This document shows, one piece after another, positions 1 through 64,000 of a stretch of 64,000 nucleotides of DNA (positions are counted from its first letter, which is position 1; each line of letters starts with the position of its first letter). Origin of the DNA: Eledone cirrhosa (lineage: Eukaryota). Below the pieces are notes generated by a model. It did not search any database and had not been told where the DNA came from. It saw nothing but the letters and a program-made list of their open reading frames with translations. A program made the translations under genes and the position numbers. The stretch is from NCBI GenBank assembly GCA_964016885.1, contig OZ024743.1, positions 78,864,001 to 78,928,000 of the forward strand, in the 5' to 3' direction.

Positions 1-104
1 CCACTGTTTCGAGTAAGTGTTTACACCTCATTTTGTTCATAGCAAATCTTCGAATTAAATAAACGAAATGTTATATTTTCATTAAATTCTATTATATAAA
101 ATTC

Positions 105-144
<40 letters not shown>

Positions 145-455
145 ACAACGGCTGATGATATACATGTAGGTAAATATATTCCTTATCTGATATTTTGTAA
201 CTAACCCTACATAGATCGATAACGAAATATGCGTACGATGTATTATTATCACCTAGAAACGATCGTAAAGCAGTGAAGTATATTTCTAATGACGATGTTT
301 TATTTCATTGTTTTAACTTATATCATGACTCTGTTTTCCTTTTGATGTTTTATTGTTTTCCGGGATTTATTTTAACCTACAACATTTTCAACATATGGAT
401 TACATTGAGTTCTTCATGCGGACTAGACCCCACAACTGACAGTGGATATTTCTAG

Positions 456-512
<57 letters not shown>

Positions 513-548
513 CCCGAACATTATAATAAATGTTCGGTAAACCCATAC

Positions 549-602
<54 letters not shown>

Positions 603-609
<7 letters not shown>

Positions 610-1055
610 TCTCAGGAAAATGGGAAAACTCGGCGTATGGAAGCTGTTAGAACACCAAAATACCGTCGAAGTGGCGTTGGATAAAATATTACCTGGAAGG
701 ACAGAGATCAGTGGCTAAAGGTGAGTTGACTGGAGGGAAGAGAACACTGGAAGGAGGGAAAAGAATGGATATTTGGTTCTCCGTTACGAGCCTCCTATTC
801 CCCGCAGTAATCTCATTAATTCGTCGAAACTGCTGGAGGTTGGGATCTGACGAGCATATATTAATGTCTGTGACCTTTTGGCTGTCATCCATTCTTTTCC
901 CTCCCTCCTATCTTCTCTTCCTTCCAGTTAACTCACATCTAGCCACTGATCTCTGTCCTTCCAGGTAATATTTTACCCGACACCGCATTCGACGGTATTT
1001 TGCTGTTCTAACAGTTCCCATACACCGAGTATTCCCTTTTTTCTGAGATTTCTAT
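603..1055. repeat. Inverted-repeat element (~165 bp arms) embedded in (TA)n
   Basis: About 607-770 is the imperfect reverse complement of about 885-1052. No hammerhead core recognised. Confidence 0.75.
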
Positions 1056-1161
1056 ACATTCGCGTCTCAAAACTCTACTTTCGAGTTAGTTTTTTGTTTA
1101 TATATATGAATGTATGTATAGTATATTTGGCAATATACCGTATGTCACTTACTTATATTTT

Positions 1162-1762
<601 letters not shown>

Positions 1763-2008
1763 TATTCATAAATATAAATGTATAAATATAAATTTAGCGA
1801 GAATCGCATTTCGGCGGGTAGAAATTAGCGAAACGCAACTTCCGTATTGTGTAGACAAACGCTCCATGGATATGAAGATACCAGAACTATAAACATAAGT
1901 TAAAAAGATCATCCAAACTGAGATGATGGTTAAGTAGCCATTAAAGCACCAGAGCCAAAAAAGCGAACAAGCTAAACGGGTCAAACAAAATAAGATATGA
2001 TTGAAATA

Positions 2009-2039
<31 letters not shown>

Positions 2040-2040
<1 letters not shown>

Positions 2041-2900
2041 CGGCGATGAATTAGTTTTGCGAGGTTTTTGATATGAAATCGTGTGTCGAAACAAATATTG
2101 TTATACTTGGGGAGGGTCATATTTGTGTAATAATATTGCCAGACTTAATAACAGAACACACTCACTGCTTGGTTGATTTTCGCTTCTGTGTCTTTTATAT
2201 CGGTTAATTTAATTTATTCGGTCCTCAATGTTACCATTGACTGTCCAACGGTCAAAAATACAGATACAATATAGACACAAACACATATATATAGTCTAAC
2301 AAAGTTCTTTCGTTGCACATCTGCAACATCGTCAGTGGTGCTATTATGTTTCCTTCTGTTGTATTGTATGCCTATGCCATCTTTATTTAGTCTGTTTATT
2401 TATTTATTTATTTATTTTTTCTCCTCTGCGCATGCGTTTGCGTGTGTGTATAGTGTTTCATGTGTGTTCGTGTTTGGGTGACTGTGTATTGGTTATTGTA
2501 TTCTATCTTAGTTTAGTAGTGTGTGTTTATATGTGTTTGTTGTTATTGTGCTTGTGTATGTATTTATTTATATATTTATTTATACTTCTCTTAGGTCAGT
2601 ATTGTTTGTTTGGGTGTTGTTATTCCATTCATTTTTTCTGTTTAGCTTGGCCTTCTAAGTTCTATTTCGCTGGCCTCTCTGATTTGCCTATCTGCCGGGT
2701 CATTTCTATGTTTAGATATTATTCTAATTTCTATATTGTCTATGTTACCGTCGTGTTGTTGTCTGGCATGTTCGTATAGTACTGAATAAATTAAATTAAC
2801 CGATATAAAAGACACAGAAGCGAAAACCAACCAAACAGTGAGTGTGTTGTGTTATTAATTCTGGCAATATTATTACACAAATATGACCTTCTCCAAGTAT

Positions 2901-2905
<5 letters not shown>
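2040..2905. mobile_element. Inverted-repeat non-coding element with hammerhead motif at 2296-2340 (-); related copy at 38478-38790
   Basis: 2095-2220 is inverted at 2780-2905. The minus strand reads CTGACGA-T-GTTGC..GCAAC-GAAA-gaacTT, with an imperfect stem I. Confidence 0.7.
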
Positions 2906-2959
<54 letters not shown>

Positions 2960-3512
2960 CCGAAAATATAAGTAAATGACATAGTCACTACTTTAAAACT
3001 GATAGTCTTCTAAATGTTTTTAATTAAACATACAGTATATTGCCAAATATACTATACATACATTCATATATACATCGCTATTTCAGAGCACCAATACTAA
3101 TACCTAATATATATATATATATATATATAAATTAGGTATTAGTATCGGTGTTCTCAAAAAACTTTTTCTTATTTGCTAAACCTTGATTATATTTGTTCTG
3201 GCTCGTTAATTTATTAACCTGCCATAGAACCACATTGGCATACGGTTGGATAATATATGCGTCCCTATATGCATTTTGCATGTAGGGAAACATACTTTAT
3301 TATTATTAATCTCCCCTGGTCGAGATAACATTTTGGTCGTTTTAACTGCTGCTATTTCTAGTACATTGACCTTTCCGCCCCTGCCTTCTATCTTTACACA
3401 CGGCACTAGACAAAATTGTTTCTTCATCATACACTCTCATCTCGGGAACAGTTCTGTATGGCGCCAGTTCGTGACTTGAACTCGGGAATTTTATATTCTC
3501 CGAGTGAGAAAA

Positions 3513-3596
3513 ACCCTCTGACGAAAGTCTTCTCCTCAATGGATTTCCGCATGGATTATCCATTTATTTTGAGACTTGAAACCGCGCGGTAAGGGT
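3513..3596 (+). ncRNA. Type I hammerhead ribozyme motif
   Basis: accct-CTGACGA-aagtct..agactt-GAAA-ccgcgcgg-TA-agggt: intact core and palindromic stem III (ACCGCGCGGT). Confidence 0.92.
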
Positions 3597-3939
3597 AATT
3601 ACAGCAAATACAGTGAACTTTTTAAAATTTATTTTAAAACTTTTTCTTATTTGCTAAACCTTGATTATATATATATACATATAGGGTCAGAAGGTTCAGT
3701 AAATCCGTAGAAAACTAGTGAGGGTACCAAAGTCAGCACTCCATGCTAGAGCAGAGTGTATATAATAATAAATTAATTAATCAACCCTTGAAAAGGCTTG
3801 ATGAACATATAAGGTCGGGATTTTACATATTTCTATAGCAACTCTACATTTCCCCGTGTATTGAGTCCTCCAGTGATTAGTGGCTTCCCTAGTCTCAGTA
3901 CCACATACTCTATACATATATATATATTTAATATAGAAA

Positions 3940-3990
3940 AGCTTCTACAGGACCAGAACTGTTTCGTTCGTGAGAAATCGTCAGGAAGCT
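3940..3990 (-). ncRNA. Type I hammerhead ribozyme motif
   Basis: agcttc-CTGACGA-tttctcacgaac-GAAA-cag..ctg-TA-gaagct, with a 6-bp stem I. Confidence 0.85.
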
Positions 3991-4210
3991 GACTGTCCAA
4001 GTAAATATGGTGGTATTTATATCTTTTCTGGTGGTAGGAGAGGGTGGGGATTGGATAGGTGGAGGTCATTGGTTGATGGGTTTAAAGAAAAGGGAATATA
4101 TATATTTATAAAACATTTAAAATGTATTGATCTTTGATATTTTGTGGTTGTTTTTCATTGCATAGTGGAATTTCCACAAATGTTCTAATATAAATTGATT
4201 TATTTGGTAG

Positions 4211-4344
4211 TAATACCAGCTTCCCAAATCTACAAAATCCCGACTACTGGACAGCTGTAATTGGTGAAAACGACGTGAGTAAAAATGAAAGCTTTGAGCA
4301 AATTATTGCTATTGACAAAATAATTACATATGATTCTTATAGAG
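4211..4344 (+). CDS. Trypsin-like S1A serine protease, internal exon (NPDYWTAVIGENDVSKNESFEQIIAIDKIITYDSYR)
   Basis: AG acceptor at 4209-4210 and GT donor at 4345. The translation matches the S1 segment between the catalytic His and Asp, and its phase-1 end joins the next exon in frame. Confidence 0.85.
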
Positions 4345-4680
4345 GTAATTTTGAATTTTTCTCTCTCACATTTCACCCTTAATATTCTGTAATGATTTAG
4401 CCTAAAAATAGGCTCGTTAATTCAAATGTGTATAGTAACTTTACTAGTGGACAGATCGTTGTGAAAATCTGCAGTATTAGACTAAATATTTTGATGATGC
4501 TGTCATAGTGTGGTGTTTTATACTTTTCAATAATATATTTCTGTTGTTGTTTCAAGCAGTACAGGATTTAAGAAAGTCTTAATATCCCGTAATGATTTAG
4601 CAGAGAATACCTGAAAATAGATTTGTTAATTCAAATGTTTATAGTATCTTTATTAATGGGCAGATTATTGTAAACTATAG

Positions 4681-4812
4681 GCGGTAAATTGGCAGAATCG
4701 TTAGAACGTCAAATAAAATGATTTGCGGTCTTCATCTCTGCTCTCTGAGTTCAAATCCCGCCGAGGTCAACTTTGCCTTTCATCCTTTCGAGATCAATAA
4801 AAAAAGTACCAG
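4681..4812 (+). mobile_element. tRNA-derived SINE (diverged copy)
   Basis: TGGCAGAATCG A-box-like and GAGTTCAAATCC B-box motifs, followed by the shared aactttgcctttcatcc core. Confidence 0.8.
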
Positions 4813-5542
4813 TCACTTCCATTCTCTCACTTTCTCTATCCTTCTCTTGAAGAAATCTGCTGTATTCAGGCCGGAGGAGAGATGGGTTCCCCCAGGTTTA
4901 AAAATGCCCTAGAAACGCCATATGTCATTATGGCACCCCTACGTCTCTCTCGGGAGTTACAGGACAATGTATGTTGGAAACTAAAGACTTTAATTTATGC
5001 TGTCATAGTGCTATTTTATATTTTACAATAATGTTTTACTTATGTGGTTTAGGTACAGGACGTGAAGTGTTAAAAGGCGGTTTTTGTTCACCGAACTCCT
5101 TCATTGAGAGAGTTTAATATGGTTACCTTATTCCAAATCCTTTTAATACTTTGATCGAAGAATAAATCTTCAAGATTATGAATTAGCCACAAACTAGAAC
5201 ATAACTCAACAAGGGTTCCTACATAAAATTATAACAGAAAGTTTTAAGATAAATATTAACCCATTAAAACAAACAATTTTGTATCAGAGAACCAGAGATA
5301 GTTTCAGGAGTTTTGGTATGAAAGGGGTTAAGATAGTGTTTGGAACATAACATTACGATAGACTGTTTTTAGATAAATATATAGATATTAAGTGAAACAA
5401 TTATGTATCAGCGCCGATTTCAGGCGGTTTCATATCAAAAAGCCTCATATCTTATCTAATTTTAGCTCCCATACATCAACCTACCCTAGCTTTTGCTTCG
5501 ACGCCGCTTCTAACATATCTGTTTTCTAAATCAATTCGATAG

Positions 5543-5695
5543 TAACTCCATATGTTCCTGTGGTATATGACCTGGCTTTGCTAAAACTCAAAACACCAGT
5601 TCGCCTTAGCAGATTCATCAACACAATTTGTCTTGACAAAACCTTCCTCGAGGACGAACGGTGTATTGTCACAGGCTGGGGGAGCAAGTCTGATA
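5543..5695 (+). CDS. Serine protease exon with catalytic Asp (YDLALLKLKTPVRLSRFINTICL...CIVTGWG)
   Basis: DLALLKL, ICL and C-x-x-TGWG motifs. AG at 5541-5542 and GTAAG donor at 5696; phases are compatible with both neighbours. Confidence 0.93.
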
Positions 5696-5849
5696 GTAAG
5701 TTAAACTTATTTTCTCTCTCTCGCTCTCTCTCTCTCCTCTACTCCCATCTTTTCTCTTTGTATATATATATTCTATTGCTTTTGTTTATATATATATATA
5801 TATATATATATAGTTTCGTGGACAAATATATCAATGTGCCCAGACACGC

Positions 5850-8650
5850 AGATATATTGCCCTTGGTATGACAGTGTGGTTTTAGCTCAATGCAGGATAA
5901 CTGGTATACTACAGAGCCGTTACAGGTTTAGGAATAACCAAAGAGTGCTTAGAAATACATTGTTTTATTAGCTAACAGTGTTTCATCCTTACCCTAAGGC
6001 AGGAATCATCAGAGCCTATAAACAAGAGTATATCAGTAGTTGCATGCTCCATCAGGCTGCGTCACCAGAACAAGGTTAAAGGACCAGCAAGGGGGTCCCG
6101 AGGCCAGCGCTATATAGAAAAAGACACAATACATAACGCATATAATGTCATAAAATGTCATAAAAATTATCATAGAAAATTTCATCAAAGATCACATAAA
6201 AAATTGATCACTTACATGGTGCAATAGATGATAAGGAGGTTGGGAGAGGGTAGCAGGGAATGAGTGAAGGTGTTACTCAGCATGATCAAAAACAATAAAA
6301 AAAACAATAAAAAACACAGAAACAAAAAACAAAACAAAAACAAACAAACAAACAAAGCAAAGCATAGATACATCAAAGCACAGGCAGTGTAAATACAGGA
6401 TGTACAGGCAGATTAAGAGAGCTTGCAAGTATGAGTCTGTGAGAAGAATAGTTGGTTAGCGGTGGTGCAGCTTTACATGTAGGATTGTCTATAGGAAGGT
6501 TATATCACCTTGTAACAGGTCGATCCTCCGTATCTTATCAGCACCCTACGGACAACATCCATTGGTTCCAATTCCGATCGTTAGGCGAAGTAACACTATG
6601 TTTCCAAAACATATACTCCGGGGATTTATCCGGATAGGTAGTCAGCGATAAAGCCCTAAAATCTAAAATAAAATAAAGTACGATGAGTTGAAGAAAGGTA
6701 TGGTATATGTACAGCCGGCACTCCAGTGAGGAAATTGAAAATACGACAGGTCCGCAATAACTGCAATCTCCCAAAGTCCTACCGTTCGGTCAGTCAACCC
6801 AACGTCCCAAGTGAAATTCACTGTAAGGCCGAGTCGGCATTGAAACAAATTGTCATACAGTATACAATTATACCACTGTAAATGTAAATCGTGATGGCTA
6901 TTCCGTCACATAAACAGAAGGTGTATACAGAGAACTCCGCTTCCAGAATTACCAATGGCAGAGTGAAGGAAAAGCAGATGTGGTTATAATAATAAGCGGA
7001 TTTATTAGAGTGAGTGCACATTTGTGTAGAAAATATAGAAAACTCATGGCTAAAACTGTCAATGACAACTAAGTTATTTACATGTCCACCACGTGGTTTT
7101 CGTGTAGATTACTGAATCCGGAGGTTGTAATCTATTCACAGTCGGGTGTGACCCCTCCTGGGTCGGCCGGAAGTCAATATCTACTGTCGCACACTGCCTT
7201 GAGTGTGGTTCTATAATACATCATATATGCAGCACAATTCATATTCAACAATTTCAAAATTCCAAAAGTGAGCCTCTCGCTAGTAACACAACGGTTGTCA
7301 GAATATAAACACAGGAAGTCATAGTGTGGTTATGAAAAATATGGGAGGCAATTCGCGTCATAAAGGGCGGATTCATTAGATATCCACGGGACGCTTGGGG
7401 CAAGTCATTTGTTCGATTCGGACCCCTCGGCGACCAACCGGGGCTTGATCGATTCTGGAGCCCACACGATTTGCTCCCTTATTTCACTATACTATATTAG
7501 CTGCGGCGGAGTTTGTTGGGCTTTCGACAGACTATTAGGCTGTGCTATCAGTTAGCGCACAATGGGTGCGTTTATAAACCGTATCATTATGGTTAGTGTG
7601 GGTAGGTGCCTGCATAAGGTCAAGCTGTCTAGGTATAGTGAAAAGCCTTAAAAAGGTTATACCCTATGGGTCATTGGTTAGTGGTAATAAGATGAACTAG
7701 GGAAGAGAGGAAGAACAAAGTAAGCAAGAGGGGAAAAGAGAAATGAAATAGGAGAGTAGCCCATATACACTTGAGGAGCAGTTAAGGTTACAGAGGAACC
7801 AGGAACCCGGGTGGCGCGGTTTTACGTAGGCCTGACAGGACGGGGGGGGGGTGCAAGTCCTACAGCGTTAGCTAATTGGTCTAAAGTAATAGAAGGAGCT
7901 AAGATTTATATGCGGGCAAGAAGAGAATATTTCCGATTTCCTATTTAGCAGGTTCAGTTTGGAGTATATTATGGCGTGTGATTCAGAGAGACAAAGGTCA
8001 CAGGTCTTGCTAGGGGGTCTGTACTGCGATGATTTAGTGATGATTCTCTAATCAAGCTTGTATTGAATATCAGTGTTCTTCAGGAGAGATATGTAACTAG
8101 CTAGGGATGTGGTATTCTTAAGTATATCATGTTTAAATGTATAGCGATGGGAGGTGTATCTAGTCTTAAATGTAGACCCTATATATGTTTTGGAAGTGGT
8201 CCGAGTTGTAACTTCACAAGCGTAGACAATATTATTTATAAGGCATAGCCCTTTCAGTGGGCACTCAGCCTTTCGTCTGCAGTTACATTTGCGGTGTATA
8301 TCACTCTGCGGTACAGGAGATGTTTGGTTTTCCATACGTTCTAGATTTGGCAACCGTACATCAGATGTGTGGATCGTACTGCTGGGTAACGCTGCATCCG
8401 GTCCATCTAGTGGCTGCGGGTGTTCCGCAGATGCAATGGTATCGAAACCCTTTCTAATTTTGTTGTTGTTCGTTATGGCTAGGCGACGATCTAGATTTGG
8501 AGTGGTGGAGAATGATAGCTTAATTGTGTTTTTATTAATGATACTATGGTATTTACTACCGGGGGGGGGGGGGGGGGGTATTTTCCAAGATCGAAAAGAA
8601 TGCCTTTGGTATATTGGTTGATACCTCCGAGTTGTAAGGTGGATTAAAAT
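5850..8650 (-). mobile_element. 5'-truncated Penelope-like element (Naiad-type): RT thumb/linker, GIY-YIG remnant and long 3' region
   Basis: Minus-strand YFNPPYNS..IKLSFSTTPNL, CNCRRKAECPL..IVY..YIGST-FKTRY..H and CDLCLSE..SCPH at about 7890-8650, with stops. Hammerhead near the 3' end. Left boundary is approximate. Confidence 0.8.
5970..6016 (-). ncRNA. Type I hammerhead motif at the 3' end of the Penelope-like element
   Basis: ggct-CTGATGA-ttcct..aggat-GAAA-cactg-TT-agct. Confidence 0.75.
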
Positions 8651-8676
8651 ATATTGCCAAATATACTATACATACA

Positions 8677-8735
<59 letters not shown>

Positions 8736-8961
8736 GGGGTAACAAACAATAGTTAAATGCAGTCCACTTAGGTATAGTCCAGTTATGGTATTCCAGGTAG
8801 TGGATGATATCAACGCTTGGCTTGGTTTGACTCAACAAGGCGTTTTCATAGTGATGCTGCGGGTATGCTGTAATTCCTATGTTGTAAACACTTGGAGTAA
8901 TAATAAATCAGGAAAGAAGGTTGACATGGTTTGCTATACAAAAAAGGTTTTTAATCTCAGA

Positions 8962-9067
8962 GCTGACAATTGTTTCTCTGAACTGGTAGGTCTAGAGATC
9001 GCTGTTCGCTTATTTTCGCGTCACTCGATCGCCAATACAAAATTATAACGAGTCAGTTCTTCGGAGC
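8962..9067 (-). ncRNA. Degenerate hammerhead motif (CCGAAGA core); 3' half repeated inverted near 9695
   Basis: gct-CCGAAGA-actga..tcaga-GAAA-caattg-TC-agc. About 8908-8977 is inverted at about 9695-9765. Confidence 0.55.
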
Positions 9068-9394
9068 ATGCGAGAATGAAGAGAATACACAGGCAAGAAA
9101 AGAATATACAGGCTACTATATGAAATAGTAATGGCATTCAGTTAGAACAATAACAACAATTACAACAATGCTATTAATAAATTATTTGAGGAGACCCTGA
9201 CATTACTTAGGTGGGGGGGTATAGTGTATCTAAGATTTCGGCGTGTAAAACTAGCTGTCATGAGGCAAAAGTAAAAGTTTGGCATGTACCGTCCTTTTGC
9301 CATAATTACAATTAGCACGCTTATCTCTTTGCATGTATGTATATTTTTGTACGAGTGTATATTGATGTGTATGTATGTGTCTATGTACACATGC

Positions 9395-9507
<113 letters not shown>

Positions 9508-9761
9508 AATATATGCGTATATTACCTCCTTAACCTCTGTATTAACTCAACAACTATTTAGCTTTGACAGTGTTGTCCCACTCATGTATGTTATTGAAGA
9601 TGAAAAGAAAGACTGTAAACACTGGCTTATCTTTATAATTTAAAATTGATACACACTTCGATACTCTGTACATGCCAAACTTTTACTTTTGCCTCAGAAA
9701 CAATTGTCAGCTATGAGATTAAAAACCTTTTTTGTATAGCAAACCATGTCAACCTTCTTTC

Positions 9762-9823
<62 letters not shown>

Positions 9824-10012
9824 TGTATGAATAGTATATTTGGCAATATACCGTATGTTTAATTAAAAACATTTAGAAGACCTTACGCTATCACTTTTAA
9901 AGTACTGACTATGTCACTTGCTTCTTTTCTGCGAAAGAAGGGAGAGAAGCTAACAGTCTGTTTCACGCTGGTTGGCGATATATATATATATATATATATA
10001 ATTTATATATAC

Positions 10013-10086
<74 letters not shown>

Positions 10087-10376
10087 ATATTGTTCTTATC
10101 ATCATCCCCAACCTGTCAGGTATCCTCAGTCCTTTAAGAAGTTTACAAGTTTCAATTGGATTGACCCTAGTGTCCCGATCCTGAGTTCAAAATCCGCCGA
10201 GGTTAACTTTGTCTTTCATCCTCACGGGGTCGATAAAATAAAGTAATGCATTGGGGTCAGTTTAATCGATTTCCCCCTGCCTCCCAAAATTGCTGGCCTT
10301 GTGCCTAAAACAGGGCCAGCAGTGGCGGCAACACCAACAGTCGTAGTAGCTACACTGGTGACAGTAGTTACACCGG

Positions 10377-11375
10377 AGTGGTTTGGATGGTCTGCCCTAC
10401 GAGCTTTATAAGTACATGCCAGACTTGTCCGGTGACCTCTTGGCAGATGTCTACTGCAATTGGCAGCAGAACGGGAGCATTCCCAGTTTTGTGAGCCGGG
10501 GAGCGGTGGCGCTGCTGAGAAAAGACCGGAAGAAGAGGGATGTTATAGACAACTACAGGCCCATAACTGCAAATTTTGGCCAAGGTGTTAGCAACGAGAT
10601 TGGCGCTTGTCGTCGGTGATCTAGTGGGAGACGCGCAGACATGCGCCATTCCAGACAGATCCATCCACGACAACCTCCACCTCATGCGATACATCATAGA
10701 GAGGGTGGTTAGGGAACCTGCCACAGGTGGGGCTCTGATGAACTTGGACCAATCTAATGCATTTGATAAGGTCGACCATCGGTACCTGGTGGTGGTCCTC
10801 GAGGTGGCCGGCTTCGGGCTCGTTTTCAGGGGTTGGATTGCTGCGTTGCACAGCGAGATCTGCTCAGTTGTGAGGGTGAACGGTCATCTGTCACAGCCGT
10901 TCAGTATCATGCGTTCGGTCTGCTAAGGTTGTCCCCTCTCGTCCCTCTTGTACGTGTTGGCCCTTGAGCAGTTACTGCACAAATTGGAGGCAATGAGGGG
11001 CGTCCCACGCGAACTGGGATGTGGGAGATCCATATCGGCTTACGCCGACGACATCACCGTGGTAGTATCAAGAACCGGACATGTCCAGATGCTGGGCACT
11101 GCTCTCAAGGAATACGAAGCAGAGACAGGGGCAAAGTTAAATCAGGAAAAGTCGGTGGGCTTGCAATTCGGCAGTTGGAGAGTAATTCCATGCCGTCCGA
11201 CACCATCGTGGGGCGCTGGAAGGAAGGACCGGTTAAATTGCTCAGGTCTGGTTTGGTCCGGACCTCCAGATGGAGAAAACCTGAAGCGAGGTGACGAGCC
11301 TCTATCACTCAGAAATGGGCCAAGAGGAGGCTGTCTCTGAAAGGTCCGGGAGAGGTGGCGAATGCGTTCATCGCA
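10377..11375 (+). mobile_element. Decayed internal RT fragment of the Tx1/L1 family
   Basis: High similarity to about 14140-15160 (GLDGLPYELY, AFDKVDH, YADD), with frameshifts and stops. Confidence 0.9.
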
Positions 11376-11429
11376 TTACTTTTAAAAATAAAAAAAATAA
11401 AAATATATGTCTGAGCCACGTCCAGCACT

Positions 11430-14400
11430 ATGCCTGCTGTCAACGGCGTAAAAGTTGAGAGGGGGTTACAGAAATTCATACAACAAACACCAAAACCAAC
11501 GTGAACAAAGACAACAACACCGAGAACACTATTTTTTTAAAAATTACCACACCAAATACAACAATAACAGCGACAACCAAAATACAGACAACAGAAAAAA
11601 ATGAAAACAAATGCAACAATGATATTAATACCACTAACAAGAAAATAAACAACAACAACAACACCAACAGCAACAATACAAATTGCATCGAAAACAACAA
11701 CAACGGTGGCACCAAAAACACAACCAACTACAACGGTGATAACATCAGCAACACCAAAAACACCGTTTGTAGCAGTAGCAACAGCAACAGCAACAGCACC
11801 AACAACAAGACTAGTAGCAGCAGTAGCTGCAGCAATAATGGTGCCGCTGAAAAAGGGGCCACTTCTTTCGTAGGTGTGGCCCGAACTATAGAAACAGTGC
11901 TAGTCATGGAGGAGGAGATGGCAGTCGCTAGCGTCATGGTAACAAGAAGGGGTGCGTCTGGGTGCGCAAAACCCACATCACCCGAGGCAAAAAGTATGCC
12001 ACAGTAGACGTACTTTTCTCCACCCCCAAGAGGCGAAGTCTCACTCTTTGGAAACCCTAAAGAGTGAGGAGATAGTCTTGGTGCCCTCCTACTGCGGGCA
12101 GAAAGTTGTGAGGGTCAAAATCGCCGGAGTGGGCTCCACTACCACCACCAACAGTCGTGGAGCTCATACCCCTCCCAGACGCCACGGAATCCGAGATGGA
12201 GTATGAGGCGGGAGTGAAGTGGCAAACGGTCTGTCAAAAAAAAAGAAAAAAGAAAAAAACCCTTAGCTTCATCCTCCAAACGTGAAGGCAAACAAAAAGG
12301 GGTAAAGGCTGCAAGACGACTCGCAGCAACGCCACCACCAACAACCACCACACCACGACCACCAGCATCACCACAAACATCAACATCGCAAAAACAACAA
12401 GACAAACATACACAACAACAGCAACAAGAAAACAGCAACAAAACCAACCCCCCCCAAAAAACATTACACAGCCATAAAAATGGCAAATAAAGAACTCTTA
12501 GAACATATAAAGCAGCATACAGACATTACAGACAAAAATTACTACAACCCACCAACACCAAGAACTCTCCCGAAAAATATAAAGATTATTGAAATTAAAA
12601 TAGAACATTATAAACATTTAAAAGAAAAATTCCCCAACGCTGTTGGAGACTTCAGAGAGTCGGTTACCAAGAGGATATACACCGACATCATCTTGGCCAG
12701 CCAAAGGGACGGTTCGACTGTCCCTTTCCCACATGATCGGGGTAGGTGATCCTTTCTCACTTACTCCATTCCTCACCCAACATGGCCTTACTTAGAATAG
12801 GCAGTATAGATGTACGTGGCCTGTTGTCATCTTGGAAGCAGGGCCACCTGCTTAACGATCTCAGGTCACTAAACATAGATGTGGTGGCCATCAGCGAGAC
12901 CAGAATTTCCGAAGCACGAGCCTTCGAACCGAACTTCGTCGGCTACGATGTATACGCATCTCCCAGCCGTCCAGGATCGGGGAGTGGATTTGCTGTGCTT
13001 TTTCGGAGAGGCTTGGATCTTGCCATACGGGCCATCTTCCTGGACCCAGAAGGTAAGTCGGTGGTGCTGGACGTGACCGGCAGCGAAGGCAATGCTTTCA
13101 GGCTAGTAGCCGTCTACGCCCCAACAGTGGCAGGGCGGCCAGAGACCTTTCTTGGAACGTCCCGCTCTTAAGTGTTAGTGGGCGACTGGGGCGGTATCTT
13201 AGACGCACGCTGGGATTATGTGGGGCTAGTAGACAGGGCAGGAGGGAGTAAAAGCCTCAACAACCTGCTCAGACCTTTTGAACTGTCTGACAGGTATAGA
13301 TTGGATTATCCGAATGTGACAATGTGGGCATGGGCAAACCGTATCGGGTCATCCAGATCATATCTAGATAGGGTATTCTGTAGGGAAACAGATAAGGCTA
13401 TTGTAGGTTGTCCACAATTTAAAGTAGTCGACTACACGGACCACAAATTTGTGATCTGTGAAGTTGACTTAGATTGACTCCATAGGCAAGGGCCCGGTTA
13501 CTGGAAGCTAAACGCGTCGTTCCCGGCGCGCAAAGATTACAGAGACCAGATTAGCGAATTAGTTAAGAGTGCATTGACGGGTACGATCGTCAACAACAGG
13601 TGGTGGTTTACCCTGAAAAAAAACGATTAGAATAGAGTCTATTAGGTTTAGTAAGGCTTTAGCAATAGAGAAAAATAGAGCAGAGGGAGAACTAGTTAGA
13701 AAATTAGACGAGGCGCTTGGTAAAGGCATCACGACTGACGTACTTGCGGCTAAATTGGCCCTTGACCAATTCTTCAATGCAAAACACGAAGGCTGCGTTG
13801 TCAGAGTTAGGGTGCGTGCTCTCAGACACGAGGGGACGAAAGCCGTTCAATGGGCCCGAGTGGCAGAGGCGCGTCGTGGCAACAAAGCCATGATCCGGTC
13901 TTTGGTGGACCACGATGGGCGCATGCTACTCGATCCCGGGCAAATGTGTGAAGCTTTTCATCGACACTTCGCTCAGCTGTTCGAGGGCAGCGGCGGGCCG
14001 GATCGAGGGATGGACTTTAGTGTCTACCTCGACGGACTGCCGCGGCTTTCGGCCACTGAGGCGGAGTGTTGCGAAAAGCCGATAAAAACCGCTGAAGTAC
14101 GGGATGCAATGACTAGTTGCACAAGGGGTAAATCGCCTGGTTTGGATGGTCTGCCCTATGAACTTTACGGACAAATGCCAAACTTGTTCGGAGGCCTCTT
14201 GGCGGACGTCTACTGCAACTGGCAACAGAACGGGAGAATTCCCAGCTCTGTGAGCCGAGGAGCGGTGGCGCTGCTGAGAAAGGATCCGAACAAGGGGGAT
14301 AACATAGATAATTTTAGGCCCATAACTCTGCTAAACACAGAGTTCAAGATTTTGGCCAAGGTGCTAGCAAAGAGGTTGGCGCTTGTCGTTGGTGGTCTGG

Positions 14401-16426
14401 TGGGAGAGGCACAGACATGCGCCATTCCCGACAGATCCATCCACGACAACCTCCACCTCATGCGATACATCGTAGAGAGGGTAGCTAGGGAACCTGGCAC
14501 GGGTGGGTCTTTGATCAATTTAGATCAGTCGAAAGCCTTCGATAGGGTCGACCATCGTTACCTAGCGGCAGTCCTGAGGGCGGCTGGCTTTGGGCCAGTC
14601 TTCAGAGGCTGGATCGCTGCCATGCACAGCGACATCTGCTCTGTAGTGAGAGTGAACGGTCACCTTTCGGAACCGTTCAACATCATGCGCTCGGTCCGCC
14701 AAGGATGTCCCCTCTCGTCCCTATTGTACGTATTGACTCTCGAGCCATTACTGCACAAACTGGAGACGTTGAGGGGGGTCCCGCGCGAACTAGGATGCGG
14801 AAGATCCGTGTCAGCATATGCCGACGATGTCACCGTAGTGGTGTCGAACGCCAAACACATCGAGGCGATCGGCACTACACTAAGAGAATACGAAGCGGTG
14901 ACAGGAGCGATGATCAACCAGGAAAAGTCAGTGGGCCTGCAGCTCGGCACCTGGAGAGGCAGGTCCATGCCGTCCAACAGCGTCGTCGGGCGCTGGACGG
15001 ACGGACCGGTTAAATTGCTAGGGGTCTGGCTCGGTCCAGACCTCCAGACGGACAAAAACTGGGACGAGGTGACGAGCAGGGTGGCTTCTCTCACCCAGAA
15101 ATGGGCCGAGAGGAAGCTATCCCTGAAAGGTCGAGCGGAGGTGGCGAATGCGTACATCGCATCCGTCATCTACTACCGCCTGACCGTCGTACCTTGTCCT
15201 AAGCCCCGCCTGACTGCGCTGGAGCGTTTGCTCTTTCGCTTCTTGTGGAAGGGACGCGCTCCGATGGTCAGGCGGTCCATCTGCTGTCAACACCCGCTAC
15301 GTGGAGGGCTGGGCATGCCGTGGCTGATGATGCGCAGACACGCGCTCAGGCTACGACATCTCCACCTCTTCCTCGACGGTGATCAGGTGTGGTCGCCGTT
15401 TGCTAGACACGTTTTTCCCCAGCTCGTCTCCTTGACGGAGCTGCAGTCCTGGGTCAAGCGAAGACCGAGAGGGAGCGCTTGGAGACTGGAATGTCTTCAG
15501 GCGCTCACATCCCTCGACCAATCGGGCAATGTGATCGGTGGAAACTCCACCTTGGCGTTCTATAGGGGATTAGTGGAGGGGAAGAGCGCCGACGTACTTG
15601 GAGAAACTCTAGGCGTCGACGAAAATCAACTAGCCAATCTCTTCGGAAGGACTTTCGGGCCGGGGCCTATGGACAACTTCCAGAAATCCCTGGCCTGGCA
15701 GTGCTACCGAGGAGCTTTGCCAGTTCGGGATAAACTCTACAGGCATGGAGGTGCTGTCAGCCGGGCATGTCCGAGATGCGCGCAGGGCGACGAAACCGTC
15801 CTGCACGCACTCGTCCAGTGTCCGAGCATTGCTGACTTGTGGGTTTATGTCGAACACCTGCTGTCACGTGTAGGACGGATCCGGCTATCAGCTGAGTCCA
15901 TCGTGAGGATTGCCCCGCCCCCTTCCTTTAGCCGGGAAGGGCAGGCAGTTTTTATCTGTCTGGTGGCCATGGCGAAAGAGATAGTATGGTGGACACGTTT
16001 GAAAGGGCTGAAGACGAGCACTTACCTCTTCGGTGATGCCCTGATTAACTTTTTCAAATTTCATTTGAAAAGGAAAGTCAGGGTAGAGAGGGAAGTGCTC
16101 TCTTCCCAGCATCTTGTTGAAAGATGGGTGAGAGAAGCAAGTATGGCCCGAATGAATGGGCCTTCTCTGAGTATGTGTCTGTAAATTAAAGGTGGAAAAC
16201 TGGGAGAGGGCACTTGCCCTGGTGGTCAGGGCCACTGTGGTCTTTTAATGGGCTTTCTCCACAAATGTCCCTCGGAAGTCTCCCCCCTATTGGGGAATTT
16301 TTCTTTGTTATTTTATTTCAACCTCTGTTTTTTTACACGCAGAAATACCCATTTGTACCGTCCTGTATTGTCCTGTACTGTCCTTAATGTCTACTTTATG
16401 TAAACCCTTGTGGTTAATAAAGAAAA

Positions 16427-16461
<35 letters not shown>
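11430..16461 (+). mobile_element. Tx1/L1-clade non-LTR retrotransposon, near full-length ORF2, (TTA)n tail
   Basis: AP endonuclease from ATG 12782 (GSIDVRGL, ISET, VYAP, GDW, SYLDR, TDH) with frameshifts, followed by the RT, a 3' UTR with AATAAA and (TTA)n at about 16428-16461. The upstream N/T/Q-rich region is a probable ORF1 remnant; the 5' boundary is uncertain. Confidence 0.9.
13755..16184 (+). CDS. Tx1/L1 ORF2 reverse transcriptase and C-terminal Cys/His domain (809 aa open frame)
   Basis: KSPGLDG, NFRPITLLN, LDQSKAFDRVDH, RQGCPLS, YADD, GGLG and CPRC..ETVLHALVQC. Confidence 0.92.
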   Translation: MALDQFFNAKHEGCVVRVRVRALRHEGTKAVQWARVAEARRGNKAMIRSLVDHDGRMLLDPGQMCEAFHRHFAQLFEGSGGPDRGMDFSVYLDGLPRLSATEAECCEKPIKTAEVRDAMTSCTRGKSPGLDGLPYELYGQMPNLFGGLLADVYCNWQQNGRIPSSVSRGAVALLRKDPNKGDNIDNFRPITLLNTEFKILAKVLAKRLALVVGGLVGEAQTCAIPDRSIHDNLHLMRYIVERVAREPGTGGSLINLDQSKAFDRVDHRYLAAVLRAAGFGPVFRGWIAAMHSDICSVVRVNGHLSEPFNIMRSVRQGCPLSSLLYVLTLEPLLHKLETLRGVPRELGCGRSVSAYADDVTVVVSNAKHIEAIGTTLREYEAVTGAMINQEKSVGLQLGTWRGRSMPSNSVVGRWTDGPVKLLGVWLGPDLQTDKNWDEVTSRVASLTQKWAERKLSLKGRAEVANAYIASVIYYRLTVVPCPKPRLTALERLLFRFLWKGRAPMVRRSICCQHPLRGGLGMPWLMMRRHALRLRHLHLFLDGDQVWSPFARHVFPQLVSLTELQSWVKRRPRGSAWRLECLQALTSLDQSGNVIGGNSTLAFYRGLVEGKSADVLGETLGVDENQLANLFGRTFGPGPMDNFQKSLAWQCYRGALPVRDKLYRHGGAVSRACPRCAQGDETVLHALVQCPSIADLWVYVEHLLSRVGRIRLSAESIVRIAPPPSFSREGQAVFICLVAMAKEIVWWTRLKGLKTSTYLFGDALINFFKFHLKRKVRVEREVLSSQHLVERWVREASMARMNGPSLSMCL

Positions 16462-16467
<6 letters not shown>

Positions 16468-16560
16468 TTGCCTTTCATCCTTACGGGGTCGATAAAATAA
16501 AGTACTAGTAATGCACTGGGTAATTGCTGGCCTTGTGCCAAAAGTAGAAACAATTATTAT
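16462..16560 (+). mobile_element. SINE 3' half abutting the Tx1 tail, followed by (CAT)n at 16568-16655
   Basis: aactttgcctttcatccttacggggtcgataaaataaagtac...gtagaaacaattatta. Confidence 0.85.
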
Positions 16561-16567
16561 TATTATT

Positions 16568-16626
<59 letters not shown>

Positions 16627-16674
16627 TATCATCATCATCATCATCATCATCATCATATATTTTGTTCGTTGCAG

Positions 16675-16835
16675 ATGGCAAAGGTACAGCGGTCCCTTAC
16701 CAAGCGACCTTAACCACAATCTCTGATAAAATGTGTAAATTCCTGACGGCGTCTTTACCCTATTCTGTCCGAAATGCCTACAATTTCCACGAAGCTGCCT
16801 TCTGTGCCAATTCTATTCGTTCAGATTCCTGCAAA
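16675..16835 (+). CDS. Serine protease exon (PYQATLTTISDKMC...FCANSIRSDSCK)
   Basis: TTGCAG acceptor and GTAAT donor. Contains FCA and DSC motifs (Asp189 of the trypsin S1 pocket) and ends in phase 0. Confidence 0.9.
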
Positions 16836-16899
16836 GTAATTATTATTTTATTTTATTTGGTTTTGTTTATTGTTTGGTGATGAAAAAGCTTCATGTGAC

Positions 16900-17050
16900 A
16901 GCACGAGCCCTAATGGTTGGGGTGCTGAGTTCAGGATTATAAGGTCAAGGTCATGGGTATGATTCTCAGATCATGTGTGTGCTCCTAGCCAAGGCATTTC
17001 ATTACAGATCGTTCCAGTTTATTCTGCTGGAAATGAGTACCAGCCGTAAC
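16900..17050 (+). mobile_element. Diverged second SINE family (CORE-like); related antisense copy at ~18075-18190
   Basis: Degenerate tRNA-like head, tcctagccaaggcatttc core and aaatgagtacc motif. Confidence 0.45.
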
Positions 17051-18775
17051 TGGTGGTTAGCCCGCAGATTGGCGTCCGGTTTAGAGGGAGGTGATCTTGT
17101 ATGCTCAGTCACTTAACACATCAGGAATCCCAAATAAGCTCCTAGCTTCATCTAACATGGAAAAACGGACGTAAAATCACGATGATATAAACTCAGGCAA
17201 CAGAGTCGTTAGAAGGTCAGACAGAATGTTTTATGGTATTCATTCCGACTCTCTGAGTTCAAATCCCACCGAGGTCAACTTTGCCTTTCTTCGATCAAGG
17301 TGGTTAAAAAAGTACCAGACTAGTACTGGGGTCGATTCTTCCTCTCTCTGGAAGAAATCTGCTGTACTCAGGCCTGGAGAGGTTGTGGGCTCCACTAGTA
17401 TTAAAATTCTCAAGGAACGTCATATGTTAATACGGTGCTTCTACGACTCTATCAGGAGTTACGGGACCATACCATACCAAATCTAGTAAGGGTAGCGCCT
17501 ATAGCCCTTTTCCATGAATTCTGAGACTGGTTGGATTAAGGAAGGGAAGAAATGAGGGAGGTACCCTCAGATTGAAGGACTAGTCCAAATGCTTGCAACA
17601 GAATGGGGTCCAGTAAAGCCAAGTGATGGATTGGAGCGAATATCAATTGCTTACCTTGCTGCTTCTGTTTCTGGATGAGATAAGGAGTTCCGTTAAACCA
17701 CTACGCCGTTGGATAGGCTGGAAAATAAATCATCCGGCTGAGCTCATGCTGGTGCAGTGCCCTTGATATGCTGGAAAATCAATCATCCGGCTGAGCTCAT
17801 GCTGGTGCAGTGCCCTTGATATGCTGGAAAATAAAACAACAACATATTACAACTCCCAACTATGTAGGTTTAGTTGATCTCTTATGAGGCTGCATTTCAG
17901 AGGGGGTTTCCCTGATGTTTTCATGACAGGGGCCTCGGTCTTACCATACACATGTATGATGTTGTTACAGCCTACATCTAGATAAGTTTAACTGAGCTTC
18001 TACAAGGTTACAACTCATGAAACATTTCTCGAGTATTTCAATCATAATTTCCTCCACTGGAAATATCATGAAAAGAGCCGTGAAATGAAGTATCTTGCTC
18101 AAGAGTACAATGCACCATTCTAAACAGGAATGGAACCCATGAGTTTATGGTCATCAATGTAACACTCTACCCACACGATCAGGCACCTTTACTCAGTAAA
18201 TAATGCTGAACATCAGTTTATGTTGTCATGTCAAAGTACGAAACGCCGTTCTGGTATAAGAGAACGGCTTCACATTGTCCTCCAAAATCTTGGTGTCCAT
18301 GGTCACTCTCTGCATTGCTTCTGTTAAAACCTAGTATCCAGGGTCACCCTCTGTGTTTCTTCTGATAAACTTGATGTCTAAGGTCACCCACTTCTAGCCA
18401 GCGTCTTGGGTCATCGTCTCTGGCGTATGTTTTGCATTCACTCTGAAGTATATGATGACAATCCTTCGCTTCCTGTCAAAAACCGTCTCCTATTTCAACA
18501 CCGTAAAGATGGCTTTTAAAGAAACATTTCTCGAATCGCAAACTTCAATATCTGAGTATTCGGCAGACATGTGTAACCATAAGGTAATTGTCAAAGATAT
18601 TCTGCAGGACAGAGAGTGTGACATGGCTGGTCTGTGGAATTATAGGTGTAATCTATCTGACGAGTTTCTACAGAGTTTCTGTCAGAAGGCGGGAGACGTT
18701 CTATGGTGAATGACACCTGGACATTATAGTATATTGACATAATGACTTCGGGTGAAGAAGAAGAAGAAGAAGATT

Positions 18776-18809
<34 letters not shown>

Positions 18810-18968
18810 AATTTAATCTGAGTCTTTCGAATATTCATAAAAATTATTCGATTTGTTTGTAATTATGCAAAAGCTATGTCAGTAGAATGATTCTTGCTCT
18901 TGTGTTGGCATATAAACAGAACGGCAGACACTAATATTTCTGGCTGATTACACTTTATCAGTACCGTA

Positions 18969-19008
<40 letters not shown>

Positions 19009-19657
19009 CTTCTTCTTCTTCTTCTTCTTCTTCTTCTTCTTCTTCTTCTTCTTCTTCTTCTTCTTCTTCTTCTTCTTCTTCTTCTTTAATCTGTTATTTT
19101 AATAAATATATATATATATATGATAACTGCAAACTCTGCTAAGAGTATTGCAATCGCTTGTCAGATTTTAGAGTTTGGTGTGCTTTTAGGCTGCGGTCAG
19201 CCGCACAAACCTATAACAGATCTTGAACAAGCAATGCCTGTATTTTGAAGGTTTTTTTAAGTGGATAAAGGCCTTGCACTCGACCAATGCCATTCTCTGA
19301 GCATCGAAAACGCTACCCGAAAAGGAGAACTTGTCAACATCATCGGATGCTTCCGATGCCCCAGGTTTTTCTTTTTTTCAGAGATTCCCTCTCTTAGAAA
19401 GGTTCTGTGACAACAACTGGTCGCCTTTCACACCCAGGTGAAAAAAAAGTACTATTTGGATGACTCTGCTAAGTGCCTCCGACCTTTGCTGGGTCTTGTA
19501 TTTCATCCCGTAGGGTGTCCAAATATCACCCTCCACACCAAGCAAGCTTGGTGGGGTTGCCAGTTTAGTCACCGACAACCCGACCATGAGACAGGTTGTA
19601 CTGGGTTACATGTTACCGGTAGCACTCGAGAGCGACCTGTCATACATACATGCAAAT

Positions 19658-19744
<87 letters not shown>

Positions 19745-19980
19745 TGTGTGTGTGTGTGTGTGTGTAAGCAAGTATTGCACCAAGAAAAATATAAACATCG
19801 GCAAGACGGAGACCCTCCAGCTGAGCTCTTGCCGTTTCAACAGTTCCAGACTAACAAAACTGTTCAGTTGGCAGTAGGTTTCTCTAATATAGTCACACCC
19901 TACTTTCCCAAGTATTGAGTGCTCTGTTGAACAATGGTCTTACTAGTTTAATACTGGTTTAATCCTGATATATATATATA

Positions 19981-22652
19981 ATGTATAATAAACAATACAA
20001 TATAATTACCTCATTACCAGAGGTTTCCCGAATAAGACGAATACAAGAAACGTCCTCATTCGTTCGTCAGACAAGGCAATTTAAAACATAGTGAAATATT
20101 TGAAAATTCTCCTCAAGAAAGGCAAAAGTCTAACGGGCAAAAAAAATATATAAATAAAAGTAATGCAAGAGCTATATAAAAATTAAATAAGGAAATATAG
20201 TAAGGGTATGTGTATAAATGTGTGTATATGCAGCTACAAATGTACATATGTGTGTATGTACAAATGCATGTGTATAGTGAAAAAATGTGTGCGTAAGTAC
20301 ATACATGAGGGCAAGCATATCAGTGTATGTGTGACCACAAATACGTATATAATATATGTTGAAAAAAGAAATTGTAAGATAATAGAGTTAGCGTACATAC
20401 AGACTCAGGGACTAAGGATTGAAATATATACACATACAAGGGTGAAAGCACGCGTATAAACATACACACGCACAACATACACACGCACAACCACATACAT
20501 GTATGTGATATATACAGGGAAGGGAGTGAATCAGTCAAAGCTGTGTCAGACTGAAGATCGATTCAGATATAAAAATATAAAATATGGAAATGAAATAATA
20601 TATAAGAATAAAAATTAAATCAAAGAGAAAGTAAGAGGGAGGGGTTATCAATTATAAAGTAACACTAGAAAAAATAAATAAAAAGTAGAAAACATATAGA
20701 GGTTCGTACGCACACATATATATATATATATAAAAATATATATACGTACAGACAAAAACACATACATGCGTACATACATACAAAAGCACGCATACGCATA
20801 TATATATACTTACATGTACATCTAAATCACACGCACGCGCGCGACCATATATATATATAACCTGCCGTATGAATAAATGGGTACAAATTATACGCAAGTA
20901 AACATACATAAAAGCGGCTGAGGGACAACAGAATATATCTGGAGTTGAAAATACAAGTGACTTGTGATATCAGGTAGCGAAAGAAAAGGGGGAAGTAAAA
21001 CATGTAAAATTGTGGAGATATAAAGTAAGTGAATCAAAAAGAAGGGGGCGGGGGGTCACTAGTGGATGTGAAGTAAAAATAAAGTTAAAAATAAAAAATA
21101 GAAGTAAATCAGAAAGAGAAGTCTGTAAAGAAGGTAAGTTAAGGCAAGTGAAGAACAAGAGTTTGTGGAGGATAAATATCTGAAAGTGAATTAAGTTTAT
21201 ATGAGCTGGAAAGCAAGTGTGATTTCATGTGTGGGCAACTGGTGAAAATTTCTGTTTTTGCATTTTGGCAGGTTTTTGGTGATTTAAGGTTCTGTAAAAT
21301 CCAATATTTTTCGCTTATGCAGAATGCGCATCTTCTTGTTCCTCTTGCATATTCTTTAGATTGGTTCAAATTTGACCAATCTAATTTATATTGGATACCT
21401 TGGTCTTTCAAATCCCATATTCTGCTAGCCAGAGCTGTTGTAAATCTTTATTCAGGATGTCAGAAAGATGCGACATGTGAGTAATAACGTGTTTTGAATT
21501 TGTCTTGTGTCCTACCCACATATCGTTCGCTGGTGGCTGGTAGGTTGTTGCTGGTGGTTGTCACTTTAGCCGCATATACAATGGATTTGGTGTTGCATTG
21601 GCATTCACTTTTGACTCTACAGGAGCAATTTTGATGTTCTCTGGGTATTTTCTTATTGAGGATATAAGATTTAATAGGGGGATCGCAGAAGTAGCTGATT
21701 TTGACACAGTTTCTATTGAAGATCTTATAGTATCTATGTGTTCTAGGTAAATGTTTATCTAAGAGCTCTAGGAATTTTGTGCCTACATTAGTTTTAACTG
21801 CTAAAGAGTAGGTGGGTGGGAACCAGATTATTTTTCATTTCCTATTATTACGTTTAAAGGAGTTAGTATTGTTAGGTATGTACTTAATCGGTTCGCTAAA
21901 TCCGCTATTTTGAAGGGCTTTATTATAGTAGGGGTATTCCTTATTGAAAATAGCTTCTGAGGAAGAGAGGGTGGAGATCCTACGGCTAATATTAGGGATA
22001 AGATTTTTAAAAACTATAGGAGGATGGCAAGAGCCTTTATTTATATATTTTAAATTTTCATTAGATTTATGGTACGGTTTATAAGAAGCAGTAGGCAGAT
22101 CTAAGTTTATATCTAGAAAATTAACATTAGAAAAGTTAGTGTCAATGGTAATTTTAAGATTAAAACTAACGAAGGTTTTTATTAAGTTTTTCCTGAATCT
22201 ATCTAAGTTATGGCCTATAGTGGTATGGGAAAGTATTAGACCATCGTCACGATAAAGCCCTAAGGTATGGTTAGGGAATTTCTCTTTAAATGTGTGTAGG
22301 AGGAATAGGCCGACTAAATCACACACGTCAGCACTGTCAAAAGAACCCATTGAGACATCGAATGGGTTCTCTGGGTTAGATTTTACTTTCCCTTTTTCTT
22401 TCACTACCTGATAGCACAAGTCACTTGTATTTTCAACTCCAGATATATTCTGTTGTCCCTCAGCCGCTTTTATGTATGTTTACTTGCGTATAATTTGTAC
22501 CCATTTATTCATTCGGCTGGTTTTTATATATGTATGCGTGTAAGTGTGCATTTATGTGTATACGTGTTTGTATATGTATACGAATGCATTTGTATGTGCG
22601 CGTGTATGTGTATATGTGTGTGTGTGTGTTTTATATCTATGTTTTTTACATA

Positions 22653-22739
<87 letters not shown>

Positions 22740-22882
22740 ATATGGTCGCGTGCATGCGTGTGATTAGATGTACATGTATGTATATATATGTGTATCGTGT
22801 GTAGGTACGAGTGCTTTTGTATGTATGTGTTTTTGTCTGTAGGTATATATATATATTTATATATATATGTATATATATATAC

Positions 22883-22963
<81 letters not shown>

Positions 22964-22978
22964 TATATAAATATAAAT

Positions 22979-23033
<55 letters not shown>

Positions 23034-23808
23034 TACGAGCCTCTGTATGTTTTCTACTTTTTATTTATTTTTTCTAGTGTTACTTTATAATTGATAACCC
23101 CTCCCTCTTACTTTCTCTTTGATTTAATTTTTATTCTTATATATTATTTCATTTCCATATTTTATATTTTTATATCTGTACCGACCTTCAATGTGACACT
23201 GCTTTGACTGATTCACTCCCTTCCCTGTATATATCACATACATGTATGTGGTTGTGCGTGTGTGTATGTTTATACGCGTGCTTTCATCCTTGTATGTGTA
23301 TATATTTCAATCCTTAGTCCCTGAGTCTGTATGTACGCTAACTCTATTATCTTACAATTTCTTTTTTCAACATATATTATATACGTATTTGTGGTCACAC
23401 ATATACTGATATGCTTGCCCTCATGTATGTACTTACGCACACATTTTTTCACTATACACATGCATTTGTACATACACACATATGTACATTTGTAGCTGCA
23501 TATACACACATTTATACACATACCCTTACTATAGTTCCATATTTTATTTTTATATATCTCTTGCATTACTTTTATTTATATATATTTTTTGCCCTTCTTC
23601 AGGAGATTTTTCAAATATTTCACTATATTTTAAATTGCCTTGTCTGACGAACGAATGAGGACGTTTCTTGTATTCGTCTTATTCAGGAAACCTCTGGTAA
23701 TGAGGTAATTATATTGTATTGTTTATTATACATTAAATTTAGCTCTGTAACTTACATAGAGCACTCTTCACTCCTATGACTTTTTCAATTTTCAACGGAA
23801 ACTCAATA

Positions 23809-23810
<2 letters not shown>
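19981..23810 (-). mobile_element. Penelope-like element (Naiad-type), 5'-truncated, with inverted pseudo-LTRs in (TA)n
   Basis: RT motifs MGSFDSADVCDLVG and GLYRDDGL (21835-22385); GIY-YIG CSCRVKSEC..IVY..YVG..CAFCISEK..SCPH (about 21140-21640). About 19981-21000 is inverted at about 22385-23733, with a unique extension at 23734-23810. Confidence 0.92.
23633..23710 (+). ncRNA. Type I hammerhead in pseudo-LTR (mirror copy 20004-20081, - strand)
   Basis: aattgccttgt-CTGACGA-long stem II-GAAA-cctctgg-TA-atgaggtaatt: an 11-bp stem I including G-U pairs. Confidence 0.88.
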
Positions 23811-23882
<72 letters not shown>

Positions 23883-23890
23883 CATATCAA

Positions 23891-23946
<56 letters not shown>

Positions 23947-23947
<1 letters not shown>

Positions 23948-26900
23948 TAGCAGTTTATATATAAACTATTTTCCAGACGGCATAGCTCCAACATCTCTAA
24001 CACCTGCACCAACATCTATAGCACCTCTTTGTAGACGATATTGCGTGTCATCCCTTGAAGATTGTAAGCAAAAGTCCATTCCTGCTCCCTACGCAGGAAC
24101 AGGCAACATAAAGTTGGCCATGTGAGAAGCATGACTTCCCCCCAAATGGATGCCCTCCACCGACAATGTTTGCCCTTGTGACTTGTTAATGGACATGGCA
24201 AAATATGGTCTCACCGTAGATCGCCGGAAATCGAACAGGATATCTGACGCCGAGGGGAAAAGGTTCATCCTTGGAATGAAAACATTCTCCCCTCTCCCGC
24301 ACCCTGTTACAATGGTGGCCTCAATCAAGTGGGGCGTCAGTGACATGACAACCATGCGAGTACCGTTGTACTGCTTTGGTGGACGCAACTTCCTTATTAG
24401 CATAAGGGGACAGCCAACCCTAAGCTTAAGAATGTGAGGTGGGAGCCCTGGGGGCTCAATGGAGTTTAATAACTCAACCGGATAATTAACGATATCGTCC
24501 GGGTCTGACGTCCTGTCGATAGATTTGAAGATGTGCTCTTTACCGGGAATCTTCTCAATCAGCTGCTCGTTAATAAAATTAACCATGTCATTTTTCGGAG
24601 CAAGGATGGCTCTTTCGCTGAGCCAATCGAGGTTTTTAAATTTAGATGAGACATTAGGAAAAACTGCTTCCCAAAGGGCTGCCCACAATGTTGCACAGGG
24701 AGCTGATTGCTATGCCGCCCTTGTCATCCGCAGGGACTTTTCCCTCACCAAGTGCTAAATTGTTCTGAGCAAATGCTGCAGACATGTTGTCACCATGCAA
24801 ATGAGCACGCATATTTGTGCTCAGGTACAAACTCTTCACCTGGGGCCACAGCGTGGACGACTTAAGGTAGGCACGCACTTCATCAGCTCTTGTCCCTTTG
24901 GGGATGACAGGCAGCGTTTTCCGAAAATCCCCTGATAGCAGAAGGGTTACGCCACCCATAGGAGCTGTAGAATCCCTAATGTCTTTCAGGGTCTTGTCCA
25001 ATGCCTCAAGGGCACCCTTGTGTGCCATTGTGCATTCATCCCAAACAATGAGGCAACATTTTTTGAGAATCAGAGCTTCGTGTCAGCTCTTGCTGATATT
25101 GCACGTTGGTGTCTCAGTTTTTACTAAATGCAAGGGGTGTTTAAAGGTTGAATGTGCTGTCCTGCCTCCCGGCAGCAAAATAGCGGCGATCCCGGGCGAT
25201 GCAGCGGCCAACGCAATTTTTTTCTCCTGACGAATCTTAGCCAGAATCAATTTCGTTACAAACATTTTTCCGGTAGCCCCAGGAGCATCGAGAAAGTAAA
25301 CACCCCCAGTCTGATTTTGAACCGCGTCAATGATCGTTAAATAGGCCAACTTTTGGTCCGACAGAAGTCTGGGCTCATTTTCCTCTAAGTATTGGGAAAG
25401 AGATTCGATATCATATGCTGTTTCCCGCAATATATCCGGGGCCAACGTCTTAGCTTCCTCTCTGACGGTTGACGGCAAGCCATACGTCGCCAACTCACTC
25501 CCACCCATGTCGAGGAGGGCGTCTTCGATATCAATGAATGCCCTGTTATAGATAATGTCGTTGCAACCAACTTCCACTGAAGGATACTGCAGATGAGCCA
25601 GGCGCAGGAAGTCCTCAGGCATGAAGTCTCTGTACTTGACCCATAAAGATTTGGGATCACCCAATTCACACTTTTGAAGCAAAATGGCTAAGAGCTCCCG
25701 TAGACTTTTAGGTGATTTCAACAAAGCACCCTCTGCTAAAGTGGAATCCCATTGCGAATCATCTTCTAAAAGACCACGCTTAAAGCAGGCTTCCCGGTAC
25801 GTATCACATATTTCTCCATCAACAGTTTTGAGGTCCTGAAAACTTTGTGGGCCTACATCTTCATGCAGAAGAAGGCGGAGATGAAAGCGCTCATCATGAC
25901 TTGGGGCCACAGTGTAAACCCTTCGAAGACAGCTGTCAAATTTTACACCAGGATGTCTTTCAACAGCCTGACCAGAATTTCTTCGCACCCAAGTGTTTTT
26001 CGACCATATAAAGTAGGATGGAACCTGGGGGTACACAATTGCGCAAATGTATCGAACTGGCAAAGTTTGAAGAAACCCGTCAGAGTGGTCTCTTTCGGAT
26101 CGGCGGCCAACTTGGTGGCCGTTTAGTCCGTAAAGTAAACCTTTTGCCCATTTTCCAAATGTACCGCAAGCTGTAAGATGGCGGGGTGCCGTTGGTGTAG
26201 GGGTAAACCAAATAGGCGCCAAAAAGCTTCATTGCTACTGATGTACCGCCCCGCCAGGTATTCTGTGACCTCGTCCCTGCTATTTTCAGCTTGAAATGCA
26301 AGCATTGCGGCATCAGAGCCCTTATTTACATATTTGCATATGTATTTTATCGACTTGACGGAGTTGCAAAACTCAACGTTGATGTGGGCGTTGAACATCT
26401 TCAAGAGAAGCGGACAGTAAGGGACCACCCATCTATTGTCGACTTGACCTCCCATTACTGTTGTGGTGAAGCCACCGTTCGAGGGCTGTCTCCGCCTGTA
26501 CAGGGGGTACCAGTCGCCACCAGCCTGAGTCTGGTCAACAAATTTTTTGGAGTATCGCTTACTGCACGACCCCCCCCCCCCCTTTGAGACACGTGTGATG
26601 CTCATTAGAACCCGACGTACACAGACCATGTTAGCTTTGACGATATCATATAATTCCTGGTCAGTTGCTGGGTTAAGGATTTCAGCCGAAATGAAGCTGT
26701 CTATGGCATTTGAATTGATTTTATCAGCTAACCAAATCAAAATGTGAACATGTGGCAGCCCTCGTTTTTGCCATTCGACGGTGAACATGTCACATTTTAC
26801 AGCCCCAAATACCTGACCCTTTTTGATTAAAGCCATGAGTTTAGCCAGTTTCAGTTTGAATACTCTGGCAATGAGGTCATGTCTGTTCGAATAATTTTAC

Positions 26901-27279
26901 CCAGGAAAAAGTTCACGGGTTACATTCCGATTCATATGTCTATAGCATTAATATGTTAGATGAAGTGTTATTTTGCGGGTTGTTATCTGCAAAAAGCCGA
27001 TTAAAAATGCCCCAGACAAGCCGTATGTCAATACGGAACGCTCCACTGCAGTGTTGTCATATAGGGAGCGAAGAGCGACAGAGAGAGTAAAGCAGTTAAA
27101 TTATAGAGAGGGGGAATGATAATGGTCGATTTTTGCCCTTATTGTTAATGGATTTGAAATTTATTTGCTTCATCACCTTTTCCTGACCAAAAGTAATAAT
27201 TGTCCCGACTTTGAATAGAATCCGTTGGAAATTGTGGACGTGAATCCGTTACAAACCTTAACACACACATCCTCAGATT

Positions 27280-27290
<11 letters not shown>
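23947..27290 (-). mobile_element. Helitron, internally deleted, with frameshifted Rep/Pif1 helicase
   Basis: HUH motif VEWQKRGLPHVHILIW, KYICKYVNKG, Walker A-like DAPGATGK, GDFRKTLPV and MSINKSQGQTL. 3' CTAG at 23947-23950 is followed by T; the 5' end merges into (TA)n. Confidence 0.92.
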
Positions 27291-27317
<27 letters not shown>

Positions 27318-27323
27318 TATATA

Positions 27324-27419
27324 CAGGGTGTCCCAAAAATGTATACACACTTCAACAGCGTTCTAATGAATATTGCCTGTACAGTTAATGAAAGTGTGTA
27401 TACATCTTTGGGGGACACC

Positions 27420-27422
<3 letters not shown>
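27324..27422. mobile_element. Tc1/mariner-type MITE (~99 bp)
   Basis: TIRs cagggtgtcccaaaaatgtatacacactt / aagtgtgtatacatctttgggggacaccctg, with TA on both sides. Confidence 0.85.
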
Positions 27423-27486
<64 letters not shown>

Positions 27487-27617
27487 GATAAATCTACCAA
27501 GAGTTTACGGTAGTGTCCAATCCGTATGAAGAACTCAATGTATTCCGGATATCATGGAAAGAAGAGATGTAATGAAAATCCACTTTCGGTGAAAGATAAA
27601 CGGTATACAGAGTCAAG

Positions 27618-28409
27618 ATAAAATATTAAACAAATAATGAAAAACAATTCCTTATATTAAACAAAAAAAGTTCATTATTTAACGATCGTTTCTAGGGTAT
27701 ATATGTGTTATAATTGGTATGCATATTCAACAGATCTATGTACAAAATTATACAAAATTATACAAATTATCAAGATTAAATATACATACCTAACACATAT
27801 ATACGCCGTCTTCAGAAATAATATATTATAATAATATATTATAATATATTATTATAATATATATGTGTTATAATTATATTATTATAATATATATGTGTTA
27901 TAATTGGTATGCATATTCAACAGATCTATGTACAAAATTATACAAAATTATACAAATTATCAAGATTAAATATACATACCTAACACATATATACGCCGTC
28001 TTCAGAAATAATATATTATTTCTGAAGACGGCGTATATATGTGTTAGGTATGTATATTTAATCTTGATAATTTGTATAATTTTGTATAATTTTGTACATA
28101 GATCTGTTGAATATGCATACCAATTATAACACATATATATTATAATAATATAATTATAACACATATATATTATAATAATATATTATAATATATTATTATA
28201 ATATATTATTTCTGAAGACGGCGTATATATGTGTTAGGTATGTATATTTAATCTTGATAATTTGTATAATTTTGTATAATTTTGTACATAGATCTGTTGA
28301 ATATGCATACCAATTATAACACATATATACCCTAGAAACGATCGTTAAATAATGAACTTTTTTTGTTTAATATAAGGAATTGTTTTTCATTATTTGTTTA
28401 ATATTTTAT
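27618..28409. repeat. 792-bp spacerless palindrome with two opposed hammerheads
   Basis: Symmetry axis at 28013/28014; ORFs 27863-28129(+) and 27898-28164(-) translate identically. Confidence 0.92.
28205..28353 (+). ncRNA. Type I hammerhead with very long stem II (mirror copy 27674-27822, - strand)
   Basis: attattt-CTGAAGA-..gtatatatgtgtta..taacacatatatac..-GAAA-cgatcg-TT-aaataat. Confidence 0.85.
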
Positions 28410-28426
28410 ATATATATATATATATT

Positions 28427-28473
<47 letters not shown>

Positions 28474-28720
28474 GTGTGTGTATGTGTGTATGTGTGTCTG
28501 TGTGCGAGTGTTTGTGTGTGTATGTATGTATGTGTGGGGGTGCATGTAAGTATGTATATGTGTGTGTGTGGGGGGGGGGGTCCATGTAAGAATATATATA
28601 TATATGTGTGTGTGTGGGGTGCATGTAAGTATATATATGTGTGTGGTCCACGTAAGTATGTATATGTGTGTGAGTGTGTATGAATATATTTTATATAAAT
28701 GTATTTGAATAACACCGCAG

Positions 28721-28876
28721 GGAGATTCTGGTGGCCCTCTCCAGTGCATCAGGAACGGCCAATGGCATGTCGTTGGAGTGGTATCCTATGGTTTTGAGTG
28801 TGGAAAATATCCTGGAGTTTACACAAAGGTCACCTACTTCCTCGACTGGATTCAGGACAAAATAAAACAAAACTAA
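28721..28876 (+). CDS. Serine protease last coding exon with catalytic Ser (GDSGGPLQC...[27 protein letters not shown]-stop)
   Basis: CAG acceptor at 28718-28720, GDSGGP and PGVYTKV motifs, TAA at 28874-28876. Confidence 0.95.
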
Positions 28877-28929
28877 AACCGAAAATCTGAGTTGTTTTTA
28901 TTTTCTATCTATTGCAGCTGACACAATAA

Positions 28930-29312
28930 TAATTGTTTCTACTTTTGGCACAAGGCCAGTAATAACCCAGTACATTACTGGTACTTTATTTTATCAACCC
29001 CATAAGGATGAAAGGCAAAGTAAACCTCGACGGGATTTGAACTCAGAATGGCAAGAGCCGTAACTCAATGCGTCAAAACATGGCATCCGACCCCCTACCG
29101 ATTCGGCAAATCCACAGAAGTAATAAATGTTTCTACTTTTGGCACAAGGCCAGCAATTACCCCAGTACATTACTGGTACTTTATTTTATCGACCCCGTAA
29201 GGATGAAAGGCAAAGTTAACCTCGACGGGATTTGAACTCAGACCACAAAGGGCCGTAACTCTTTGCTATAAAGCATGTCGTCCGACCCTCTACCGATACT
29301 GCCAATTCACCA
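28930..29312 (-). mobile_element. Two tandem tRNA-derived SINE copies just 3' of the protease stop codon
   Basis: Both are reverse complements of the family consensus (ttgtttctacttttggcacaaggccag..ggatttgaactcag). Confidence 0.88.
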
Positions 29313-29865
29313 TCTATCTATATATCTAAATCGTGCTAAAGTATTTCGCTACTCCGAGAGCTGATGAGGAGGAATATATCTGTCTTGGATATCGCCTTTC
29401 TTTATTTCCTTCTTCCGGTTACTTCTGTGCGCCATCGCACTTCTCCTTTTCTATATCGCACTTCTCTTTTCTATATTTCATCTGCCTGTCACACACACAC
29501 GCGCGCGCGAGCATACGCACACGCACACATACGCACACGCACACATACACACACACACGCGCGCGCGCACACGCATGCACACACACACACCACAACAGAA
29601 GTCCGACGAGCTTTTGATTCCAGAGATGGGCTAGATCGAACCTTGAGCTGATCAATTGCGAAACGAACGTCACTACTCAATAAACGTAATGAAGACTGAT
29701 AAAATAAAGTAGCAGTAATACATTGGAATAATTGCTGGCATTGTGCCAAGAGTAGAAACAATTATTATTATTATTACACTCTGCTTAGCACTACATCTCT
29801 ATACTTACTGGAAACTGCGCAACGAGTGCTCAGGTGAACCTACCGTAACTGGACGTTACAATCCC

Positions 29866-29907
29866 TACGTGGTTGAAGATCCGCTAAGGTGAAACAATTG
29901 TTCTCGC
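29866..29907 (+). ncRNA. Degenerate minimal hammerhead (TTGAAGA core)
   Basis: TTGAAGA-tcc gctaa ggt-GAAA-caattg-TT, with a weak stem I. Confidence 0.45.
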
Positions 29908-30308
29908 TATGGTGAACTAACTGTTGTGTAACCACTTCTATATATATATATATATTATTCAGTTGATGAAGATTGGTTGATAAAAAATCTGCCAACGTTT
30001 CCGTAAACAGACGTGATAATATGAAACTCTTTACCCCCATTCCCTCTCCTCTCTACTATCACACTAACTGACTGCATTTCATTCTATTTTAAACTTATTT
30101 ACATTTTCTTAAACGAAAATCCCACTAGTGAATTCTACCACGTAGTGAATAGTTGAATTCCACTACTATAGGCTATTTGGTGAAGTGTAATAAATAATTA
30201 AGTATTGCATATGGTTAAACAATATATATTGTAGTCAGCATATGTAGACAATTTACAATAGATTTGTTAAAGCACGGCGACTTTTTATTTTTCTTGGTGC
30301 AATACTTG

Positions 30309-30379
<71 letters not shown>

Positions 30380-30509
30380 ATAATAATAAATTTGAAGACT
30401 AAAATCCAAAGAGGGCTCGATAAGGATAAATATATATCAAATATATAAGATCCCGTTAAGGGTGAAAGCAGCGATTCTGTGCTTAAACTTTAATCTGTTA
30501 TTTTAATAA

Positions 30510-30552
<43 letters not shown>

Positions 30553-30555
<3 letters not shown>

Positions 30556-33500
30556 GATATTAAGCAAATGGAAACTATATTTATATTTATAAAACCATAT
30601 TTATTTCGTTATATATATTTCTGGGATATCATATTAAAAATATGTTATGCCTTCCTCAGACAAAATACAATACATAAGCTGTTTTATAAATAATTGGTGA
30701 CATACCTTGTGATAATGCAACTTCCTTTTAAAAAGTTGATTTGGTAGTGAAACTGTTATGATAGTTATATAGAAAGAAAACGAAGATGAGAAGAAGAAGA
30801 TGAAGAGATGTATGCAAAAAAAAAAAAAAAAAAAAAAGAAGAAGATGAAGAGATGTATGCAAAGAAAAACAACGGAGCGAGATAGAGAGACAAGGAGAGA
30901 GAGAAATACATTGATGGTGAAAAAACATAGTAGGCTGCTTTTTGACAGATGATCATCGTATATGTGAGAGGTTAAGGGAAGGGATACAGTTAAATTAGTG
31001 TATAGGAGAAAAAGAAAGAAAGATGATATATTTAAAATATATTAAAAATATATTATGTCTCATCCATTTGAATTATCAATTTTTATGAATTAGGTATTAT
31101 AATGTAAATATCAGTATTCATGAATGAGACACATATCCATAATGTGTGAAAAAAATGACCACATGCTCAGTTAAAAATTCTTAGGTCTATAAGCAAAATC
31201 TGAGATAAAACTTCAAACATAAGAATATATGCATTCTCGTGAAAAAAGAGAAAAGAGAAGGTTATCTCAAATTCAAGTTGATAAATATAGACGCACATGT
31301 GAACCTACGTGATACGCTGCACTGATTCTTATATTTCATGAAAAACTTCAATGCGTTAGAAAAGATTCCACCCTACATACATTTACATACAAATATACAT
31401 ATATATAGACACAAAACATATAAGATATACATTAACATCTAAAATAACATTCCAGCCTCACTTGCATGATCATCGATCAAGCATAGAGTAGACAACAGAT
31501 ATCAATATTAAAATTAAAAACGCCAAGAATATCTTCGTCACTCCACAGAGTATCTAGGGACGCAAGAGAACATAGTATGCCACGCATATCGGTCATAGAA
31601 TCAGAGTCAAAAGCAAACAAAACCAAAATTGTTCATCAAGCCTTATTTAGCAGAAATCATTCAAAACTTATTCTACAAATGCTCTTATATTTATTATAGA
31701 AGTTTATCCAGCTTAAAAATTTATTCAAAAGATTGGGGACAACGCCAATTATAGGGTAGTTTATTTAATCTCATTAATTATATATTCATGCAGAAAGGTT
31801 TTTAAAAAAAAATTTAAGGAATCGAAAGATTTATCGCCAAGTATCACAAATAGTCAAATACCTTAAGTAAATATACTACATTTTATATTACATTTTAAAT
31901 TTATATTTATATTTAAATGTTGAGTTCAATCTATGTCTGCAACAGCTGAATAAATTGGTTCGTAAATTAAGGGAATTTTTAGATTTTAATATAAAGAATA
32001 TCTCCTCCGCGCAGAGGTCACAAGTCTCAGAAGAGGAATTAAAAGGAATCCCTTTTGAGACTATATTCCAAACCATCGAATATCCAACTTTATCATGCTT
32101 AAGTTGCCAGAGTAACCCTGACAGCGATGTTGAGGATTTTTTATTTGGATCCGTGAAAGAGTTTTTGTGATTATTATAGCGAAGTTTAAATTCTGTCGAG
32201 GTGGAACCAACATAATTAAAAGAATTTAAATCAGTTCTAACATTACAGTTGTATATTATATTTTTAACTAAGCAATTGTTATTTAGCGGACATTTAGATC
32301 TATCTCTACAGTTACAGTTTTTTAGTTGAATATTGTTTAGGCTATTTTCGGTATTTTGGCTAGGTTTTAGATTCCTATTATTTATTCTATTAATATTTTG
32401 TGCTAAATTTTTGGTGGACGAGTACGTTAATTTTATAGTATGTCTATTAAAAATTGAGTGATACTTATGTGTTCTAGGGAAGCGTTTGTCAAGAGCATTA
32501 AAAAATAGTTTAACGATGTGGGTTTTAATGCTTAGTGAGAAGGGGGGGGGGGGGGCAAACCATATTATATTTCTAGTTCTATTTCTTTTCTGGTTTTTGA
32601 AATTATTGTAGTGCTTTCTATTATAGTTGTTAAAGTTGTTACTGTAATTAAAATTGTTGTTATTTTGGTTAGTTTGTCTATTATCGATGTACATAATTTA
32701 TCACTATATCCTGCTCTAGCTAAAGCTTCATTATAATACTGGGCTTTTTCGTCAAAAATATTTTTATTGGAAGAGATTCTAGAGATACGTTTTTGAACAG
32801 AGTTCACTATAGTATTTTTGACAGATCTGGGGTGATTGGAGCTAAAATTGACATAATTCAAGTTTTCATTTAACTTGTGAAATGGATAGTGAAGACATGT
32901 GTTGAGATTAAATGTTACGTCTAGGAAATTGACTATTCTATGGTTATTCTCAATTTCTATTTTTAGATTAAGGTAATTAAAAAATTGTATAATTTGTTTT
33001 CTTTTCTTATTTAGTTCAGAGTTATTATTTTCAATAAGTAAAAGCATGTCATCTCTATATAAACCTCCGGTAACACCGGGTATTTTCCTATGCAGCGAAT
33101 TATATATGTATATTTGTATGTAAATGTATATGTATATTTGTATGTAAATGTATGTAGGGTGGAATCTTTTCTAACGCATTGAAGTTTTTCATGAAATATA
33201 AGAATCAGTGCAGCGTATCACGTAGGTTCACATGTGCGTCTATATTTATCAACTTGAATTTGAGATAACCTTCTCTTTTCTCTTTTTTCACGAGAATGCA
33301 TATATACTTATGTTTGAAGTTTTATCTCAGATTTTGCTTATAGACCTAAGAATTTTTAACTGAGCATGTGGTCATTTTTTTCACACATTATGGATATGTG
33401 TCTCATTCATGAATACTGATATTTACATTATAATACCTAATTCATAAAAATTGATAATTCAAATGGATGAGACATAATATATTTTTAATATATTTTAAAT

Positions 33501-34064
33501 ATATCATCTTTCTTTCTTTTTCTCCTATACACTAATTTAACTGTATCCCTTCCCTTAACCTCTCACATATACGATGATCATCTGTCAAAAAGCAGCCTAC
33601 TATGTTTTTTCACCATCAATGTATTTCTCTCTCTCCTTGTCTCTCTATCTCGCTCCGTTGTTTTTCTTTGCATACATCTCTTCATCTTCTTTTTTTATTT
33701 ATTTTTTTATTTATTTGCATACATCTCTTCATCTTCTTCTTCTCATCTTCGTTTTCTTTCTATATAACTATCATAACAGTTTCACTACCAAATCAACTTT
33801 TTAAAAGGAAGTTGCATTATCACAAGGTATGTCACCAATTATTTATAAAACAGCTTATGTATTGTATTTTGTCTGAGGAAGGCATAACATATTTTTAATA
33901 TGATATCCCAGAAATATATATAACGAAATAAATATGGTTTTATAAATATAAATATAGTTTCCATTTGCTTAATATCGTAAACCTACTCCAGAAACTGTTG
34001 AGTGCTTTTATATCAGTTATAAAATATTTACTCGTTGTAACCCAACAATCTTAAATATAACTTT

Positions 34065-34068
<4 letters not shown>
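30553..34068 (-). mobile_element. Penelope-like element (Naiad-type), 5'-truncated, with inverted pseudo-LTRs in (TA)n
   Basis: GGLYRDDMLLL, VNFLDVTFNL and SNHP (RT); CNCRDRSKCPL..IIY..YVGST..FKLRYNNH..CDLC..CRH (31888-33070). About 30553-31400 is inverted at about 33110-33979, with an extension at 33980-34068. Confidence 0.92.
33865..33930 (+). ncRNA. Type I hammerhead in pseudo-LTR (mirror copy 30602-30667, - strand)
   Basis: tattttgt-CTGAGGA-..catatt/aatatg..-GAAA-tatata-TA-acgaaata. Confidence 0.82.
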
Positions 34069-34111
<43 letters not shown>

Positions 34112-34186
34112 CAAGAAGGTGTGGTAAGATACCACGTGGACCATAACGCACCAGAGTACTCGATACTTAGGGTAGTCGAGAGGGTA

Positions 34187-34311
34187 ATAGGAAAAGAGTC
34201 AGGACCCCGATGTCTGAGCTGCGGCCGTTTCGACAGCTAGATACGAAGAGTTCGGATCTAGCTGTCGAAAGGGCCGGAGCTCAGCCGTCGGGGTCCTGAC
34301 TCTTTTCCTAT
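34187..34311. repeat. ~125-bp hairpin/inverted repeat in a TA-flanked element
   Basis: taggaaaagagtcaggacccc..agctagat is inverted as atctagct..ggggtcctgactcttttccta. Confidence 0.8.
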
Positions 34312-34377
34312 ATATATATATATATATATATATAACTTTCATAGGTTTCGGCCAGAATTGGCCCGAGCTTTTTAATT

Positions 34378-35024
34378 TTATGGAGTTTTAATGTGTTTTG
34401 AGGTAATGTTAAAGAGAGCGGATCTAATTGAGGTGAAATAATTGTGCTGTATTGTTGTTATGAGATGCGAGTGAGATTTTTGTTGTCGGCGCATAGCACG
34501 GGACCCAAACCTTTGGTGTACCTTAAAGGTGATGCCAACATCATTTGGGCAAAGTTGATGGAATATTTTCCACATCATGCAGATAATGTAGCGCTCACGG
34601 CGACGTTGGAGAGAATAAAGGTTGAGCTTTTCTAATCGATCCCAATCGTCAAGGCCTGTCATGCCATCTATCTTTTTTGTAATTGACCTTTGAGGTGCTT
34701 CAACTTTCATGATACTTTGTTTCGTGTGGACAAAAGTATTTAAGTGGACAAAAGTATTTAGTGGGGTCGGCAAAAGAAGAGAAGAGAAGGATAACAGTGT
34801 GGATATCTCTCGACTGGAAGTTCTGAGAATCCAGAAACACATCCTGCGGGCCATGTCAACTTTGCTGTTTATATGAGTGGCCCAGCTTATGTTGTTGTCC
34901 CCAATTACTCCCAGGTCTCTTATGTTGTTGGATGCCACGAGAGTTTCACCCGAAGGAAGAGAGTATGGTAGTTTCAGGGCATCCTTTTTTCCAAAGTGGA
35001 TTAACTCAAATTTATCCTCGTTCA

Positions 35025-35026
<2 letters not shown>
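34378..35026 (-). mobile_element. CR1-group LINE, 3' ORF2 fragment
   Basis: LNEDKFELIHFG, IRDLGV, WILRT and LYSLQRRRERY motifs. Confidence 0.8.
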
Positions 35027-35091
<65 letters not shown>

Positions 35092-35316
35092 CACAATTAT
35101 CAAAGTTATGTTCAAATCATTTAATTGCTGACAATCGTTTCTACCAAACTTTCGTTTGGAGTCATTATTTTATATTCCTGCTCTGTAAAACACCTGATCT
35201 TCTTAAATTGAGCTATTTCTCTTACTGGTAGTAAGGTAGTAGGAAATTACTGACTTTTCCTGTTTATAGTTGTTTATAGTATATACATAATTATAAATAG
35301 TATCATTATTATTAAG

Positions 35317-35785
35317 GGCGGTGGATTGGCAGTATCGGTAGAGGGTCGGACGCCATGCTTTCCAGCATAGTTACGTCCCTTTACGATCTGAGTTCAAATC
35401 CCGCCGAGGTTAACTTTGCCTTTCATCCTTACGAGGTCGATAAAATAAAGTACCAGTAATGCACTGGGTAATTGCTGGCCTTGTGCCTAAAGTAGAAACA
35501 ATTATTATTAACAGAGCATTACTGGTACTTTATTTTATCGACCCCGAAAGGATGAAAGGCAAAGTTAACCTCAAATCCTGCCGAGGTTAACTTTGCCTTT
35601 CATCCTTTCGGGGTCGATAAAATAAAGTACCAGTAATGTACTGGGTAATTGCTGGCCTTGTGCCAAAAAGTAGAAACAATTATTATTAACTTTGCCTTTC
35701 ATCCTTTCGGGGTCGATAAAATAAAGTACCAGTAATGCTCTGGGTAATTGCTGGCCTTGTGCCAAACGTAGAAACAATTATTATT
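35317..35785 (+). mobile_element. SINE cluster: full-length copy 35317-35510 plus three partial copies (one inverted)
   Basis: A box TGGCAGTATCGG (35327) and B box GAGTTCAAATCC (35390). The central gcctttcatcctt..gtcgataaa resembles the Meta/MESC SINE domain; (TTA)n tail. Confidence 0.9.
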
Positions 35786-35797
35786 ATAATATATATA

Positions 35798-35834
<37 letters not shown>

Positions 35835-35842
<8 letters not shown>

Positions 35843-35985
35843 AATTAAAAAGAACAGAAAGATGCAGTAAAAGAGATTTATTCGGTTCTTACGTACGTTT
35901 CAATAGACATCAATTTGCCTAGATCTCGTAAGAACCGAATAAATCTCTTTTACTGCATCTTTCTGTTCTTTTTAATTCTTTATAC
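35835..35985. repeat. Inverted repeat (~58 bp arms) enclosing a 5'-truncated hammerhead
   Basis: Perfect arms; the minus strand reads GAAA-cgtacg-TA at 35890-35901. Confidence 0.75.
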
Positions 35986-36124
35986 ACGCCCCGGAATATA
36001 GCTAAACTGGAATATACACCTTTTTTCTGCATTTCGTTGAGCACCACTCTGTTGTAAGCTGACATTCCCCTACACGGTACATAACACTGTGTCCTGGAAA
36101 ACATTAATGCACTCGTGCATAACC

Positions 36125-36184
<60 letters not shown>

Positions 36185-36334
36185 CTGTTCAAATTTTCCA
36201 TTATATATATATATATAATAATTGTTTCTACTTTAGGCACAAAGCCACCAATTACCCAGTGCATTACTGGTACTTTATTTTATCGACCCCGTAAGGATGA
36301 AAGGTAAAGTGAACCTCGACGGAATTTGAACTAC

Positions 36335-36409
<75 letters not shown>

Positions 36410-36559
36410 TATATGCATATATATATCCATACATGAATGCATTAATACATACATACATACTTACATACATATATATAAATACACAAATACGTATGTATGT
36501 ATACATACATGAATGCAAACATACATATATACATCCATCCATCCATACATCCATACATA

Positions 36560-37310
36560 CAACTAGTTAGGAAATTACAAGTACAATCCATTAATGGAAC
36601 AGTAAGAATATGTAAAACATTCCAAAGATTTTGCAGCTAATAACTGCATATACACATGTACAGATACAAAACATATACACATGCACACATACAACTCAAA
36701 ACATCCACATCCACACATATAATAACATCCATATGTACACATGCAGACATAAACTACCTAGTTGATGTTGTGTAAATTCCAATGAGAGAGTCTTGTATCT
36801 ATGTTAGAAACCGACTCTCTCTATTGGTAAAAATTTGTGAAATTATAAAACCAGAAGAACATACATACATACAGACATACATACAGAAGGACAGAAATAC
36901 GAACTTAAACCATCATTTCTTTGGGGATCACCTGAAACTCTATGCCAAGAACATAGATGGGATGAAGAAAAATCTTGACCTGGTTACAACATTCTCAAAG
37001 GATATAGGAATGAAGTTTGACCAAGATAAAAGTTCAGAAATGACTGTAAAGCGAGGAAAAACTACAACCTAATCTAGCAACATTTTTATAAAATTGCCTA
37101 ACTGTTTCACCGATATCGGACGAGGACTGCTACAGATACCTGGGGATAGATGAGAATATATCCTATAATGGTATCTGTAATAAAGAACGCGTAACCAGGG
37201 AATATTACACCCGGTTAAGAAAGATTTGGTCTTCGGAACTCTCGCAAAACAAAACAGTGGCTCACAGTGTGTTTACTGTGCCTGTCCTAACACCAACGTT
37301 TGGAATACTC
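36560..37310 (+). mobile_element. R4/Dong-clade fragments in (CATA)n: 3' end (36560-36860) and RT piece (36890-37310)
   Basis: Matches 63352-63661; LNHHFFGDHLKLY..IGMKF is homologous to the RT at about 61200. Confidence 0.8.
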
Positions 37311-37415
37311 GAAATCCGAGTAACACATATGAGGAGGACGCACTAGACAGTATTATTCTCGGTTCTGTGTCTGAAAAGTGATATGGTCGTGGCTGGAACT
37401 GTTCTGGTAAGACTG

Positions 37416-38085
37416 TGGCAGTATCGGTAGAGGGTCGGACGCCATGCTTTGCAGCAAAGAGTTACGGCCCTTTATGGTCCGAGTTCAAATCCCGTCCAGG
37501 TTAACTTTGCCTTTCATCCTTACGGGGTCGATAAAATAAAGTACCAGTAATACACTGATATAATTGTTGGCCTTGTGCCAAAAGTAGAAACAATTATTTG
37601 ATATAATTGTATCTAAATAATATAAATAGCTCGAAGGGAGGCAACTCTACATAACTTGTTCAGACTACGGACAACGTGTAAAAGAAGACATCTTTACATT
37701 AACAGACTTTCTGCCTCACATACTCACAAATGTACAAATAGACAGACACACATATACTCCCCACCCCACACATACTTGCACACAGACACACACACACACA
37801 CACACATATACAGACACACACACACACACACATATATACATTAAGTTTAGAAACACAAGCTTTAAATCAGCCGGTAAATAATAATAATAATAATAATAAT
37901 TGTTTCTACTTTAGGCACAAGGCCAGCAATTATCCAGTACATTACTGGTACTTTATTTTATCGACCCCACAAGGATGAAAGTCTAAGTTAACCTCGGCGG
38001 GATTTGAACTCAGATCATAAAGGGCCGTAACTCTATGCTGCAAAGCATGGCGTCCGACCTTCTACCGATACTGCCAATCCACTAA
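37416..38085. mobile_element. Two SINE copies in opposite orientation (37416-37598 +, ~37895-38085 -)
   Basis: Family consensus with A and B boxes. Confidence 0.85.
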
Positions 38086-38345
38086 TAATGAAATTATTGT
38101 GTACAGAGCTCAGGTGCACTACAACGCATGAAAATATGTTTAACCAGTCCCATTAATGTCATAACTATAATATTAATACAACTTATATATATATGTGTGT
38201 GTGTGTATAAGTGTATGTGTGTGTAGCATAATTCCAGTTCCTCGTAGGACTAACAACACACCAAGGAGCTGGTCATATCGATGAATTGACAGAGTGGAAC
38301 ACATTTCAACACCATGATTACCTGTTCTCTCTACATTAATTCGGA

Positions 38346-38391
38346 CTGCCTGAAGAGGCAATAATAGCTGTCACTGAAATATATATAGCAG
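38346..38391 (+). ncRNA. Type I hammerhead motif, stem II imperfect
   Basis: ctgc-CTGAAGA-ggca..tgtc-act-GAAA-tatata-TA-gcag. Confidence 0.7.
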
Positions 38392-38557
38392 AGAATTTAT
38401 AATAAACGAAGTCAAATGTAACATGTTTGACTTACTTATTTTATATATATTTATATATATATATATATACATATATTTGTTTTGCGAGGTTTTTGATATG
38501 AAATCGTGTGTCGAAACAAATGGCGTAGATATACAATACAACAGGAGGAATCAATAA

Positions 38558-38601
38558 TACCACTGATGATGTTGCAGATGAGCAACGAAAGAACTTTGTT
38601 A
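38558..38601 (+). ncRNA. Type I hammerhead motif (same family as 2296-2340)
   Basis: tacca-CTGATGA-T-gttgc..gcaac-GAAA-gaac-TT-tgtta. Confidence 0.7.
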
Positions 38602-38804
38602 GACTATATATATTTGTTTATATCTATATTATATCTGTATTTTTGACCGTTGGTTAGTCAATCGTTCCGAATGAATTAACTGTGGAGATATAAAAGATAC
38701 AGAAGCGAAAACCAACCAAACAGTGAGTGTGTGCTGTTGTTATTTCTGGCAATATTACTACAACAATATGACCCTTCCCAAGTATAAATACACACACACA
38801 CACA

Positions 38805-38886
<82 letters not shown>

Positions 38887-38894
38887 GAGAGAGA

Positions 38895-41800
38895 GCAGTC
38901 TGGTTATGACTCTGCTGGCTTAGAGCCACAGAGAGGGCCAGTGGATGATGGATCAGCTGTCTCTGAGACAAATATAAAGAATGCAGTTTTGTCCTGCAGA
39001 AGAGCCATCAAAATGGGCACTTTGAATGTGAGGACTATTCGGACGCTGGAGAAGAGAGAGGAGTTGGGACATCTGTTCGAGGAGAGTGGTATACAGATAC
39101 TTGCGATCCAAGAATACAGGATCCTACACTATGAGCCCGTGAGGAGTGTGATGATTGGGAAGACGAGCCAGCTCATCACCACATCGGCAGTGAGGAACAT
39201 GACCAATGCTGCAGTGGGAGGATTGGGTTTTGTTTTCAGCACAAAAACCAGTCTATTGGAGGGAAATAATGCCTGTCGCCCCGCGAGTGTTGAGGGTGAC
39301 CTTCAATGGAAACCCAAGACTGACAGTCATCTCAGCCTATAGTCCAACCGAGGGGGACAGTGATGTGAGTGCGGAAGAGTTCCATGAGGAGGTGTGTAGA
39401 GCTGTCAACACCTCTCAGGCACACAACATCCTGCTTGTTTTGGGGGACTTCAATGCACATCTGAGTAAGGAGGGCAGTGAAGATCCTTGCTGGTACTTCC
39501 ATAACAACACCAACCGAAATGGAAGACTACTGAGAGACACCCTGCTGGAGGCGAACTTGATAGCGACCAAACTAAGGTTTAGGAAGAATCTGGGGAAGAT
39601 GTGGACCTACATCTCAGATATGCACCTGTCCAAGTCCCAGATTGATTTCATTCTGGTGAGGAAAAAGTGGCGGAATAGTGTTCTGAACACAGAACCATAC
39701 AACTATTTCAGTACAATGGGTAGTGACCACCAGCTTGTTATGAATGAGGTCCGGGTGAGCTTAAGAAAGAGCAAGGCTTAGCCCCGGAGAGCAATCTATG
39801 ACTGGGGAGCTTTCAAGGAAGATGATAAGCTACAGTAGAGATTCACAATGGAAGTGAGGAACAGGTTCAGTGCTCTGTGTGGAGAGTCAGAGGAGAGAGA
39901 GACTGGATGGACTGAGGAGAGTGTGACGAGGAGGTACGGGCACTTCACCAATGCAGTGGCGGAAGCAAGTGAAACCCTGGTGCCGAGGAAAAAGAACAAA
40001 AGGAAGCACGTCAGCTCTGCAAACCCAAAAGTGTGTGCAGCCAGAGAACACCTGAAAGCTGCCAAGGACCAATTCTATGCTGATTCTACGGAGGAGAGGA
40101 TGGAGACTGTGGAGGTGATGAGGGAAGAACTCTGTACCGCTTACACTGAGGCCAGAGAGGAGGCACTGATAGAGAAGATCAGAAGTGTGGAGAGAGCGGT
40201 TGACAGATTTGGATGTAAGGAGAGTTGGATGATCATAAACGAGATCACAGGGAGGAAGAGAAGGTGTTCGAGTCAGATCCAGGGAATGGGGCCCGAGGAT
40301 AGGAAAAGGAAATGGCTAGACCATTTTAGGACCCTACTAGGAGAGTCACCCTCCACAGCCCAGAGCACTGTGGAGATCAGGCGGCTGTTTGAGGAACTGG
40401 ATATTGAGACAGAGCCCTTCACCAGACAGGAGCTTCAGAGAGTCAAAAAGAGGATCAACGAGGGCAAGGCTCATGGAGAAGATGGAGTGGCATCAGAGGT
40501 GATGAAGAGGTGTGATTTTGATGATATCATCCTGGGGTTCTGTAACCGGGCACTGGAGAAAGGAGTTGCCCCGAATCAGTGGAGGATCAGTAACATCGTC
40601 CCAGTGCCAAAGAAGGGAGATCTCTCTAACACCAACAACTACAGGGGGATCTCACTGACGTCACTTGTGGCAACACCCTCAACAGGATGATTCTTAACAG
40701 GATCCAGACTGAGATGGAGAAGAAGCTCAGGGACAACCAGAACGGCTTCAGAGAGGGAAGATCAACCACCAGTCACATCCTGATGCTGAGGAGGATATTA
40801 GAGGGAGCTAGAGCAAAGTGCCTTCCTGCGGTCATGGTTTTCATTGACTTTAGGAAAGCCTTTGATTCTGTGGACCATCACTGCCTGATGAAGATCTTAC
40901 AGGCTTATGGAATCCCCAAGAGGATAGTGGACCTGATATCACTGCTCTACACCAACACCAAAGCCCAAGTCATTACACCTGATGGGATGACAGAGTTCTT
41001 TGAGATACTGGCTGGAGTGCTCCAGGGAGATACATTGGCTCCCTACCTTTTTATCATCGTAGTGGACTATTGTATGCGCCTTGCACTGGAGAAACACCAG
41101 GACTCTGGCTTTACTGTAGCACCGGCTCAGAGCAGGAGAGTTAAGGCGTAAAAGGTATCAGATCCTGAATTTGCCGACGACATAGTTTTGGTGACAAATA
41201 CAGTGAAGGAGGCAGAGGATTTGATGCGGGAGGTTGAGACTGTGTCGATGATTGTGGGGCTGAGAATGAATGAGACTAAAACAAAATATCTGGTAGAGAA
41301 TGTTGAGAAGCCAGAGGGGATCACTAATGTAGGCGGGAAGCCGCTAGAATTGGTTGAGGGCTTCCTGTATTTGGGAGCAAAGATTGGGAATACGGAAGAT
41401 GATGTGGTTGAGTGGAAGAGCAAAGTCTGGGCGGCGTGCCACAGCTTGAGATCGGTGTGGAAATCGGACCTTCGTAAAGACCTGAAAATCCGCCTCTTCA
41501 TTGCTGTAGTGGAGTCTGTGCTGCTGTACGCGTCTGAGACTTGGACACTGACCAAGAAACTCACTCAGATGGTGGATGGGTGCTACACGAGAATGCTGAG
41601 GATGGCTCTGAACATTAATCAGTATACACTGAGGATGAAAAACTCAGAGCTGTATGGGAGCCTCCCAAAAGTCAGCTCAAAAGTGACACAGAGGAGACCT
41701 AGGTTAGCTGGACATGCTCACCGACATCCAGAGTTGACACTTCACTCAGTGCTCCTGTGGGAGCCCCTACATGGACACACTGGAAGAGGAAGACCAAGGT

Positions 41801-41925
41801 TAACATATGTTGACGCCCTAAGGACAGACACTGGTCTGTTGGAGACGCAGGACATGGCAGCGATAATGAGGGACAGAGACCGCTGGAGAGAACTCGTCCA
41901 TGGATCTCGGGAATTTTACCCGCCC
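38895..41925 (+). mobile_element. RTE-clade LINE (APE + RT), inactivated by frameshifts and stops
   Basis: GTLNVRT, AIQE, SAYSPT, GDFNAH, IDFIL and SDH; NYRGISL, QNGFR, FIDFRKAFDSV, GVLQGDTLAP, FADD and GRGRP. Confidence 0.92.
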
Positions 41926-41973
<48 letters not shown>

Positions 41974-41979
41974 AACCAG

Positions 41980-42054
<75 letters not shown>

Positions 42055-42754
42055 TGTAAATAGCGATCGCAAGGTCAAGTATATATCTCTATACCCTCAC
42101 TGCATCATCCCATGCAATGATTACATGATTGGTGGCCTCCCCAGTTGGTCATCTTCTTTTGTCACACATTCTCTGACCTCCCCAATGAATATTTCTTTTT
42201 TTTTTCAGGAAGCACAAAAAAGTCATTGAGTTGGTCCCTAAAAACTAAAATACTGATCAATACTTAACATAGAAAATATTTTCCTCGTGTGAATGTGTGT
42301 GTTTGTGTGTATGTGTGTATGTGTGTATGTGTGTAAGTGTATACATGTGTGGGTGTGTATGTGTGTATATGTGTGTATGTGTGGGTGTGTATGTGTGTAT
42401 GTGTGGGTGTGTATGTGTTTATATGTGTGTATGTTTATATGTGTGGGTGTGTATGTGTGTGTGTATGTGTGGGTGTGTATGTATGTGTGTGGGTGTGTAA
42501 GTGTATGTATATGTGGGTGTGTATGTGTGTATGTGTGTGTGTAAGTGTATGTATGTATGTATATGTGTATGTATGTGTGTATGTATATGTGTGGGTGTGA
42601 AAGTGTATGTACGTGTGGGTGTGTATGTGTGTATATGTGTGTACGTGTCGGCGTGTCTGTGTGTAAATGTATGTATGTATGTATGTGGGTATGTATGTAT
42701 GTATGTGTGTTTTGTTACTGACTGCATTCAACCTTCAACACATACATGTTGTCT

Positions 42755-43262
42755 CAGGCCCCAAACCAAATAAGCGGGGGTGGAGGCGGGGGGTGTGTGG
42801 AAAATCAGTAATGTTTATAGGTTGTCTCCCTTGGTATTTTCACCCCCCCCCCAGAATTAGACGTTTAGTTTACATATTGAGACCCCAACCATCCTATATA
42901 TTTTATAATTGTTTCTACTTTTGGCACAAGGCCAGCAATTACCCCAGTGCATTACTGGTACTTTATTTTATCGACCCCGTAAGGATGAAAGGCAAAGTTA
43001 ACCTCGGCTGGATTTGAACTCTGAATGGCAAGGGCCGTAACTCTATACGTCAATATAATGCATTGGATTTCTGGTAATGTACTTTTGTCATGTATAAGGT
43101 TTTTTAATGTAAAAATAAAATTAATTGTAGCAGGAATGCTACTACTTAAATTAATATTTCATCGGAGATAGATTAGAAAAATTTAATAAATGGGGTGTAA
43201 TGGGGTGGAGGGATTAGTGGGGGGTGGGGCTGGGGGTCAATTATTCGAAACCCCAGAATAGT
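42755..43262. mobile_element. MITE related to 48396-48905, interrupted by a SINE (42907-43052, -)
   Basis: Shares internal sequence (tggaaaatcagtaat..acatattgagaccccaacc..gcaggaatgctac) with the 48396 element. The SINE is flanked by tataat repeats. Confidence 0.7.
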
Positions 43263-43400
43263 GAACTACAACACAGAGAAACATAGGCAAAATATGTTAA
43301 AGGGAGACAACTCAGACTAGCCTAAATACCTCAACAATTTTTGCTGTTACTGATTTTGTTCATCCAATCCTCTATACATACATTACACAATTATATATAT

Positions 43401-43446
<46 letters not shown>

Positions 43447-43483
43447 ATATATATAAATATATACATATATGTGTGTGTGTGTA

Positions 43484-43517
<34 letters not shown>

Positions 43518-44032
43518 CATATATTATACAATTATATATATATATAAACATATATTTACACACACACACACAAATATATATATATATGTATATGCGTTCA
43601 TACATGAATACACACGCGAACACACATGCACACACAGGCACACACAGACACACACATACACACATATACACACCAATACACACATACACACTCACACACA
43701 CATACACACTTATACACACATACACAGCCTGTCCTTTACATTATATATCTTTGACATTTGCAACAATCGACCAGGCCAGGATAACATGTCACATAACAAC
43801 TACATAGCTACTCCGCCACCCCGCCACCACACCATCACCCCACCATCATACAACCCCACCACCCCACCATCATGCCAGCCACCCCCCCACCATCATACCA
43901 GCCCACCCCCCCACCATCATACCAGCCACCCCCCACCATCATACCACCCTCCACCCTGCCACTGCACCACCCCTCAATCCCGCCATCACACCAGCCACCA
44001 CCCCGCCAGGAAAATATGCTTCGTAGAATCAA

Positions 44033-44128
44033 GACGTATCTGAGGAATTTGCGATTTTCAGAGTCAGGTTCTATCATCACACCGATCGTGCCTCGAGCTG
44101 GTCGCCAGAGAAACGATGGTAATATGTC
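44033..44128 (+). ncRNA. Type I hammerhead motif
   Basis: gacgtat-CTGAGGA-..gcgat..gtcgc..-GAAA-cgatgg-TA-atatgtc, with a 7-bp stem I. Confidence 0.8.
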
Positions 44129-44183
44129 CAATACCATTCGTTGTAACACTGATTCTCTTTTTTTCTGTTATATATATATATAT

Positions 44184-45075
44184 AAATGAGCGGAACAAGC
44201 AATTATCAAACAATCTTTTAAATAAATTAAAAAACGATTTAAATATTCACCTGTTCTATTGCCGTTACCGACAGTTTCACTAATCAAAAGATTGGAAATT
44301 CAGAGAATTTCCAATGGAAAGAATTAGATCTTCAGACAGCTATTTCCATACTATAGGGTATAAAGCCTCATAGTAAGTTAATATTTCGCTTCATTCGCGG
44401 TGCATGCGGTCAAGCCGTTAAAGTGACTTACACACAAAAATAGGCCATGAGTAAAAGCGGGTTATTATAAACTTGTTGATCATGCCGCTAAAAATAGCAG
44501 CGCAATACACCGTTTTGTTCTCTACATATAGGAGAAAAATTATAAAAGGGTATAGATATTCCTACAGGCACTAGGTACCTCCAGAAATATGCATGGTGTT
44601 TATAATACCCTTTTATAATTTTTCTCCTATATGTAGAGAACAAAACGTTGTATCGCGCTGCTATTTTTAGCGGCATGATCAACAAGTTTATAATAACCCG
44701 CTTTTACTCATGGCCTATTTTTGTGTGTAAGTCACTTTAACGGCTTGACCGCATGCAACGCGAATGAAGCGAAATATTAACTTACTATGAGGCTTTATAC
44801 CCTTATAGGATGGACATAGCTGTCTGAAGATCAAATTCTTTCCATTGGAAATTCTCTGAATTTCCAATCTTTTGATTAGTCAAACCGTCGGTAACGGCAA
44901 TAGAACAGGTGAATATTTAAATCGTTTTTTAATTTATTTAAAAGATTGTTTGATGATTACTTGTTCCGCTCATTTTTATAGTTCTGGTATCTCAAATTAG
45001 TACCATCGAACCACAACTATTATAAACACCATGCATATTTCTGTAGGTACTCAGTGCCTGTCGGAATATCCATAC

Positions 45076-45082
<7 letters not shown>
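44184..45082. mobile_element. Inverted, circularly permuted non-coding element in (TA)n with two hammerheads
   Basis: About 44184-44552 is inverted at about 44605-44973, and about 44543-44606 is inverted at about 45018-45082. Confidence 0.85.
44261..44340 (-). ncRNA. Type I hammerhead (mirror 44819-44898 has GAAA>CAAA)
   Basis: gctgt-CTGAAGA-t-ctaatt..gattag-t-GAAA-ctgtcgg-TA-acggc. Confidence 0.85.
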
Positions 45083-45130
<48 letters not shown>

Positions 45131-45138
<8 letters not shown>

Positions 45139-46057
45139 AAGAGAAGTGTGTTAAGATGTGTGTAAAGAATTATTACAAGTGAGCTTAACCGTTACTGTAT
45201 GGAGAACAATATCTACAGGTTAGCAATTAAATAGAAAAAAACTAAGTCAGTATCAAATCTCTGAAGTAGAGTTTTAAATTACCAACCTTATAACTATAAG
45301 TTTGCTGATACGAATCTAGTTCGTTTCACCACAGAAATGTGCAGTTTAACAGCCCACAGGTTCCTCAGTCAGCAAATGTGGATTCTGTTCAAGACACATC
45401 TAACCTCATGGATAGAGAAAGCTACTATACATGCTGCCCAGAGTAGGGCGAAATCACGTGTTATTTGCATCAAATAACGGCTCTCGTGGATTGGGGAAAA
45501 TGCTAGAGAGGGCAGCCCAACCATTCGAATTTATTAGCTCAACAATTTGGTGCTCGTTAAGTATAAGAGGATCGGAATTAAGAGTATTCCGCAGTTCACA
45601 GTAATAATAATAATATTAGCTCAAATAAGAATAGAGAATTTTCTTCTGAGCTCAAATACAAATATATTACACAAAGAGAAGTGTGTTACACAGTGAGATG
45701 TGTGTAAAGAATTATTACAAGTGAGTTTAACCGTTACTGTATGGAGAACAATACCTACAGGTTAGCAATTAAATAGAAAAAAACTAAGTCAGAATCAAAT
45801 CTCTGAAGTAGAGTTTTAAATTACCAACCTTATAACTATAAGTGTGCTGATACGAATCTAGTTCGTTTCACCACAGAAATGTGCAGTTTAACAGCCCACA
45901 GGTTCCTCAGTCAGAAAATGTGGATTCTGTTCACGACACATCTAACCTCATGGATAGAGAGAAAGCTAATATACACGCTGCCCAGAGTAGGGCGAAATCA
46001 CGTGTTAACACAGTAACGGTTAAACTCACTTGTAATAATTCTTTACACGCATCTCAA
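45131..46057 (-). mobile_element. Tandem (~1.6 units of ~540 bp) hammerhead-bearing non-coding element with terminal inversion
   Basis: 45131-45462 is repeated at 45668-46006; about 46008-46057 is an inverted copy of about 45694-45741. Confidence 0.85.
45301..45376 (-). ncRNA. Type I hammerhead (second copy 45843-45918)
   Basis: tttgctga-CTGAGGA-acc..ggt-GAAA-cgaa ctaga ttcg-TA-tcagcaaa. Confidence 0.9.
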
Positions 46058-46156
46058 TGTTCTTACATTGAGCTATTTCTCTTACTGGTAATATGGTAGT
46101 AGCAAATTACTGACCTTTCCTGTTTATAATTGTTTATAGTATATACATAACTATAA

Positions 46157-47134
<978 letters not shown>

Positions 47135-47294
47135 TTGAACTATTTCTCTTACTGGTAATAAGGTAGTAGCAAATTCCTGACCTTTCCTGTTTATAGTTGT
47201 TTATAGTATATACATAACTATAAATAGTGTTATTATTATTATTATTATTATATATATGTGTATACATATATATATATATAAATAGTATTGTTAT

Positions 47295-47335
<41 letters not shown>

Positions 47336-47356
47336 ATATATGTATATGTATATATA

Positions 47357-47446
<90 letters not shown>

Positions 47447-47463
47447 CATACAGCAACAGTCAC

Positions 47464-47539
<76 letters not shown>

Positions 47540-47569
47540 GTAAATGGACAGGTGTGATGTAAAATGTAT

Positions 47570-48110
47570 TACTTCTTCTTTCCGTATCTTCGAAGCATGT
47601 GGTCATATGACAGTTTCCCATTTCTGTACACTCTCCTTTGCATTATTATTAAATTCTGTGAGATCTTTTAAGCTGCCCTGGTTGGGTAGTAGAGGGCAAA
47701 CAAGGCAGTGCTGCATCGTATGGTCCTCCTCTCCGCATTCGCATATTGTTGGGCCGGTCTTGTAGCTCCATCTGGCCAGAGCAGCTTTTGATCGCCCCAT
47801 TTCTATTCTCAGGCGGTTGAGTGTCTTCCACTGGACCCATGGTGCTTCTGAGCCAGGAGGAAGGGCTTCAGAAGGGGGATTCCCATGTCAATAGGAGGGG
47901 AGTCATTCTCTAGCTTTCTAATCCATAGCTGTAGTCTGGTTTCTTCCTGAGATGTTGTTAGGGGCTGGACATGGCTGAGGAAGCTTCTCCATGACTTCAG
48001 TCGTTGGGCCGGAGGTTCAGGTCCGTGAAGAAGGTGGCGTTCATCACTGATAGCTTTTGTGATCTCTACTCGGCTGGCAGCTTCCCGTCTCACATCTGCA
48101 GGGACACCGC
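47570..48110 (-). mobile_element. Ingi/Vingi-like LINE 3' fragment
   Basis: RRE..HLLH..RLKSWRSF, W..LNRLR..GR..W and CECGEEDHTMQHCLVC. Confidence 0.7.
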
Positions 48111-48395
48111 CTGGAGTTGATTACACACCTTCTGTTTGTAAGTCGAACACCTTCACAACAATACTAGACTACTGTACCCTAGTATCACAATTAGTATTAA
48201 TTAATGTTTGAAATACTAATTAATACCATATTTAATTATTATGAGTTTTAGACATACACGTACCAATTTGTCTTATTTAGAGCAACTCTGTTGAATCAAT
48301 TTCCTGACCTATTTCTAAAAATCAATAACCGAATTGGCCCCTTTTAAGAAAAATATTTGGATAAAATCAATATCACTAATAATATAGATGTATTA

Positions 48396-48500
48396 CTCTC
48401 GGGTACCAAATAATAGGGGGATGTGTGGCATGAGCGAGGGGTTAGAATAAGTGGTGGAGTTGGAATAAGTGTGTGGGGGAATAAGCATGTGTGGGCGCGC

Positions 48501-48590
<90 letters not shown>

Positions 48591-48905
48591 AAAATCAGTA
48601 ATTTTTCTAGGTTTGTTTCCGTTGATTATTTAAAAAAAGACAGAATTAGTTGTTTAGTTTACATATTGAGACCCCAACCCATCCTATATATTTTATAACA
48701 TATGGGATTTCAAGTAATGTACTTTTTTTGTCATGTATGTTTTTTAATGTCTAAAGAAAATTGATTGTCGCAGGAATGCTACCACTTAAAATAAAATTTC
48801 GTCGGAGATAAATTAACAAAATTTAATAAACGAGGGGTTACACTGAAAGGGAGTTTGGAAAAATCTGAAAAATTAATAAGGAGACGATTATTGGAGACCA
48901 GAGAG
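48396..48905. mobile_element. TA-flanked MITE with imperfect TIRs and internal (GT)n
   Basis: ta-ctctcgggtaccaaataat ... attattggagaccagagag-ta. Confidence 0.65.
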
Positions 48906-49548
48906 TATGTCAGAGGGAGGGCTGCGGGAATGGTTCTTTAACTTTTGTTTACAGTAAACGACGTGTTGTACTGTTTGTAAAATATTATGTCTTCGGGGAA
49001 GTTTAAATATCATACCACGATTTTATAGGGAAAATCTAATGTTTGTCTGTATATACAAAGTTTGAAAAGCGAGTGTATTAGAATTTGTAGAATAATGGGA
49101 AAAACTCAACGCAAGGAAGTGGTTGAAACAGCAAAATGCCATCAATGACGGCTAGAAATCAGAAGCTTGCAGAAGTGATAGGAAGAAAGGAGAAAAGGAA
49201 GATAACAGAAGATCACACAAACATTAACATTCTCTCATCAGCTTTTAGACCGCCTGTAGATTCGACGATTTAGCTAAAAGTACAACGTAAAATAGACGGC
49301 TCGTAAAACGGAGTAATAAATATTTCTGTTGGTATGATGTTTGTGTGAGGAACGAACAGATTAGATAGACCGACAGACCCGTTAGACGGAGAAAGCAAAA
49401 CAAAGTACACCCACTTGGCCTCAGGTGGATGTTAGAAAAGACAACAATGGCTCTGTATACGGGGGTGGTAGGAAGCGAAAGTGGCGAGTAGGAGCGGCGG
49501 GTAGGCGGAGGAAAGAAAAGAAGCAGTAAGAGGAGGGAAAGGTGGAGA

Positions 49549-49632
<84 letters not shown>

Positions 49633-49920
49633 CGGAGGAAGAGTGAAAAAATAGCCAACAAAGCTCAGGCATGGTATATATACATAACATTTATGTTGGA
49701 TGGTTTATCTAATGGATATATCTAGTCATTCCGTTTAGCAGATCGTGATGCAATGAACAAAAGCACTCAACGTTATGCGTATCATCAATCACAGATGTGG
49801 TATCTCGTGGTTGGTGCAGCAACGGAGTTGAATACTTCGATGAAATGATTTTACAGCATTGAAAGGATATTTGGAATCCGGCCTTCTTTTTTTCACTGAA
49901 GTAAATATATATATATATAT

Positions 49921-51178
<1,258 letters not shown>

Positions 51179-51352
51179 TAAAAAGAGGATTAACACGGTT
51201 AAGCGATATAATAGGGTTTATCCCAAGTATTAACATGTTTCATCTCCAGGTGTTAAATTCTTTTTTTTCTTGAAACTACTTTCCTCAATAATCAATTGAC
51301 AATTGTGAAAACTCGATGTTGAATACACAAAATAATACAACGTAGCTGGCGA

Positions 51353-51412
<60 letters not shown>

Positions 51413-51414
<2 letters not shown>

Positions 51415-52338
51415 CAAATCGTTTATCGTTCTACATGGCTGAATACAATAAATGTAATCTGACTTTTTCGAATATTAATAATAATATTCGATTCGTTTGC
51501 AATCATGCAAACAGCCTCTTTAAAACCATGTCAGTAGAATGAGAACGTCATTTTTGCTCTTGTGTTGGCATCTAAACAGAACTGCAGACACTGATGTTTC
51601 TGGGTTATTACCCTTCAATAGTCCAGTATACTGCTTGCGTGCCAACTGTCAGAGCTAGTGAAAATTTATGATATTTTCTGAAATATATGGTGATTGATCG
51701 GCCTGATTTGCATATTAACACACTGCTTGATCAGTCGGATCTGCATATTAGCAGATCCAAGGATCAGCCAGATTTGCATATCAGCAGATAGGCCAGTCAG
51801 TTCATGTATACGAGCGATTAATGGCCGGCTTTGCCATATTCAAATAACAAACAAACGAATCGAATATTATTATTAATTGTCTCTACTTTAGGCACAAGGC
51901 CAGCAATTACCCAGTGCATTACTGGTACTTTATTTTATCGACCCCGTAAGGATGAAAGGCAAAGTCAACCTCGGCGGGATTTGAACTCAGATCGTAAAGG
52001 GACGTAACTATGCTGGAAAGCATGGCGTCCGACCCTCTACTGAGACTGCCAATCCACCGCCCACGAATATTATTATTAATTGGCAGTGGATTGGCAGTAT
52101 CGGTAGAGGGTCCGACGCCATGCTTTGACGCATAGAGTTACGGCCCTTGCCATTTTGAGTTCAAATCTCGCCATGGTTAACTTTGCCTTTATTCCTTACG
52201 GGGTCGATAACATAAAGTACCAGTAATGCACTGGGATAATTGCTGGCCTTTGCCAAACGTAGAAACAATTATTAATATTCGAAAAACTCAGATTACATTT
52301 ATTGTACTCAGCCATGTAGAGCGATAAACTACTTGTTT
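51413..52338. mobile_element. Element with ~70-bp terminal inverted repeats containing two opposed SINEs (51876-52062 -, 52085-52272 +); related to 18810-18960
   Basis: aacaaatcgtttatcgttctacatggctga..ttcgaatatt is inverted at 52272-52338. Confidence 0.65.
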
Positions 52339-52477
52339 ATGTTACAATATATGTTAGTCAATCACAGACACTATTGTAAGTAGAATGGAGCACTAACGAC
52401 GTCTACAATAGATCGGTCTACTCTCGGGTATGATTATTATAATGAAGTATAAGTCAGGTTAGAATATACTTCATTTA

Positions 52478-52964
52478 TTCATTAAGGTTTGTTGGTTCAT
52501 CACTGGATAGAACTGGTCATTCCGTGTAGTCAAAATTGATGTAATATTAGGGAGAGCACTCGACGTAATGCAACTCACCCGTTTTCGTTTGTGTTGTTGG
52601 TGGCGCGAGTACGGCCAACCGGATTGGCAACTGCTAATTGTCTGGCCGCCTTCTCGTCTCTCTGCTTTTTCAGCCCCATGGATTGTGTCTATTATATTCC
52701 TTTGTTTAATTTCGAATACGTGATGATGTCACCGGATTCATACTGGACCCGGTCATTGAAATGTTCATAGTATAATAAACCTTTAACGAATTACACCAGT
52801 CCAACCTCCTGTTATTTTATAATAATCAAGTCCGTACTCGCAACACCAACTACATAAACGAAGGCGGGTGAGCTGCATTACGTCGAGTGCTCTCCATAAT
52901 ACTACATCGAGGTTGACTATACGGAATGACCAGTTCTATCCAGTGATGAACCAACAAACCTAAA

Positions 52965-52970
<6 letters not shown>
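52478..52970. mobile_element. Inverted-repeat element with central degenerate hammerhead (52716-52773, GTGATGA core)
   Basis: 52478-52610 is inverted at about 52833-52970. Core reads atac-GTGATGA-..ccgg/ccgg..-GAAA-tgttca-TA-gtat. Confidence 0.7.
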
Positions 52971-53022
<52 letters not shown>

Positions 53023-53089
53023 AATATTCATTTAGGTTTGTTGGTTCATCACTGGATAGAACTGGTATATATATATATGTATTTATATT

Positions 53090-54955
53090 TGGGTGGTTGG
53101 GTGGTTGGGTGGTTGGTTGGGTGGGTGGGTGGTTGGATGGTTGGTTGGGTGTTTGGGTGGTTGGGTGTTTGGGTGGTTGGTTGGGTGGGTGGGTGGTTGG
53201 ATGGTTGGTTGGGTGTTTGGGTGGTTGGGTGGGTGGGTGGGTGTTTGGGTGGTTGGTTGGGTGGGTGGGTGGTTGGATGGTTGGTTGGTCGAGTAGTTGG
53301 TTGGGTGGTTGGTTGGTTGGTTGGGTGGTTGGGTGGTTGGTTGGGTTGTTGGTTAGGTGGTTGGTTGGGATTTGAAACCGCGCGGTAAAGGCACATATAG
53401 TAAGTACAGCGAACTTTTTAAAATTTATTTAAAAACCTTTTCTCTATTTGCTAGACCTTGATTTGATATATATATATATACACGACCCCACACACTATAG
53501 CACTAAAGGGGGAAATAGGGAAAGGGGTAAAAATGAAGCAAGAGAGCAACTTACCTTAAAATGTCGTGACGTCATGGTGACATTGTAATATCAAATAGAT
53601 TGACAGGTTATCTACAAATGAATGGCCAACTAGTCAAAATGATTGAGGAGGACGTCAGCCAGGTTACGAGCCAACTAACCAGCTAGGTAACCAGTCAGCC
53701 AACTAACTGAGCAGCCAGCCAGGCATCAAGCCATCCTCCCAACCAACCAACCAACCATCCATCCAGCCACCAAACCAACCACTCAACCACCCAACCATCC
53801 AACCACCCAACCACCCAACCACCCAACCATCCAACCACCCAACCACCCAACCACCCAACCACCCAACCAACCACCCAACCATCCAACCAACCAACCACCC
53901 AACCAACCACCCACCCAACCACCCACCCAACCAACCAACCAACCACCAAGCCATCCAACCACCCAACCAACCACCTAACCAGCAATCCAGCCACCCTATC
54001 ACCCAACCACCCAACCACCCAACCACCCAACCAACCATCCAACCACCCAACCGTCCAACCAACCAACCAACCACCCAACCAACCAACCACCCACCCACAA
54101 CCCACCCAACCATCCAACCAAACAATCATCCAACCAACCACCCAACCAAACATCCAACCACCCAACCAACCAACCACCCAACCATCCAACCACGCAACCA
54201 ACCACCCAACCAACCACCCAACCATCCAACCAACGAACCACCCAACGAACCACCCAACCATCCAACCAACCACCCAACCAACCACCCAACCATCCATCCA
54301 ACCAATCATCCAACCACCCAACCAACCAACCACCCAACTAACCAACCACCAAACCATCCAACCATCCAACCAACCACCTAAACAGCCATCCAGCCACCCT
54401 ATCACCCAACCACCCAACTACCCAACCAACCATCCAACCACCCAACCACCTAACCAGCCATCCAGCCACCCTATCACCCAACCACCCAACTACCCAACCA
54501 ACCATCCAACCACCCAACCAACCACCTAACCAACAACCCAACCAACCACCCAACCACCCAACCAACCAACCAACCACCCAACCAACCAACTACTCGACCA
54601 ACCAACCATCCAACCACCCACCCACCCACCCAACCAACCACCCAAACACCCACCCACCCACCCAACCACCCAAACACCCAACCAACCATCCAACCACCCA
54701 CCCAACCAACCACCCAAACACCCAACCACCCACCCAACCACCCAACCACCCAAACACCCAACCAACCATCCAACCACCCACCCAACCAACCACCCAACCA
54801 CCCAACCACCCAACCACCCAACCAACCACCCAACCACCCAAACACCCAACCAACCATCCAACCACCCAACCAACCACCCACCACCCACCCACCACCCACC
54901 CAACCAAGCCCCCCAACCAGCCCCCCAACCAACCAACCATCCAGCAAGTCATCCA
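53090..54955. repeat. (GGTT/GGGT)n and (CCAA/CCCA)n satellite blocks in inverted orientation
   Basis: 53090-53370 is G-rich and 53695-54955 is C-rich. The diagnostic ggtcgagtag at 53287 reappears inverted at about 54590. Confidence 0.9.
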
Positions 54956-56139
54956 ATCCTTTTCTATCGTTTGTTTCCTAATGATGGATTAAAATTATGG
55001 AATTATGGTAGTTAAACCCCAATTGAGGCCAGTAGGAAATACAGCGCCTATGACTGGTTTCGTGGGTATAAAAGTATCCTCAAACCGGAGACCCGAATGC
55101 CAACAACGACCCCACTAAAGAGAGCCAAGAGTCAGGCAATGGTGTTATACGGGGTGATAGATTAAGTTGATGCCCGTCTACCCCCATCCCAGATGGGGGT
55201 AGACGGGCATCAACGTGCTTTTGAAATGAAACTCTTAACCACACAGGTTTGCCGACACTATACCACAGTATATGTCTGGTATTTCTTTCACGGTCCCTCA
55301 GGAGAACGACAGATAAAACTCTACCGTTGAGAAATGAACTCATTATACAAAGTTTCGTAGTTAAATATTACACAGCACTGTTTCTATAATTTATTGATTT
55401 CGTCAGATCGATATTTCTTTATTGATGTTATATTAGTTTGATATATTAGACCATCTTATCGATAACTTGAAACTTCATACTTTCATCTTGAATAACTTTA
55501 AAGATCAATATGTTTGTTTTTTTGTTAGTTCAATAAAATATTTCAAACTTGATATTTGATAAATTGTATTAATGAAAAGACGAAGTTGTTATATTAAATA
55601 ACTAGTAGCCATACCCGGTGTTGACTGTATTTGATAATACCTGTAATAAATACATTTACATGTATTTGACGACGAATCAATTTTATTCAACAAATTCCAA
55701 TTAAATTACCTAAAGTTTCTAATAAAAACTAAACTATAATGAAAGTAAGGGGAAGGGGAGGGAGCGACAGACTTTACCCCCATTCTAGGCGGTATATATT
55801 AGCTTCACCCAAGGGACAAAATGCCGAAGGCTTTGCCGTTGAGAACGACCGGCGGCACACGTTGCATCAGCCATTACACTTCACGGGGATTCTTCCTCAG
55901 TCAGGATGTATTTCCAATCAATTTTGCCGAAGAAAATGGAAGTTCGTGGACCGAAGACTAAAGATTTTGGCTGGTCAAGTTCCAATATTTCATAGTCTTT
56001 CTCTCCTCCACGTTTCAGGCGGCATTGGTGGGGAACATCTCGCAGCATATGACCTCCCAGATCAGAGATTTACTCAAATCAAATAGGAAAAAGGGTTATC
56101 CTGTTTGGGGGATTACCATCACTCCGATCGAGGCAAGCA

Positions 56140-56389
56140 CCCTCCAGTTGTGACGAGAAATCGACCGCCTCCAGTTGTGACGAGAAATCGACCGCCTCCA
56201 GTTGTGACGAGAAATCGACCGCCTCCAGTTGTGACGGTAAATCGACCGCCTCCAGTTGTGGCGGGAAATCGACCGCCTCCAGTTGTGACGGTAAATCGAC
56301 CGCCTCCAGTTGTGGCGGGAAATCGACCGCCTCCAGTTGTGACGGGAAATCGACCGCCTCCAGTTGTGATGGGAAATCGACCGCCTCCA
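56140..56389. repeat. 27-bp GC-rich minisatellite, ~9 copies
   Basis: Unit gaaatcgaccgcctccagttgtgacga, varying only in a few adjacent positions. Confidence 0.92.
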
Positions 56390-56645
56390 GGTTTCTTCTG
56401 ATGACGTCTTTCAAAGCTGTCGGCCAAAGGAACCGATCATAACTTCGGAATTCCTTGTCTTTTGGATAATTGCTGTTAAATGTTGCTGACATTCCTTTGA
56501 ACTGGAAATGGTGACTCACTGAAGCTATATCAAGTCGTTTAAAACATGGCTCAAGTCTAGTATCATGCTAACATTAAACCAAAGCTGAAATTTTATTTTA
56601 ATTTTTACTACATTTTACTATATTTTCTCAGAATTCCCCCTCCTC

Positions 56646-57935
<1,290 letters not shown>

Positions 57936-58082
57936 AAAGTCTGGAATTAAAAAAGAATACATTTTCCTACAAAACATGTACAAAAGATGTAACCCAGTGA
58001 AAAATTGTGGTTTACAATTTAGAACACACATACACATACATACATACATACACATACCTGCATACATACATACATACATACA

Positions 58083-58116
<34 letters not shown>

Positions 58117-58211
58117 CATACATACATACATACATACATACATACATACATACATACATACATACATACACACATACATACATACATACATACACACATA
58201 CATACATACAT

Positions 58212-58520
58212 ATGAGAAGCTGGGCTTCACAGGAACAGAAAGAACACAACTAGTTAGGAGTACAATCTATGAATGGAACAGCAAAAATATATAAAACATT
58301 CCACAAATTCTGCATCTGATAACTGCATATACACATGCACACATATAACTAAAAACATCCACATGCACACATACAATAACATCCATATCTACACATGCAG
58401 ATATATATACATATCTACCTAGTTGATGTTGTGTAAATTCCAGTGAGAGAGTCTTGTATCTATGTTAGAAACCGACTCTCCATTGGGAAAAAAATTGTGA
58501 AATTATAAAACCAGAAGAAT
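58212..58520 (+). mobile_element. R4/Dong-clade 3' end in (CATA)n
   Basis: Matches 63318-63661. Confidence 0.85.
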
Positions 58521-58550
58521 ACACACACACGCATGCATACATACTTACAT

Positions 58551-59245
58551 GGTGGCTGCCAACTCGTTTTCGAGTACGGCCACTACTTTATATGTAGGAG
58601 AACCCCTACCGATGCGCCGAACGAGTGTGAATTTTTAGTCCAGCCAGCGACTTGAAAACTATGGTACAAACACTACAATTGTGACAATTATTGACACATA
58701 GTGCTCGGCCCATGGTACCTTGTGACGACAAGTGCAGAGAGATCTCTAGATATAAAGCAATGCCTGTGCCGTGAAGCTTTTATAGTGAGCAAAGGCACTG
58801 CACAAAGCCAGTCCTACTCTCTTAACATACATACATACATACATACATACATACATACATACATACATACATACATACATACATACATACATACATACAT
58901 ACGTACGTACATACATACATATATACATGGTGGTTGCCAACTCGTTTTCGAGTACGGCCACTACTTCATATCCATGTAGGAGAACCCCTACTGATGCGCT
59001 GAACGGGTGTGACTTTTTAGTCCAGCCAGCAATTTGAAAACTCTGGTACAAACACTACACCTGTGACAATTATTGACACATAGTGCCAGGCCCATGGTAC
59101 CATGTGACGACAAGTTCAGAGAGATCTCCAGATATAAAGCAATGCCTGTGCCTTGAAGCTTTTATAGTGAGCAAAGGCACTGCACAAAGCCAGTCCCACT
59201 CTCTTAACTAAGATGATATTTACCAAAATGAAGAACAGGTCAACA
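58551..59245 (+). repeat. Two tandem copies (58551-58825, 58929-59245) of a structured module in (CATA)n; third copy 63672-64000
   Basis: All three begin at the same base (acat|GGTGGCTGCCAACTCG) directly after CATA repeats. Confidence 0.85.
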
Positions 59246-59257
59246 TATATACATACA

Positions 59258-59289
<32 letters not shown>

Positions 59290-59877
59290 ATGGTGACCGT
59301 TGTGGTCAGTGTCCGATAATCGGACGTGTGTAATTACAGCTTACATGAAGGCAACATACCATATATTGGAAAAAGTTGAGCTACATTACGCGGTATGATT
59401 ACATACAATAATTCTACATAAGTGTTTGAACTGTATGTGTGTTGTAAAACACCTATTTATATGAACGATACATACACTTATGATATATGAACGATACATA
59501 TACTTTAACATATAAATGCAACGTTGTTATATTACATTTATAAAGAAATATACAAGTAACGTTTTCGATTCAGAAACAAAAACATAAGTGTTTGAACTGT
59601 GAATATGTTGTGAATAAGTTGTAGAACACCTATTTATGTGAATGATACATAAACTTTAACATATAAATACAGCGTTGTTATATTATATTACATTCATAAA
59701 GAAATATACTAAGTAATGGTTCTTTTTGTTCTCGATTCAAACGATTCAAGAACAACGTTTAAAATACAGTTGTAGAATTAAAAACTAACTGAAAAGAAAT
59801 ATTACCCAAGCTGTGAATAACTTTAAATTTGATTCTGACAGAACTTTGTCGAAACTTTTAAAGAAGATCATCAAACT

Positions 59878-62820
59878 ATTTGGTCGAAGGAGACTTGTAC
59901 TTTTTGCCATCATCATGGCAAAAAGTACAAGTCTCCTTCGACCAAATCGCAACTACAACCGTTGTATACAATGGAGCTACGAGCTTAACAAAGTATTATA
60001 TGAAGCATACAAACAATCTGAACCCCAAAAGTTCAGTTTTATGCAAAGGCTAAAAACTTTATGGAACTCCAAACACCCAGAATTAGACTTTTCTCCAAAG
60101 CATTTAAATGAACAGGTAAAACGTATCATTAGATGTAACTTGATACATCTAACGGAATTGAGTGATGCTACCAATACAGCCCTTGTAGACAACCATCCCA
60201 CCTCCACTGAAAGACTAAAATATAAGTCAACAGCACATAAACGACAAGTGCTAAATAGATTGTTTGCCAGAGATCCTAAATAAGTTTATCGCAGCTTCGG
60301 TGGCAAAAGCTCAATCTCTGTAAACGACACCCCTTCAAAAGAACAGGTTGAGAGCTACTGGAGAAACGGATGGGAAACGGATGACGGATTCAACAGACAA
60401 GCTAATTGGCTAAAAGAACTGGAACAGGACTACTGCCAACATGTCCAGATAAAATAATATGACATAAATGGGTCAATACTGGAAACAGCTCTACAGAAAA
60501 TGTCGAATAGGAAATCGCCAGGCCCAGACCTCATTACAGGATACTGGTTGAAGAATTTCACTTTCTATCGACAAGATCTTATACGGCTGTTTACAGAAAC
60601 CATTAAAGGCACACAAGAACTGCCCAGATGGTTATCAACTGCCACTACTCTCCTCATTCCCCAAAATAGCCAAACCACCCTTGCTAAAAATTACCGCCCA
60701 ATAGCCTGCCAAAACATCATGTATAAATTATATACTGGGTGCCTTAACCTGTTCTTACAGGATCACTGTGCTACCAACAACATCATAACACCTGAGCAAG
60801 CTGGTGGAAAGAGGGAGGTGTGGGGTTGCATAGATCACCTACTAACCAACAAAATGATTCAGGAAAAAACAACGAAGAATCGCATAAACATGACTGTGGT
60901 GTGGCTGGACTATCAAAAAGCATTTGATAGTGTACCTCATGGGTGGATTATTAAGGCTTTACAGTTAGCTAAAGTCCCACAACCATTTGTAGCTGCTGTT
61001 GAACGCCTGACCAAGAACTGGTACACCAATTTGATCCTTAGAGGTGAGAAGGAGCAAGTTAAGACTGATAAGATACATTACCAGAAGGGCATCTTTCAGG
61101 GTGATAGCTTGTCAGTACTACTCTTCGTTCTCTCACTGAATCCACTATCTTACCTACTCAGGAAACAAGGTGGACAAAGAAGTGGGCCCAGAAGTATCTC
61201 CCATCTTTTCTTTGTTGATGACCTGAAGTTGTATGGGCCAAATATCAATGACATCAAGAAACAATTGGACCTCATTACACAATTTTCAACCGACATCAAA
61301 ATGAAATTTGGTGAGTCCAAGTGTGCATATTTGGCAGTAAAACGTGGAAGAGTTGTGCCCTCCTCTAGAAATCTAGGGATGAACGGCCTGACAATACAAC
61401 CTCTGCAGTCAGGTGACAACTACAGATATCTTGGACAGGATGAGAATGTCAGATATGATGGACCCATAAATAAGGAGAGAACCAGAACTGAATACCTCAG
61501 AAGAGTAAAGAAAATATGGTCATCAGAACTGTCAGCATACAACAAATACATTGCCCACAATACTTATGCTGTGCTATTTCTAACGCCACCATTTGGCCTG
61601 CTGAACTGGTCATTGCAAGAACTAAGTGAGATGGATGTTAGAACTCGAAAACTTCTCAGTGTTACTGGGAACTTTAACATCAATGGTGATGTGGATAGGC
61701 TATACTTCTCACGCAAGGAAGGTGGCCGGGGTCTAAAATCAATATTAACAACATATGAGACCCGGATAGTAACACTGAAGCAACACCTTCAACAGAGGAA
61801 AAAGGTTGGCAACCATCTTGCCCAGGTTTATGAGCATGAAAAAAAAATATCATTAGAATAGCGACTGATCTGGAGGAGAGATATGGAATAAAGCCTGATA
61901 TAAATCTCTCACCCAGAGAAATCGGAAGATCCTATTCAATGTTCAGACAAGATTAAAAAAATTGACCAATTTACAGAAAAAGTTGTGCATGGATACTTGA
62001 GGCGTAAAACACAGACCATAGAGGGGATAAACACTCAGAAAGCCTGGCATGGAGTTCCGACAAGTTTATGACATCACACCTTGAGGGATATCTCTATGCA
62101 ATACAAGAACAAGAACTCCCTACCAAATATCTGCTGCACAAAAGAGGAGGGACAGCAGCTGACAATAAATGTAGGCTATGTAAAACAAAGATCGAGGATG
62201 TAAGCCACATTGTTGCCAGCTGCGAAAGAATGTCATCTCGCTACTACCTCCCCATGAGACACGATGGGATAGCTAGAACCATCTGGAACGAACTTCGGAA
62301 AACAAAATTAACAAACGTGGAAGAATATATTGAGACAGATGGCACTAAGGAATACTGGTGGAACCTGAAAATAAAAACTGCCACCAAATTAAAGCACAAC
62401 CGGCCTGATATTGTTGTTTGGGACCACACATTGAAAACGTGTTCTGTTGTGGAGATCAGCTGCCCACTTGATGTAAACGTTGTCAGAAAAATAGAGGAGA
62501 AGGAGGACATCTACGGACCATTGATGAGGAGTTTACAAATCCAGTATCCAAGATACACCTTTAGCTTCATACCTATCATTATTGGAGTTACGGGTTATAT
62601 ACGAACCCGCTTAGACCAAAGTATGACTGAACTTGGATTTGCGGACAAAAAGCGCAGCTCCCCAATTCATAGTCTACAAATGGTTGCGATAGCTGGCACC
62701 TTCAAAATTTGCAAAACATTCTTGCGATTCAAGGGATGACAATTTCTTTTTTTTTACAACCTTGCCACCAGGAAGGTGGCCGGTCAAAAAAATATACTCG
62801 AAATTAAGAGAAAGAGATAA
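59878..62820 (+). mobile_element. R4/Dong-clade non-LTR retrotransposon (Myb-like N-terminus, RT, CCHC knuckle, restriction-like endonuclease)
   Basis: KSPGPD, NYRPIAC, WLDYQKAFDSVPH, GIFQGDSLS, FVDDLKLY and GGRGL; CRLC..HIVASC, RHD and RPDIVVWD..EISCP. Ends in CATA repeats and has stops and frameshifts. Confidence 0.9.
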
Positions 62821-62852
62821 CATACAAACATACATACATACATACATACATA

Positions 62853-63661
62853 GAACTAACATCGAGCATATCACCCATGTCATCAGCAGCTGTCCAAAGA
62901 TGTCATCGCGGTACTATCTACCTATGAGGCATGACGTAGTGGCCAAAACACTGTACAATGCAGTTCGTAAAAAAGATAGCCCCGATAATAAACACATTAA
63001 AAGCTACAACAATGTGGAAGACATCCATGTACATAATATGAAAGAGTACTGGTGGAATGTTCCAGTAACAAACCCAATAAAATGCAGGCATAACAGACCA
63101 GATATTATGATATGGGACAGGGAGAAGAAAACATGCACAGTAGTGGAAATTAGCTTCCCAGCAGATGCCAATATAATATCAAAGATTAGTGAAAAGGAGA
63201 ATATTTATGCAGAACTGATGAGAAACTCCAGATACTCCACCCTGATTACACCTTCAGATTTATGCCTGTGATTATTGGGGCACTGGGGTATGTTAGTAAC
63301 TTTCTCAATACAAATCTTGAGAAGCTAGGCTTCACAGGAACAGAAAGAACACAACTAGTTAGGAAATTACAAGTACAATCCATTAATGGAACAGTAAAAA
63401 TATGTAAAACATTCCAAAAATTTTGCATCTAATAACTGCATATACACATGTACAGATACAAAGCATATAGACATGCACACATACAACTCAAAACATCCAC
63501 ATCCACACATACAATAACATCCATATCTACACATGCATGCATACATACATATCTACCTAGTTGATGTTGTGTAAATTCCAATGAGAGATCTTGTGTCTAT
63601 GTTAGAAACCGACTCTCTCTCTCTATTGGTAAAACTTTGTGAAATTATAAAACCAGAAGAA
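62853..63661 (+). mobile_element. Second R4/Dong family: 3' fragment (endonuclease + 3' UTR)
   Basis: HVISSC..RHD..RPDIMIWD..EISFP, flanked by (CATA)n. Confidence 0.88.
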
Positions 63662-64000
63662 CATACATACATGGTTGCTGCCAACTCGTTTTCGAGTACG
63701 GCCACTACTTTATATCCATGTAGGAGAACCCCTACCGATGCCCTGAACGAGTGTGACTTTTCAGTCCAGCCAGCAACTTGAAAACTCTGGTACAAACACT
63801 ATACTTGTGAGAATTATTGACACATAGTGCTCGGCCCATGGTACCATGTGACGACAAGTGCAGAGAGATCTCCAGATATAAAGCAATGCCTGTGTCGTGA
63901 AGCTTTTATAGTGAGCAAAGGCACTGCACAAAGCCAGTCCTACTCTCTCAACAAAGATGATATTTACCAAAAAGAACAAGTCAACATCATTGGATACCAT

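Follow-up and report, generated by a model that had tools for sequence, protein, structure and literature searches.

The 64,000-nt stretch of Eledone cirrhosa DNA analysed here (the window) is microsatellite-rich repeat DNA, and at 44184-45082 it holds a head-to-head element with (TA)n adjoining the 3′ ends of both arms. We defined the unit of this element as 44605-45071 (467 nt) and aligned both arms to the doubled unit. The right arm (44605-45082, plus strand) consists of one full unit plus ~11 nt, which agrees with the original prediction of a complete plus-strand unit starting at 44605; the first ~10–13 nt of this arm recur at 45072 with one mismatch. The left arm (44185-44607, minus strand) had been expected to open the same unit at a different point, and the alignment confirms this: it starts at unit position 414, runs to 467 and continues from 1 to ~372/376, so that it is ~43 nt shorter than one unit; it matches the doubled unit in 413 of 430 columns. 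The arms meet at an inversion junction (44605-44607) where 3 nt of microhomology are common to both. While the inverted parts at 44179-44553 and 44605-44980 are 95–98% complementary, the 51-nt spacer between them is not unique, and its sequence recurs in the right extension (44541-44607 matches 45018-45084 in reverse complement over 67 nt, 91%, E 1.6e-20). The apparent spacer is the permuted segment, unit positions 414–467 (44554-44607, minus strand), and forms part of hairpin 2; the right extension is a one-sided 3′ tail of ~106 nt (44976-45082, plus strand) that contains its own copy of hairpin 2 (~45029-45075). The offsets between the arms are unequal, with 54 nt at the 5′ ends versus ~106 nt at the 3′ ends. 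In total, the arms differ by 15 substitutions (seven transitions and eight transversions) and one indel.

The (TA)n target tracts lie at 44169-44184 on the left and 45081-45133 on the right, and no target-site duplication could be resolved at the element within them. Each tract also bounds the 3′ end of a neighbour. On the left, another type I hammerhead element (44030-44168, plus strand; core at 44040, cleavage after 44121) ends 47 nt past its cleavage site in the tract that bounds the left arm, and C-rich short repeats are located upstream of its hammerhead (43810-44010). On the right, 45134-46056 (minus strand) contains 1.6 tandem copies of a 542-nt unit with two hammerheads (cores 45368 and 45910), a retrozyme-like partial dimer that ends in the right tract. 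After this 542-nt repeat comes an inverted stub of 49 nt, and near 46050-46070 there is another small palindromic junction.

The unit of the head-to-head element is noncoding, with a G+C content of 35% and a longest ATG frame of 58 amino acids on the circular unit; among the ATG frames of the circular unit, neither an RT nor a GIY-YIG endonuclease frame was found. On the minus strand, 44261-44340 forms a type I hammerhead whose stem I has 5 bp, whose stem II is long, and whose helix III is palindromic with 3 bp; the outer pair is 44340/44261, the core is at 44335, and the GUA cleavage triplet is cut after 44266. The mirror copy on the plus strand (44819-44898) is damaged: the change of G12 to C that had been reported for it lies at 44881, and the stem II pair at 44833 is broken as well. 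Compared with the conserved type I core (CUGANGA, GAAA, and NUH) plus stems I to III, the left copy fits and the right copy fails at G12. The left copy had been described as intact, which holds for its core and does not hold for helix III, whose 3 bp have a pair probability near 0 in the monomer. As a two-copy duplex, helix III reaches computed energies of −8.9 (left) and −13.3 (right) kcal/mol. This palindromic helix III would fit the dimeric design published for metazoan hammerheads (PMC4209133).

A relaxed hammerhead scan found nine motifs in the 64-kb window versus one in total across 20 shuffled windows. Rfam gave no match in the window at the gathering score, and with E up to 10 the region 44000-45200 gave 30 subthreshold matches, none of which was to a hammerhead family. 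These matches, mostly microRNA or small-RNA models placed on hairpin or TA tracts, were rejected as shape matches. A tRNA-derived SINE was likewise rejected as an identity, as ARAGORN reported 0 genes and the Rfam scans no tRNA family, a result that decayed heads could escape. RNAalifold recovered neither the hammerhead nor the hairpin from a four-row alignment, and the hammerhead structure was therefore set by hand.

Directly 3′ of the cleavage site lies hairpin 1, present at 44193-44256 on the minus strand (z −3.0) and at 44903-44966 on the plus strand (z −3.2). The left arm ends at a short site 81 nt past the cleavage site, ~8–10 nt beyond the base of hairpin 1, and the right arm ends at a long site 187 nt past it, ahead of which lies hairpin 2 (z −3.9 for the segment 44554-44607). 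Both 3′ end sites are found ~10 nt beyond a conserved hairpin. Folded as a circle, the unit reaches −119.5 kcal/mol versus −85.8 ± 4.7 kcal/mol in 60 shuffles and adopts a branched structure with 64% of its positions paired. The idea that differences between the arms preserve structure was dropped, since of nine differences at paired positions only three retain pairing.

The permutation had been proposed to be checked in other copies, which was carried out on one distant relative in the window (3158-3670, plus strand). This relative consists of a ~478-nt unit and an exact 35-nt terminal direct repeat, carries one hammerhead, and shows a third permutation, opening the unit near position 345, with the same short 3′ end: it ends in TA at the short site of the left arm. 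It scored 388 against the focal family, whereas the maximum in 500 dinucleotide shuffles was 302; it is the top tile of the 414 in the window, and 238 of 481 columns are identical. In stem I and basal stem II, 6 of 10 pairs are changed on both sides between the two, a count that compares two independent lineages on a structure hand-drawn on the focal copy. A 5′-truncated sister of this relative at 53366-53465 (plus strand) has the same 3′ end. The long post-cleavage hairpin is present in the relative (z −2.4), its sister (z −1.7), and the 49921-51084 element described below (z −4.2), whereas the other four regions folded have a weak or absent hairpin there (z 0.2 to −2.0). Similarly, hairpin 2 precedes the long site in the focal arms, the 3158 element, and the 49921 element (z −2.1 to −4.7). 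A multiple alignment of eight hammerhead-to-end regions gave no common primary motif, a search of the focal family against a prokaryotic genome collection gave 0 matches, and a two-hammerhead source locus of the family was not found within the 64-kb window.

A parallel in geometry is the head-to-head element at 49921-51084, which has a unit of 591 nt and arms of 581 and 585 nt. Both of its arms carry a hammerhead with a palindromic helix III and a U3-A8 core variant of the kind reported from Cercyon PLEs (PMC4209133). The original prediction called the two elements unrelated in sequence and suggested a shared mechanism. The first part stands at the level of primary sequence (z −0.6). In RNA structure, however, the two share a module in which a long hairpin comes after a type I hammerhead. 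In a covariance model of the focal family, the left arm of 49921-51084 was the best nontraining match (25 bits, rough E 0.004), followed by an arm of a coding locus (23.9 bits, rough E 0.006) and a TA-rich chance match (22.4 bits); the model has four training sequences, and the margin over the chance match is thin. The second part is supported by the head-to-head arrangement, (TA)n ends, 2–3 nt of junction microhomology, and staggered 3′ ends that the two elements share, and the shared mechanism is very likely Penelope-like retrotransposition. The arms of 49921-51084 are identical at 156/156 and 418/419 positions, and since they differ at 1 of 575 aligned positions, the insertion is young. Its 5′ ends are offset by ~161 nt and its 3′ ends by ~167 nt; this parallel disfavors a single fixed transcript start and makes 49921-51084 the clearest case on the question of a circular template.

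Many PLE-type hammerhead insertions lie in the window, the focal element among them. Two broken coding loci of Hydra type, at 30553-34067 and 19979-23811, have the same organization of inverted hammerhead arms (head-to-head in the former) and a one-sided tail, and their arms end in TA. Broken frames were identified at 8048-8665, 21835-22479, and 31888-33170. The frames at 8048 and 31888 carry CxCX5C, and the latter additionally carries CxxC and CxH; these three motifs are published marks of Hydra-clade PLEs, nearly all of which are reported to insert in (TA)n. By eye, the 21835 frame closely matches Hydra-1_Obim of Octopus bimaculoides in a published alignment, and in the Atlas a homologue of the window frames is placed among clusters that carry HTH_animal, GIY-YIG, and RVT_1 domains. 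Pfam recognized neither the PLE frames of the window nor three homologues, and a PDB sequence search with the frames returned nothing useful, so that the PLE assignment is based on the motifs, the Atlas neighborhood of the homologue, and the by-eye comparison with published Hydra proteins. The focal unit has no primary-sequence match to the two coding loci (z below 0), and in comparisons with seven candidates (coding arms, 49921, the 542-nt repeat, 44040, and 3158), six gave z below 1. The coding loci would therefore illustrate the kind of enzyme donor only, as they have no primary homology to the focal unit. Their unit lengths are unmeasurable because their tails do not recur in their bodies.

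All five head-to-head pairs measured within the window that have a hammerhead on both arms have staggered 3′ ends, whose distances to the cleavage site are 150/57, 34/111, 55/145, 81/187 (focal), and 77/245 nt, and two of the five flank Hydra-type RT/endonuclease frames. One further observation concerns 1231-1663, a short head-to-head hammerhead pair with a short-loop junction that is related to the ends of 30553-34067; the two loci belong to the same hammerhead family and have 3′ sites at 150/57 and 55/145 nt, respectively. Two more Hydra-type hammerhead motifs on the minus strand (3946-3990 and 5974-6020) were seen in the strict scan only.

A palindrome of 792 nt at 27618-28409 is perfect (100%), includes a repeat of ~190 nt, and has TA along just one flank; no hammerhead was found in it, and it is either an inversion that happened very recently or an artefact of assembly. 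A ~195-nt SINE-like family, which we take to resemble octopus SINE-like repeats, is present in many copies (28925-29310, 35321-35790, 36208-36332, 37416-38082, 42905-43050, 51867-52279, and 16462-16570), several of them arranged in tandem or tail to tail around (TAA)n. Short inverted repeats, some MITE-like, occur by or around TA tracts at 3081-3158, 34187-34311, 35836-35984, 59878-59947, and 27325-27425. Judged by eye from translations, other transposon frames lie at 13617-16184, 38884-41982, and 60458-62739 on the plus strand and 24089-26896 on the minus strand; they comprise an L1/Tx1-like RT with an uninterrupted 855-amino-acid stretch, two broken RTE-like LINEs, and Helitron-like helicase fragments.

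Head-to-head insertions are familiar from L1 twin priming, in which the inversion is joined by microhomology and 3′ ends lie at both flanks. However, L1 inversions split one linear RNA into nonoverlapping parts, whereas the two focal arms, beginning at different points, span nearly the same full unit. As described in Craig 2021 (PMC8557442), the Hydra-clade PLEs share with the focal element insertion in (TA)n, a canonical type I hammerhead near the 3′ end, a palindromic helix III, a 5′-truncated inverted copy at the 5′ end, and a tail at one end only. Moreover, the focal hammerhead fits the Hydra design when compared by eye with File S2 of that work, in which 26 rows are of Hydra type; the traits in common are a palindromic 4+1+4 helix III, GUA/GUU cleavage, and a U before GAA. 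In contrast, the focal unit is 467 nt long, has no RT/endonuclease frame, and carries a tail of ~106 nt versus 30–40 nt, and it has no primary-sequence match to the Hydra-clade coding copies in the window. For PLEs, 5′-truncated copies in inverted orientation and tails on one side are the norm (PMC3846280 and PMC8557442), and the insertion geometry of the focal element is already in print for PLEs and ordinary for this genome.

A second likeness is to metazoan non-LTR retrozymes. In PMC7229834 and 10.64898/2026.07.22.740005 these are described as noncoding units of ~150–450 (up to ~970) nt that are poor in G+C and carry a type I hammerhead, and they are proposed to be nonautonomous PLE derivatives with a circular RNA intermediate. 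These descriptions present retrozymes as head-to-tail tandems or solo monomers, whereas the focal copies are head-to-head and permuted. A run of two or more units in succession, each with a full hammerhead, is not present at the focal locus, where the two hammerheads lie on opposite strands and one is broken. The focal element works like a retrozyme yet at this locus falls outside the two-tandem-hammerhead definition of an active retrozyme, and it is not an autonomous PLE. Taken together, the focal element is very likely a nonautonomous, retrozyme-like passenger of Hydra-clade PLEs. Its noncoding hammerhead family is apparently undescribed, while the supplements of 10.64898/2026.07.22.740005 may list related families. 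A search of titles and abstract openings, whose coverage left most subscription papers and the 2005–2006 PLE reviews outside, returned no permuted one-unit arms in head-to-head retrozyme insertions.

Two other PLE systems are informative. Dual opposite-strand minimal hammerheads 100–700 bp apart are reported for Schistosoma PLEs, and the focal cleavage sites are 627 bp apart; the accessible part of that report treats the Schistosoma hammerheads as truncated PLEs, leaves unit length and permutation unanalysed, and proposes a circular template for more-than-unit copying (PMC4209133). The purified Anolis PLE protein PAc, from Poseidon, nicks and extends both strands of an AT-rich target. It initiates reverse transcription at two internal sites, and this accounts for the one-sided tail (Frangieh 2024, PMC11167929). 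Its first start site lies 85–92 nt past the hammerhead cut, compared with 81 nt in the focal element. However, Poseidon PAc is autonomous and of a different clade, and its start is reported there as nonhomologous to the target, whereas TA microhomology is seen here. In the same study, hammerhead cleavage was unnecessary in vitro and no reads ended at the cleavage site.

We consider the best explanation as a whole, with a probability of roughly 0.6, to be a permuted head-to-head PLE passenger formed from two target-primed cDNAs, possibly on a circular RNA template. Within this explanation, insertion by two primed cDNAs is probable, and a circular template for the focal arms is a serious candidate that falls slightly short of even odds. 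A tandem-unit source locus would be transcribed, and the palindromic helix III would pair two hammerheads as a dimer, releasing unit-length RNA that would then be ligated to a circle. A PLE RT/GIY-YIG protein may nick both strands of (TA)n, as suggested by Frangieh 2024 together with the flanks. The RT would start at the two internal sites (81 and 187 nt past cleavage), helped by 2–4 nt of pairing with the TA primer; each RT would stop near its own start after one turn, and the two cDNA 3′ ends would be annealed at the 3-nt microhomology in the center. In-register TA of at least 2 nt (2–5 nt) in the read-through was observed at 6 of 10 3′ junctions against a background of 0.16–0.21, hinting at primer–template pairing; the focal left junction, with in-register microhomology of 1 nt only, is outside these six. 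Each focal arm approximates one unit in length and reads through the cleavage site without a break; therefore, the template was either a ligated circle or an uncleaved multimer. The focal copy itself is unable to make a circle because it has one sense hammerhead per strand, and since its read-through transcript is predicted to fold as a ~370-bp hairpin (−630 kcal/mol) if transcribed, it is likely a dead-end copy.

The choice between circle and line is addressed by the arm lengths. Relative to one unit, the arms measure +11 and −43 nt (focal), −6 and −10 nt (49921), +35 nt (3158), and +332 nt (542-nt repeat), so that five of six are within 10% of one unit; P is 2e-4 under a uniform null of 0.5–2 units or 9e-3 under one of 0.8–1.5 units, in a post hoc test biased by what makes permutation visible. 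The count excluded 53366, 1231-1663, 44040, the 46008 stub, and the coding loci, which have no measurable unit or are interrupted. These one-unit lengths favor a circular RNA template without proving it. Points against a circle are the 1.6-unit neighbor, the unequal focal offsets, and the dispensability of hammerhead cleavage in vitro (PMC11167929). In addition, divergence between the focal arms is higher in the permuted segment (5/54) than in the in-register part (11/372; Fisher p 0.04), which counts against a circle because fold-back copying or gene conversion predicts it.

Such fold-back copying is the basis of the first alternative, which we regard as unlikely. It retains a PLE passenger and derives the arms from one cDNA on a linear, uncleaved, partial-tandem transcript, folded back via the 3-nt microhomology with a 51-nt loop, while the tail comes from another, short cDNA begun at the long site. 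Self-priming has been proposed for head-to-head PLE junctions by Arkhipova 2013 (PMC3846280), and the divergence of the permuted segment fits this route, as do a single-hammerhead linear template of 532 nt that contains both arms, the position of the left arm 5′ end at the base of hairpin 2, and the short-loop junction of 1231-1663. However, the 49921 element lacks excess divergence, the focal join is displaced by 13 nt from the natural pairing register of hairpin 2, the coding locus 30553-34067 would require a loop of ~1.66 kb, and the point of fold-back would have to lie, by coincidence, within 6–11 nt of the long start site in two unrelated elements.

Less probable again is that two primed cDNAs were copied from a long linear multimer, such as tandem-array read-through, with random 5′ truncation, the one-unit lengths arising by chance and ascertainment. 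The 542-nt neighbor of 1.6 units and the many window arms that are short truncations are in line with this, and unprocessed multimeric RNA is described as a favored substrate in PMC11167929. What weighs against it is that, of the five measurable arms near one unit, four lie within 35 nt and three within 11 nt of it. The remaining explanations concern the nature of the element itself. An endogenized viroid-like or satellite circular RNA, replicating from RNA to RNA and captured once by a PLE RT, would account for a small, noncoding, strongly folded unit with a hammerhead, but we consider it very improbable: the ribozyme motif is present in one polarity only, the fold is branched rather than rod-like with 35% G+C, the hammerhead is of PLE design, and the diverged relative ends at the same 3′ site. 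A MITE or foldback DNA transposon that duplicated a TA target is scarcely credible, and so is host DNA duplicated locally in inverted orientation, despite the long inverted repeats flanked by TA, as the inverted repeat is not terminal and stops ~106 nt before the right end, the right extension recurs, permuted, in the spacer, the hammerhead covaries, and the terminal repeats of the 3158 relative are direct, not inverted. Finally, although a perfect palindrome does occur elsewhere in the window (27618-28409), the chance of an assembly or chimeric-read artefact here is close to negligible, because the 15 substitutions and one indel between the arms are not those of a fold-back read, and the arms are permuted in a geometry found at four other loci.

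Returning to the two-cDNA reading, we tentatively suggest a more specific form of it, in which permuted head-to-head insertions are footprints of a dimeric Penelope RT copying hammerhead-made RNA circles, one turn per subunit, with each subunit priming from one nicked (TA)n strand at one of two hairpin-marked starts. A role of the hammerhead and circular RNA in transposition was proposed in 2014 (PMC4209133) and 2020 (PMC7229834) and described as unclear in 2021 (PMC8557442). The focal element ties a retrozyme-like unit to the insertion signatures of PLEs, namely an inverted arm, a one-sided tail, and a TA target, and provides direct structural support for retrozymes as PLE passengers in an invertebrate. 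Its short noncoding unit lets the RT reach its natural stop, and the way arm lengths and start sites are distributed among copies can therefore separate a circular from a linear template, which makes a test of the circular intermediate possible from genome sequence alone. If the dimer reading is true, arm lengths would serve as a genome-wide ruler for the circular intermediate, and the hammerhead would gain a role in the mobilization of PLEs and retrozymes that in vitro work has not found.

Follow-up and report, generated by a model that had tools for sequence, protein, structure and literature searches.

Is the short non-coding unit that carries a hammerhead ribozyme motif in each of its two copies in Eledone cirrhosa DNA a retrozyme, and by which machinery was it inserted there? 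An earlier, sequence-only reading of the window, a 64,000-nt stretch of this genome analysed here as a whole, had called the locus retrozyme-like and proposed that tandem hammerheads excise from its transcript a 542-nt monomer able to circularise. The LTR retrozymes of plants were reportedly described by Cervera, Urbina and de la Pena in 2016. They are characterized by a type III ribozyme, PBS/PPT and 4-bp duplications (PMC6765202, in part). Animal non-LTR retrozymes are known from coral, mussel and axolotl (Cervera and de la Pena 2020; Li, Clavereau and Pollet 2026), and circularised monomers have been demonstrated for all three (PMC7229834, in part). Their units measure 150-450 bp according to sections of PMC7229834 and 51-972 bp according to sections of bioRxiv 10.64898/2026.07.22.740005; the unit of 542 nt described below is above the first range and within the second. 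In the same sections of the bioRxiv report, animal retrozymes are found to match the terminal repeats of Penelope-like elements (PLEs) and are argued to derive from them, and one of nine predicted retrozyme dimers cleaved in vitro, while the other eight did not.

By its methods text, the bioRxiv report covers no mollusc. For giant squid, 235 matches to the Rfam hammerhead-1 family are reported (PMC6962438). A survey of the literature, for the most part of papers outside subscription, yielded no report of a cephalopod or intron-bearing retrozyme, and the accessible passages of PMC13282606 and PMC10886601 mention neither.

Two type I hammerhead motifs spaced by 542 nt

The whole window was searched for type I hammerheads with the core CUGANGA...GAAA...UH and whose stems I, II and III measure at least 4, 3 and 4 bp, respectively. 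Three matches were obtained: a single one on the plus strand, at 3518, and a pair on the minus strand, whose H17 positions are 45851 and 45309; none of 100 dinucleotide-shuffled windows contained such a motif. The two minus-strand motifs, hammerhead A (45843-45918, C3 at 45910) and hammerhead B (45301-45376, C3 at 45368), share the GUA triplet and a 28-nt loop II, and their predicted cut sites, 45851/45850 and 45309/45308, are exactly 542 nt apart. The search thereby recovered the same two direct copies and the same cut sites that the sequence-only reading had named.

Stems I, II and III comprise 4, 3 and 5 bp in hammerhead A and 8, 3 and 5 bp in hammerhead B, and stem III is stable upon folding (pair probability 0.77-1.0). 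The shortened stem I had previously been assigned to the second copy, a statement that is ambiguous or wrong, as the short stem belongs to the upstream copy at 45851, which comes first in the transcript. Its stem I has only 4 contiguous bp because the letters at 45915 and 45844 deviate from those of the repeat family and break two pairs of the family 8-bp stem, the form retained in copy B. At both positions the family letter is that of copy B, as judged from the sequencing runs X1 and X8 introduced below (1631 of 1643 contig depth and 29 of 31 reads at 45915; 8379 of 8379 contig depth and 65 of 73 reads at 45844). The deviating letters of copy A could reflect mutation of this copy or errors of the assembly.

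A comparison of the whole window with Rfam gave 0 matches at gathering score and 17 matches at E up to 10, none of them to a hammerhead family; both motifs were probably missed due to their 28-nt loop II. A scan for the full motif in contigs of metagenomes and viruses gave 0 matches, and a looser hammerhead pattern gave 38 loci, of which 0 resembled the 542-nt unit and none had a 3-bp stem II.

Further hammerheads are located in the window at +3518 and at +1557/-1430, against an expectation of 0.1 per shuffled window; with these three additional motifs, hammerheads are thus common in this DNA. The motif at 3513-3596 (plus strand, C3 at 3518) is a textbook PLE-type type I hammerhead with a 7-bp stem II, a palindromic stem III, the GUA triplet and a 5-bp stem I; it represents a family unrelated to the 542-nt unit and lies between identical 35-nt direct repeats (3158-3192 and 3636-3670). 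The motifs at 1430 (minus) and 1557 (plus) are near-identical minimal hammerheads of a third family, arranged divergently as an inverted pair beside TA runs. A hammerhead-like match at +44040 is doubtful.

Architecture of the insertion

The insertion is 874 nt long, or 1.61 units, and constitutes a partial tandem with a 51-nt inverted head. Repeat comparison and alignment delimited two direct repeats on the minus strand, copy A (46007-45669), upstream in transcript order, and copy B (45463-45134), which runs into a microsatellite; 322 of their 330 aligned columns are identical, and they differ by 8 substitutions and 2 indels. The 205-nt spacer that sets them apart (45668-45464) occurs once at the locus; it is non-coding and, by its contig and read coverage in every bin and its joint with the repeat in other copies, part of the family unit. 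The predicted 542-nt monomer between the cut sites occupies 45850-45309 of the minus strand. At the 5' side, junction sequences and blastn revealed an inverted, 5'-truncated copy of the 3' region of the unit (46010-46060, plus strand), which matches 45690-45740 with 96% identity over 51 nt and is devoid of the last 21-34 nt of the unit, here called the tail, whose boundary blurs into TA. At the 3' side the insertion ends in a (TA)26 microsatellite (45081-45132), the likely insertion target according to repeat annotation and to the TA ends of other copies. No target-site duplication, including one of 4 bp, was found around the insertion.

The longest ATG-started frame of the circularised monomer encodes 51 aa in the sense and 57 aa in the antisense orientation, and ORF and protein-domain checks detected no RT + GIY-YIG ORF between the repeats. 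The locus was said to have no coding capacity, and indeed these ORF and protein searches found nothing coding. The unit has no polymerase III A or B boxes, and a T7 run is present inside it. The monomer has a GC content of 36.5% and a circular minimum free energy of -130 kcal/mol (z -3.8), with 0 of 100 shuffled sequences as low.

Several features of the neighbourhood were recorded in addition. A repeat of approximately 100 nt beside (TAA)n is found at 46057-46158, 47130-47225 and 35197-35298, with ends that agree within 6 nt, and one of its copies adjoins the inverted head. A perfect 8-bp hairpin (46053-46072) spans the junction where the inverted head meets this flanking repeat, which would fit a target end that folded back and then jumped to the template. 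Two 86-nt pieces, 46155-46240 and 16343-16428, are 95% identical and end in (ATT)n, the latter coming after a LINE ORF (13617-16184). A MITE-like element with inverted arms of approximately 380 bp (44179-44980) lies 100 bp from the (TA)26 run, and a 131-bp inverted repeat (2095-2225 / 2778-2908) is also located beside TA runs. Viewed as a whole, the window is animal DNA rich in repeats, among them LINE, Helitron and microsatellite sequences; remnants of LINE reverse transcriptases and of a Helitron (Rep + PIF1) are found at 10927-16184, 24089-26896, 39203-41982 and 60458-62739. A recurring SINE-like motif, which we take to be octopus-type, has 11 copies in the window.

Penelope insertion marks and PLE sequence in the window

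PLE insertions are described as partial tandems that often begin, on their 5' side, with a 5'-truncated copy in inverted orientation, and that have a 30-40-bp tail, (TA)n targets and no visible duplications (PMC8557442, in part). The partial tandem with an inverted 5'-truncated copy is present at our locus, where the tail of 21-34 nt, blurring into TA, compares with 30-40 bp in PLEs, and where TA is found on the 3' side only, the 5' flank being another repeat. The sequence-only reading had correctly seen the short inverted segment and the (TA)n, which correspond to 46060-46010 and to (TA)26 at 45081-45132, but it had missed that the two, together with the partial tandem, are insertion marks of PLEs.

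The window also contains a PLE-type ORF remnant (33130-31888, minus strand), which has an Atlas first hit of 0.97, hit clusters in which 28% of the members have GIY-YIG and 17-76% have HTH_animal, and five relatives, including a PF26215 relative; it had no Pfam match, and a long-protein search gave nothing. Self-comparison of the window revealed no DNA match of this remnant to the 542-nt element, and an autonomous PLE with this ribozyme was not found within the 64 kb. In a wider frame (31430-33130, minus strand), the remnant comprises an RT end, linker cysteines and a GIY-YIG region, is frameshifted near 32560-32700, and is enclosed by an 880-bp inverted repeat of 98% identity (30553-31429 / 33101-33979).

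The spacer was considered as a possible C-terminus of a PLE ORF, and this assignment was rejected. Its 48-codon frame has no PLE relative, and a word search with the frame gave 0 hits and a full phmmer search gave 2, one an ankyrin-like protein and the other a small repeat protein. In addition, a stop interrupts this frame at 45486 in most copies (3382 of 3662 depth).

A repeat family of mostly partial copies

The query unit (45460-46010) was compared at 80% likeness with four of ten sequencing runs, X1, X8, X5 and X7, of which X1 may be related to the source of the window, X8 is a RAD run of other samples with the same species label as X1, and X5 and X7 bear other organism labels. X1 contains 679 contigs on the unit (241, 258, 150 and 30 of them in the identity bands 99+, 95-99, 90-95 and <90%), and they cover all 29 bins with a summed depth of 1,450-63,700, which does not equal copy number; single diverged contigs have depths of 8-12. 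X8 contains 656 reads on the unit, X5 two contigs and X7 one contig. The spacer-to-repeat joint (46003->45460) is present in three of the four runs, namely in X1, in X8 (26 reads with 12 starts) and in X7 (one contig), and absent from X5; the repeat-to-spacer junction is spanned by an X5 contig (45602-45763) and by X1 contigs. A unique local duplication, which the sequence-only reading had named as a case against itself, is excluded by the number and depth of these contigs.

Long arrays were not seen in the four runs, and the uneven coverage along the unit indicates that most copies are partial. Coverage is maximal at the 3' end (45669-45725), as would be expected for 5'-truncated retro-copies with duplicated termini, and other copies run into TA at 45653-45656 (one contig, 32 reads). 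Copies A and B share the subfamily letters at the family-split sites 45903, 45858, 45720 and 45729, but at 45754 they carry different letters, each of them common in the family; by these letters they are likely to stem from a single template. In X1, where variable sequence can drop short contigs and hence affect depth steps, the depth changes across the cut site from 8379 at 45844 to 2176 at 45858, as if many copies began at the ribozyme cut, and we regard this as a lead; X8 has no such step (73 reads at 45844, 63 at 45858). The read-end piles of X8 at 45576, 45579, 45637, 45713, 45767 and 45822 all fall on AATT sites and were rejected as restriction artefacts.

The same coverage bears on a competing explanation, to which we give a modest chance, namely that the locus is a dead-on-arrival partial tandem of an autonomous PLE, in which two 5'-truncated 3' ends were fused at approximately 45575-45600, so that the 542-nt spacing would be particular to one or a few loci and there would be no retrozyme family. 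Its structural marks are all PLE marks, none of the contigs spans the whole unit, and depth drops from approximately 19,000 (45574-45592) to approximately 4,200 (45555-45573) and rises toward the 3' end, as 5' truncation gives. However, reads and contigs that carry the low-depth part cross 45573/45574, with three family substitutions (45566-45569) inside the alignments; the step at 45574 is bridged by at least 6-17 nt in reads and in one contig, 11 molecules reach the AATT site at 45579, and the loose letters of one contig equal 45582-45590. The depth-weighted share of X1 contigs that run on into unlike sequence is 0, and the region upstream of the ribozyme, with its stop at 45486 in most copies, shows no protein relative.

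Ribozyme variation and predicted folding

Substitutions among the copies number 113, and of the 40 listed, 13 fall within the ribozyme span (45918-45843). None of these 40 affects the 13 core positions or 8 further positions of stem III; in this listed set, the copies do vary in loops II and III and at the 10.1-11.1 pair. Two listed substitutions concern one stem I pair (45918 U>C and 45843 A>G) and may or may not occur in the same copies. Six listed substitutions hit loop II or the 5' flank that is complementary to it, four of them at unpaired positions, one keeping its pair and one, at 45892 (15 of 60 reads), breaking it; one listed deletion in these strands removes G at 45895.

This complementarity connects the 28-nt loop II (45900-45877) with the 25 nt directly before stem I (45943-45919), which could pair over 19 bp to form a predicted off-switch hairpin. 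The duplex has an energy of -20.5 kcal/mol in copy A and -18.5 kcal/mol in copy B, values that were matched by 3 and 8 of 2000 shuffled loops, respectively, and its proximal part was matched by 78 of 2000. Judged by linker length, the full helix would be incompatible with stem II. Alternatively, an activating pseudoknot could be formed by the proximal 6 bp, which continue stem I and could represent a helical form of the stem I-II contact, a form mentioned in a passage of PMC10085705.

In a folding model that works without pseudoknots and tertiary contacts, the active fold lies above the ensemble by 12.5 kcal/mol (copy B) and 24.6 kcal/mol (copy A) with the flank included and by 7.2 and 11.4 kcal/mol, respectively, without it, and in context the pair probability of stems I and II is at most 0.01, in the family-form copy too. 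By comparison, at most 1.2 kcal/mol separates the unrelated motif at +3518 from its active fold. Cleavage by copy A is predicted to be weaker than cleavage by copy B.

A predicted intron in the unit

PLEs keep introns on transposition. In copy A, a spliceosomal intron is predicted on the minus strand (45828-45737) with a donor at 45828, 22 bases past the cut site, and an acceptor at 45755 (74 nt) or 45737 (92 nt), each acceptor having its own branch-point motif and pyrimidine tract; the same signals in copy B delimit a predicted intron from 45286 to 45213 or 45195. By a rule that was set after the site had been seen, 21 of 2000 shuffled sequences had at least one such prediction, and a search of both strands of the window brought up one other conforming site. 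None of the five joints listed from the sequencing runs skips the predicted intron. The Penelope terminal repeat carries a 75-bp intron (PMC2377424, in part), which in D. virilis precedes the ribozyme (PMC4209133, in part), whereas the intron predicted here follows it. The inverted head breaks off (45737-45740) at the acceptor of the predicted 92-nt intron, which may be chance.

Taken together, intron and hairpin allow a bolder version, which we hold to be improbable: an intron-bearing dispersed retrozyme with a switchable hammerhead, in which the flank would either lock loop II (19 bp, off) or form the short pseudoknot (on), splicing would give circles of 468 or 450 nt beside those of 542 nt, and many copies would begin at the cut. 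If this were true, copy starts at the cut would be a genomic footprint of in vivo cleavage and a handle on how Penelope builds partial tandems and inverted heads.

As for the sequence-only reading, its retrozyme-like unit stands, being multi-copy and non-coding with one type I hammerhead per 542 nt, but excision of the 542-nt monomer at this locus is doubtful, because the upstream ribozyme, on which the 5'-OH end depends, has two non-family letters in stem I, the predicted inactive hairpin lies 12.5-24.6 kcal/mol below the active fold, and an RNA of 468 or 450 nt could result if the predicted intron were spliced out. With an upstream motif that differs from the family at two stem positions, the locus probably releases an RNA circle poorly.

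Discussion

We consider it likely that the locus is an insertion of 1.6 units of an animal non-LTR retrozyme. This 542-nt element, non-coding and present in many copies, probably is a non-autonomous derivative of PLE terminal repeats and would be copied into TA microsatellites by the Penelope RT/GIY-YIG endonuclease. In the proposed scenario, polymerase II would transcribe a tandem source copy, either from a promoter in its own terminal repeat or by read-through, into an RNA of more than unit length, part of which would be cut at successive hammerheads into monomers with 5'-OH and 2',3'-cyclic-phosphate ends, which ligation could turn into circles. Owing to the flank-loop II hairpin, this cutting would stay incomplete or circles would be shielded from a second cut. 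The transposon enzyme would then prime near the TA-rich 3' end and copy past one unit, on a circle or an uncut multimer, as has been proposed for the PLE enzyme (PMC4209133, in part); copying would stop at 46007, and the inverted piece would be added afterwards. What the hammerhead does in Penelope transposition is called an open question in a section of PMC8557442. The present copy is probably aged and, given the likely weakness of its upstream ribozyme, would probably supply monomers poorly.

Very little likelihood is left for a satellite or dispersed repeat that spread at the DNA level with its hammerhead inert and locked in the flank-loop II hairpin. The inactive fold is predicted to dominate and Rfam has no match, but the core and stem III are free of variants among the listed substitutions and the loops variable, and the inverted head, the TA end and the intron signal point to RNA-mediated insertion. 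Least credible is an LTR retrozyme or TRIM, with repeat, spacer and repeat as LTR, internal region and LTR moved by an LTR retrotransposon, since its resemblance to the plant layout (two direct repeats of approximately 340 nt that both contain a hammerhead and enclose a short non-coding core; PMC6765202, in part) is opposed by a ribozyme of type I instead of type III, the lack of a 4-bp duplication, the inverted head and TA end, and a repeat coverage that is not flat.

The element shares with the animal non-LTR retrozymes of coral, mussel and axolotl its non-coding nature, a GC content below 50%, a multi-copy, head-to-tail organisation with a single type I hammerhead in every unit, a predicted well-paired monomer and natural variation at the base of stem II, where one axolotl family has a U.U pair (PMC7229834, in part). 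It differs from them in forming 1.6 units with an inverted head and not a long array, and in its 5-bp stem III, flank-complementary 28-nt loop II and predicted intron. With the pseudo-LTRs of endonuclease-bearing PLEs that have hammerheads (Cervera and de la Pena 2014, PMC4209133; Craig et al. 2021, PMC8557442; Schostak et al. 2008, PMC2377424; all in part) it shares the partial tandem, the inverted 5' copy of the 3' end and a hammerhead near the 3' end, and it may also share the short tail, the (TA)n end and, by prediction, a short intron signal in the repeat. In contrast to these, it has no RT/GIY-YIG ORF between the repeats, and its ribozyme is neither minimal nor dimer-dependent in build: the minimal PLE hammerhead has a very short palindromic stem III, a 4-5-bp stem I and a long stem II (PMC4209133, in part), whereas here stem III is a stable helix of 5 bp and the family stem I has 8 bp.

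A new animal non-LTR retrozyme that is a non-autonomous PLE derivative is thus our best reading of the element, the locus itself probably being an aged passenger. It would extend animal retrozymes to a cephalopod genome, and it unites a retrozyme unit and Penelope insertion marks in one short insertion, in line with the view that retrozymes are non-autonomous Penelope derivatives. Being a small family whose partial copies number in the thousands, and having an unusual ribozyme and perhaps an intron, it would make the role of the hammerhead testable by comparing copy ends with the cut site.
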